A stretch of 64,000 nucleotides of DNA from Rhizophagus irregularis (taxonomy: Eukaryota): the NCBI RefSeq assembly GCF_026210795.1, contig NC_089429.1, forward strand, positions 7,440,001-7,504,000, given 5' to 3'. The notes beneath the pieces are model-generated. The model was not told the origin of the DNA. It did no database searches and worked only from the letters and a program-made list of their open reading frames with translations. The translations under genes were made by a program, and so were the position numbers. Below are positions 1 through 64,000 of the stretch, one piece after another. Every line of letters starts with the position of its first letter. Within the stretch, counting starts at the first letter, position 1.

Positions 1-2404
1 AACCTCAAAAAATGGCATCAACACTTTAGCCAATATGGGAATGAGTTCAACGTATCAAACTGTTTATAATATGTTAAAAAAAAATGCAGATGATCATAAA
101 TCTAGTGTTCGCACATATATTAACAGTCATGTAAGTTTATTCTCGAATTAAAATTATTTTTTTTAAAAAAAAAATTGCGATTTTAACATAATTTTATTAT
201 ATATATAGTCTAACAGTCTTCTTATCGGTTGCATTGATGATTACCATAACCTTCATGGTACACGAATCCCATCTGTAACGTCAATTTCCCAAATTTCACA
301 TATGGCGACCATATTATTCAATAATGTTAAAATAACTCCTATTCCCTATATTTCTTCAAGTAATACTTCTATACATAATCCTAATGGGGTTGATGCTTCT
401 ATTTTGAAGATAACACTTTGGGAAAATTATATGATTTCATTTGCCATGAGCTACAATTCATTGAAAACCCATTGGGCTCAATTTCAAGACATTACTACTG
501 CGAATGAGTCAAGTCTTTTGGAATCATTAATAGTACATTCATATGATGCTGATCTCTTCGAAAGATATGGACGCAAGTTTACTGAAATAAAACCTGTTGA
601 TCTTATCGAATTAAATCTTAAAAACACAAAAGACTACCTTCAAGCTATAAAGAGCTTTATTGAGTTAGTCTAAATGCATTTGGTTAAATTAAAAATAAAA
701 TTTAACTAACATTAATGTATTTAAAATGCATAATAGATTACCTGAAATACAAACGTATTTGAATAATTATGTTATTCCTATTCCTGCAGATTTTCCCGGT
801 CAGCTCTATATTAGAAAAGCCATTGTAAAAAAATTAGAATCGGATAACTCCAGCATCCCAAGAGAGATTACTCATCTGCTCCCATTTTTGGGACCTTTGC
901 TTCTATCACTTAACACTAGAGAATCTGTTTTCTTAGTGTTTTAGGGGTTCTTTGATTTAATGTATAGAAGGGTGTTTGGAATGAAAAAAAAGTTGGCTGC
1001 GAAACCCAAGCCATGGAGAATAAATTTACTATTATATTTGGCGCATGCAGGCTGGCAACTAATTAGAAAATATGTAAAAGAACGTTTTAAATTATCAAAG
1101 GCCGTAGGATATCTAACATTCCTTGATCTTCTTGATAATTTAATACCTTCTTCTTTAGATATTTACGCCACTTTGTTTCGAGGAAACCATTTTGAAGAGT
1201 ACATTTCTACAGCATTTCATTTGTGGACTGTAATGAGAGATTTAATCGGCATAATTATGATAAAATCTTACTGGCATTTCTATCAGACATTCATTATTGG
1301 AAACAAACATAGCATCCTATTATTGATACGTTGAAAAATAGTTTGAATAAATTTGATGAATATGCTGTAGAAAATTTCCATAGCTTACTACGACGACATA
1401 CAAATGCAAAAGTATCAACAGCCGATTCACTGAGGCGTGATGCTTTATTTTTGGATCATTTCCGGCATGATAATCTATTTAACACTTCTTTTGCACCAAA
1501 GCGTGACTATCCATATAAAAAAAAAGATCTGGACAATTTAGTAAAAAAAACTGCCCTTTTTCTTTTAGATTTTTTTGATGGAATATGGCAGAATAATGGT
1601 CAAATAGAAAAAAAATGGAGGGTAAAGTTAATAAAAAAACTTATTATTATTTTTCGTACATAATAGAATCTCGATTTTCTGCTGGTGTATTACCTATTGG
1701 ATATCATTCAACAGTACCACCAAGTATCAATAAGTTTTGTGATCATGTTAACTGTGCCAATTTTACAGATGAACATGGAGAAGTATTAATATGCGGCCAT
1801 GCATATCATGAAGAATGCTTTCAAAAACTAGGTCTTCGATGTCACCATTGTTATTCTTAGGGGAGTTACACATATCACGTAATATTCATTTTCTTATAAA
1901 CCTTACCCCCCCCCCCCCCTGTTAGATTTCATAACCAATCAAATTATAATATTTATAAATCATATGATTTAAATAAGTGTAACGTAAAATTTTAACTACC
2001 CCCCTCCCCCCCTATAATAATTACATAATATGTGTAAGCTCCCTTATCTAGCTACTTCTATTGATGAATTAACACAGTCATATAACAATCGGTTGCATAT
2101 GGATGAAGATATAAATAATGAATTTGATATAAAGAACGAGAAACAGTCCGAAGACTGTGAATTTGATAATGCAGAAACAATAAATATTCATAAAACAATT
2201 GATATTGAATTGAGTGAAAAAATATTAGGTATCTTCTGTAAAGTTTTAAAATTTGAAATTTTATTAAAATTTACACTAATAATAAAATAGCCTTTGCAGA
2301 AAATAGGATTCAAATACCTCCTATGCAACAGCCATTATATGATATTTCAAATTGTTATCAACAATCTGGATCACTTCATAATGTAGAGGAAAATTTACTA
2401 GCAT
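1..2404 (+). pseudogene. Fragmented DDE transposase, probably P-element-like, with C-terminal RING-like Cys/His cluster; introns, stops and frameshifts; truncated by window start
   Basis: Collinear ORF pieces 302-673, 726-944, 960-1334, 1331-1663, 1615-1860, 2030-2290 with motifs IDDYHN, ADFPGQ, LGPL(H)LSLN, DEYAVENFHSLLR (resembles P/THAP9 QDxxExxFSxxR) and CGHAYHEECF..CHHC. A matching terminal repeat ends at 2881. Confidence 0.55.
1860..2043. mobile_element. PIF/Harbinger (Tourist-like) MITE
   Basis: TIR ggggagttacacatat / atatgtgtaagctccc; TTA duplication at 1857-1859 and 2044-2046. Removal restores the frame CYS-YLATSIDE. Confidence 0.8.
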
Positions 2405-2888
2405 GATTTGTATCAACTGAAATTGATAATACTCAAAGTACATTAGAATTTTTCTTTTAATAGGCGTAATGGTAAAAATTGCAAGTATTTTTTTGACATT
2501 TTGTAGTTATTGTATAGGTTATTATATAGGTTATTGTATAGTTATTCCTGTATTATATGGATTATTATATAGGTTATTACATAATTAAAGATTCTTAAAA
2601 AGTATTTTCACAGGTTGAACACGAAAATAAAAGTTTGCTTTATCAATTATGCGTAATTTCAGCAATATTATAAATAAGGGTTATTAAATTTTGTGGTAAC
2701 GTGAAAGCAAAATTATTGGCTAACAGGGTGTTGATCATCACGTGAAAATTAACCAATAGATGGATTTTTACCTATGCTGATAAATATAAACAGTGAAAAC
2801 GCGGTGGGGTGTGATGCCGGCGATGAATATTACAAAATCACGTGGGGGTGGAAAAAGTGTCGGTGATACTGGGGAAGATCGTCTAAAG

Positions 2889-3870
2889 CAACTACCCCAG
2901 TATCGCCATAAAATTTTTCCACCCCCACGTGATTTTGTGGCGTCTGAATTTTAATTGGCGCAATGTTTATTTCGCATGTATTATTACGTTTATCATAGGA
3001 AAAAAAAATCGAAAAAAAAGTTGAAAAATTCAAAAAAAAAGAAAAACTGATATTTTTCCTTTAACATATTAATCATTTTATTACTTTTACAATAAATACA
3101 TTTGAAAATAATTCTTCTCACTTTATTAAATTTAATTTTAATAAACAAATAAATATTTATTGGTATTTAGAGTCAAGTACATTATTCCATAAATATTAAA
3201 GCTAATTTAATAAAAATCAATATTTAAGTAATCCTACATCTGCTAATACTTTACTTAATCTCTAAAGGCTTGTTTCATATAACAGAAGTACCAAAATTAC
3301 GCTGTAAAGTGAAAAAAATCAACCGCGTGTGGCACAGTAGTTTCCATACAAAAAATATTCATATTGTTGCAAATATTATATTTGAGTGGTTCCATACCTG
3401 CTAAACAACTTAGTCTAAGCTACCTAAACCTATAACATTTAACTAAAGTCCTGAAATTACACTACAAAATAAAAAACAAATACAACTCAGTAATTTCTTT
3501 TAAAAAACACCAATATTTTCACAAAAACAATATACATACTTGTTAAATAACTTTCTTTAAGCGCTAAAACCTTGTTTTATTTAGCTAAAATATTCACAAA
3601 ATCTACAAAAAAACGCGTCTATTGTAAATAAAATTAACTATAGCTTTATAACAATATTCTACACTCTAGCTTTTAAATTTTTTATTGTTTAATAGATTTT
3701 TTAAAGAATATTTTAACGTGAAAAAAGTGGGGAGAAAAAAAAGAAAAAAGGGGGAGAGAAATAGTTTTGTTGTAACGAATAAACAATAAACAAATATAAA
3801 CTGATTGTGCCACCGCGCCACCCAAGTCACGTGGGGGTGAAAAAATTTTATGGCGATACTGGGGAAGATG
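2889..3870. mobile_element. Non-autonomous P-like TIR element
   Basis: ~45-bp TIR caactaccccagtatcgccataaaatttttccacccccacgtga / tcacgtggggtgaaaaaattttatggcgatactggggaagatg; 7-bp duplication tctaaag at 2882-2888 and 3871-3877; CA...TG ends. Confidence 0.75.
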
Positions 3871-4790
3871 TCTAAAGCGGAGTAGTCACGTGACTTTAAG
3901 GAAAACCCCATTTTTTCAAAATATAACTTTTTAAAATATGTATAGCCTTTAATTAAGCCTATAATAGGTGCATTTTGGCCTGCTTCGCAAGTTTAAATTT
4001 AAATTGAACTTTCCAAATTTTTCCAAGAGTTATATTATGTTTGTTTGTTTATTGTAAACCCCCTCCCTCAAACTCTTTATAAATTCTGGATATTAAACAA
4101 TCAATCAAATTGAAATAACTTTATATATACAATTAGATAAATTTTTTTATAAAAAAGTCAAATAACTCAAAAACGGTATTTAAAGCCTTATTTTGTACTC
4201 TAAGTAGAGGGAGGTATTTAAATATATTTATTATTATATGTATAATAGAATATACTAATCCTATGTGTAAATTGACTTCAGTATTAGTTTTTATATTAAA
4301 AATAAAAATAAAAATAAATATGTTTAATAGAATCCAGATTTTTGGAAAAATAGAGGAGAGAAGTAGAGAACAGCCTAATGTTAAAAATCATATGATTACT
4401 TCACTTTAAATGTCTCCTATTTTTGTTATATTATTACATAATGACTTGTTTGTGTTTTTATTATTATATTTTTGAGAAGTGCCTTATATCATAGTCTAGA
4501 TACTTATTCTAAACTATCAAATTGATTAGATGGAAATTGTTTTAAATAATATTTGTATTAAAAAAAATTTTGCAATGTTATTTTTTTAAAAAAAATAAAG
4601 AAAATAAAATTTAACTTCTTAAAGTAATTTTTTTTGAACTTAATTTACCAATCCAGATGTTTATTCTATGCATTTATTATAAAAAAAATAAAGTTTTAAT
4701 ATATAAAATAATTTGTTTTATATAAAATACATTTAAGCTGATTGTTAAAAATCTTTAATAATTTTTTTTTTAAACATAATATTTTTAAAA

Positions 4791-4945
4791 GAAATAATTT
4801 ATTTATCGCACGTGCGATGCAAATTTTTATGTTTATCATTGCCATTTTAAGGGGGGTGGCGATGTATAAGCAGGTTGATCAACATAAATAATTTACAAAA
4901 AAGGAAAGTGGCGATGCATCGCACGTGCGATGAATAAATTTACTC
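4791..4945. mobile_element. Mutator-like (MULE) MITE
   Basis: Inverted repeat aatttatttatcgcacgtgcgatgc / gcatcgcacgtgcgatgaataaattt; 9-bp duplication tttttaaaa at 4782-4790 and 4946-4954 (low complexity). Confidence 0.6.
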
Positions 4946-5399
4946 TTTTTAAAAAATAAAAAATAAAAATAAAGAAAAAAAAGTAAAAAAAAGTACTAAG
5001 ATTTGAGAAAAGTATTGCAATATTATATTATTATTCTGTCAATGATTTAAAGTGACTGAAAAACTTTAATGCTTTAACAGGTTAACTAGAGTTTAACTTA
5101 ATAGGAGAGTCTTAAGTTGATCACAAATAATCATGTAAATAATATTGGATGTTCAATTAAAGAAAATAGGTTTTTATTAAATAATATAAAACTTTGAATA
5201 CAATAAAAAATATAAATAATCTTTTGTTTATAAAATTAACTATCTTGAATTATATTACTGAAAATAATACTCTTTTCGTATAATTTGAAAATTACAATAC
5301 AATTCTTAACTACCAAACTATCTGTCTTTTAACTAAGTAAAATCCTTATATTAATTATAATAAAATTTAAAAATGAAAATAATTGATAAAATAAATATA

Positions 5400-5536
5400 A
5401 TAAATAAATAAAATAAAATAATTATAACAAATAAAAATAAAATAATTATAACAAATAAAAATAAAATAATTATAACAAATAAAAATAAAATAATTATAAC
5501 AAATAAAAATAAAATAATTATAACAAATAAAAATAA
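5400..5536. repeat. AT-rich tandem repeat, ~24-bp unit (aaataaaaataaaataattataac) x5
   Basis: Direct repeats read from sequence. Confidence 0.9.
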
Positions 5537-6246
5537 GAGAGTTTTTTTTTAGCCAGTTTAAACAAAAAATAATGAAAGTTACACAAGATGATAAATGAAG
5601 TTACATGCATGGTAAGAATGGAAGGGAGGGAAAAATGCCAAGATCTGGGCAATCTTCACAAAAATAATCAGGACAACAATATGTCCTCAATACAACACAT
5701 AAATGACGGACGGTCATAACAACAAAAACAAAAAGGATATTTAGTAGGTGGTGAAGCAGATAAAGAAGATATACACCCAGAAACAAATAAACTAACGTTT
5801 GAAAAGGGGGACTTTTAAAGGATCAAGACAACATAGAAGAAGTAGTCAAATCCTTGATAAACAAAGAAAGTATTAACGCATTCTTAGCAAAACAAAGGCT
5901 AAGATTTGTTAAGGGGAAATTGAATGATCAAGAGATGAAAAATTCAATGTTTTTAGAAATGCACATTGCAGCACATAATATAGATGGGATTGCTAGTAGT
6001 GCTCCTAACAGATCAGATCAGATTAGATTTTACTTAGATTCAATCTAATCTGAAATTAATTAAATCTGATCTAATCTGATCTGATCTGAATCTGATCGGT
6101 TTAAATTTAATCTGAATCAGATCAGATTTAATTAGATTCAAATCTGATCTGATCTGATTCAAAACTAATTAAATCTAATATGATCTGAATATGATCTGAT
6201 TTGATTTGAATCTGATTTGAATCTGAATAAATGGGCATCTTTAACT

Positions 6247-6372
6247 TACACATCATGTATACGATATTAATGTACGCACTGGCCAGAAGTTAAGTTTAAC
6301 GTTATCACGTGTAAATGCATAACTCCCAATCTTGGGCCAGTGCGTATATTAATATCATACACATGATGCGTA
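6247..6372. mobile_element. Small hairpin MITE
   Basis: ~38-bp near-perfect inverted repeat tacacatcatgtatacgatattaatgtacgcactggcc / ggccagtgcgtatattaatatcatacacatgatgcgta. Confidence 0.65.
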
Positions 6373-7929
6373 CATTAAGGAACCTCCTGAATAAATATGT
6401 TACGGTGCAGAACTTCTATAATAGGAACTTAAAAAAATTTAAATAAAATTTGATTCTATGATTGAATTTTAATTTTATAAAAAGAATTAAACTTTATTTG
6501 TTAAAAGGAATCGATTTAAAAAATAAAAAAAGTCTCAATTTTTTTAGATTATGTAAGCATCACGTGATACATATATTAGCCAATCAGAAATTAGGATTTT
6601 ATTAATTATATGATATGGTGCGTAACACCTAAACTCATCAAACAGTCTGAAATTTCTAAAATGATATTTCACGTGACTTATCACGTGTAATTGATTTTAT
6701 TGGGTAAAATTTAATTTTATTGATTTTAACGGCTTGAAAAAATTTTGATAAAATTTATTCATTCTAACTTATTTAATTCCTCCAAAACATCCTCTGGTAT
6801 TCTCCTGTGAGATTTATATTTTTTTACCGCATATTCCACTAATTTTCCGTCAATACCTTTCCTATAAAGGTCCATATAGCGCCAACATTTTCTTGAAAAC
6901 TTTCTAATAGTAATTAAAGTTACTGAATCAAGACTTTCAGGAACCATTTTTTGCAATCCCTCCCATGAATAATCACAGTTTTCACGAGAATACCTTTTGG
7001 CAGCACCCCAATATCTTTCAATGAAATTTAATTTGCAATAAAATTTAGGGAAAAAAATGCATTTATGTCTTGCATTTTCAATTAATTCTTCAATAGCACC
7101 TTTTTGAGCAAGAAAATCGGGTTCTAAGGATATTACTCGACGTGCACAGCAGGAAGTTCTTGAGCTATCCTGACACTTTTCTTTGCATTTGCTACATTCT
7201 AATACCAATCCTCTGGGTGGCCATTTTCCACATTCCATTAACACTTGTTTAATTCCTTTGGGCTTACCTCGAAGTTTCTCATCATAATGTGTTGTTGGAA
7301 ACACCATTGACTGTAGCTGATTATTTGGCCCAAAGTAAGTATTCCGCATGACTGGTTGTTTACCACCTGGGTTTAAGTTCATTCGACTTGCAACTAAAGC
7401 ATCTTTGCTAAATGCAGCATGATTAGAGCTATTATCAAAAGCAAATACTGCTACACAATCTGGATATAAAGCCTCAAAAATAGGAATTGCTTTATATTCA
7501 ATTTGTTCCAGAAGATGTTCTGCTGTCCAATATCCCTCTTGATTTGTGCCAGGTTTTAAGTAACATCGTGCTGCTTTGGGTACATGAGGATGTTTTTCTA
7601 TATCAGCTTGCTGCAAACGCAGATGTCCATCAACTTCGGTTAGAAATTCACTAACCATAATTGATCTTCCATTTCCTTTTTTTCGTAATGGCATCTCCCC
7701 ATTCCTAGTCCACAATCTGCATTTTCTATCACAGGTCGAACAGATGTCATTGTCGCAAAATTTGCCTGGAATTTTTCTGGCAAATTGAGAATTATCCCGG
7801 TGAATTGGGGTAAATTGTGTTACAATTTTGGGATAATGGAGGTCTTACAATTTGGCAAATTTTGTCAAAATGGCAGAATTCTTACAGAATTCCTAATTCA
7901 AATGTTGAGAAATTTTTCAGTAAATTATC

Positions 7930-8696
7930 ATTAAATTGTGGGAAATTTTAGGCAAATTTTTAGTAATGTTATGCAAACGAAGTGTAAATTGTGGTGAATT
8001 TAGTCAAATTTTTAGTAAATTTATGCAAATGTAATGTAAATTGTGGTGAATTTTAGGCAAATTTTTAGTAATTTTATGCAAACGTAATGCAAATTGTAGT
8101 GAATTTAGTTAAATTTTTAGTAATTTTATGTAAACGTAATGCAAATTGTGGTGAATTTAGTTAAATTTTTAGTAATGTTATGTAAACGAAGTGCAAATTG
8201 TGGTGAATTTAGTCAAATTTTTAGTAATGTTATGTAAACGAAGTGCAAATTGTGGTGAATTTAGTCAAATTTTTAGTAATTTTATGCAAACGTAATGCAA
8301 ATTGTGGTGAATTTAGTTAAATTTTTAGTAATGTTATGTAAACGTAATGCAAATTGTGGTGAATTTAGTTAAATTTTTAGTAATGTTATGTAAACGAAGT
8401 GCAAATTGTGGTGAATTTAGTCAAATTTTTAGTAATGTTATGTAAACGAAGTGCAAATTGTGGTGAATTTAGTCAAATTTTTAGTAATGTTATGTAAACG
8501 TAATGCAAATTGTGGTGAATTTAGTTAAATTTTTAGTAATGTTATGTAAACGAAGTGCAAATTGTGGTGAATTTAGTCAAATTTTTAGTAATGTTATGTA
8601 AACGAAGTGCAAATTGTGGTGAATTTAGTCAAATTTTTAGTAATTTTATGCAAACGTAATGCAAATTGTGGTGAATTTAGTTAAATTTTTAGTAAT
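7930..8696. repeat. Left subterminal tandem array of the CACTA element, 52-bp unit, ~14 copies
   Basis: Unit gcaaattgtggtgaatttagttaaatttttagtaatgttatgtaaacgtaat; copies at 8141 and 8193 are 52 bp apart. Confidence 0.95.
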
Positions 8697-8799
8697 GACG
8701 CCAAATTTACCAAATTTGAAATAAAAATTGTCAAAAATATTACATATATTTTGATATTTATTATATAATCCATTAATATCCCTACATATTCTTCCTACA

Positions 8800-10932
8800 C
8801 CCTTACTGTTCTTTTTCTTTTTCTTTTGAGGTTCTCTTAGGAACATTATCATGAATATGTTCCTGTTCTTGGGACGATGGTTTGGATGATGATTTTTTAT
8901 TTGTTTTTTTCGATTGATCACGTATGTTGTCAATAACTTCCTGCAATTCATCAAGTGCTTCGTTGTTTTTGTTTGTGGATTTTTTATTTTTTGAAATTCT
9001 TTTTGATGATCATGTTTGTTGAGAAGTTTTCCGTGATGATGAGTGGTAATGATGGGGTTTTGGAGGATTGTTTAGATCGTTTGTTTGATCATCGTCCCGA
9101 TGTCTGTGATAATGACGTTTCCTCTTGCTCCAGCTCGTTTACCTCATCCTCACCCTCTTCTTCTTCATCAGATTCAGCATTTATATCTAATTTATCGACG
9201 TTGAGACCTTAAAAGAAAAATTTAAAAAATTTTCTAAAAATTCCGTTCCATAAAAAAAAAAGAGAACGGTAATACTCAATTACCATAACTTTGTTGACTT
9301 TGTTGACTTTGTTGACTTTGTTCCTCCTCTTCGCTCTCCGATTCCGACTCATCATCTGATTCTTCGTCAATAGATTTATGGACTGAGGGAGATTCTCGCT
9401 TTCCGTCTTTAAGTGTCCACCAAATTAAATTTGGTGGTGCTTTCTTATTTTCCAAAATTCATCTTTAAGGATACGAGGACGTACTCTCTTATTTTCTGGA
9501 AAATATTTTTCCACGTACTCGTCAATTGAATGTAGAAGGTTCGTTAACTAAAAATAAACATGTATTAGAAATAGATAAACTTCTGTTGTTTTTGAGGTTT
9601 GGCATTTTTCCAAAATTCGAAAGCATGCAAGGAAATTGATATGTCGAGATTTGGCGAAACCAGAAGTACCAATCACGTATTGATAAAGACATTTTAGTGT
9701 CACTGCGCATAAACAAAATGAATTGTCTGACTTACTTCATCAGATCTCCATGATAATTTGTAAACAAAAAGGTTTTTGCGGTCTGTGGATGCGTTTGGAT
9801 CATTCTCTGGATCACTCTCTTCAGGAGAGTGGTATTCGTTCTTGTTTAATATTTCATTAATATCCTTGATCCCGCGTTTTTTAAAAGATTTTCGATAATC
9901 AGGGTGATTCTTCATGGCTAATGCGCCCTTCATCCTTCGTTCCCGTTTCTGAAATTAAAATAACTATTAGTAATTTTCAATATTACCTAAAAATTTGGAA
10001 CTTGATTAACTTACTTCTGATAAACGGTTGATTATATGGCTCATTATTTTTTTTTGTTTTATTTCTGCCTCGTTAAGCTGGCTTTCTTTCTATTTACGTC
10101 GGCCATTTTTATGCAAATCCGAGAATACATCCCGAACTATACTTAATGTTGCACGAATACCACGTTATTCAAGAAGTGATTGGATACGGGGGATCAGATC
10201 CTTTTCCAATTGTGGTGCAATCTCGCCGAACTTCTTCGTATAATCGATGGGAATTTCATCGATTTTTGCGCTACGAATTAGAATTTTAATTTCGTTCTAT
10301 AAAATGAAAATTGATAAAATTAATGAGTTTAAACGTCACATAAATAATAAAAATATACCAAAACAAACTTTTATTTCTTTTCGATGCTTCTTATTATATT
10401 GTTTTTGTGCTGTCTCTTGCAACGAATGTAGATCTTTTTCAGGAATATATTCCTCATTGTCTTGTTTATCAAGTTCATCTTCGTCATCGTCATCATCAAC
10501 CTGAATATATTCTATTTGTCGATTTTGTCGTGAACGTTTTTGTGAGTTCAGAGAACGCTCCAGCATTCTCGTTATTTGCCCGAACCCAGTGGACATTTGT
10601 TCTTGAATTGACGACATTCCCCGTTCAAGTCGTGAAATACGTTCTTAATGTACAAAAAAATAGTAATTTTTAAATTAAGTTTGCTATTTAATCAAAATTT
10701 CGAATGATCTGCCAAATTATTCGCCAAAACGTAAATTATACCTTTAGTATCCAGACTTGATGACCTATTTAATCGATTATGATTGTGTATTTGGTCGATA
10801 GATTCAGCTGAATTTAAGTGTGATAAAGAGCGAACTGTCCGAATGCCCTGTCCATCATGAGAAGCGTCGATGGATAAAGGAGAATGTAGTGTACGAGTAC
10901 GACGCATTAACAAACTTCTTTTTTTGGTCATT
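8800..10932 (-). CDS. Second, divergently oriented multi-exon gene of the CACTA element (TnpA-like position); exon boundaries approximate, possibly pseudogene
   Basis: Minus-strand exon-like segments (10692-11042, 10336-10617, 9700-9933) separated by GT..AG introns; acidic/basic low complexity; SPEESD...WRS motif. Confidence 0.5.
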
Positions 10933-11739
10933 ATCAGAAAAGAAATGAAGTAAAAGCTAGAAATGTGAAAGGAACGAACGTAAAATTGAAGAAACGTAAA
11001 GTAAAAAAAGAGTTGAGTAAAAAAAAAATTAGAAAGGAACAAAAATAAAATAATTTGAAAATTGTAAAGACGATTTTAATGTAAAGGAACAAAAATTGCA
11101 AAATCGACGTTTGTATTGTAAAAAAAAAATCACTCTTTATATATTTATTCCAATTAAATGTTTTCTTCGCGTAATTGTTTGAAATAATTAAATAATTTTT
11201 GAATTGTTCTATTTTGGTCATCGCTGATTTTGGAAAATAGTTAAATAGTTAAATGATTTGAATTATTCTATTTTGGTCATCGCTAATTTTGGAATTAGTT
11301 AGCCAATCGCTAAGTATATTAAGAATATAATTAAGAATAATTTGGAATTTAATATATAAATTTAGTCAAACAAGGTTACGAGGAGTATACTGAAAGTTAA
11401 ATTTATTGTTATCGCTGATATATTTAAGTATATAATTAAGAATAATTTGGCTATAAAAAGTTAAACAAGGAGTATACTGAAAGTTAAATTTTATTGTAGA
11501 TCTGTTAAAATGTAACATATTCACTTTCGATTATGTATTGATCTACAATTGATGTATTGATGTTCGAAAAAAATATACAATTGATGTATTGAAGCTCGAA
11601 AAAAAATAAAAATGTATATACAATTGATGTATTGATGTTCGAAAAAAATAAAAATGTATCGTCTGATTATTTATTACAGCGAAATGCTGGTATTTTAATT
11701 AAATTCACATTTTGTAAAATTAAATCAAAATTTGAAAAA

Positions 11740-14700
11740 ATGATGAATGTTAATGAAAGACGCGTTAAAACAAGAACTAAAGAAAAATGTTATTGTAATA
11801 AATGCAACGGAAAGTATGTTGATCCAAGAACCAAACAAAAACATTCAATGAGTCTAAGTCTTGATGATGCAACTACTTCAAATGACCCAATGAGTATTGG
11901 ATCGTCATTCGTTAATGAAGAAATCTCTATCGACCCTCAAGAAAGCACATCATCATCAGAAAATTTGTCAACATTTTCTTCGAAAAGGAGAAAACGAAGC
12001 AGGTATAATACTTATTTGGAGCGTGACACTCAAATGCAAAATATAAATGACAGTGATGATAACAATGACAGTAACGAAGAAACTGATAATTATGGCGATA
12101 GCGATGATGAGGATGATAGCGATGATAACGATGATGGGGATGATGGGGATGATAACGATGATGGGGATGATAGCGATGATGGGGATGATAACGATGATGG
12201 GGATGATAACGATGATGGGGATGATAGCGATAATGGGGATGATGGGGATGATGATGGTGAAGAAACCAACATTTTTGAAGATTACTCTCCACCGAATTAT
12301 GATTTTCCAAACAATATTAATGAAAATCTGCAAAATATTGAAGATTGGATAATTGTGTTTGTTTTGAGGTATCAAACTAGGTTTCGGCTAGCAGATACCG
12401 CAATCGATACATTAATTAAATTCATCAAACATATTTTAACAAATTTTAATTACGATCGTTTTAAAGATTTTCCTACTTCGTTGTATATTGCAAGAAAGAA
12501 ATTAGGATTGAAGCATCAATTTGTCAAATTTTCTGTATGTCCTTCATGTCACAAATTACATAATATAGATGATGTTAAACAACACACAATCCAACAACAC
12601 AAAGCAATAAAAAAATGTGGTCATGTACAATTTCCAAATCATCGTTCACTTCGACAATGCAATGCTCCATTATCAGAACAAAAAGAACTAGACAATGGTA
12701 AAGTCGTTAATGTGCCATTATTAATTTATCCGATGCCCAGTATAAAAGAGCAACTTTTACAAATGTATCAAAGGCCAAACTTTGAAAAAAAATCTTAAAT
12801 TATGGGCCGATAGAAGCGTCAACGACCGAGTCTTATGTGATGTATATGATGGTGAAATTTGGAAGAATTTCTCAAATAGTGGAATAATAGTGGATGATGA
12901 ATCTGACGAACAAAGATTTTTCAATAAAGAACATGCGGATGATCATTTGGGTATTATGATTAACGTCGATTGGTTTCAGCCATTTGAAAGGACAATTCAT
13001 AGTTCTGGTGCTATATATGGAGCTATTTGCAATCTCCCAAGAGAATTGCGCTTTAAACCCGAAAATATGCTCATTTTAGGATTAATGCCAGCCCTAATGA
13101 ACCAAGCCTACATCAGATAAATCATTACTTGGCGCCAATTGTTGATCAATTTCAAACTTTTTGGGAAGGAGTGGGATTAGACAGAACTTCTGAACATTTA
13201 TCCGGAAGATTGATAAAATGCGCAGTAATTGCTTGTTGCTGCGATATACCAGCTGCTAGAAAATTATGTGGCCATTATTCAGCCAATGTAAGCTGTCACA
13301 GATGCTTAAAGGTTGCAAGAAATAGAAATTTTAGTGGCATGGATGATATTGACGAATGGTTTGTTGCTAAAAGCGCGAATAGTCATCGAGAAATGGCTTT
13401 GGAATGGAGAAAATGTAAAAGCAACGAAGCTAGAAAAAGACATGCGAAGCAATATCACGCGAGATGGTCAGAAATGCTCCGTTTGTCTTATTTCGATCCA
13501 ATACGATTTTTACCTGTGGACCCGATGCATAATTTATTTATAGGAATTGCATCATTTATCGTAAAACAGCTTTGGTTAGGACATGGTAAAATAAATATGG
13601 ATGATCTGACGAAAATTCAAAAAAACATGAACAATATTCATCCACCATCAGAAATCGGTCGAATTCCTCATAAAATAGATATTGGGGAAGGATTTTCCAA
13701 TTTAACGGCTAACGAATGGAAAAATTTTTTCCTGATTTATGCCAGAGTCGTTCTTTGGGATTTTTTGGACCAAGAAGATCGGAAAATCTTAGTACATTTC
13801 AGCCAAGCTTATTCTATATTAGTCCGAAGGATTGTTACAATCAAAAATTTAGATAACGCATATGAACATTTAATTGAAATTTTGAAACTTATCGAAACGA
13901 ATTACGGAGAAGTTTCAATAACACCAAATTTACATCTTTCATTACACTTGAACAAATGTTGTAAAGATTACGGTCCTCTTTACTCATTTTGGTGTTTCTC
14001 CTTTGAAAGGATGAATGGAATTCTTGGTTGGTATTTACAATAATATTATTCAAATTATTCAGAATTATTACTTACGATTTTACAATTATACAGGGAGTTT
14101 ACCTAATAGTAGACGAAAAATTAAACCGGAAATTATGCGATTTATGATGCAGAGTTCTCAAATTGAACGAAGATTCAATATATTGGCTCTAAATCATCAG
14201 GCCATTTTTCAAATACTTGATTTAAATGATGATACAACTGACGATAATGAAAATGAATCTCTCGAAAGTGAGGAATTACAGGCATTTTTAGACATATCTG
14301 AAAAGCTGGTTTCTGGCGGGGCAACAGGAACGGAGGAATATCCTGGAGAACTTTTAAGTCCGATAAAATTGAATGTCATATTACCGGATGATATTTTGGA
14401 TTTACTAGTTGATTACTACAATCGCGCTTATGAAGAATATAATTTTAGCCGACCATGGTTAGATCCTTCTTCATCAACCGAAAATTACATTGCTGTAACT
14501 GGAAATATCACACAATGTGGCAGATTGCGCATCGGTGCAGAATATTTTGGGTCAATATTATCCAAAAGGTATATTAGAAGCTCTTATATTTTAGCACGTT
14601 TTATAGAACAACGTGGAAATGATATAGACACATATCCCGGCCAGGTACAATTCTATTTCAAACATACAGTTCATCTTCTGAATGGTCTGACGGAACATTA

Positions 14701-14944
14701 TTTGGCTTTTGTGAATTGGTATAAACCCGCTGCGACCGCAAACATCAGATTTTTTTTTTCCAGCGAAGATTCTGATGATTTTACGAATGATCCGGAACTT
14801 TGGAAAAAGGAGTTTTTTAATTCTTCAGTTGATAGTATAATTCCGGTTCATCACATATTAGGTAGATTTGTTCCAGCAAAATTTAAATACAAACGTACTG
14901 AATACTTGGCCATTTTGCCGTTAAATAGAAGATTTCACATTTAA
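11740..14944 (+). CDS. CACTA/EnSpm transposase (Transposase_21/TnpD-like) with frameshifts and a probable intron near 14028-14093
   Basis: Motifs CYCNKC, CPSCHKL, DVYDGEIW, NVDWFQPF, RFKPENMLILG, CCDIPAARKLCG, VDPMHNLFIG, GPLYSFWCFSFERMNGILG across ORFs 11632-12798, 12782-13120, 13129-14043, 14015-14944. Confidence 0.92.
12095..12260 (+). repeat. 18-bp coding tandem repeat giving an Asp-rich tract (DDGDDN)n
   Basis: gatgatggggatgataac repeated in frame within the CACTA transposase. Confidence 0.9.
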
Positions 14945-15189
14945 ATTTACCATAATAAATAATTTTTTTTTTTTGCGAAATTATCCGATTATTATATCAA
15001 ATTATTCAATATTCAGTAAATAATGTCGCATTTTTTTAGTAAATGATCTAATTTTTCGATAAAATGTTACATCTTTCTAGAAAATGTCAACAAATGTACA
15101 TTTTGCAAAAAAAAGTGTCAAAAAAAATAACATTCTAACGAAAAATGTAACATTTGACCAAAAAAACATGAAATTTGCATGAAATTTGC

Positions 15190-15845
15190 TAAAAAATGCG
15201 GAATTTTCATAAAAAATGTACCATTTGGCAGAAAATCGGAATATTTGACAAAAAAAAAGCAAAATTTGATTTTAATTGACAATGTTATAACAATGTTATG
15301 AAATGTTGTTACAATGATATTACATTGGTGGCAAAATGTGGAATTTTCATAAAAATGTACCATTTGGCAGAAAATCGGAATATTTGACAAAAAAAAAGCA
15401 AAATTTGATTTTAATTGACAATGTTATAACAATGTTATGAAATGTTGTTACAATGATATTACATTGGTGGCAAAATGTGGAATTTTCATAAAAATGTACC
15501 ATTTGGCAGAAAATCGGAATATTTGACAAAAAAAAAGCAAAATTTGATTTTAATTGACAATGTTATAACAATGTTATGAAATGTTGTTACAATAATATTA
15601 CATTGGTGGCAAAATGTGGAATTTTCATAAAAATGTACCATTTGGCAGAAAATCGGAATATTTGACAAAAAAAAAGCAAAATTTGATTTTAATTGACAAT
15701 GTTATAACAATGTTATGAAATGTTGTTACAATGATATTACATTGGTGGCAAAATGCAGAATTTTCATAAAAATGCACCATTTGACAAAAAAAAGCAAAAT
15801 TTGATTTAATTGACAATGTTATAACAATGTTACGAAATGTTACAT
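15190..15845. repeat. Right subterminal tandem array of the CACTA element, 139-bp unit, ~4.7 copies
   Basis: Identical spurious ORFs recur at 139-bp spacing (15347, 15486, 15625). Confidence 0.95.
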
Positions 15846-18800
15846 TTGAGGTGTAATGTAGCATTTTCCCAAAATTTCATAAGATTTGCTAAATCGGACA
15901 ATGTTGTAACAATGCTATTCCAAAAAATTGCTCAGCGTAATGTAGCATTTTCCACAATTTCTCACCATTTTCCAGAAAAATGGGGAATTTGCATTTTTTG
16001 AATTTTGGACAATAGTGCCCCTTCGACCTGTGTATCATTTGAATAAAAAATGCATTCATCATGAATTACCAGGATTCTCTCTTTCTCTCCTTCAGGTAAG
16101 TTAGGATGTATTTGATCCATAGATTCACCTTTATATTTGGACATATATTTTTCATGTTCAAACATTTTTTCTAAGAATTCTTTTCGATATTGTAAAACAT
16201 CATCTCTTTCATGCCCATCATAATATATTCCACGACGATATTGTTGAAATGAATAACCAAGAACGTTAAGCCCTTTATTTAATATATATAATAAATATAA
16301 TAATTAATATTTGGGTTTATTAAAGAAAATTTAGTTTAAATTCTTCACTTACATCTTGCTGCAGTCATTAAAGCAATGGATTTTTCTCTAGTGATTCCAA
16401 TGCTAGGAAATAATTCAGTTTCAATGAATTTTTTAAATAAAGCTGGTGTGGCTTTGAAATCTTGTTTTCGAATCCAAATATGACATCTTTCTGCAACATC
16501 TTCATCATCAATTATTCTAATTGTTTTTTGATGTTTTCCACATCTAGATTCTGGGAGTTTATTATTCAGTAACCAATATTTTGTAAGATATCGGATTTTT
16601 TATGCTTTCCATACACCACCATCAATAAAAATTTTTTGGGCAACTTCCAAACTAATATCAATTTTTCTGTGTCCATTATTATTATTTAACAAGGTTAGAT
16701 ATTCAAATATTGCTCTTTTATAATTATACTCAGCAACTGTTAATTGATTATGTTGTTTCTCTAACTGTTTTTTTAGATTCTTTATTTTTTCAGTTATTTT
16801 GTAAATATATGGGTTAACAACTTCACTTTCTGAATCACTTGAAAAAACTTCTAGTGTATCAGCTCTAGATAATTGTGGATTAGTAACTTGGGTACTACTA
16901 ATCTTAAAAAAATTTGTAATTTTTTCAGTGCCGGCTGCAGCTTTAGTTAACGTACCATTTGGACCATATTTGTCATAATATGTTGATTTTGGTGTTTTTC
17001 CTGTTTTATATGACCCTCACTTCATTTTTTCTAGTTAATTATCATCTTTCCATACTAAATCGAAATTTTTAATCTTTGGTGGAGTTTGATTTCAGCTTCC
17101 ATTTCCTCTGGTTCGTCCCATCCACTATCATCATCATCACCCCACGCTTCATCATCAAAGAATTCAAAATTAATATCATCAGCTGGTATATCATCAACAA
17201 AACTTGAAGAATCGCCACCATTATCATCAAAAGAATCAGTGTCATTATTAAAATAGCATGAACCATCATCGAAAAAATTATTATCATTGTAAGATACTTC
17301 AAGTATCAAAGAGTCCCAGCCATCTTTACATGTTATTTTAGTATTATACTTACCGCCTACTGTACGTGGTTGTTCTTTTGATTTTCTTTTTTGTTTAGAA
17401 GGAAGCGGCATTTTTTTTTTATTTTTATTTTGTATATTTTTGTATTAAAAAAGGAGAGCAACTAAAAATCAAAAGGCAACAAATTAACGATAGAAACAAT
17501 AGACAAAGTATATAATTGTTTAAATTATAATTGAGATTGTCACGTGATCTAAATCTCGCATTTTTATTGGCCGAAACCCCTGTAAATACCCCTGCAAAGT
17601 AAGTCTGAATCTGGCTACCTACTAATAAAATACTATATTTTTAAACACTGATAACTTTTTAAATAACTAAGCTAGTTCAAAAATATAAGCCGATTTTCTA
17701 AAAGAGTATGACTTAAACTACATAAAAATTGGTTTGATTTTTTAATAATATACAAATTGAAAAACTAGATATATTTAGAGTTTATGCTAAATTTTTGATG
17801 AGTTTAGGTGTTACGCACCATATAAAAATTTATATAATATATTTGTTTATTGTATTTCATTATAAACTAATGATTGATGAATCAGGTACATGATAATGAG
17901 ATTTATATTTTATTATATGCATTTTTTGATTAAATTAAAGTAAAATTACTTAATTTTTGAATTCTTTTGTTTATAAATTTATCATCTGAACTGTCTTTTA
18001 AATATCATTATTTATAATATTAAATTAACCTATACTTAAATAATTTTGTTTATTAATTTTTTTTTTTGCAATATTAGAACTTTTTTTTCTTCTTAGCATA
18101 TTGAAAAAAAAATCTGAAGTAAAATAATAATTAATATTACATTAAATGTGGCTAAAAAAGATCTGTAATGCAAAAATTAGACTAGTTTCAATTTTAACTA
18201 AATTTTGTCAGTATATTTAAATTATAGATTTTTAAACAGCTAAAACTTAGCCAAAATTTAATTTAGAAAAAAAATAACCGATAATTTTTAAAGCTAATGA
18301 TCATATCTATAAAAATTATCGGTTAAATTTTTTACTTCAATATAAAAAATTTTTTTTTAGAAATTTATAATTAATCAATTGTTACTATACATAAGTAGTT
18401 GAGTATAGAGGTTCTGCACTATATAAATTCAAAAGCTATAATTTGTAAATATGTAATTCGGCCAGAATTATGCACTTAACTCCGGCAGGAATTATGGAAT
18501 TTCCTAAAAAGGAAATTTAGGTTACACAAAATGCCCTATAAAATCGATTTTTGTTGAATGGCTATCTCCTAAAAAGGAAATGATCGATATATCAGTTTTG
18601 GCTGAAGTTTAAAATTATGAATTAATTCCAGCCAGTATTATGAATTCAGCTGAAATTATTAGTAAAATCAAATCTGAAATCTGAATCAAATCTGTCAGAT
18701 CTAATCTGATCAGATTCAGATTTTAAATAAGCCTAATCTGAATCTGATCTGATTTAATCTGATTTGATCTGAATCTGACAGATCAGATTTTTTTCGGAGT

Positions 18801-18914
18801 ACTAATTGCTAGTGTTCTGTCTATACAGAAACTTCATAATTTATTGGAATTTATTAAAGAAAATAATATCGATATTATAGCTATATTAAAAACCAATATA
18901 GATATCGTCAGGAC

Positions 18915-20616
18915 TAAGGTTGCTTATCTAAACCTTTTCAAAATCTTATGATTAGTTTCGTCAAAATTTTACTATAGATTTATTATAGTTTTGGCAGAGT
19001 TTTGGCAGTTTCGGCATTTATAATAAGTTTCGGCAGTTTCGCCTTTCTCCAAAGTTTTGCCAGTTTTTTAATATAACTTTAATATAGTCATATGTGCCAA
19101 TTTTTGGAATTAGTCTAAATTAAGATTTTTATAAAAATTTAATATTTTAGTAAGATTAACATTACACATATTTACGTAATTCAGATTTAATAAAAAATAA
19201 AAAAAATTTTTTTAATCAATATTCAAAAATAACGGTAATAACCACTTCTTTTTCCCATCACTTCCCATCACTTTTCCATCATTTTTCTATTCACTTTTAT
19301 TAAATATGACAAAAAAGTTTATAAGCAAATATAGCAGTTATTTTTAAGTGGTAAGTAAAAGAAAAAACTTAATATTTTATATACATAGATAAGACATATT
19401 TTTTCATAATTTTTAGCTTTAATTTATTGTTTTTTCTTTGCAAAAAATACATGCAAATAAAAAATAATTATGATGTAAAATAGTTGTAAAATGAATAATA
19501 AGATATTCTTTTTTTTTCAAAATAACTAATTATATATTTGTTTTTTATCTTTTAAAATTATTTTATTAGATTTATTCTACTAAAATCCTTAAATGGCAAA
19601 TAAAATCTTTTAAATAAAGTAAAAGAATTTGGGATTCTTTTATGAAAGCATTTTTTGGTAGGAAATAAAATTTTCAGATCGGACTTTATGCAGGTGACAA
19701 AATCGTTCATTATTATTCTTAGAGATATGCTAACGTCATCATTTTACATTCATTTGAAAGCTGAGAATTTGCTTTATCGTAAGAATCAAAGATTAGGAAA
19801 ATTGGATTACTGGATGAGGCGTAATTAACGATAAAAGTTAAATCAAATTTAAAAATTAAAAATAAATATATTAGACGTAATTATTCACAATCCAGTGATT
19901 CAATTCATTCGATTTTAGGCTTATTAGATAGACCTCAATTTTCTCTTTCAAATGAATATAATTTCATTCGTGTAGCTTGCATTTACAGGTATTTAATGAA
20001 TTTTTTTATATCAGATTTTATCAAACTTATAAAATTTTATATTAATAATATAATTGATGATTCCTAAACATCTACATATATTAAATGAATTATTTTAAAT
20101 TTATTTTAAAGATAAAAGTTGGCATCACCTTAGGGAGCAAAGATCATTCAAATTGAATCACTACATGTGAAGTAATTAATGATCAAATTTAGATAAAATT
20201 CAATAAATATACTGAACGTGATTACTGAACAACTAGTGATTCAATTCACTTGATTTTAGATTTATTAGATAGATCTCGATTTTCTCTTTCAAATGAATGT
20301 AAATTTATTTGTATAGCTTATTTCTACGAAGAATTATCAATGATTTTGTCATGAGAGTTATATTTGATCTTTTAAATTTTAATGATATCTTATATTAAAA
20401 AAAAATTAAAAATTATATAATTAATTAGTTTTTTTTGCATTATCTAGTATAAATTTATTATTCTTATATAAATGATAATTCATATTTGCTTTAATAAAAT
20501 TATTTTTGTGTAAAAAAATTAGATTCCAAGAATCGGCTCATATGGTTTTGGCAGAATTTCGCTTTTCGGCGAAATGCCATCTTGCCTAAACCCCTAGGTT
20601 TCAGCAAGCAACCTTA
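18915..20616. mobile_element. hAT-type non-autonomous element
   Basis: TIR taaggttgctt / aagcaacctta; 8-bp duplication gtcaggac at 18907-18914 and 20617-20624. Confidence 0.9.
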
Positions 20617-20869
20617 GTCAGGACATTAAGTCAAAGTCTATTTGATAATTTTCAGTGAAAAACTAAAGGACCGGGAATGGCACTTGTGATCTATAACAAA
20701 TGGATAAAACATTATTACTCAGTAGTACGCATATTCCCATATATTTTAGTAGTTAAATTTTTATTCATACAGAGAGAAATATAGGTCTAGTTAATATACG
20801 CCACTCCTAACAATCAAAACATAAGAAAAAATTTGATTGACGAATTGAAAATAGCTATGGAGGGACATG

Positions 20870-22183
20870 AGGATCCCAAATAATACTGATATAACTCACA
20901 AACGGGTTTGCGTAGAGTTTATATAAAATTACTTTTTAAACCCATAAATTGAGTTTGCGTAGATCGGTCAATTTTGGGATAACTCACATATCACGTTTGC
21001 GTAGAGTTTATAAATATATTGCATTATATGTTGATCAATTGTATAATATTGATAAAAATTGAGTTGCGCAAAACCATTAAGGATGGGTCCGTAATATATT
21101 TATGAAATTTGCAATATTACGGATTTTGGTAATTAATTGTATATAGTAACAAAAAGTAATGCATTTCGCATTATTTTAATATTTTTTAATAAAAAAAAAG
21201 TGCGAAATGCACTACTTTAACAAAAAATGGTGAATTTCGCACCATTTTATTAACATTTTAATAGAAAAAAGTGCGAAACGCACAATTTTAATAAATAATT
21301 GGTGAGTTTCGCACCATTTAATTAATATTTTAATATAAAAAAGTGCGAAATGTACCATTTTATTAATATTTTAATAGAAAAAGTGTGAAACACACCATTT
21401 TATTAATAATTTAATAGAAAAGTGACTAATAGTACTAGGGCCGGCTCTGGCCGGCCTTTTCTTTACATTATTATTGATAAAAAATGTTGCGAAACATTTT
21501 TTTCTAAGTGTTTTAATATATAAAAAACATTTTGCAAATATTTTATTTTGTTTTTAACGTGACAATCGTGACAAAACACACCATTTTAATAAAAAAATCG
21601 GGAGTTTCGCACATTTTATTAATATTTTAATATAAAAAAGTGCGAAACACACCATTTTAACAAAAAAATGGAGAGTTTCGCACCATTTTATTAATATTTT
21701 AATATAAAAAAGTGCGAAACGCATCATTTTATTAATATTTTAATATAAAAAAGTGCGAAATGCACCATTTTGACAAATAAATGGAGAGTTTCGCACCATT
21801 TTATTAATATTTTATTATAAAAAAGTGTGAAACGCACTATTTTAACAAATAAATGGTGAGTTTCGCATGATATTATTAATATTTTAATAGAAAAAGTGTG
21901 AAACGCACCATTTTAACAAATAAATGGTGATTTTCGCACCATTTTATTAATATTTTAATAGAAAAAAGTGCGAAACACACTATTTTAATATAAAATGGTA
22001 AGGTTTGCATGATTTTATTAATATTTAATAGAAAAAATGTGAAATGAATTATATTAGTAACAAAAATTTTTTTGAACTAAGATTTGGATTTGCGTAGCGT
22101 TACTATGAAAAAAAAGTTGCGTAGAGTTAATAGTAAATGCATGCCGATCATTTGTGAGTTATATTAGTATTATTCGGGATCCT
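20870..22183. mobile_element. Non-autonomous TIR element with AGGA termini and 8-bp target duplication; internal AT-rich repeats
   Basis: TIR aggatcccaaataatactgatataactcacaaa / tttgtgagttatattagtattattcgggatcct; flanks gggacatg / aggacatg. Confidence 0.8.
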
Positions 22184-22473
22184 AGGACATGACCGATCAG
22201 TTCACAATACCGTAGTACTGCATGTTGTATTAAGGGATTTTAATGACACAATTAATAATAGGATAGACCGATCGCCCAATACCGGAAACCAGGATCTCAA
22301 TTTCTAATACAACTATCACAGTTAGGTCTTTATGATGTGTGTAGAATTCTTTATCCAGATGTAGAATTATTCACTGAATAAAAATAAAAGTACTTTGCTG
22401 AAACCTCTAATTTTTTTAAAATATTTTTACAATATAGTTATATAATGGTATGATATAATAACAATATTGAAAC

Positions 22474-22792
22474 TAGGGTTGCAGACATTTCTTTTGCCAA
22501 GGGTAGTTACCTTACGGCATACGTCACGTCAAGATACAACATATGCTGTAACACAAGAAAAAAAAAATTTTTCATATCAAACCTACTTAAACCTACTTGT
22601 AATGATCAATTACTACAGTAATTGCCATACTTAATTTTGGCTGAAAGTACAATTTGGCCAGAGTTAAAATTAAAATTACTACCTTACTACCCCATACGTC
22701 AATACGGCAAAATATTTGAAAAGTAGTATCTTCTTACTACATTGACGTATTGACGTATAAGGTAACTACCTTAAGATATGTCTGCAACCTTA
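22474..22792. mobile_element. hAT-type MITE
   Basis: TIR tagggttgcagacat / atgtctgcaacctta; 8-bp duplication attgaaac at 22466-22473 and 22793-22800. Confidence 0.88.
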
Positions 22793-24778
22793 ATTGAAAC
22801 AATAAAAATAAAGATAATTTAAAAAACGGTGTCAAAATAAAATGCTTAAACAACATAAAAACAACATGATAAAAAGAATAATGAAAAAAATTATTATTTT
22901 ATATGAATTGCAATACTAATACAATACTAATATAATACTAATACAATACTTTTGTAAATACGTTATTTATAAAATATTGTAAAAATATATATATACTATT
23001 TTTTACAATATTTTTATAATATTATTTTATAATATTTTTTTTTGTCTGTCCAATTTTTTCTTAAGATCACACAGATCACAGATCAGTTACGAATAGTATT
23101 ATAAAAATAATTATCGTATGGGTATTATGTGATTTTTTTTTAAAAAAAATCAATAACAATTACCGCTTCCATATTTTTTTTTTAACTTTGTAAATTGTGG
23201 CAAATTCAGTATAATTAATCTTGAAGGCAAAATATTATTACTTGGACAAAAAAACGGAATAAAAACTTTATTAAGGATGTTAATGATTTGAACCAATAAG
23301 TTAAAAGTCATTAAAGTTATTAATAAATTTACAAATTTATATTAATGAACTTTTCTTTATTACAAACGATCTTTGATACACAAAGTGTGAAGTATCCTGT
23401 AAAAAATGTTGTTATTCTATATTTTAAATTCCAAGGTACGTAATGAATGAATTTGTTTATTTCCATATTTTTTCTGTAATTGTATCATTTTCACTAAAAA
23501 TTTTTTATAGAGTGGTGACCACAATTGCAATTTATCTTTGTGAAAATTATAATTCTGAAGAAAAATTACCAAAGAATGATCCTAAATTGAAAAGTCAAGT
23601 TATTCAAATTATTCAATGGGTAAATATTTTATTCACACAAAAAATTTGATTAAAATGAGAAATAAACTATGGGCTTCTAACGAATGGAGAACCAAAATTC
23701 ATAAGAATTTTGGTTTTATTTATTTTTTTTTATTATTATGGAACGGTTTACTAACCGTTCCTTTCTTTTTTTACTATAGGTTCAGTATCTCAGAAAGACT
23801 TCTGAAGAATGGAAAAATATAAAGTTTCGTAAGTATGAGTACGAATCTTTTGGGGTTTTTTTTATTTTTAATATTATGAGAATATGTAAAAAATATAAAT
23901 TTCCCTTCATAAAAAATTTTTATTACATAAATAAGATTCTAATACTGTAATTGAGCGTTCTATATTGAAAAGCATTTGGAAGTGAAAGAATAAGATGGCT
24001 TGTCTTAAAGATTCCGAAGACTAATTAATTTGATTAAAATAGAAATTCGATTCATTTGTTTTTTATTTTATTTTTCTGTAATACTAAAATTTTTTATTTA
24101 TTTATTAATACTTAAAAAAAACTAAAATTGGATTTGCATTTTTACAATAAAATGTTGCAATTAGCAATAAAAATATTATTTTACTATTCTACTCTAAAAT
24201 ATATTACATTATTATTTACATTAAATTTTACATTAAAATATAAAAACATTTCCTATTTACTGTATTAAAAATAAACCAAAAATACTATGGCTCAACTTTG
24301 TACGTTTACTAGATGGACGGCTATTTGATTTTTCGCATTTTTATAAAAATTGGATTAAACTGAATTGAACTGCCAGTTTTTCAGTTCAGTTCTTACAGAT
24401 TTCAGCTCTAATCCGAACTGTCTATAATCCGGACTAAACTGACCCATTTAGAGCTTTACTATTAATACCCTTACATCTTATTTTTTTACCAGTACTATCA
24501 ACGGATGTCAAAATTTCAAAATCTGGCTCGAAATTGTAGTAAGTAATGAAATAATCTTATATAATGAGACGAACAACAGATACAAGCAATTTAAAATGTC
24601 TTCAGCATACGATCAGGTTCAAAGTATCAAATAAGCATGTGAGAACAATGGCGTTGAAATTCAACAGCCAAATGAGATGGATTTTAGTTTTGATTATTAA
24701 ACTGTTTCATAAATCTGTATTCCCCCCTCACAGCTTCATTATTAAGATATCAAACGTTGTATTTCTTTTAAAAAAACA

Positions 24779-25027
24779 TACTTTACAGAAACTTACCATT
24801 TTTAATCAATATAGAATCGATATCGTTAAGTTTATCTTAACGATATCATTTCGATATCATTTCAATATCATTTCAAAATATCGATTTAATATCGATATGA
24901 TATCGAAATAAAGTATTATCACTTCGATATCATTTCGATATTAAATCGATATTGAAATGATATCAAAATAATAATTAAAATGATATCGAAATGATATTAC
25001 TTGAAAACTTAAAGTTTCTGTAAAGTA
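24779..25027. mobile_element. MITE with internal gatatc repeats
   Basis: Perfect 16-bp inverted repeat tactttacagaaactt / aagtttctgtaaagta. Confidence 0.7.
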
Positions 25028-25870
25028 TATCATTAGATTCGTCTCAATGAGACGCGTCAAATGGTGGTAAGATTATGTCATTAGTATCGATAGATTACAA
25101 GTTAATCTTGCTAAATGATTTATCAATAATTGGAATTAGCAAGCCATCTATCGGTGCTAAAGACATGATCTTAGCACCATTCGACGTGTTTCAGTGAGAT
25201 GAATCCAATGAATATTAATTAGTCCATGTACGATCACTGGATGGTGAATAATGTCAAGTTTCGCATTTTTTTAAAATTTTTGAGTGTTAAAAATTAAAAA
25301 TTCTGATACATGAATTTATTCGTCATCCAATGGTTGTACAAATATGAATTAGGACTCATTAGATTCGTCTCGATGAGATGAGTCGAATGGTGGTGAGATC
25401 ATATCTCTAGCATCAATAGATCATAAGTTAATTCACGATAAATGATTTATAAAAATATGGCATTAGAAAGCTATCTATCGATGCTAGAGACATGATCTTA
25501 CCACCATTTGACTCATTTCATCGAGATGAATCTAATGAGTCCTACTTCATATTTGTATGACTATTGGACGATGAATAAATTCATGTATCAGAATTTCTAA
25601 TTTTTAACGCTTGAAAATTTCAAAAAAATGCGAAATTTGATATTATTTGCCATCCAGTGGTCATACACGAACGAATTTATATTCATTGGATTCGTCTCAC
25701 TGAGATGCGTCAAATGGTGCTAATATCATATCTCTAGCACTGATAGATAGCTTGCTAATTCCAATTATTTATAAATCATTTAGCGTGGGTTAACATGTGA
25801 TCTATCAATGCTAGAGATATGATCTTACCACCATTCGATGCGTCTCATTGAGACGAATCCAATGATATAT
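25028..25870. repeat. Large fold-back array of ~170-bp units in alternating orientation
   Basis: Unit cattagattcgtctc...ggtggtaagatcatgtctctagcatcgataga occurs repeatedly on both strands, centred near 25440-25460. Confidence 0.8.
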
Positions 25871-26347
25871 GGCTCGACTTTGTACGATCACTAGATGGAC
25901 GGCTATTTGATTTTTCGCATTTTTATAAAAAATTAGATTAAACTAAACCGAACCGCTGGTTTTTCGGTTCTAATATCTGAACCGAACCGAACTAAATTTT
26001 GAGCTGGTTTTGGATCAGTTTCCCGGTTTAGCCTGAACCGTTTGAAGCTTTAGTCAATAGCATCTAGCACGTTCCACTTAGTTCCAATGACGTTTAGAAC
26101 TCTTTGAATGCAAAATCCTCGTTGTAAATTTAATGTTAAATCCTTTTTATTTATCGTCATTTTCAAAATGGTGTGCACAGTCAATATGTGATATGAAAAT
26201 CGATTTCTGATTGTGAATATCAGAATGATCAACATTACATGATTAAAACAATGAGATCAACCAATTAAAAATTAACAATTTTAATAATCGAAAAATTTAA
26301 ACTTGCGTTTTATTCATTTATTTTAAAAAACGTGTCTCAATTTAACA

Positions 26348-28479
26348 ATGACTCATAATGAATACCTCTTTGGCACTTGCTTTAGCTGTAAAAAATGTCT
26401 CTATTGTGGAGCTGAACTTAGTATTTGGAAAAAAATGTGTTCATGTGATAAAATCATAAAACCACACAAAAATAACTGAACTGATAAAGTAAGAAATGTA
26501 TTCTCTTGAATTTTAAAACCTGACTTGCCACCTAAACAGCTTGAATATACTATTCAAGAGAAGATTAATTATTTCAAATATTCCATAGATTTTAACACAG
26601 AGTTTAAATTTTCTTTCTGCTCTGCCTGTAATAGTGCATTTCAAAGAAAAAAATTTAAAACTGCATTAAAAGCTTCTACTTCACATAATGTGGATATAGA
26701 ACTTGAAAACAATTTGGAAAATAATATTAGTATTGATTTGGATGAAAAATCAGAAGCAGAACAAATTATTTCATTCAATTTGATGATAAAATCCTTTACT
26801 GGTCCAACATTGCCATCTAAATGGGTAGAAATAGAAGCATCATCACTAGATAATGATATTCTTGCATGTGTGCATCAATACGTTGTAAAATTAACTGGTG
26901 ATAAAGAGATAATGCATTCAGATTATTTAATATCATATAAACCAGAAAAAGCTGGAGGAGTTGGAACGCAATTAATGGACGCACAAGATTATAAAAAATT
27001 TCTTTTAGATTACAAAAAATTGTTGGATAAAAAGAAAAATATAGTGATTTTAGTTATACATGAAGTCAAAATTAAAGCCCAAAAGTAGAAATATTTTGAC
27101 TTGGGAAGGTCAAAAGTCGAAATTAAAGTCAAAATGGTCGAAATTACATCATAGTCATGTGATTTTTATAATTATAATTTAATATAAAATTTTAAACGTG
27201 AATAACTCCGTCAATATTGATGCTACAGATATGAAATATATATCATTGGAATCCTCTCGATGAGCTGAATCCAACCGCGTAAAGATCATAAAACTCGAAT
27301 CACTGGATGCGGAGTTCGTTAACTTTGAATTTTAAAATTATTGTTTACTATAAGACTATTTAATACCAAATTTTAAACGTGAATAACTCCGTCAATATTG
27401 ATGCTACAAATATGAAATACATATCATTGGAATTCTCTCGATGAGCTGAATCCAACCGTGTAAAGATCATAAAAATCGAATCACTGGATGCGGAGTTCGT
27501 TAACTTTGAATTTTAATATTATTGTTTACTATAAAATCATATGACTATGACGTAATTTTAATCATTTCGACTTTTGGAGGGGTTCAAGTCAAAATCATTT
27601 CGACCATTTTGACCATTTTGGAGGTCAAAATTAACCAATTTTGGTTTCATGTATAATTTTAGTATCTTTAAAAAAGAAAAAGCAAAAGAAAAAGGTAATA
27701 TTTATATTCAATTTTATATACAAATAATTATTTTTAATTTTATTTATTTAATAGGAGATTTCAGATTCTGAAGAATCAAATGATAAAGAGGTCAGTGTAC
27801 GTAAAAGAAAAAAAGCAGTTCCAAAAGTAGATGATTTTTCTGCAATTTTACAATAAGAAGGACTTATAATTCGTGAATTAAAAGAGCAATACAAGTGTAA
27901 TCAACATGGTATGTCATGTTTTGTTGATAATGAAAGACATATAAAGCTTACTGCAATGCATTTTCAGTGCTGAACTAAGAAAATTGTAATCTTTATTTTT
28001 ATTTTATTGTATTATAATACCAATATAAAAATTGATCATCAGATTATTTTTAGATTCGAGATATTACAGATAATACTCAGGTGCCAAATTTACCAATTTT
28101 TTCACGATCTAACAGTGTTAAAGAAAAGCCCAAAGTATCAACACCTATGGTTTCCAATTTAGATCATAATACAGCGCCCATTTTTTTTGCTTTTCCATCA
28201 CAAATAATTCAATTATTTGCACAAAATTCAACTACAAGTAGTTTACCAAATAATGTATTATCATTTTCAAGACAACAACCAGTTCCATCTCTTGATGAGT
28301 TTTTTAATGAATTGTCAGGTAAAAATGGAGAACTTTTAAGATTTAAAAGTACTTTTGAAGATGAACAAATTACTGTAGATCAAATTTGTGATCTTACTGA
28401 TGCTGAATTTGATCAACTGGGTATAAATAAAATTGGATGGCGTAAAGCATTTAGAGCTGCAGCACAACGTTACCATTAA
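26348..28479 (+). pseudogene. Multi-exon gene with N-terminal Cys clusters and C-terminal SAM-like domain, disrupted by stops and a MITE
   Basis: CFSCKKCLYC and CSACN motifs; C-terminus FEDEQITVDQICDLTDAEFDQLGINKIGWRKAFRAAA fits the SAM pattern; GT..AG introns at ~27695 and ~27985. Confidence 0.65.
27055..27655. mobile_element. hAT-type MITE with an internal ~180-bp tandem duplication
   Basis: TIR tatacatgaa / ttcatgtata; 8-bp duplication attttagt at 27047-27054 and 27656-27663. Confidence 0.85.
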
Positions 28480-28629
28480 TAAATATAGCAATATAATAAA
28501 TTTATAAATTTATAATTAGCGTAAAAGTATGTAAAAATATAATAAATTTACAATTATAATGGTATAAAAATTTATTGAAATTGAATAAAGTTCTATTTGT
28601 AATTTATATAATTTTATGAAAAAATGTAT

Positions 28630-28944
28630 TTGTAACAGCCTGTTACATATCTTATTTGTAACATCCTTTTTTTATTTTTTTTTAATAATAAATTTAATAT
28701 GTGTTTCACAAATAAAATTTTTATATGCAAAATTTAATTTGGAAAACTTTTACTTAATGTATTTAAGATAGTTTCATAGACAAAATTTTAAGTTATAAGC
28801 AGTTTCTTGAAATTTTTTAAAAAATTCTTTTGTCTTAGTTACATAACTGATCTTTTGTTTTTGTTTACATTACGCCTGATCTTAAATTTTAATTGGATAA
28901 AATTGGGGGTTATTACAAATAAGACGCGTAACAGGCTGTTACAA
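28630..28944. mobile_element. MITE
   Basis: Inverted repeat ttgtaacagcctgttacatatcttatttgtaa / ttacaaataagacgcgtaacaggctgttacaa. Confidence 0.65.
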
Positions 28945-30694
28945 TTAGATTTATCCTAATTTTATTTACATATAAATTGAATCTTTATAAAATTTTGCAG
29001 CCATTTGTGGAGTAATTTGGGAACATGCTATTAAAAGAGGATATTTAGCATCGGGAATTTTTTTGGGGAGCAGATCTGTACAGATTTTCAGAAATTATAT
29101 CTGCGCAGATCTTATATCCTGGCGCAAAATATTAAAGGAAAAATCCAATAAAAAACTGCGCAAATTTTATAAATAACAAAAGTTCTGCACAGATTTTTAA
29201 ATAAAAAACCTTCAAAATACTTCAGCAATTTTTTTTAGTAAAAATCTGCGTCACAATAATACAAATTAATTTATTGCATTAATTACTAATTTGTTTATAT
29301 AATCAAAATTACTTTTTTATTATATATTAACAAGTTTACAAATACAATCAATAAAAAAAACAGTTTTGCAACATTTTTTAATTGTTTTAATAGAAAACAT
29401 TGTGAAACTGTTTTTTTAATAATAATTTTATAAAAAAAATGGTTTTCACAAACATTTTTAATTATTTTAACAAAAAACGGTGCAAAAACATTTTTTATTA
29501 GGTCTATCATTCCTTTCGTCTTTCTTCAACTTTCCATTACTCCCTTTCGTCTCCCATCATTACTCTTTTTCATCATCCCATTACTCCTTTTTGTCTCCCA
29601 TCACTGGTCATTTTTTTTTTACAATAACTTCCACTTAAAAGATCTTTTAAAAGTATGTCAAGCTCCCCTATGAAAATGACATCTTGTTTATATAAATACA
29701 CAAACAAAAATTTTTTTTTGATGAAATTTCAGTTTTTTTTTCAATGTTTTATTAATTATCTTTCAATAGTATCTTTTTAATTTTTATTAAACTCAGTGTA
29801 TTATTTTTAATATAAAATTACTATATTATACATGTTTATTTTGTTAAATAAAATTACTGTAAATATGTTTTACTTTAAAATATAATTTCACTACTCACCA
29901 TTTTGGTTATATCAAATTATTTTTTATGCATAAGTAAGGTTGTTCAGCAAGTTAAATCTACTTGTATTTTAATTTTCATAAGGCTAAGTATGATATTTAT
30001 ATAGAAAAGCATATTTTTTATAACAGTAATAACTTTTAAATTTTTCACTTTTTCGTTTACAACTTCAGAGCGTAATTACACCACTTTTGTCAAATGAAAT
30101 CGACTTTCTAAATTAATTGAAAGTTGTTCAGCAAGGTCAAAACTACTTATATATTAATTTTTATGAGTGTGGGTATAATACTTATGGAGAAAAGTGCATT
30201 TTTTATAATGGTACTAACTTCTGAATTTTTCATTTTTCTATTTACAACTTTAGAGCGTAATTACACCCCTTTGGTCAAATGAAATCGACTTTTTAAATTA
30301 ATTGAAAATTGTTCAGCAAGGTCGAAACTACCTACATATTAATTTTTATGGGTATAAGTATAATACATATGGAGAAATTTACATTTTTGTAATGGTATTA
30401 ATTTCAGATTTTTCTTTTACTGTTTATTAACTTTATTAATTGAATATTGTTAATCTACTTGTATATTATGTTTAGTTTAGCTTCACAACATATTTAAAAT
30501 TGGATTTAATAAAATATATTAATTAATAAATATATTTTATAAATTATATGTGTTATAATAAAAATTTAATTAGGTTAGAAAATTGATTTGCTTATTTTTA
30601 TATAATTTTTAAGGTTAGATATTAACAATGCTTAGCGATCATAGTAAAAACCTATGCTTAGAGCTACTAATAAAAAAAATTTTTGGGACCTTAC

Positions 30695-33682
30695 TAAGCA
30701 GCGTACAAAAAGTTTTTGTAAAAATTCCAGAAATTTTCTGGAGAAATTTAAAAATTCTGGAAATTCATTTTTTTTATCGGAATATGTGACTGGAATAAAA
30801 AAATTATACCAGAACTAATAAAATTTTTTTAGATTTTTTTTTTAGATTTGCTTGATCTTTTTTTTATTGATAATAATCCATCATGTTTTTATTACAATAC
30901 AGCTTTAAACGTCAAAAAATTAATGACATTTTAACTCAAAAAGATGAATAGAATCCTAAAAATCCTCAAGTAGATTTAAAAAATTCCAATTCTAATAAAT
31001 CATTTAAAGTTATTATTTTGCTATACCTTTTGGATACTTTTATTCTTAATTTTAATTTTATTGATAATATAATATCTAATGTTTGATCGGACTGGCCTGG
31101 AGCTGGAAGTATCATTCATAGAATATTTGTGATTATTATATAGTCCAAATATATTCTAATAAAATGGTACATAATTCAACATTTAAAAAAAAAAAAAAAA
31201 TAAATCATTTAAAGTTAAATGGTTATCAGAATTTTCTTGGTTATGTTATGATAATGATAATAAAAAAATGTTTTGTGCAATTTGTATCAAACATAAGATG
31301 AAAAATGAATTTGCTACAGAAAGAGCAGTAAATATTTCAAAAAAATCTGCAGTTAAAGAACATGTAAAATGTAAAGATCACAGTGAAGCAGAAAAACTAG
31401 AAACAGCACGTATTCAAATGGAATCTTTACAAAATCAAATTTTTTTATCTGATGCAAATGTAAGACACATTATTGTTGTAATGCGAGCTATATATTTTTT
31501 ATCAAAAAATAATTTACCACTCCGACTTTTACCTTCTATTATTACAATGATGAAAAAATCAGAAATACCAAATATTTCTGATAGATCAATTACATATACA
31601 AATGAGATTTCAAAACATGAATTTCTAATAGCAATATCTAAAACTATTGAAAATGAAATTTGGAAAGAATTATCTGATGTTGTAGCATTTGGAATAATGA
31701 TTGATGAGAGTACAGACTGATATTATGACAACTAAACATTTAGATACATATGTTTCATATGTAGCTAAACGAGGAATAGTCAAAATCCATTTTTTATGTC
31801 TTATACCTTTGACTGAATGTGATGCAGAAAGTATTACTTGTGCAATAATTGATATTTTTGAAAGAAAAGGAGTTTTATCTAAGCTTGTAGTATTTGCTTC
31901 AGATGGTGCATCAGTTATGTTAGGAAAAAATGAAGGTGTAGCAGCAAAACTTTCTAGAGTATGCACTTATTCTTTAATTGTTAATCATTGTGTAGCTCAT
32001 AAATTAGCTTTGGCATGTAAAGATGCAAGAAAAGAAATTGAGTTTTATAAGGAAGCTGAATTATTAATTAAAAAATTTATGGTTATTTCAAAAATTCATG
32101 CTCACGTATTCAACAATTAAAAGAAATTCAAGATTTTTTGGATTGTCCTATTTTAAAAATAAAGAGATTATATGAAATATGTTGGCTTGCATGGTATAAA
32201 GCTATCAAAAATATTTGTAATTCAATTCCTGCATTACTTCAAGTTTTTAAAGAAGCAAAGAATAATGAAGGGCTAGAATTATATAATAAATTAACATCTT
32301 GGAGAATATTGGCGTTTTTATATTTTTTTTATAATATTTTAGATCATGTAACGCAATTGAGTAAATTTTTACAAAAAAGAAATTTGTGATTTTTGGATAT
32401 AGATTTAATGATACAAGCCACAATTAATTCTATTCAAAAGGAATATTCAATGAATGATCAATCACAAAAATTCGAATATAATGTTCAAAGATTTATTGAT
32501 AAAACTAACCCATTTGAAAATAGCTCAATTGAATATATGGGACATAATATTTCTTTTAATAGGCGGAATTATGATGAATTCTTAATGGATATATATAGTT
32601 ATTTAACAAGCATTATTTCTGAATTACAATAACGGTTTTCTAATAGATCACTATTTGTTTCTATGAAAATATTAAATCCACAAGAATGGTCCAAAAACTT
32701 TCAAGATTTATTATACTTTGGAGATAATGAATTAAAAGACTTATTAAAATATTATGAACATCCAAATATAATATTCAATCATCAGCACTCTTTGATATTA
32801 ATAAATGTAGACAAGAATGAACAGGATTTAAAATGATTATTAGTAATAATCGATCTTCTAAAGATATAGATACAATCCTTTCCTTACTAATTCAAGATTA
32901 TAATGATATTTTTCCAAATATTATCAAATTAGTTCAATTAATATATTGTATTCTCTTTTCAAGTGTAGAGTATGAATGTGGTTTTAGTAGACAGAATCAA
33001 ATTAAAACCAAAAACAGAAATTTATTAACGACAAATACATTAGATATGATGATATGTATCTCTTTAGAAGGACCAGAAAGTTCCAAGTTTGACTATAATC
33101 ATGCTTTACTATTTGGAAATTAGAATAATCAAAAAAGACGTATTAATGTTAAAAAATAATCACATATTCCATTTTGTCAAATTTATTACTGAAATAAAAT
33201 ATTAAATCATTAAAACAATTTACTATAATGCTTTCATAATGTGTTTACTAAGCAGCCCGGTATATTCACCATTCCTTTTAAATCGAAATTACCTCAGAAA
33301 ATGTACCGTTCCTATAAAAAAATTTTAAAAAAGGTATATTATAAAATAAATATAACTATACAAGAGAAAAGAATACAAAATTTCGAAAATAAAGTTAAAC
33401 ATACCATATTTTTAAAAATTCAAAATAATTGTTCTGTCATAATATATTGTGGAGACTTACTTTTTTTGAAATTGCTTTTGCAGTTCTGCTTTTCGCATTT
33501 ATGTGGCTTAAGAAGTAAAAAAATATATATAATATATATATATATATAAATTCCGCATTTGTAAAATTTACCAGAAATCTGTTGCATCATGTCTGAAAAA
33601 TTTCTGAATTTAAAAAATATAACCAGATTTATTAGAAATCTTTCAGAAAATCTGGCAAATTTTGAATAGATTTTGTACACTA
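30695..33682 (+). mobile_element. hAT transposon (ZNF862-like clade), decayed
   Basis: 8-bp duplication gaccttac at 30687-30694 and 33683-33690; imperfect TIR (ta-agca-gcgtacaaaa / ttttgtacacta). Confidence 0.8.
31200..33160 (+). pseudogene. hAT transposase (ZNF862-like)
   Basis: TTF-like finger MFCAICIKH, IMIDESTD, FASDGASVM, NHCVAHKLALA, and dimerisation motif SSVEYECGFSRQN; many stops and frameshifts. Confidence 0.9.
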
Positions 33683-33714
33683 GACCTTACCTATATAAAT
33701 ATTTTCTGGGATCC

Positions 33715-34163
33715 TAGTTGATGAATTTACTGCGGCTGATATAATGGAAGGTAGTTATGATAAAGATAGATTTTAAACCTTTATAATAACACAAGTGGTA
33801 ATTATTTATTTATAAAAATATTTATTGTATCTTTGTTAACATAAAAAAAAAATCAATTAATTGTTTATTTTTAAGTTACTACAAATGAATCCATATCCTG
33901 GTAAAAATAATGTACTTATTATGGATAATGCTCATATTCATTATGATGAAGATTTAGTAAAATCAGTTGAAGAATTTGGGTGTAGGATACTTTATTTACC
34001 ACCGTATTCACCCAATTTAAATCCAATAGAAACTGCATTTTCAGCATTAAAAAGTTGGCTAAAAAGATATAGAGATATTGTTAATAATTGTGATGACCCT
34101 ATTTATATACTTTTCATGGCATTATCTCAAACTACTCCCAATATGGCGAAACAATATTTTTAA
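33715..34163 (+). pseudogene. C-terminal fragment of a Tc1/IS630 DDE_3 transposase
   Basis: IMDNAHIH and LPPYSPNLNPIETAFS motifs; intron ~33797-33875. Confidence 0.85.
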
Positions 34164-34670
34164 CAATCATTAATTAACATTTCATTTCATTTGTTTTTTT
34201 TTCAGGTCTATGGCTACTGGATGGGATCCTGTATAAAATTTCGAAGGTAAAACTTCAAAATTTCTTTATATTTTTTTTTTGGTTTTTAATTTAATAAAAC
34301 GTCTACTAGTAACGTTTGTTTTTTTTGTAGGGTTTTGGTTCGAAAGTAAACTTCAAAGAAAAATAAATTTTTATTTAACGAATGTTAACTAACGTTCATT
34401 TTTTTTTTATTGTAGGTTCAGGACGTTGTCAGACTCCATTTCAAAGGTAAAAAACCTTCAAAATATTTTTTTATTATTTTATTTAATGAACGTTACTAAT
34501 GCTAACATTCATTTTTTTACTTTTCGTAGATACAAGAAATCATCGAAAGGCAGGTTTCAGTTCCCTATTTCAAAGGTAAGGCTTTGAAATTTTTATTTTT
34601 TATTTTATTTTTCTTTTACTTCAATGAAACGTTTACTAACGTTTTAGCTTCTCTTTTGTAGGACCACAGC

Positions 34671-36228
34671 TAAGGATGGTACTGCAAATATGTAATTGCA
34701 GAATAATTGCGATTTACAGTATTGCGGAACATTACAGATTTTTAAATCTAAAAATCTGCAAATCTGCAAATCTGCAATTATACGCAAATCTGCAAATATT
34801 CTGCAAATTCGCAAATATTGCAAGTATCGCAATTCAATTGCGGAATATTTGCGGTACTTTGCGATATTTGCGGATTTGCAGAATGTCCGCAAAAAAAACT
34901 ATTTTTTTTAATAAAATATAATTACTACTAAAAAAACATATTTCTATTTATTAATAATAATAAAAAAAATTATTTTATATAAAAAAAAATTAAAAGAAAA
35001 TGCTGGAACCTATAATTCTGGCGTTTTAATTAAAAAAAATTTAAAAGAAAATGCCAGAACTTATAGTTCCAGCATTTTTATATAAAAAAAATTAAAAGAA
35101 AATGCCGGAAATTTAGTTCCAGCATTTTTACATAAAAAAATTAAAAGAAAACGCCAGAACTTTAGTTTCAGCGTTTTTACATGAAAAAAATTAAAAGAAA
35201 ACGCTAGAATCTATAGTTCCAACGTTTTTACATAATAAAATTAAAAGAAAATGCTGGAACCTTACTTCTGGCGTTTTTATTAAAAAAAATTAAAAGAAAA
35301 TGACGGAACTTATAGTTCCGGCATTTTTATTAAAAAAAATTAAAAGAAAACGCTGAAACTTTAGTTCTGGCATTTTTATATAAAAAAATTAAAAGAAAAC
35401 GTTGAAACCTATAATTCTGGCATTTTTATATAAAAAAAATTTAAAAGAAAACGCCAGAACCTATAGTTCTGGCATTTTTACATAAAAAAAATTTAAAAGA
35501 AAACGCCAGAACCTATAGTTTCAGCATTTTTATATAAAAAAAATTTAAAAGAAAACGCCAGAACCCATAGTCCCGGCTATACATGCTGCCCAAATTATTT
35601 TGGGATACCATAATTATAATTTGGGATGCCATAATTCATTCGGTTAATATATAATTTACTATGTAAAGTGCCAAAATAATTTGGGATGCCATAATTCATT
35701 CAGTTAATATATAATTTACTATGTAAAGTGCCAAAATAATTTGGGATGCCATAATTGAATTTGGGATTTTACTTATAATTACGGCAGTCCAAAATAATTT
35801 GGGTGGCATGTATAGTCCCGGCATTTTTACATAAAAAAAATTAAAAGAAAATGCTGGAACCCATAGTTCTGGTATTTTTATATAAAATAAATTAAAAGAA
35901 AACGTCAGAACCAATAGTTTCAGCGTTTTTATATAAATAAATTAAAAGAAAATGCCAGAACCTATAGTTCCAGTGTTTTTATATAAAAAAATTAAAAAAA
36001 AATGCCAGAACCCATAGTTCCAGCGTTTTTATTAAAAAAAATTAAAAAATATGCTGGAAGCAATAGTAGTTCTGGTATTTTTGTATAAAAAAACTATTAG
36101 TTCTGGTATTTTTTATATATAAGAAAATGCCCAAAACTGAATTGCAGAATTGCAGGTTACTAACCGCAATTCAACTCCAAAATCCGCAATATTGCAGAAT
36201 TTGAAAATCATTTGCAAACCCATCCTTA
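34671..36228. mobile_element. hAT-type non-autonomous element with an internal ~60-bp tandem array; flanks do not match
   Basis: TIR taaggatgg..tgcaaat / atttgcaaacccatcctta; tandem unit aaaaaattaaaagaaaacgccagaacctatagttctggcatttttat from ~34980 to 36110. Confidence 0.7.
35578..35814. mobile_element. hAT-type MITE nested in the tandem array
   Basis: TIR tatacatgctgcccaaattattttgg / ccaaaataatttgggtggcatgtata; 8-bp duplication gtcccggc at 35570-35577 and 35815-35822. Confidence 0.9.
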
Positions 36229-36472
36229 GCCTATATATATATTTTTTTACATTTTTTAAAACTTCTGAAATATTATTATAATCTATTCCAGTTGACTGGT
36301 TAGTTAAATTCTCTTCTGTATCAGATATAATGGTATTATCATCAGGTTCTTCATATTCCTCATGTAAATTATCAACTGGTTTTAAGGAATTTGTAAGGTT
36401 TGTAATGATGGGGAACATTTGGCTTAATGTTATATCATAGGTACTTCCAGAAAAATCTCATGTAGCTTTTTC

Positions 36473-37462
36473 AGGACCCCGGACATCACATATATAACTC
36501 ATAACTGATCTGCATGAATTTAGCACTTTTTGCTCTTGCTAAAATAGACCTAATTTGTTAAAAATCAAATTATCACATTTTAAATCTATACTAATTTGCT
36601 AAAACTCAAAATATGAGTTATAGTAAAATTTTAAATAATATAGGTTTAAATTTGCTTAATAAAATATAATTTCAGTTTATTAAAATTATTTGTAGATCGG
36701 TAAATTTAATTGTCAATTAACAATTTTTTTTTTATTAATAACAACTGACTTTTTGCCAAAAAAAGACCCTTTTTTATTTTCAGTTTTTTGCAATTATCTT
36801 GGCATCCAGTGATCTGATTCATGCAGATTATTTTTTATTTTGTAGAGCTCGATGAGGGCTACAAAACAAAAAAAAGTTCGCATAAATTGGACTACTGGAT
36901 ACCGAGATAACTGCAAAAAATGTGCTTTTTTTTTGAAATTTAGGCCAATTTGCTAAAAAGTTACTCTCTGAGTTGTATATGTAATGTCTGGGGTCCTATA
37001 TAAATCAAACTGTCAATTTTTATAATTTATAATTAAAAATATGTAGATTATAGATAAAATAATAATTAATAAAAATAATAAATTAAATATAAATAATTAT
37101 TAAAAAATAAAATGTTGCGAAACTAATCGGACGGTTTTTGGCCTGCATTATGCTTAATTTTGGCCGGAATTATACTTAATTTTGGCCAAAATATAACCCG
37201 GACCCCGAAACTAATATTTTTAAAAATATTATCTATAAAAGTTAAAAAAAAGGATAAGTTAAATTTAAAAAAAAGTACCAATTTGCTCAAATATAAAATA
37301 TGACTTTGTAAAATCAACACAATTAGTTTGCTAAAACTCATAATTATGACTATTAATTAATTTTCAATCAATTTGCTCTATCTAAAATTATGAGTTTAAC
37401 CTAATTTTGATTGAATTTGCTAAAACTCAAATGTGAGTTATATATGTGATGTCCGGGGTTCT
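36473..37462. mobile_element. Non-autonomous TIR element, AGGA termini, 8-bp duplication
   Basis: TIR aggaccccggacatcacatatataactca / tgagttatatatgtgatgtccggggttct; gctttttc at 36465-36472 and 37463-37470. Confidence 0.85.
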
Positions 37463-37606
37463 GCTTTTTCAAATGGTGCTAAAATATTACATAATTCATC
37501 CAATAATTCCCATTCATTATCCTTTAACATAAGTTTTTTTAATCTATTACTATCAGCTTTTTCTTCAGGTTTGAGAGAACATGACAAATTTATATTTAGT
37601 TGAAGT

Positions 37607-37827
37607 AGGACCCCGAAAAATACATATGGAAGTCATAAATGATCAGTAAGATTTTGGCCTAAAATAAGCAACTTTTCAGGGCCGGAATTATGATAATGCT
37701 GGCCAGTATCAAAACGGACAATAAAATTTAGGCCAGCACTATCTAAAAAAGGCAAGATTTTTATGAAAATTTAGGTTCTTTTTAAGCAAACTCAAATGTG
37801 ACCTTTTTATGTATTTTTCAGGGTCCT
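37607..37827. mobile_element. MITE, AGGA termini, 8-bp duplication
   Basis: TIR aggaccccgaaaaatacata / tatgtatttttcagggtcct; gttgaagt at 37599-37606 and 37828-37835. Confidence 0.85.
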
Positions 37828-38635
37828 GTTGAAGTACTGCATATTGAAGAAAAATGAGCCTATCCCATGCTAAATAAGAAGAGTTCCATCTTAAATAATA
37901 AAATAAAATTACATCAAATTTTAATTAAAATTATAATAATAAAATATTAAAATTTAATTGAATAGTAATTAATTAAATGTAAAAAATTTATCTAGTAGAT
38001 ATATCTTGTATTAAATGGTATGTTTCTTCATAACCAATGTCTTTTTGAACGTTAATCAGTCTTTCAATTTGTTTTTGAGTGGAAAAAAAATTGATTAATT
38101 GTTTCACACGTGATACTAAATCTTCTACAACCTTTAAACCTTTATTAATTGGCAATTGTAAGGTATAGGCAGCACAGGAGAGTTTTTTAATTGGTTCTAA
38201 ATCTCGAATGGCAGCTACTATATTAGCTCCATTATCTGCTGTTATTGATATAATCTGGCTTTCAATTTCCCATTTTTGAATAGCTTTTTTGATTACTTCA
38301 GTAATTGCTTGTGCAGTATGTGGAGTTGGAAAATAAGAAATTTCAAGCAAAACATCCATTATTTCAAAATCTTTATTGATCCAAGTTGCTGTTAAACCAA
38401 ATATCCATGTTTTGAATGAGAAGACCATAAATCAGTAGTTAAAGATATTGATTGAGCAGTTTTTAAAAGTAGCTTTAATTTATCTCTATTATACCCATAA
38501 CTACGAGCAATCATCATTCTTATTTTTTTTGCTCCAGTAACTGTGAATATTGAATCAATAATATGCATATGCTCAATATAGGCCTTATTAGTTACAGTAG
38601 AAAGTGGTTTGGTTGTTAAAAGAATCTATTGTAAT

Positions 38636-39622
38636 TAAAGATGTTAGCCGTAACTGTAATATTAAGACACAGTGTTGTATGTAATAGGTTGCAACCTATC
38701 TACATTAAAAAGCAAAAGTTGTAATGCTGTAATTAGGTTGTAATGCCATAATTAGGTTGTAATACTGTAATTAGGTCTTAATGCCGTAACTAATCCGTAA
38801 TGCCGTAATTCCGAAATTACGTATGTAATTTCGGCCAGAATTATGCACTTAATTTTAGCAGAAATTAACAAATATCCTAAAAAGGAAAGTGATGTTACAC
38901 AAAATTCAAGTGACGTTCCCACTAAAATCAATTTTTGTGGAACGGCTATCGCCAAAAAAGGAAAGATCTGCATTCCCGTTTTGGCTGAATTATGATTTTC
39001 GGCTGAAATTACATGTTTAAGTGAAATTACGTTAATTTCGGCCGGAATTATATTTCGGATTTCGGATTTCGGATTTTAGGAAATATGTGACCGTGTAATT
39101 TCAATTTTAAGGGGTAAATAATATCAATAATAATAATAATAATAATTTTTTTTTTGTAAAAAAGTTTATATGTAAATTATGCATAAAATCATCTAATTAT
39201 TAAAGATATTATGCTAATTTAATATAAATTTTTTGAAAAAAACTTAATATTTCCTACCTTCCACCCCCGACCACTCACCCCTAGAGATTTTGGTTCATTA
39301 TATAATTTTTTTCTTTACACAAACGTGTATATAAAATACAAAAAAAAACGTGACGCATCTTATGTACCCCCTAAAAATTAAAATTACACGACATATAAAC
39401 TATTGTAATTTACTTTTATAATTCATTACTTTTATTTTAAATTTTTATGCCATTAAAAATTACGACATTACAGCCTAATTATAGCATTGCGACCTAATTA
39501 CAGCATTACGACCCAATTACAGCATTACGGCTTAATTACAGTATTACGAAAAGTGTCATAACTGTAATGCTGTATGCTGTAATATTACGGCATCGGCCAA
39601 TCAATTACAGCTAACATCTTTA
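38636..39622. mobile_element. hAT-type non-autonomous element
   Basis: TIR taaagatgttagc / gctaacatcttta; duplication attgtaat / atcgtaat (7 of 8). Confidence 0.8.
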
Positions 39623-39682
39623 ATCGTAATGTAGATAATTCTTTTTCTTTTTGTCCATTAATATTGGACATAGTAGATCGAA

Positions 39683-41148
39683 TTGGCTTGCGGTTCAGTT
39701 GCTGCTGACCTTTCTGAAATTGCCAATGAAGTTTCTGCTAAAAGCGTTAATATCCCTTTCTCTTATAATTCCTATAATCCCAAGCCGTACGCCTATGTGC
39801 ACTTTTCTTCTGCTGCTACTAAGGAATCGGCCATGGTATTACTTGTGCTCTCAAATCTATTGGTCTTACTTGGCACGAACCTTCTGAAGTTTCCTCTCTT
39901 TGTCATCGTTGCGATCGCCCTGGTTGTAATCCGGATAAATGTGCTTCTTCACGCGCTCCTCAACGTCCTTCCTGTCCTTCGGTCTAGCAATGATAAATTG
40001 CGTGAATTGTATAATAAACATTTACCTCCTTCTCACCCTGCCAAACGTCATAATTGCTTTGCGCGTTCTACTAATACCGATACATCTTGGCGTCCGACGT
40101 CGCCGGTAAACGCGCTTCCTCCCACTCACGGCCTCGTCCTACATCTTCACGTCTCGCTCTCAACATAATAATCGTTGTCGTCATCATCATCCTTATCGTC
40201 CTTCTCAATCTGATTTGGATCACGACATAGCTGCAATGGATGTTCCTCCTTTAATGGATTGGCAATATATCACTGAACAAATCACTATTATACTTGAAGA
40301 AATTACTCATCTCACTGTAGGGATTGGAACCATCCAAAAAAACCTTAACCGGTTAAAAACCGGTTAACCAAGGGTCTTAACCGGTTAACCAAGGGTCTTA
40401 ACCGGTTAATAACCGGTTAATATCAAAAATATTTTAAAAACTTTTTTTACTGCAAATTGTACCAATTTTTGATTTTACTTGCATATTTAGTTATAGGAAG
40501 ATTATGTATCACTAAAATTATTATAAATAAATAGAAAAAAATTCGGCATTAAAACTTCAAGTTTAGGAACATGTGGCCGCAATTTACATGTCTCTGGGCC
40601 GCATTATATAAATCTGACTAGAATTATGGTAAATATAGTTTTAACTGATTAACCGATTTTCAAAATCCTTTAACCGGTTAACCGTCTTAACCGGTTAATT
40701 AACCGGTTAACATTAACCGGTTCCAATCCCTATCTCACTGCAGAATTTGCTCAGCTTCAACATCGTGTTAAATGGCTAGAGGATCAACATTCTTCTCCTC
40801 CTATTCCTACATCCTCGCACCCACACGCTCCTCTTCTTCGCGAGACTGATTCTTTAGATCAAGGCTGGGATAATAACGATACTCCTGATCCTAGACGTCT
40901 TAGTGACAACTGACAACCTCATAAACTTTAGTTCCCCTGCTTCCCCACCAAACGGTCCTAATTTTATCGCTCAATCATATATTCCTCTTCCCCCCTGTAT
41001 GAGTTTGATCCCTGGTCCTGCCACATCACCACAAGATCGCCTTTCCTCTCTTACTGCTACGGTTACTGAACTTACTAAAACTGTTCAACAAGGCATGGCT
41101 CAACAAAAACAATTCTTGGCTGCTCGCGACAACATGAACTCCTATTAA
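39683..41148 (+). pseudogene. LINE ORF1 remnant (RRM-like, Cys knuckle, coiled coil)
   Basis: AKSVNIP...KPYAYVHFSS (RNP1-like); CHRCDRPGCNPDKC in another frame; ends just before ORF2. Confidence 0.7.
40318..40732. mobile_element. hAT-type MITE
   Basis: TIR tagggattggaacc / ggttccaatcccta; 8-bp duplication tctcactg at 40310-40317 and 40733-40740; ttaaccgg subterminal repeats. Confidence 0.92.
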
Positions 41149-41204
41149 TTATTGAGTACCAATTATTCTCCTTTGCTACTTACGCTCTTTATCATAGTGT
41201 AGTA

Positions 41205-42719
41205 ATGATGGACAATAAAAAACATAATTTTTCTCCTCACCCTTCTCCCCTTATTAAATTTGGTCAAATTAATGTTAATGGTTTATGTTTTCCGGTTCGA
41301 CAACAACATTTACTTAATTTTTTTCTTCATTCTTCTTTTGGTGTTTTATCTTTAAATGATACCCGCCTTTCCCCTTCAAGTGCTAAATTTATTTTCAAAA
41401 ATGAACATTCCCAACATCACTTTAGGTCCTATTGGACCTGCTCATCTTCTTCTCGCCCTCATGACGGTGTTGGTATTTTGTTACATAATCCCCTTCATAA
41501 ACATGTTCAAACAATTGATCCTTGGAATGGTTGTCTTCTTAAATTGGATCTATTTTTTCATCAAACAAAAATTTCTATTATTTCTATATATTACCCCCCT
41601 TCTGGTTCTATTCATCAGCCTATTTGTAATGATCTTATTGCCAAACTTCTTTCTTGGCTCGATCATGCTCGTGCTAATAATTATTTTGTAATAATTCTCG
41701 GTGACTTCAATGTTGATGAAATCGCTCACTCTAATTATTCACCCAATCATTTTAAACTCCTTCGTTTACTTTCATCTCAGTTTTTTACTGATCATCAAGC
41801 TCATTCTTCTCTCGAGGGCCCTGATCCTACCTTTTATCATGCTAATGGATCTTCTAGACTGGATTATATCTGGTCTTCACCTGGTTTTCCTGTTCCTGGT
41901 CTTTTTTTCGCAAGTGGTTGCTTGCCCTAACCTTTTAGATCACCCTTTTACTGATCACAATGTTCTTACAACTGTTTTTGACTTTAGTTCTTGCTTGGCT
42001 ATTTTAGCTAAGTCTCGTCTTAAACAAAAAAAAGAAATGCGTACAATTTTTTCTTATACCTCTACTTCGGTTGAACAATGGAATAATTTTACTACTAAAG
42101 TGGATGATTCTCTTGGAGTATATTTGGATAGACAGTATAATTCTTATTCCGAATTTTCTTCTCTTTCTCTTGATCGTATGTGGCATGCGTTGAAAGCTGC
42201 CATACTCAGTGCTGCAATTGAAACATTACCCTTTCAAAAAGTCTCCAACATGCACCAACATTCGTACTCTCCTGAATTAACTAAACTTATTACTATTAAC
42301 AAGTTTTTAGATCGATTTTTATATCGCCTTACAACTCATCGTTTTAATCGACCTACTCAAATTTTGCAAATAACTGCTGCTTTACCTGCCCATTTAGAGA
42401 ATCTTGCATCTTTACTTCCTGATTATTCAGTTCCTATCTACTCTACAACTCCTGTATCTGAATTTAAATCGTTTTTACGATTACAAAAGAATTTAGTTTC
42501 TGCCTTTTTGTCCATTAAATTCGCCCAACATCTTACGGACTCTGTGGAATACTACACTGCTTTACGTGATGAACACTTTTCAAACTCGCTCAGCACTTTT
42601 ATTGAATCTGCCTTATCAGTAGAAAAACGTTCGATGGTTCTCGACCGCATTCTGGTTGTATTGGATTCTACTCCTACTTTATTAACGGATCCTTCGGATA
42701 TTAAACAAGCTGCTATAAC
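41205..42719 (+). pseudogene. LINE ORF2 5' part: APE endonuclease and linker
   Basis: QINVNGL, LSLNDT, HDGVGIL, IYYPP, ILGDFN, SRLDYIW, FTDH motifs. Confidence 0.92.
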
Positions 42720-43183
42720 GTCGTCGGGCTGGATGTGGGTCTCCGCTACCGCTCCACCCACCTCGGCCTCACGGCCTCGCAGTACCTCCTTCCCCCTACG
42801 GGGGATCAGGAATCCCCATATATCCGCCACAATCTGGGACAACATATGGAACAAATATATATACCAAATAACTAGAAAACAATAGAAAAGGAAGGAATAA
42901 CGGATATAATGAGAGGGTTGTCCCGGATGTGGCAGATGTGGCAGATGTTTCAGAAAAATTATGAGAGGACATCCCCCCAGAAAAAGTTTTATTTTTACCC
43001 CCCCAGATCCGCCACATCCGGAACATCTGGAACAAGTCAGGATTCTGTCTAATAATCTATTGGAAGCAGTGAGACAGCAAACCAGGTAAATTAGTAGGTA
43101 AGCCCCTAGAAGGTCTATAGAGCCAGTAAGACCAACCCCGTCCCGCCCCCGTCAGAAAAAATAAGTAATTGAACAATGGGTAT
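42720..43183 (+). repeat. Left terminal inverted repeat (464 bp)
   Basis: Reverse complement of 56834-57296; I found about two substitutions and a few single-base indels in homopolymer runs. Confidence 0.97.
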
Positions 43184-43212
43184 ACCATAAGTAACCTATA
43201 AGGACAGATAAC

Positions 43213-43572
43213 ATGTATACCCCGCACGCAGTATCAGTAATTCCCGAACTTGTAGGCCATATCCTGGAACACATTCCAAGTAGCAATTTCGGGCCACGTC
43301 TTTTAGAAGTCAGCCCAATCTGGAAAGCCGAAGCTGAACGAGTACTCTGGAAGCGGCATAAAAAAGCCGAGGAGGCATACGACAATGCAGTAGAAAAGAA
43401 GGAAAAAGCAAATGATGCTCTTGGCCAATCATTGGAGGAGGAGGGTATCCTCCGTGAACTTGAATGGAAGGCGTATCAAAAGGCTTGTAAAGAGTTAACG
43501 GACACTAGAAAAAAGCTAACTATAGTAAAAGGAGCTCTTGAGCGGTTTGGATTTCAGATATATGTAGTTTGA
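43213..43572 (+). CDS. F-box-like protein with C-terminal coiled coil
   Basis: IPELVGHILEHI...LLEVSPIWKAEAERVLW resembles the F-box consensus (PxELxxxIF..L..V.+.W). Confidence 0.6.
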   Translation: MYTPHAVSVIPELVGHILEHIPSSNFGPRLLEVSPIWKAEAERVLWKRHKKAEEAYDNAVEKKEKANDALGQSLEEEGILRELEWKAYQKACKELTDTRKKLTIVKGALERFGFQIYVV

Positions 43573-43806
43573 AAAAGGGGAAGGGAAGATTTAGAGCAGT
43601 CGTAAAGGTTCGTGGTTTATAGTTTTTTTTTACCCCTAGAAGATAACCAGATATAACCAGAGGACCGGAGGACCGGAGGACCGCAGAATCGCAGGACCAT
43701 AAGACTACAGGAGGGTAAATTGGTAGGAGTGCAGATTTTTGGAAAAATATTCGGCAATTGAAGATTAGGTAACTATAAATTAGTACTCGATTTGATAGAA
43801 CAAAAA

Positions 43807-46361
43807 ATGACTGCCCAAACTAGCACTCAAGCTCAAGTTATCCCCAAGTTCGGTGAACAGAAGAAGGCTTTTAGTATTGATGAGCTTAAACGGCTCATTA
43901 ACGCTGCAAAGAATATGAGGGATCTCAATCAAGCTAAAGGTTATCTTTGCAGTTACTTTATCCCCTGCTCCAACCCACATGGAGTCTTCATGTGGCGATC
44001 AGAAATCAAAAACCTCGAGCATATCCCCGATAAAAATATTAGTAAACTTATCCGTCCAATTACCAAAGTCTTTTACACACAATCCGAACAAGGTCCTTCA
44101 CAAAAGGTTGAATTCAATATCAACAAATGGTTTATGATCGAATATAGTACTGTATGTGTAGCTACCTGTGACCCTCAAAAATCCCATATCTTTAAACTAG
44201 GTAGCCAACTTTATCTCAATATCTTCCCAGGATTTCTCCATATCCTGCGTCCGATATCCAATTTTGAGTCTACAACCCATCAGGGCAGTTAAATTTATCT
44301 TCTCCCACATTCAGGGATATCTGGTGTTCAGGCGATTGGAATCTTACTGAGTATATCATAAAGTGGTTGGCCGGTGTGGCAGCTGGAAGGAAAATGTATT
44401 CGATTCTCTACCTGAAATCTGGACAGGGTTGGGGTAAGAGTATTATAACAGATTTCATTCAACGTAGTGTCTTAGGTACTCAACTTGTTTATAAGACCAG
44501 CGATCCTCAAACGATTCTTGGAAGTTTCAATGGGCAATTACAGGGTAAGATTCTTCTCCTCCTCGAGGAAATGCCTACAGAAAAAAGCCAGTGGAATAAT
44601 CTGTATCGATCGTTGAAGGATAAGGTAACAGGTGACATAATGGAAATCCATGAAAAATACAAGACGCCAACACATTACAAAAACTTTATATCCACTATTG
44701 TACTCACCAATGAAAATGCTCTCAGAGTGGAGAATGACGATAGGCGCACAGTGTTCTTGGATGTGTCACCATCCCGCAAGGGAGACCTTAACTACTTTAA
44801 GAAACTCAGTGATGCTATGAAATACCCAGGCGCCAGTGAGGCATTCTATGCTTACTTGAGAGCCATTGCAGACACTTACCCAGACTTCAATGGGAATCCA
44901 CCACCTATGACAACATCTAAGCAGGATCACATCATATCAACTCTCCCACCCCTATTTCAATTCATAAAGGACACTTACCTCATAGTAAAAAATCATATAA
45001 CCGACCTACCTGTTCAAGAATTTTATAGGGTATATACTTCATACTGTGAAACTCATTGCATTACACCCCTATCAAAGATAAACGCTTCTAGAATCCTATC
45101 AAATGAGTTGGGTATAAATAGCAGAAAAATACGTGTAGGTAAGGCAACACCACGAGTTTACAGCATATCCAGGGAGGACCTTTACAAAAAGTTTCTCACC
45201 AAAAAATGGATCCACGAAACAGATGAAATCAATATAGAAGGAATAGATGTAGAAACTCCTGAGAAGCCCGCATCTGATCCCAAAGCCTTGGAAAAGTTCT
45301 TGGCAAATATATATAGCATTCCTGCTAATAATTCACAAGATGTACAAGAGAAACCTGCTGAGGAAAAACCCGCTCCTGTCAAGAAAAAGCCTACTGAAGA
45401 GAAATCTGCACTTGTAGTTCCCAAAAAGACTTCACCACCAGTACCACCCAAACCCGATTCCTTGAAGGTAAAACCCGCACCTGTCATCAATGAGGATCCT
45501 ATTCCTGAAGAATCTCCAGCTCCTATAGAGTCAGATACTGATGAACCTATAGATAGCTTTTCGGACTGTTATCTATCTGATGAGGAACCTGATCAAGAAA
45601 ATGAACCGCCTGCTGAGGAACCTGCATTTAAAGCTGATGATGACTACGACATTTTAGATGACTTGCTATCTGACTCAGATTTTACAACTGTGAACCCAGC
45701 TCCTGAACAACAACCCGAGTCTCCCGCAGAATTTTCTGCATCTGTTACTAAGCCTGACCCAGAACCGGCTCCTGAAGAGCAACCTATCCCAGAACCTGAC
45801 ACAGAACTAGAAGTTGACTGGGACCCTGAACCAAAGGAAGGTACTCGAGCACACTGGGCTTGGCATGAAAGGCACCGATGGGATCGTAAGCCATGGGTCA
45901 AGAATTCAAAGGACCAGGTCTTCAATAATCTCTACAATACAGGTAAGGATTTATGGGCTAAGTACCAAGACGTGTCAGACGACTATGACTGGGAAATACT
46001 CGCATTTGAAGTAGAGGAATGTCCCACAACACGTATTGAGGACGAGTATCAGTACTACCTTAGGGAGGTAGTAGACCACTTCAGGACTGGATAGAATATA
46101 ATGGGTACTTCACCTAAAACACCTAGCCGTAAAGAACTCGCAGATCTAATAAGAGCATATAAGGAGGATCATGATGCCGAGATTATCCCTACCACCTCCG
46201 GTTATGAAACTATGAAGATGAATAAGGGTAAAGCGCGAGAAATCCCCGAGGAATGTCCAAAAACTGATATGGAACGTGAATGGGAAGCCGCCAATGGAAT
46301 TGTTGACGACTGGGATGAAGAGGATCTTGATCGTGTATGCAGCAAGATTGACTCCTTTTAA
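43807..46361 (+). CDS. D5-like superfamily 3 helicase (primase-helicase type) with winged-helix region and long Pro/Glu-rich tail; frameshifts near 44285-44320 and a break at ~46094
   Basis: Walker A ILYLKSGQGWGKS, Walker B ILLLLEEM, motif C IVLTN, arginine finger DDRR in ORF 44367-46094. Confidence 0.88.
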
Positions 46362-46444
46362 TAAGATAAGTACTTCTTAGTTATCTTATATTTTTTGTAT
46401 AAAAAACCTATATTACAACTGAACACAATTCATAAATACATTAA

Positions 46445-48574
46445 ATGGTTTATTCAGAGATTGTCCGTGCTTTACCTACAAGACCGGATATCAAAGAATT
46501 ACAGTATTCAGGTGCAAGATTTTCCAGAGGAGCAATAGCAAGACTTGGACAGCGACTCCAATCGGTATCCGACACATAAATTTCAGATTCTGCTCCCCTA
46601 TGAAAACTGGAAACCCGGTGGATGGACATCAGGAAACCAACCAGCCAGCCTCTTCTCACTCTTGGACCACTACGACGAAGCACAACTACCGGATGACGCA
46701 GACCCTGATTATTTTGAACGATTCATAATTTATGTGAGAGATGCCCCACCGGTTGCAGGGGGTTGCAACGGGGAGCTAAATGATTGCCTGTATGAATGCC
46801 TGAAATATATCTACGGCACATTCTCTAAAATGCCAAAGTCAATCGAAAAGCCCGAGTATATCAAAAAGGCATTAGGTCTCAATCGTGATGCTCCAGTTCC
46901 AGTCTCATATATGGATAAGGTTGAACAACTTGCAGGAAGCCTTGCACTTAATATTGTAGGGGATTCCACTCGAATTTCTAAGAGCAAATCTGACAGATGT
47001 GCAACACTTATTTTGTCTGAAGGCCACTACTCTCTTGCACTGAATCCCGGAAGTAAGGTTGCTTGTCTAAACCTCTTCAAAATCCTACGATTAGTTTCGT
47101 CAAAATTTTACTATAGATTTATTATAGTTTCGGCAGAGTTTCGGCAGTTTCGGCATTTATAATAAGTTTCGGCAGTTTCGCCTTTCTCCAAAGTTTCGCC
47201 AGTTTTTTAATATAACTTTAATATAGTTTCGGCAGAATTTCGCTTTTCGGCGAAACGCCATCTTGCCTAAACCCCTAGGTTTCGGCAAGCAACCTTACCC
47301 GGAAGACTCCACCCTAGCAAATTAGATAGAAAACAAAAGTCTCCCTTTGTTTATCGTGAAGATGGGGTTAATAATGTAGTAACAATATACAATGGTAAGA
47401 CAGTTAAGTCTCTTACAGTTGGACAGTTTCAGAAAGGTAAGAACTCTGATAGTTACTCCTTCATCCCTATCGAGAAGAATTGTAAAACTGGAATATATGA
47501 AACACTTGAGGAAACATACCAGAGGATCCATGAAGAGCGGGATTCCTTCCTACAGGCTACAAAGAAGTTCGGTCTAGGAATCGACTTATCTTACCACAAC
47601 TGGTCGTACAAGAGAACTGCACTCTGGCTTTTGAACGGTTTAGTGTAGGGGTTCCAGCCAATGATCCTCTTGACCCAGTCGAAGCAGAGTGGATAAGTGA
47701 TGCAATGATGGGAGGTCTTATCTGGGCAGACAATGAATGGAAGGGTTATGGAAGGCAATACGACGTGACAAGTTTATATCCAAGTATTCAGCAATCAAAT
47801 GCAAACTTTCCAATCCGACAAGGTAAGTTTCAAATACTCAAAGACTTTGTAGACCATAGAGGTTATGCCTTGTATGGATTATTTCGTGCTAGCTTCCAGG
47901 GAGCGCCCAAGGGCAAGGTAAGTGGTAATGACATTCTCTTCCGACAGAATAAGAGGGGAGTCTATACATTTATTGACTTACAACGAGCAAAGAAACTTGG
48001 ACTCGATATACAGTTAATCCAGGATGGAAAGCCAAATGCCTTGATATATGACAGAGAAGCAAGAATTCCTGGGACTGTAATATTTGGTGAGTATGTCCAC
48101 TTTCTCTTCAATATAAAGAACCAGGGTGGCGTGGCCGGTCGTGTTGCAAAGAGAGTTCTCAATACACTATGGGGAGCACTCTGCCAGAGGAAACGCAATT
48201 ACAAGACACTCACTACAGATCAAACAGATCCATTCAAGTTTCCAGAAGGCCACACACTTGACTCCATCGTACCAGTAGGATCTGACCAGTGGCGATTCCA
48301 GTTCACAAACCCAGGTAGTCCCTTCAAGGGTGAGTATCCTAGGATCGCTCCATTCTTATTAGCACATGGACGGAAGACGACTTCAGAGTTATTAGAACCA
48401 TATAAGGATAAAGTACGACGCATCCATACAGATGGATTTATTCTAGAGGAACAGCCGAGTAGTCCTACACTTATCACTTGTCCAGAAAATGCATCCAAAG
48501 CATTGAAAGCTCTCAAGTTTGAAACCGCAGGATACTGCCATGTGAAAAATGCAAACAAGGTTATCTGGACATGA
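46445..48574 (+). pseudogene. Protein-primed-type family B DNA polymerase, split by a hAT MITE and frameshifts
   Basis: MGG..., motif A QYDVTSLYPS, motif B KRVLNTLWG, motif C IHTDGF, RIAPFLLAHGR; N-terminal NDCLYECL...GHY resembles the vOTU-like segment of pPolBs. Confidence 0.88.
47054..47297. mobile_element. hAT MITE inside the polymerase gene; deletion derivative of the 18915-20616 family
   Basis: TIR taaggttgctt / aagcaacctta; 8-bp duplication cccggaag at 47046-47053 and 47298-47305; ends nearly identical to those of 18915-20616. Confidence 0.95.
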
Positions 48575-48687
48575 TTGCCAAGAATGCGGTTGGGTTTACA
48601 GTAGGTATATATATTTTTTCTTGCTTGAATGTAAAGTCAATTTGAAGATTCCTATTTATTACAAAGTACAAAAAAGTATAAGGAATC

Positions 48688-49158
48688 ATGTCAACATATA
48701 CCGAATTAGCAAGCATTATTAACAGCACTGACAGCATTAGTGATAAAGTTATTTATGATGCATCACACAATCAGTTCACCATTGTCTCTGATGAAACTGT
48801 CCTCAAGATTATCCGTGCATTAAAAGACACTATAGTAGTCGCATTAGTATCTGGGTTTAGCAAAACCAGCTACCTTGTCCAGGATCATGTGAAGTATATT
48901 AAGCGAATCCAGACGGCAAATTCTCCTGTATCATATGTGAAGTTCGTGGCCAGAAAACTCTTCCCAGATAATGCGGCATATACTGCTAAGATAGCAAAAA
49001 TCCGTGAATCATACAAGAATAAACAAGCTCTCCTAGATAAGCTTGAGGTCCTCTTCGAATTGTATTATAATGCGACTAAGGACTTATCAACCGGTCCCCC
49101 AAAGCGAGCTATTACTAAAAACGAGGCTGAGAAAACCTTAGCAGAACTTCTTGCATAA
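48688..49158 (+). CDS. Hypothetical protein (156 aa, helical-looking)
   Basis: Clean ORF with upstream atttgaaga motif and downstream T-run. Confidence 0.7.
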   Translation: MSTYTELASIINSTDSISDKVIYDASHNQFTIVSDETVLKIIRALKDTIVVALVSGFSKTSYLVQDHVKYIKRIQTANSPVSYVKFVARKLFPDNAAYTAKIAKIRESYKNKQALLDKLEVLFELYYNATKDLSTGPPKRAITKNEAEKTLAELLA

Positions 49159-49251
49159 GCGGCTCCTGTACGAATTTAGTTTATATTTTTTATCCATTTG
49201 TAATGGGCATACAGTAATTGAAGATGGCTATAGTATAAGTAACATAACATC

Positions 49252-49666
49252 ATGTTGGACCGATTACCAGTAGAAATAGTTGAACGCATTGTTGCAAAGA
49301 TCCCAGATACTGACCTTATTGCAGCGAGTAAAGTAGATAGTATGTGGTGGCAGGAGGTTCGTCAAGAAGCATATAAGAGATGGAAAAATTACGCTACTAC
49401 AATTGGGCATGTCCAAGCTCTTGGAAAGCCGTTTGAAAAAGGGAATATTGACTGGATATCATTTGAAGATGTAAACGACTTCTATAAAAGATGGATAGAC
49501 CGCCTCACCGAGGATCAGCTTTATATTATGGAGAAAATGCTTAGGAATGGGATGGTCGTGGACCCCCGAGAGGGAAACCATAGAGCATGCATTAAGTAAA
49601 CAAAGATGGGGAGGCGACCCTTGGGGACTGAACTGGGAGTGGAATGAATGGACTCAACAGGAGTAG
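49252..49666 (+). CDS. F-box protein (probable frameshift near 49570; alternative end at 49666)
   Basis: MLDRLPVEIVERIVAKIPDTDLIAASKVDSMW matches the F-box consensus. Confidence 0.8.
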
Positions 49667-49677
49667 CTTATTTATCG

Positions 49678-49880
49678 GGTATCCTCATATTTCTTGACAA
49701 GGACTGATGACCATGTAACCTTATCATCAGGTATCCTTGCATTTTTTCGACAAGGATTGATGACCATGTAACCTTATCATCAGGTATCCTTGCATTTTTT
49801 AATAAGGATTGATGACCATGTAACCTTGTCATCAGGTATCCTTGCATTTTTTAATAAGGACTGATGACCGTGTCACTTGG
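49678..49880. repeat. Four tandem 52-53-bp repeats with internal dyad symmetry
   Basis: Units start at 49678, 49730, 49783, 49835 (ggtatccttgcattttt..aaggattgatgaccatgtaaccttatcatca). Confidence 0.92.
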
Positions 49881-49934
49881 TTATTGTAAATTGAAGAAAA
49901 CTATTAGGTATGTAGACACGTACAGAAAAAAGAC

Positions 49935-50516
49935 ATGTCTTACCCTTATATAGCTAACCCTATAACTGGACGTCCAATTATTATCGGTGGAGATACCTTT
50001 AATCGAATAGTTATGGAATCCCATGATTATATTGATGGAAGGCTTGTCCGTAGACAAACTGTACCTCCACCTGAAGAGCAACCTGTATATTTAAATACAG
50101 ATACAGGACGTTATGTTCGACGTGGTACTAGAACATATTATAGACTGATTGAGAGTGACTATGAGGTAGTTGAGGATTACTACCTTGTCCATTATGAAGA
50201 AGAGGCGCTCATAGAGGAAATCATTAATGAAACACGCTATAATGAGGAAAATCTTGATGGGCAGCGGTTAACTTTCAATGATATACAACAAATCAGAACT
50301 GCTATTCAGGCTGACCAAGATGAATATGATGATTTTATCTTACAGCAAGATACGACTAACGGAACACCTTCCTCCGGTCCTTCCAGTCGTCCACGAACTT
50401 TGGAGGACCATACCCCGAGACTTGCAGAGCTTAATATTGAGTTGTGTAGGGAATGTCTCATGCCTGTAAGCCCAAGTGACTTAACGGACAAGTTGTGCAA
50501 GGACTGCTCCGAATAG
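49935..50516 (+). CDS. Protein with two NPxTGR-type repeats (2-cysteine-adaptor-like) and a C-terminal Zn ribbon
   Basis: NPITGRPIIIGGDTFNRI and NTDTGRYVRRGTRTYYRL; CREC...CKDC at the C-terminus. Confidence 0.65.
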   Translation: MSYPYIANPITGRPIIIGGDTFNRIVMESHDYIDGRLVRRQTVPPPEEQPVYLNTDTGRYVRRGTRTYYRLIESDYEVVEDYYLVHYEEEALIEEIINETRYNEENLDGQRLTFNDIQQIRTAIQADQDEYDDFILQQDTTNGTPSSGPSSRPRTLEDHTPRLAELNIELCRECLMPVSPSDLTDKLCKDCSE

Positions 50517-50561
50517 TTACTTAATTTTGAATAATTCTTTTTTACATAAAGAAAGATAGCC

Positions 50562-51122
50562 ATGTCAACATCAATCGTAATAAACCAGTGCCAAAACTGT
50601 GGAGTAGTCACTCCAAAAACAGCATATAGAGGATTATCCAGTGTATTATACAGACAGATTATAAAGAAGATTAGTGATGAGAATGACCCTCTACAAGCCT
50701 TGGGACTTACTAGGGATAAGTTAGTTCAGATCATTCGTCGGGGAAGTAATGTGGACTTTACAAAATTGTTTACACAAAAACTGGATATGAATATTATGGA
50801 TGGAGAGCCATATGAAGATATTAGGAAGTGGCTTCTCGAACAGCTTATAGCCATAGGTTATGACAGTGGAGAAATTGCTTTATATCAATTTCTAAGGGAT
50901 ACATATCCAGATGGTATTGACGAGCCTTTCACTACATTCTATGAGAACTATGTAAATCATATAAGTAATCCAATGACTAAGAACTTTGCTTCTCGTGCTT
51001 TAGGAGCAATAGGGTTGAAGGCTAAGATGTTAAGGATTGACTTTGAAGGCCGTAAAAAAAGTGCTATGATTCTTAGAGCTTCTGCAGACGAATTACTTGA
51101 TATTCTCACAAGATACTATTAA
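50562..51122 (+). CDS. Hypothetical protein, C-terminus resembling a D5-type winged helix
   Basis: FTTFYENYVNH...MTKNFASRALGAIGLKAKMLR parallels VQEFYRVYTSY...LSKINASRILSNELGINSRKIR in the helicase. Confidence 0.55.
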   Translation: MSTSIVINQCQNCGVVTPKTAYRGLSSVLYRQIIKKISDENDPLQALGLTRDKLVQIIRRGSNVDFTKLFTQKLDMNIMDGEPYEDIRKWLLEQLIAIGYDSGEIALYQFLRDTYPDGIDEPFTTFYENYVNHISNPMTKNFASRALGAIGLKAKMLRIDFEGRKKSAMILRASADELLDILTRYY

Positions 51123-52329
51123 TCCCTACTTGTAATGCTCGACGGTTCATATGGCTCTTAGAAAAGATTTGTAGAAGGACTTCAATACCTTCTATTATTT
51201 GTTTATTATCCAGAGGGTGACTAGACTTCAGGGCTTCATATCGGGAGAATAACTCCTTCACATTCTCAGTTTTCAGAGTTTCAGTCGTTGCAGTCCTACC
51301 CTGTACTTTTGCTAAGAAATCCTGAAAGTCAGCTCCTAGGGTCTTACCAGAGAGTCCATAAGCTTCCCGAAAGACATATTTAATCCAGGTATCTGTATTC
51401 TTGGCTAAGACACCAGGTACAAGTAAATGTTGACGTTCTTTAGGGGATGGAAATACCCGAGCAAATTCAATCAAGTGTCCACCTTTTTTTGCTTCAAATA
51501 CAGCTTTCTGACCATAGGGACTAAACTTGGATCGAACTGTGATTGAACTGGGTTCAGACTGAGATCGAACTGGGTTCAAACTTGGATCAAACTGAGATTG
51601 AACTGAGATCGAACTAGGATTGAACTGAGATTGCTCTGTGATCGAACTGAGACTAGTATCCCATCTTACTCGAATGGACAGTGGATCACTTTTGGACCGT
51701 CTAAGATCAAACACTACAAATTCACGTTGCAGAGTAAGATCATCAATTACTGGTGCTAATGACTCTGATTCTTTTGTATATAGGCGGATGATTCTCTTGG
51801 TATCTGTAAGGCTCCCATGACCTCCATGCAGTGAGATGTAGTTAACATTTTCTCGAATAGCCTTAGGAATGGCAAAGAATCTTTGGGCTACATAAATACA
51901 TGAAATATTTTTGTGTCGTCCATGTGTAAAGTAACCAGTGATGAGATCCTGGATTTTTTTAGGTGCATCCATCAGATCCTCGAAGATTACCACAGTAGCT
52001 TGAGTAGGGTCGAAGGAGTCAATCTCTGGAATCTCACTATGGGTTACTGCAGTGAATGGGATCTTCTCCTCTTCGAAAAAATCATGTACAACTGCCCACT
52101 TCGGCTCGTCAAGATATCTGCCAACTAAAAGTACTGCATCACATAGTACATACCGATTACCATCCTCCTTTGCTTTCTTGTCACCCATTAACAAATTAAT
52201 GATCATAGTTGTCTTACCTGAGTCTGAGCTACCTGCTACGGCTAATCGAAAGGGCCATGATGGAGCAAACTCATTGCCTTGTCTTGAGTCGGTCGTGTAC
52301 TCGTCCAAATTGTATACATAAAGATCCAT
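51106..52329 (-). CDS. A32-like (FtsK-HerA) DNA packaging ATPase
   Basis: PFRLAVAGSSDSGKTT (Walker A), VVIFEDL (Walker B), YFTHGRHKNISCIYVAQ and IPKAIREN, the A32 family signature; uninterrupted 407-aa ORF. Confidence 0.92.
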   Translation of the reverse strand: MDLYVYNLDEYTTDSRQGNEFAPSWPFRLAVAGSSDSGKTTMIINLLMGDKKAKEDGNRYVLCDAVLLVGRYLDEPKWAVVHDFFEEEKIPFTAVTHSEIPEIDSFDPTQATVVIFEDLMDAPKKIQDLITGYFTHGRHKNISCIYVAQRFFAIPKAIRENVNYISLHGGHGSLTDTKRIIRLYTKESESLAPVIDDLTLQREFVVFDLRRSKSDPLSIRVRWDTSLSSITEQSQFNPSSISVQSQFDPSLNPVRSQSEPSSITVRSKFSPYGQKAVFEAKKGGHLIEFARVFPSPKERQHLLVPGVLAKNTDTWIKYVFREAYGLSGKTLGADFQDFLAKVQGRTATTETLKTENVKELFSRYEALKSSHPLDNKQIIEGIEVLLQIFSKSHMNRRALQVGINSIL

Positions 52330-52360
52330 TTGAATTTTATTCTAACTTAGTTTAAATACT

Positions 52361-53158
52361 ATGTCGACATCAACACCAATTCCAGTTTATACTCCTTCAG
52401 AACCTACTGGACCGCCTCCTGCACACTTGGTCAATGAAAAAGATGATGATGAATTAGTTAGAATACTAAAGGCTCATGCAAATTTATTGACTACCAGGGG
52501 TCGTTTAACTGTTGATTCAGAGATACAGGAGGCAAATAATCAAATCAAACATATTATTAATATATTAATGTATCGCTGTAAAGCAAAACATGAAGAACTT
52601 GGTATTACAAAAGATTTGTTAGTTTTTGCACAAGGTAAGATAAATGCATTTGATGAAACGTTTACTAATTTAGAACGTCAATTAGTTATTATACGTGCTG
52701 CCAATGATAATTTCATAGAAGAAAACCATAACCTGCAAAGAGATTATGATACTATGGTAGAGCTTCGTCGACGGGCTATAGGTGAACGTAATCAGGCACG
52801 ACATGAACGTAATGTATTACAAGCAGATTATACTCAAGCAGTAAAGGATCGTAATGAGGCTCAAAATGCTGTGAATCGTGGTAATATCCTTTTAAATCAT
52901 TGGCGGCTGAGGGCTACTCGGACTGGAGGACAACTTGTATTGGTTAATGCGCAACTTGGACAGGTTAATGCACAGCTAGCACATGCTAATAATAGGGTGC
53001 GTTTTGGGATTCAGACATTAGGGAGACTTAGGAATAGACTTTTCCAACAGATAGCTGCTCTTAGAATTCAGGTACAATGGTTTCGAATTAGACAATTGAA
53101 CCCTCCTCCACCTCTTTTAAACAATCCACTAGAGACGATATGGCTACCACTGCGATAG
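52361..53158 (+). CDS. Coiled-coil protein, probably the N-terminal part of the Gag-like polyprotein
   Basis: Heptad-rich helix ending in a PPPP linker, overlapping the Gag ORF by 19 nt. Confidence 0.65.
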   Translation: MSTSTPIPVYTPSEPTGPPPAHLVNEKDDDELVRILKAHANLLTTRGRLTVDSEIQEANNQIKHIINILMYRCKAKHEELGITKDLLVFAQGKINAFDETFTNLERQLVIIRAANDNFIEENHNLQRDYDTMVELRRRAIGERNQARHERNVLQADYTQAVKDRNEAQNAVNRGNILLNHWRLRATRTGGQLVLVNAQLGQVNAQLAHANNRVRFGIQTLGRLRNRLFQQIAALRIQVQWFRIRQLNPPPPLLNNPLETIWLPLR

Positions 53159-54574
53159 GATTGCCGATTTTTGAGGGTAAAGCTACTGACGATGTTGATA
53201 CATTTGTTAGGCTTTATATGGGTTATCTTGATACTATTAATCTTAACCCATACGCTGCTGGAGGGCCACCAGAGTCTTGGAAAAAAGCTATGGGTATACT
53301 TAGAAGCTGCATGGCTGGTGAAGCGGCTGAATGGTTTGATCGAGAAATTACAGGAAAAAAATTGGGAACTTTCTGGTATCACTTCAAGAGGTGGAGCTAA
53401 TTTAGCTGCTTTTGTAGCATTAGTAATACCAGAAGGTGCAGGAGGACCAAATGCAGGTACCTATGTAAATGAATTGAAGAAATGCATGTTTATCCTACAG
53501 ATGGAGCTAATGCATTAGTAACTATTAGAGCAGCATTTATTCCTACCCATGATTTAATAGGTGGAGATAAAGCTTGGGGAAGAGCTGGTGCTCGTCCGAC
53601 AGATAGAGCTGCTCCAGCTACTGCAGATGCTGGTGTTGCTGCTAATAATAATCGTTCTATAGTTTTTCCAGGTATTAAACCTAACCAGGCGCTTTATTGG
53701 CTTAGAACACAATTTCCAACTATTTTAGATGAAAAGAAACGTATCCGTTTTAACAGTCTTTATCAGGAAAATGAGCCAGTCGATGCATTTTATAGAACTG
53801 TAAAGAGAGCTGGAAAATTACTAAAACTAACTGATGATCTTATTATTGACCAGTTCTTTAGAGGTCTTTTGGCTGATAATATTTTTGAAGCAGAAAGGTT
53901 TAGTAATCTTAATCCTGATGACTTGGTTAAACATCTGAGAAATTTAGAACGGAGAAGGGCTGAAATGCGCTTGGGGTTACAAGATAGAAATCGACGACTT
54001 CAAGCAGATTACAGTGATGTAACTCAACCTCCGTTAGGAAAACAGGAACCTGTCGTACTGACATCAAAGTCATCTGGGGTTACTCAAGAACAATTACAAG
54101 AGTTACTTAAGGCTCAAGCTGAGGAACTTACCAAGAATTTTCAGGTGCAATTTAAACAATTACAGGCTCGGCCAGTTCGTAATCCACCAGTCTATAGACG
54201 GCAGATTAAACCTGTTCGACCAAAACCACAGAGACGTGTTGTTCGGGATCCTCAGGATCCCTGATTGGGATGATGGTTATGTAGATCATGATGTTGGTGA
54301 TGACCCTGATGCTCCTGAGTGGACTTTGGATGATCATCAAAATGCTATTGATCTTATTATGGGATATAAACGTGGGACGTCTAAAATACTTACAAAACAA
54401 CTTCAGAAGGCTAAAGATAGACATAATGATCTGGATTTGGCCCGAGCAATGAGAAACCTCGATCTTAATGATGATGCTATGGACATTGATACTGCGAGTT
54501 TTGGTGAAAAGGTAGAATTGAGAGAAAAAGATGGTGATGTCTATATGGTTCGTGTTGGGTCAAAAAAAAAGTAG
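53140..54574 (+). CDS. Ty3/gypsy-like Gag (capsid) protein, in four ORF pieces separated by single-base frameshifts
   Basis: LPIFEGKATDDVDTFV (PxFxG...dvxxF), ILRSCMAGEAAEWF (LxGxAxxWf), WLRTQFP, major-homology-like LYQENEPVDAFYRTVKR, DQFFRGL, and DDAMDID near the end. No CCHC knuckle. Confidence 0.8.
54565..54574 (+). promoter_or_regulatory. Candidate -1 ribosomal frameshift site (A AAA AAG TAG) joining Gag to protease
   Basis: Slippery heptamer directly before the Gag stop; the -1 frame is open from here to 55311. Confidence 0.5.
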
Positions 54575-55311
54575 GTTCGAGTATCTCAAAACTTCTTAAG
54601 TCGTCCCCAAATAAGACAGCAGTTAGCTCTTCTAGTGTGCCATTGAAAGGCAAAGTAACCTCTGTTAAGATTCCTGTGAAAGTTACTGGTAGTAAGTCTA
54701 CACCTGCAAAAGCTGTTACTAAGAATGATTTATTAAGCCTGTTAAGGTCTGCAGACTTTAGGAAATTACTCCGTGAGATTCTTCAGGAGGAGTTATTGTC
54801 TGCTAGAAAAGTCACAGAGATTCCGGAGGACCTAGTTGAGGAGGAACAAGAAGAGGATATCAGGGTAGATGATCCTATGGATATTGACATAGCTCGTTTA
54901 GAGAATACTAAAGATCTTTTAGCACTGGATGGGGAGGTTAATGGAATAGCAATTCAGTGTTTAGCAGACACTTGTGCTAATGCGTCTTTTATTCAGAGAG
55001 AAGCTGCTGAGGAATTAGGGTTGGATATCGACAAGAGTATTACATATAACATATCTGGTGCTTCAGGAACAGGTAGGACATTCGGCATGGTAAAGGGAGT
55101 GACAATCAAACTTACCCCTGATTATGCTATCACTGAGGACCTTGCAGTCTTAAGTGGTTACAAGCATAGGGAAATTGGGTTAAGCCGAACGTGTCTGAAA
55201 CGTTACAATTATGATGTCCATGAATCACGTGAACATATAGCCTTTACCTGTGATGGGAAGAATGTTTTTATCCCGATAGTTCCTGATGCTAATCGAGGGG
55301 ATAAAAAATAA
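54571..55311 (+). CDS. Retropepsin-like aspartic protease (DTC variant of the DTG motif)
   Basis: LALDGEVNGIAIQCLADTCANASFIQREAAEELGL, flap ISGASG, and IGLSRTCL at the ILGxDxL position. Confidence 0.85.
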   Translation, partial: VGSSISKLLKSSPNKTAVSSSSVPLKGKVTSVKIPVKVTGSKSTPAKAVTKNDLLSLLRSADFRKLLREILQEELLSARKVTEIPEDLVEEEQEEDIRVDDPMDIDIARLENTKDLLALDGEVNGIAIQCLADTCANASFIQREAAEELGLDIDKSITYNISGASGTGRTFGMVKGVTIKLTPDYAITEDLAVLSGYKHREIGLSRTCLKRYNYDVHESREHIAFTCDGKNVFIPIVPDANRGDKK

Positions 55312-55336
55312 GACCCTTTAATTCTTCTATTTTTTT

Positions 55337-56464
55337 TTATTCCCAAAATTTGCGAATTAAGTCAGGGACATCCTCCTTCAACCGGTCAGCAGGTTCCTAA
55401 GTAGCCTCAGTGTCTGGATAGCGCTCCCACTTAACCAAATACTGGTCTTGACCTTTTCTAATGCGATGCCGAAGTATCTGCTCAGGAACAAATCTTTCAG
55501 GTTGTCCTCTTATCACAGAGTCAGGTGGAGGCTTTTCATTAATAGGAACTACTTGCAATTCCTTTCGGGTATATGCACATCTGGATACACCTAATCGACC
55601 ATGTGGTCCATTAAGGAGATATGTAGGAGGCTGTTCGGGTGAGAGTATCATTTTTTTGATTACACGAATGTTTGGGTTCCATCTTATGTCTCCTGTACGG
55701 AATTTTCCGTGAAGTTTATTACCGAGTACTGAGATAGGTTCATCTAACTTGACTCTGACACGTGCTCCTTCAGAGAGGAGATCCGTCTTTTTTGACACTT
55801 TGGGTGATCCTGTCGGAATGTCTGGGGGATTTCTCTGCCAGAGTTCATTTACTTTACTCACTATATTATGGAAATCTTCTGACCATTCCACGGATGTCAC
55901 CCCGGTTTTCAACTCCTGTGCTACCATTCGTTTAAGAAGGGGTTCTTGGATGGCTTGGATAGCTCTTTCAGCATAAGATTGCTGTTTATGCCTTCCTGGC
56001 TCTCCGAACCTTATCATTACCCCTAGGCTGTTCAGGAAAAAATCACGTACCTGGTTGTTAGTGAATTCTGATCCGGAGTCTGTCTCCAGTCTGTGTGTTG
56101 GTGGCTTAATACGATTTCTTCTGTAGATTTTGACAAACCCGTTTAAAACTCTATTTGCAGTCTTATCCTTTAGGGGTTCTGCATCAACTCTCTTTCCTGC
56201 AACTTTCACCACTACGAGAAAATAGTGGAATCCTTTGGGGTCAACTGGCATCTCTGCAAGATCTGCCTGATGTGTTGCATTTGGTTTCCATACAATTACC
56301 TTTGGGCGTTCTGTTGACTTTTCCTTTAGGGGCTTTTTGTATAGGTTGTAGTGCTCTTCACCTTTTAGAATTTGTACTGGTACTCCGGAGAGATTGTAGT
56401 ACTTATAGTAATTCTCTAAGTGTGACATATTACAACAAATTAAAGGAATGGTTTTAGACTTCAA
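55337..56464 (-). CDS. Retroviral-type (rve) DDE integrase with C-terminal chromodomain; one premature TAG at 55397-55399
   Basis: HQADLAEM, LETDSGSEF, QSYAERAIQ catalytic triad; chromodomain FVPEQILRHRIRKGQDQYLVKWERYPDTEAT*EPADRLKEDVPDLIRKFWE (stop sits at the conserved Trp). Confidence 0.93.
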
Positions 56465-56472
56465 ATCTTAAA

Positions 56473-56794
56473 ATGACACGTTTTTACTGCCTAAAGTGCA
56501 AGAAGGAAACTGAGACGGCTAGTGAAATACAAGATATGATTACAAATGGGCGTTACCGGCTGCATGGTGACTGCACAATTTGTGGTATGCATAAGAATAC
56601 TTTTACTGGAATAGACTGGGTGATCAAAGAAGAAGACTAAGGAGAAAAAGAAAGAAACCGCTGCTAAGAGACAGCAGACGGCTTACAATCGGCAATGCAA
56701 AAAACTTGGACAGAAAATCTTAGATTCTGATGACGCGTGTAAACAGTGTATTGATAAATGCCTTAAGGAGGCAAAAAAGAGGAAGACGGATTAG
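56473..56794 (+). CDS. Small Zn-ribbon protein (DUF5679-like), missing from the ORF track; first frame stops at 56640, probable frameshifted tail to 56794
   Basis: MTRFYCLKCKKETET...TNGRYRLHGDCTICGMHKNTF. Confidence 0.75.
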
Positions 56795-56833
56795 TACTGT
56801 CTTCTAAACTTATCTGAATATGCTCTATTCTCA

Positions 56834-57296
56834 ATACCCATTGTTCAATTACTTATTTTTTCTGACGGGGGCGGGATGGGGTTGGTCTTACTGGCTCTAT
56901 AGACCTTCTAGGGGCTTACCTACTAATTTACCTGGTTTGCTGTCTCACTGCTTCCAATAGATTATTAGACAGAATCCTGACTTGTTCCAGATGTTCCGGA
57001 TGTGGCGGATCTGGGGGGGTAAAAATAAAACTTTTTCTGGGGGATGTCCTCTCATAATTTTTCTGAAACATCTGCCACATCTGCCACATCCGGGACAACC
57101 CTCTCATTATATCCGTTATTCCTTCCTTTTCTATTGTTTTCTAGTTATTTGGTATATATATTTATTCCATATGTTGTCCCAGATTGTGGCGGATATATGG
57201 GGATTCCTGATCCCCCGTAGGGGGGAAGGAGGTACTGCGAGGCCGTGAGGCCGAGGTGGGTGGAGCGGTAGCGAGACCCACATCCAGCCCGACGAC
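56834..57296 (-). repeat. Right terminal inverted repeat (463 bp)
   Basis: Reverse complement of 42720-43183. Confidence 0.97.
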
Positions 57297-60200
57297 ATAA
57301 CACATTTCCAATCAATTGTTTTTCCTCCGTTGGTCTGCTATTCTTCTATCGCCTCTTTCCTTGCTCGATGGCAACATGCTTACACTCCTCTTCTTAGTGT
57401 ATCTGCTTCTATATATGATCCTGTTTTGGCACCTATTTCTTTACATGAATGGTCTGATGTAATCTCCTCCATGCCAAATAACAAAGCTTCCGGCCCTTCA
57501 AAAATTTCTTATGAAATGATAAAACATTTGTCCAATGAAGCCTTGGATTTCTCTCTTTTACTTGCCAATGCCTGTCTCTCCTGTGGTGATATTCCTGCCG
57601 ATTGGCGTGAAGCCGTGGTTTACCCTATTCCTAAGCCCCATGATTTTGATGCTCAACTCAAGAACACTCGACCTATTACCCTTCTGGAAACTGTTCGAAA
57701 TGTGTAGTTAAGGTCGTCACTAATCGTCTATCCAACATTCTTGCTAATAATAAAGTTCTTCAAGGAGGTAACTTTGCTGGTTTACCTGGTGGTTCTACAG
57801 ATGTTCCTATCAAAATGCTTGATGCAATTATTCATCAACAAAAATATGACTCTACTGATAATCAGGAACTATGGATTGTTTCTCAAGACATCTCTAAAGC
57901 TTTTAATTCTATGGATTTGAATATGCTTAAATTAGCTTTAGTTAGATTACATATCCCTGCACTTTTAGTGCAATTTATTTTAAATCTTTTTACACGACGT
58001 AATAATAAAATTATTACTTGTCATGGTGATACTGCTGCTTATCATGTACGTGTTGGTATCGATTAAGGTGAAATTATTTCCCCTTTGCTTTAGGTTATTT
58101 ATCTGGATCCCCTACTTGCTGTTTTGAATCAAGAAGCTCGAAATCCTTTTATTTTAAAATCTTCGGCTTTATTAGAATATTCTTTACTTGAATTTGAATA
58201 ACATCCTTTACCTGTTTTACATTTGACATTTATAGATGATTCTACACTTATTGCTTCTTCGAAGTCTGGCATTGAAGATCGTCTTTCTATTACTGCTAAA
58301 TTTTATACTTTGAATAATATTCAAGCTAATTCAGCAAAATATGTTCTTCTTTCATCTTTTTCCCCTTCTTCGAAGATTGTTTTTGATCTTTCACCTTCTC
58401 CTTTGATTATTGAATCTTCTCTTCCTCTTTCTTCATTAGCTCTTAATACTTCGTTTCGATTCTTAGGAGTTTGGTTTTCTTTATCTGCTTCACCTCAATT
58501 TGTACTTAAACAGGCACGCTTTATGGTTAAAGATATGGCTGCTCTTCTTGGTCCTAAAAAGTTATTGGCACAACATGTAGCCTATCTCTACAATGCTGTC
58601 CTTCTCTTGAGATTGGAATTTCGTCTACAAACCACACTTTTTTCTGAAAATACAATCCAGTCAATTGTTACGCCCATGTTCTCAGTTTTACAGAAAAAAG
58701 CTGGACTTGCTGTGACTACTCTGTTGGCTTTGTTATTTCTCAAGCTTCCTTTCTCTTTTTACCGGCTTCTTTCCTCTCATATCGCATCCTGGCAAAAGAT
58801 ATTTACTCATCCTGATTTTTGAGACTTTGTCCTTTATGCTATTTCCTACCTTCAAGGATATTTAGGTGCTGAAAGTTGCCCTGCCACTATTAACTTGGAA
58901 CCTTGGTCTCAAATTGTTTCTCTTCGGACACATACCTTGTTTAATTCATTGTTGTTTTCTTTACGATTGAATATTGCTTGATTTCTCCCTTTCTGACCTC
59001 TGAGGCGGAATTTACAATTAGCTTTGCCGCTTCAATCGATTTTACCTCATTCGATTTTTCAGACTGAAACTCTAGAAAAATTTGAACATTTTTGTACTTG
59101 CCCAGTTGGCTTCCCCTTGTGGACGTTATCTTATGAATTGGTCTGATCTTCGTTATCTTGGTATTGTTGGTCGTAAAGGACGGATTCCTTCTTGGTTTAA
59201 TTTTATTAAAAATAATTTTCTTTCTTCAGTTGATTCTTCTTTATTTTTGACTTCATATTTTATTAATTCTTCTTTTACAATAGCTTCACTTTGTTTACTA
59301 GATGATACTATTAAAGATTATCATTTTTATCCTCAATGGGCTGTTAATTTTAACTCTGCTACTCAAACTTTATCTGTTGGCCGTGTGTGTATCACTTACA
59401 GGAAACAAGACTCTGTTATTATGTCTCATTGGCTTCCTGTATCTACTTCGGCTGATGAACGATCCTATAACCCTTGTCCTGGATGTTCTTTTAATATCCC
59501 CACTTTATCCAAGAAATCTGCAATTAAACAATGCTGTAATAGCGAAAAGTGCTTTTTTAACGTAATCCTATCGGAAACTGTGGGTTATCCTACCAGAAAC
59601 ACCAAAGTATTTGCGGCTTACCTTCCCATAACTTTATCTACTTTATGGAGCTATGCTACTTCTCTGGCCCTTGTTCGCTTGACAAATCCACCCTTGTCTG
59701 CTTCTTCCGCTCTTTCTTCTTCTTTCATGGCGAGGATTGAAGATGATGTCTTACCCCTTTCTGTGCAATCTTTATATACCGATGGCTCTTTCCATCCTGC
59801 TAAGGACTCTTCACCTTCTTCTATGACCTCTGCTTGGCTTGCTCTTGATGATGACAGACTTATTCTTGAATCTTCATCTTTGCACCTGCCTTCATGTTTT
59901 CCTTCTGCTTTGCACTCTGAGATCTATGCTGTGGTATTAAGACTAAACGCTCTTTCCCGTAGCTCTTCAATCTCTATTTATACCGATTGTAGTCAATTGA
60001 TTTTATTATGGACACGCTTTGTTGATGCTCCTTTTTCACTAAAGTTACTTCGTGAACCTAATCATCTTCTTTGGCTTTCTATTCGACACCTTATTTTGGA
60101 TCATAATCTTAAAATTGATTTGATTAAAGTCCCTGCTCATGGTGATGACATCTATAATATACAAGCGGATTCTCTGGCAAAAGATGCTCATTCGTCTTTG

Positions 60201-61156
60201 CAACCTGCCGTCTCTCCTTTGGCGTTTGTTTATGCTCCATGCTTGTTATCTTTTAATTCCCTGCCTATTGACATAATATTCGTCACTTCCTTCGCTCTAT
60301 TGCGGATGCTCGTGCTCTTTTATCGTTCTATTCAATGGTACGCTTTACTGCTCTTGATTCTCTTTCTCTTTTCGATTGGGCTGGTATACACTTCTGCCTT
60401 TCACAAATTAAAGGTTTTGCTTCACATAAGAATGGTCGTCCTGAATTTTGGATCTTCCGTATCAAACTCCTTTTAGATATACTGCCTACTTTAACTACTC
60501 TTCAACAACGCAAACCTTATTTATACTCTTCAGATTGGCTTTGTTCACAGTGCAATTCTGCTCCAGAAGATTTGAACCATCTTTGGACTTATCCATATAT
60601 CCTCCCTGATCTCAATCCATACCTAACACATTGTTCTGAAGTGATTAAATTCAGAGATTCCTGCTTATCTGCGTTTTTATCCCTGAAATCATTGGATGTT
60701 GCTTTCCAGACTGGATTCTCTGCCTTAGACTGTTGGAACTATGACACTCCTTCTTTGTCATGTCTTTGGCTCATTAGAGGATTGTTACCTGCGCATTTAA
60801 CGATATTTTTGAAACAATACTTTCCTCTCTCTGTTATATACAAGACTATTTCTCCTCTTCTTAATGATTTCCAGGTCGAACTTTATGGTGAAATTTGGTT
60901 ATGTCGGAATGTTCTTTTCCATGCTTGGGAGAAGTCGCAGGGTATCTCAGCTGCTTCTAAATTACGTGGCCCACCTTCATATTTTTCTTTTACTACTATT
61001 TCCCCACAAAATAACAACTCTTCTTTGGCGACAGTTTCTCAGGATTCCTGGATTTCTTGGATATCCTCTTCTATAATTCGGGATGGATCATGGATCTCGC
61101 ACTTGGATTTTCTGCGCCGCTTAACAGTTCAACCTCTTAGGATTTCTTTTCGGTAA
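57297..61156 (+). pseudogene. LINE ORF2 3' part: reverse transcriptase, RNase H, C-terminal Cys/His motif
   Basis: KASGPS, RPITLLE, QDISKAFNS, GID*GEIISPLL, FIDDS, FRFLGV (RT); YTDGS, SEIYA, YTDCS, KVPAH, NIQADSLAK (RNase H); CSQC..EDLNHLW. Many stops. Confidence 0.93.
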
Positions 61157-61425
61157 CGGACTGGATTTTTTGATGTTAGATAGTTGACTCACACTGACCT
61201 TCGGGTAAAGTTGAGGTATGCGATTCTGTAATAGTTTAGTTTTTCTTTGCTTTATTTTATTTTAGTTTAGATTTCTTTACTTGTATGAGTCGTGAAGCTA
61301 CTCTTTTTATTTTTTATTCGTTTATTTTCTTATTTTTATAATATTGTTCGATTTCATTTTCGAAGTTAAAATATAAATAAAAGATAAAGTCAAAAGACTG
61401 TTTGCACAGGAAAAGGATAAAACTA

Positions 61426-61851
61426 GGGTTGGTCACCCTATCTTGGTGGTTAGTCACTGAGACCCTCATTAAGCCTGAGTATGGTGAGGTCGCAGGTTCG
61501 ATCCCCATGACCACGGAACTAAAAAAGAATTTTACTGCGAACGCTACAACCAATAGCGTGAAGGTACAGGGATTAGTGTAGTTGGACTGCATCATGGTGA
61601 ATTAGTGTGTACGGTTAGGCCGCACATTTCAACTAAGGGTCATGGTGTCCTTCTAACGTTCCCTATGAGGCCATTGGCATGTGCGCAGTCCTGTCCTTGA
61701 GGTCACTACTATACCTTGGGGTAAAGTGGTGCTGTTACCTGAGAAATTAAGTACTCGGTATAATGGTTGCCTAGTGAAGATGATAGGACATAAACCCGAG
61801 GTTAGTCTCATAAAAGGCAATAGGTAGTCTGGCCGTAAAAACTAGCAAAGA
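61426..61851 (+). mobile_element. tRNA-derived SINE
   Basis: A-box-like tatcttggtggttag and B-box ggttcgatccc in the 5' head; 15-bp duplication aaaaggataaaacta at 61411-61425 and 61852-61866. Confidence 0.8.
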
Positions 61852-62594
61852 AAAAGGATAAAACTACTACCATTCAATTCGTTTCAGTGAGATGATTCTA
61901 ACAAGCTATGATACATCTTTGTACGATTATTAGATGCCAAGTTATTTAATATATTCTTTATATAACTGTGATTATAAATGGTTCTTTTTAATATAAGATT
62001 TTTAAGGATAGGTGTGATAGTGACTATAGATAGATTGTGACTATATAGGATAGATTTTAATAATAAAGTGTTTTGAACATTCAACTGGTGTGACTATATA
62101 GTAGAATGTGACTATAACGGGAGTGACTATAGAGGGAGTTGACTGTAGTTGATATTCTCTTGCACTTTTTACATTGCAATTGATTTGTATATCCAAAAAT
62201 TATAATACTATAATCGCATAAATTGGTTGATTTAGAGGTATAAGGGGAGTCACAAACGTAGCCTGAAATATTTAAATACTTGAGGGTTGAGGGTAACTTT
62301 ATCGCATTACGTGGAAATGATGGATAACTCATGGTTAAATAGGTTAATGTGTCTTGCCAATACCTAAAAAAAATAAATAAAAAAAAAATATTAAAAAATT
62401 TTTTTTTAAAAAAAATGAAGTTTCAAAAAAATGAAACTTTTGAAACTTACGTGAAGGGTCTCCCCGGCCGATAACTAAAAAAATATTAAAAAAAAATATT
62501 AATTTTTTTTTTAAAAAAACAAAGTTTTGAAAGTTTGAAGAATGAAACTTTTGAAACTTACTGTAAAAGGTCTCACCAATACCAATTAAAAAAA

Positions 62595-62901
62595 GGAAAT
62601 AAAATTTGTGCGCACCCGCGCATGTGCGCACCCCTCCATTTTTGGTAATTTTTATATAGTAAATTTGTCGATCATTATTTATCACGTGACTTTAGTAAAA
62701 TCCCGATTTTTTTAAATATTCATGCCGCAACTCTTACGTATATATTATAGAGCCTTAAAAATTTATTTACTATGTGTATTTTTGCCTATTCTACAACTTT
62801 ACTTAATGAGTCATGAAGGATTTAGAATGTTATTTTTGACTTTTATATATAATATATCCATGGGATGCGCACATACGCAGGTGCGCACAAATTTTAAACC
62901 C
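62595..62901. mobile_element. Mutator-like MITE
   Basis: TIR ..taaaatttgtgcgcacccgcgcatgtgcgcaccc / gggatgcgcacatacgcaggtgcgcacaaatttta..; 9-bp duplication ttaaaaaaa at 62586-62594 and 62902-62910. Confidence 0.75.
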
Positions 62902-63019
62902 TTAAAAAAATATTAAAAAAAATATCAATTTTTTTTAAAATTGATTTTTTTTTTAAAAAAACAAAGTTTCAAAGTTTTCAAGAATGAAACTTTCAAAACT
63001 TACCGTGAAAGGTCTCGCT

Positions 63020-64000
63020 TAGAGCTCTGCACAGGTCACGTCGGATCGGGTTACCTGGTTAATCTGAACTGAAATTTTTTTTCAGGTCAGGTCGGGTCGG
63101 ATAAACCGTTCTGATCTAACCTGACCCATTTAACCTGAAAGTATTCAGGTCACTTCAGGTAACTCAGGTTACCCGAAGTTTTATTATTAAATATTGTAAA
63201 AAAACGTTTTGTAACGGTTTTTTACTTTTGTTTTTATATATAAAACGCTGAAACTATTTGTTTCAGTATTTTCCTTTTGATTTTACATGTAAAAATGCCG
63301 AAACTGATAGTTTCAGCATTTTTTTTTGATTTTACATGTAAAAACGCCGGAATAATTAGTTCTGGCATTTTTCTTTTTGATTTTGCATGTAAAAACGCCA
63401 AAACTGATAGTTTCAGCGTTTTTTTTCGATTTTACATGTAAAAGCGCTGGAATAATTAGTTCTGGCATTTTTCTTTTTGATTTTACATGTAAAAACGCTG
63501 GAATAATTAGTTCCGGCATTTTCCTTTTTGATTATACATGTAAAAACGCTGAAACAGATAGTTTCGGCATTTTTTTTGATTTTACATGTAAAAGCACCAG
63601 AATAATTTGTTCTGGCATCTTTCTTTTTGATTTTACATGTAAAAATGCCGAAATAATTAGTTCTGGCGTTTTTTTTTTTGATTTTACATGTAAAAATGCC
63701 GAAACTGATAGTTTTGGCATTTTTTTTTGATTTTACATGTAAAAATGCCGGAATAATTAGTTCTGGCATTTTTTTTTTGATTTTGCATGTAAAAATGCCA
63801 AAACTGATAGTTTCAGCATTTTTTTTTGATTTTACATGTAAAAACGCCAGAATCATTAATTCCGGCGTTTTTCTTTTGATTTTACATGTAAAACTGCCGA
63901 AACTGATGGTTTCTGCATTTTTTTTGATTTTACATGTAAAAATGCTGAAACTAATAGTTTCAGCATTTTTTTTTGATTTTACATGTAAAAATACTGGAAT
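63020..64000. mobile_element. Probable hAT-type non-autonomous element (left end tagagctctgcac) with a ~60-bp tandem array running off the window
   Basis: TAGAG start; subterminal gggtc/acccg motifs; unit ttttgattttacatgtaaaaacgccgaaactgatagtttcagcattt from ~63240 on. Confidence 0.65.

Follow-up and report, generated by a model that had tools for sequence, protein, structure and literature searches.

In the 64,000-nucleotide stretch of Rhizophagus irregularis DNA that we analysed (contig NC_089429.1; the window), we found a Polinton-type element that encodes a packaging-type ATPase, a coiled-coil protein, a Gag protein and a retropepsin, and in which no jelly-roll capsid was found. We propose, at about even chances, that Gag forms a particle which the ATPase fills with the element's own linear DNA. 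The best reading of this gene set is the replacement of one capsid module by another, from which we infer motor-filled Gag particles.

Limits and gene content of the element

The element (Table 1) carries the marks of a Polinton/Maverick: a family B polymerase, an rve integrase, long inverted repeats with a target-site duplication, and an FtsK-like ATPase. Its two terminal inverted repeats are identical at 460 of 462 aligned bases. The LINE that flanks it has its endonuclease on the left side and its RNase H on the right side. The window is crowded with nested elements.

In the window copy, frame changes and a small inverted-repeat element (47053-47298) interrupt the polymerase gene, and the Gag frame changes near 53360, 53475 and 54256. 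Frames are intact in relatives. L033 and L040 have the helicase as a single ORF (760-780 aa), and in L016, L033 and L040 a single ORF of ~625 aa encodes the polymerase. PF03175 scores above its cut-off in the window and in L040, and the integrase matches the Pfam domains rve (E 6e-9) and chromo (E 1e-8). The integrase and the zinc-finger gene lie head-to-head at 32-50 bp in all four copies examined.

The preliminary description had stated that a jelly-roll capsid is absent, and we agree: no such ORF was found between the inverted repeats. An inventory of the ORFs of the complete element left none over about 200 aa unassigned, and the same was true of L016, L033 and L040. Searches of Pfam and PHROG gave no capsid match. 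By family searches only, the ORFs of 119, 156, 186 and 193 aa had no match that would make one of them a single jelly-roll penton, and no scanned ORF matched an adenovirus-like cysteine protease in Pfam.

Table 1. Features of the element and their positions in the window
Feature	Position (strand)	Remarks
Polinton/Maverick-type element, whole	42720..57296 (.)	14,577 bp; host sequence at insertion is a decayed LINE
Target-site duplication	left copy 42715..42719 (+); right copy 57297-57301	5 bp; one insertion only
Left terminal inverted repeat	42720..43183 (.)	464 bp
Right terminal inverted repeat	56834..57296 (.)	463 bp
D5-like superfamily 3 helicase (DUF5906)	43807..46094 (+)	frame change near 44270-44290 splits gene
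Protein-primed-type family B DNA polymerase	46539..48574 (+)	start approximate; PF03175
Small gene	48688-49158 (+)	156 aa; also in relatives
Small gene, F-box	49252-49599 (+)	115 aa; also in relatives
Small gene	49935-50516 (+)	193 aa; also in relatives
Small gene	50562-51122 (+)	186 aa; also in relatives
A32/FtsK-HerA packaging-type ATPase	51106..52329 (-)	407 aa; Pox_A32 E 3e-9
Spacer	52330..52360 (.)	31 bp, AT-rich (84%); divergent start codons on either side
Coiled-coil gene	52361..53158 (+)	265 aa; separate from Gag
Gag	53140..54574 (+)	two-domain capsid fold (predicted), variable tail; three frame breaks in window copy
A9 run	54562..54570 (+)	immediately before Gag stop; predicted -1 recoding site
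Trans-frame region and retropepsin (aspartic protease)	54562..55311 (+)	-1 frame relative to Gag end; Asp_protease_2 E 9e-9
Gap with T-run	55312..55336 (.)	25 bp; between converging protease and integrase ends
rve integrase with chromodomain	55337..56428 (-)	premature stop 55397-55399 in window copy
Small zinc-finger gene (DUF5679)	56473..56640 (+)	head-to-head with integrase, 44 bp away

The ATPase and its divergent neighbour

The ATPase ORF runs without interruption, as had been described. Its ATPase domain (about residues 1-225) is followed by a linker with 11-bp tandem repeats and an extra helical domain of ~140 aa. Walker A and the GRH (arginine-finger) motif were each present in 54 of 55 sequences and sensor Q in 53 of 55. 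The Walker B motif, usually DD or DE, is ED in all 55. Viral packaging ATPases are the nearest Foldseek matches, headed by the STIV packaging ATPase B204 (E 1.4e-6). In a wide structural search VirB4, DndH and HerA equalled or outranked B204 (Z 13.6-12.4), and thus the fold alone leaves a packaging role unfixed. A sequence search of the PDB with the ATPase gave zero matches, and a search of Atlas with the C-terminal extra domain found no family. The median dN/dS of 0.20 (range 0.11-0.44) indicates purifying selection; the relaxed selection that the preliminary description had listed as counting against its proposal is absent. In our reading, the ATPase would use ATP to translocate DNA into a capsid.

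The ATPase had been described as standing head-to-head with a Gag polyprotein, with 31 bp between the start codons. The distance is correct, as 31 bases separate the ATPase ATG (52329, minus strand) from the opposite ATG (52361, plus strand), but the latter ATG opens the coiled-coil gene. Gag has a start codon of its own, at position 53140 and in a different frame, and the coiled-coil ORF closes at 53158; there is thus no Gag polyprotein opposite the ATPase. We rejected a single polyprotein of coiled-coil and Gag as a trait of the family, since the Gag frame has a stop no more than 30 codons upstream of the Gag ATG at 21 of 21 junctions (22 were collected, one of them mis-registered). In 5 of the 22 a gap takes the place of the overlap. 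Only the window and L001 have a slippery heptamer able to join the two frames. NCBI gene models merge the frames through introns, which vary from model to model; no splice joints were seen among the sparse RNA reads.

The C-terminal half of the coiled-coil protein has a net charge of +11, and its C-terminus is basic, proline-rich and conserved, with a W-L motif at the end. We regard this protein as a candidate matrix or adaptor. The spacer is presumably a promoter region common to the ATPase and coiled-coil genes. RNA reads on the element numbered 224-272 of about 11 million per run; ~70% of them continue into unlike sequence, and coverage is near zero across the ATPase, the coiled-coil gene and most of Gag. 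Neither a start site nor an indel at the A-run was called from these reads.

Gag, protease and the recoding site

The structure model of Gag (pLDDT 83.5) is predicted to have the retroviral/Ty3 capsid fold. In a structural search with this model, the first 36 matches were all retroviral, Ty3/Copia, Arc, PEG10 or PNMA capsid domains, the best with Z 9.8 and rmsd 3.5 over 84 aligned positions. The signal is strongest in the C-terminal domain, and matches to Copia, MLV, Arc and PNMA2 cover both domains (Z 5.4-8.2). An insertion of ~100 aa sits in the N-terminal domain of the fold. In a profile search the PEG10 capsid was again the top match (E 0.004). Foldseek alone returned nothing under E 0.001 with Gag, and caulimovirus coat proteins were among its weak fold matches.

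None of the 18 Gag proteins whose C-terminus is complete has a CCHC zinc knuckle, and all 18 close with a KKK/KKR run. No reverse transcriptase or RNase H was found within the inverted repeats, nor from the protease to the integrase in five relatives, and no long terminal direct repeats surround the Gag block in the window. Because Gag is without a zinc knuckle and the element without a reverse transcriptase, the element is unlikely to package RNA as retrotransposons do.

The catalytic D-[TS] motif of the retropepsin is present in 8 of 8 copies. The A9 run occurs in six of six lineages, and the -1 frame is open at all nine Gag/protease junctions. In six sequences no stimulatory RNA structure was detected 3' of the run (z -1.3 to +1.9 relative to base-shuffled controls). 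The 25-bp gap with a T-run that had been noted between protease and integrase holds only if the premature integrase stop is read through; as the ORFs stand, the integrase stop at 55397 lies 85 bp from the protease stop. In the relatives L016 and L009 the gaps at this junction measure 25 and 26 bp.

Conservation and exchange among relatives

We compared the layout across metagenome loci, scoring Gag where more than 1,400 bases lay upstream. A divergent ORF begins 31-78 bp from the ATPase start in 35 of 35 loci that contain this start, and Gag is present in all 14 loci long enough to show it. Thus the layout is not limited to the window copy; such a limitation had been named as fatal to the earlier proposal of a co-regulated module in which the motor might work with a Gag shell. 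The gene order is kept in relatives whose ATPases are 46-88% identical to that of the window, which bears out the claim that the Gag block is integral to the element. The argument first given for that claim, tight packing, finds no support, because all genes of these elements are closely spaced; in 10 relatives the median gap between convergent genes is 0 bp (n=13). Conservation of gene order exceeds chance, whereas tightness by itself does not. The 31-bp gap probably reflects general compactness together with a promoter shared by the ATPase and coiled-coil genes.

The identities of Gag and ATPase are weakly correlated (Spearman 0.17 over 171 non-independent pairs), and the DNA identity between the window and L001 is 87-96% but drops to 62-75% from the Gag start. 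There is thus no fixed pairing of ATPase and Gag. Gag diverges faster, with a median identity of 44% compared with 64% for the ATPase. By these comparisons, Gag is swapped between elements at its start codon, while the ATPase and the coiled-coil gene stay together. Such exchange speaks against a tightly co-evolving direct contact between ATPase and Gag and in favour of an adaptor. A formal test of conflict between the Gag and ATPase trees was not significant (AU p 0.095). Neither the ATPase nor Gag had a relative in IMG/VR, where the integrase gave only two matches of 34 aa.

Relation to known elements and viruses

Canonical Polintons/Mavericks (Polintoviricetes) share with this element a family B polymerase, an rve integrase with chromodomain, long inverted repeats, an FtsK-type ATPase and a length of about 15 kb. 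Unlike them, it has no double jelly-roll capsid that we could find, a retropepsin in place of the adenovirus-like protease, an extra D5-like helicase and a short polymerase (about 625 aa). Canonical Polintons usually have a 6 bp duplication and AG termini, whereas this element has a 5-bp duplication and GTC termini. With Ty3/Gypsy (Metaviridae), PEG10 and Arc it has in common the two-domain capsid fold, a retropepsin behind a -1 overlap and a PMD-like motif before the protease. Unlike Ty3/Gypsy, it is without LTRs, reverse transcriptase, RNase H and zinc knuckle, its capsid carries the 100-aa insertion in the N-terminal domain, and its integrase lies on the opposite strand.

Caulimoviruses and foamy viruses resemble the proposed particle in holding double-stranded DNA inside Gag-type shells; this DNA is made within the shell by reverse transcription. 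To our knowledge, none of them uses a packaging ATPase or DNA polymerase B, and we know of no portal in Gag shells. We found no virus in the literature in which the pairing of a packaging motor with a retrovirus-like shell has been demonstrated.

The family was already known as capsid-less. The Glomus/Rhizophagus Polintons P_Gi1.1, P_Gi1.2 and Polinton-1_GI are tabulated without major capsid, penton or cysteine protease, and P_Gi1.2 with an ATPase (PMC4028283 Table S1); going by host group and table entries, they probably belong to the same family as the window element. The accessible text of that paper treats the Glomus Polintons as having lost the capsid and mentions neither Gag nor retropepsin, whereas the window element has both. 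According to the same text, capsid loss in Polintons usually takes the ATPase and protease along (9 elements). Three other capsid-less Polintons, a Glomus element among them, retain the ATPase (PMC4028283 Table S1), and thus its retention alone requires no shell.

A Gag-like label also precedes our analysis. It stands in one 2021 figure legend, the one place in the accessible main text where 'Gag' appears (PMC8502044), and probably refers to Rhizophagus glomeromycete fungus MELD virus (taxid 2707321). The record probably stems from Starrett et al. 2021 (PMC8502044), and the wording of the legend makes it very likely that an element of the window family is described. The family as seen here differs from the legend in having no zinc-knuckle NC and in that the 'matrix' is a separate gene. 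The accessible part of that paper contains no conservation, selection, recoding site or mechanism.

A proposed model of motor-filled Gag particles

Our model starts from the conserved gene set and order, the intact frames in relatives and the purifying selection on the ATPase. We propose that the element is excised and then copied by its own polymerase and helicase. A -1 recoding event at the A9 run, through slippage of either the ribosome or RNA polymerase, would yield Gag in excess of Gag-protease. The retropepsin may then trim Gag and so stand in for the adenovirus-like protease of ordinary Polintons. The ATPase would dock on the shell, with the coiled-coil protein a more likely link than direct contact, and pump in about 14 kb of DNA. 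If a Ty3-sized shell is assumed, 14.3 kb of DNA gives a fill of ~0.31, which is dense enough to make a motor plausible. The particle could carry the DNA, along with integrase, to a different nucleus or mycelium.

Alternative roles for the Gag block

A different and less probable way to enclose DNA would be co-assembly of Gag around DNA condensed on, say, the basic coiled-coil protein, with the ATPase serving another translocation such as resolving or segregating replicated copies. This possibility agrees with the FtsK/HerA fold, which non-packaging translocases also have, with the extra 140-aa domain that lacks a family match, with the positive charge of the coiled-coil C-terminal half and with the exchange of Gag independently of the ATPase. 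However, viral packaging ATPases are nearest in Foldseek, Pfam gives Pox_A32, and about 0.3 is a high fill for DNA enclosed passively, a Ty3-sized shell again being assumed. We think it improbable that Gag-protease has a non-packaging job, as a carrier of RNA or protein like Arc and PEG10, or as a restriction factor against rival retrotransposons, and that the ATPase is its neighbour through compactness. Although the domesticated capsids PEG10, Arc and PNMA2 and a Ty1 restriction factor are among the top structural matches, Gag diverges faster than the ATPase and close spacing is general in these elements, the conserved recoding signal and intact protease suit particle maturation. Moreover, the Gag block adjoins the ATPase in every sufficiently long locus, and on this account the conserved ATPase would have no shell.

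Non-autonomous Polintons are known (PMC4028283 Table S1), so the ATPase might package the element into jelly-roll capsids that a helper virus, or a different Polinton family of the fungus, supplies in trans, with Gag as an accessory. We consider this very unlikely: the Glomus Polintons tabulated in 2014 are without both capsid proteins (PMC4028283 Table S1), IMG/VR has no relative of the ATPase or Gag, and a helper would normally supply its own ATPase. That the Gag-protease block is the remnant of an LTR retrotransposon, inserted by chance in the window copy, could be suspected from the broken Gag and the abundance of nested elements there. This is scarcely credible, and is already refuted by the conservation of the block across relatives: divergent relatives show it in the same position with intact frames. 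In addition, there are no long direct repeats alongside and no reverse transcriptase, and the integrase is on the other strand.

Implications

Returning to motor-filled Gag particles, we tentatively suggest, at not quite even chances, a chimeric virus lineage. Such a lineage would have kept Polinton replication and integration but given up the jelly-roll capsid and the cysteine protease in exchange for Gag and retropepsin from a retrotransposon; an FtsK-type motor, acting via the coiled-coil protein, would fill a retrovirus-like shell, bearing a 100-residue surface domain, with double-stranded DNA. One particle would then unite the virion modules of two virus realms. Jelly-roll capsids are thought to be the partners of this class of ATPase, and Gag shells to belong to RNA genomes copied by reverse transcription. 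If our proposal is true, a DNA virus is able to swap its entire shell, together with the maturation protease, across virus realms. The proposal would also account for Glomus Polintons that seem capsid-less yet retain the ATPase. Last, Mavericks have expanded specifically in Glomerales, according to the accessible text of PMC11952901, and the particle would provide a vehicle for their spread in these fungi.

Layout of the ATPase-Gag block

As the preliminary description stated, 31 bases separate the ATPase start codon from an opposite ATG, and the ATPase ORF is uninterrupted (407 aa; Pox_A32, E 3e-9). However, the gene facing the ATPase is not Gag, as had been claimed, but encodes a 265-aa coiled-coil protein. 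Gag has its own ATG in another frame, and three frame changes break it in this copy; the single-base breaks may reflect true decay or faults of the assembly. The reported 25-bp gap between protease and integrase holds if an early integrase stop is read through (end 55337), but not for the ORF as it stands (stop 55397). In the converging gap of four metagenome loci carrying relatives (L016, L009, L034 and L018), an A-run at one side faces a T-run at the other, a pattern resembling a bidirectional terminator or polyadenylation signal.

Features of the element and its surroundings (window coordinates, except for locus L020)
Feature	Position	Description	Remark
Whole element	42720-57296	14,577 bp	464/463-bp inverted repeats, 5-bp duplication; sits inside decayed LINE
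MITE in polymerase gene	47053-47298	245 bp, 22-bp inverted ends	
F-box gene	49252-49599		
Tandem repeat	49663-49904	~4 copies of 52-53-bp unit	between F-box and 193-aa genes
ATPase (minus)	51106-52329	ATG at 52329	
ATPase extra helical domain	51109-51540	residues ~262-407	follows linker of 11-bp tandem repeats; conserved
Coiled-coil gene (plus)	52361-53158	ATG at 52361, stop at 53158	
TTTAAAC heptamer	53116-53122		
Gag (plus)	53140-54574	ATG at 53140	
Retropepsin	to 55311	continues after Gag in -1 frame	
Further genes of element		D5-like helicase, family B polymerase, F-box protein, rve-chromo integrase; DUF5679 zinc finger and small ORFs without assigned family	
DNA transposon remnants elsewhere in window	6762-7844, 13057-14941, 31187-31717	DDE_3-like, Transposase_21-like, C17orf113-type zinc finger	
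ORF downstream of ATPase in L020	2154-5732	1,176 aa, endonuclease VII domain	replaces the small genes and 625-aa polymerase usual in other family members

The terminal inverted repeats hardly differ, with matches at 460 of 462 aligned bases. RNA reads heap up on the insert in the polymerase gene and extend into many unlike flanks, and thus it is a multi-copy MITE. F-box genes recur in relatives at changing positions (L033, L034 and L047), which suggests control of host ubiquitin ligases.

Conservation and spacing

We aligned 55 ATPase sequences, the window copy and 54 of 120 listed matches, avoiding intron-containing gene models, and retrieved 51 metagenome loci from this alignment. The layout is not unique to the window copy: a divergent ATG-led ORF lies 31-78 bp from the ATPase start in all 35 loci that include that start (35 of 51), with a median gap of 49 bp counting the window (40 bp in L004). 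Gag is visible in 20 of 51 loci, and in 14 of the 14 having more than 1,400 bases upstream. The same gene order extends to the protease in seven loci and to the integrase in five. Several loci are near-identical, so these counts are not independent; they represent at least six lineages, whose ATPases are 46-88% identical to that of the window. Named homologues of the ATPase, coiled-coil and Gag proteins come only from Rhizophagus irregularis, R. clarus and R. diaphanus, the others being metagenome proteins, so that the host is probably a Rhizophagus-like mycorrhizal fungus; one R. irregularis assembly has consecutive accessions for an ATPase and a Gag-cluster protein (CAB4405764, CAB4405765).

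The tight spacing, on which the preliminary description had laid weight, does not count for much, as it is ordinary for the element family. In each of four copies examined, the integrase and zinc-finger genes likewise lie head-to-head, with gaps of 44, 32, 50 and 32 bp. Across 10 relatives, the median gap is 79 bp between genes on the same strand (n = 37, plus two of 65) and 0 between convergent genes (n = 13). Seven of nine divergent gaps measure 32-76 bp; the other two (350 and 1041) are artefacts of an ORF filter that discarded a broken or overlapping ORF. AT content in the spacers is 70-87%; they contain TATA-like words, some of them palindromic, but cannot be aligned between lineages. A shared promoter in the ATPase/coiled-coil spacer is plausible.

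The ATPase

The ATPase model (pLDDT 73.8) has as its best Foldseek match the STIV packaging ATPase B204 (E 1.4e-6); in a wide structural search VirB4, DndH, HerA and B204 were nearly tied (Z 13.6-12.4). Its motifs are retained, with Walker B reading ED. Selection on the ATPase is not relaxed: median dN/dS (Nei-Gojobori) is 0.20 (range 0.11-0.44) over the 98 of 528 pairs (33 sequences) that have 150 codons or more and a dS of 0.05-1.2, L004, L036, L040 and 16 start-less loci being excluded; the pairs are not independent and a comparison group without Gag is absent. The extra C-terminal domain, to which Atlas assigned no family, is likewise constrained.

Gag, protease and coiled-coil protein

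We modelled residues 1-275 of the intact L018 Gag from a 34-sequence alignment (pLDDT 83.5). In a structural search of 48,161 chains, rows 1-36 were all capsid domains (PEG10, HERV-K, Arc, EIAV, HIV, MLV, RSV, Copia, PNMA2 and foamy virus). The best match covers 84 residues of the C-terminal domain (Z 9.8, rmsd 3.5) and the one to Copia extends over both domains (Z 8.2, rmsd 9.1, 155 residues aligned), Z values that are modest for helical folds; Foldseek gave no match below E 0.001. The predicted capsid fold agrees with a profile search (PEG10, E 0.004), Atlas (0.93) and Pfam Retrotrans_gag, above cut-off in one of five sequences. The N-terminal domain holds an insertion of about 100 residues (~70-172), rich in Gly, Ala and Asn, which is modelled confidently, has no match in the structural search and is a candidate surface spike. 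Among 27 metagenome matches examined, all 18 Gags with a complete C-terminus lack a CCHC knuckle and carry KKK or KKR within nine residues of the end.

At the DNA level, an A-run precedes the Gag stop and the -1 frame is open into the protease at 9 of 9 junctions. The run is exactly A9 in six of six lineages, accounting for 6 of the 11 runs of at least eight A on that strand; nothing stands out as downstream RNA structure. In the protease, 8 of 8 copies keep an intact D-[TS] motif. We infer that -1 recoding at the A-run would yield more Gag than Gag-protease, in line with what a particle would call for.

At 16 of 22 junctions there is an overlap of 13-16 bases between the coiled-coil gene and the Gag ATG; five have a gap of 27-76 bases instead, and in one the coiled-coil gene is broken. 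Gag may be translated from its own transcript or by reinitiation. The protein varies from ~160 to 440 aa; its conserved part is the C-terminus, where a basic stretch is followed by a Pro-rich one and by W-L; even at junctions without overlap the W-hydrophobic motif persists. Of 21 junctions, only those of the window and L001 have an in-frame TTTAAAC heptamer close to where the coiled-coil gene ends. Slippage there would lead into the open Gag frame, though the corresponding peptide, PLNN, is frequent in that coiled-coil clade.

Exchange and expression

Between the window and L001, identity is 97% for the ATPase N-terminus and 94% for that of the coiled-coil protein, but 47% for Gag. The window Gag is closest to that of L018, though the L018 ATPase is only 60% identical. 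Gag and ATPase identities correlate poorly (Spearman 0.17 over 171 pairs), DNA identity, at 87-96% before the Gag start, is 62-75% beyond it, and the two trees conflict, with an AU test that does not reject grouping the two Gags together (p 0.095). These results speak against a close ATPase-Gag pair: Gag modules are thus exchanged between elements, yet every long locus carries one. In four public RNA runs from a species carrying this sequence, the module has a depth of 0-3 with large gaps, and the family looks nearly silent there.

Discussion

According to the accessible part of PMC4028283, ordinary Polintons encode a major capsid, penton, cysteine protease and ATPase, and nine elements without a capsid also lack the ATPase and protease. 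In contrast, the present element retains the ATPase, whose neighbours are a protein with a capsid fold and a maturation-type protease of other origin. We propose that a Gag shell may stand in place of the usual jelly-roll capsid module, and that the ATPase would drive the filling of this shell via an adaptor. We favour this reading, with about half of our confidence, because of that combination of proteins and because 14.3 kb of DNA would take up 0.31 of the shell volume, if the shell is the size of that of Ty3 (interior ~5 x 10^4 nm3, from the available part of PMC6525542).

Retention of the ATPase is not proof by itself, because three capsid-less entries in Table S1 of PMC4028283 keep it, and it is possible, with a smaller share of our belief, that Gag co-assembles with DNA while the ATPase does another job. 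That Gag has a non-packaging role is unlikely, and a jelly-roll helper capsid supplied in trans seems improbable. We give very little credence to a chance insertion, against which the preliminary description had also argued.

The Glomus elements in Table S1 of PMC4028283 lack capsid, penton and protease, and one has an ATPase. The parts available to us of PMC11952901, PMC11075540, PMC8647823, PMC11161782, PMC5294986 and PMC6431247 (including section 10) contain no account of the module, and those of a 2026 preprint (10.64898/2026.06.19.733378) report A32-like ATPases in Glomus and Rhizophagus with Gag unmentioned. A 'Rhizophagus glomeromycete fungus MELD virus' is on record (taxid 2707321; 10.1101/2022.05.25.493380, partial text), and a figure of Starrett et al. 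(PMC8502044; preprint 10.1101/697771, both in part) very probably bears on the family; we infer that Gag-like genes are labelled in it. We found no paper analysing a Gag-bearing Polinton, with subscription papers, Repbase and the 2006-2007 descriptions beyond reach; such an element has probably been labelled once but not analysed.

The observation of the preliminary description is therefore confirmed in part, and its interpretation is partly supported. The real finding is that a packaging ATPase and a Gag-retropepsin module are joined and conserved together in these elements.
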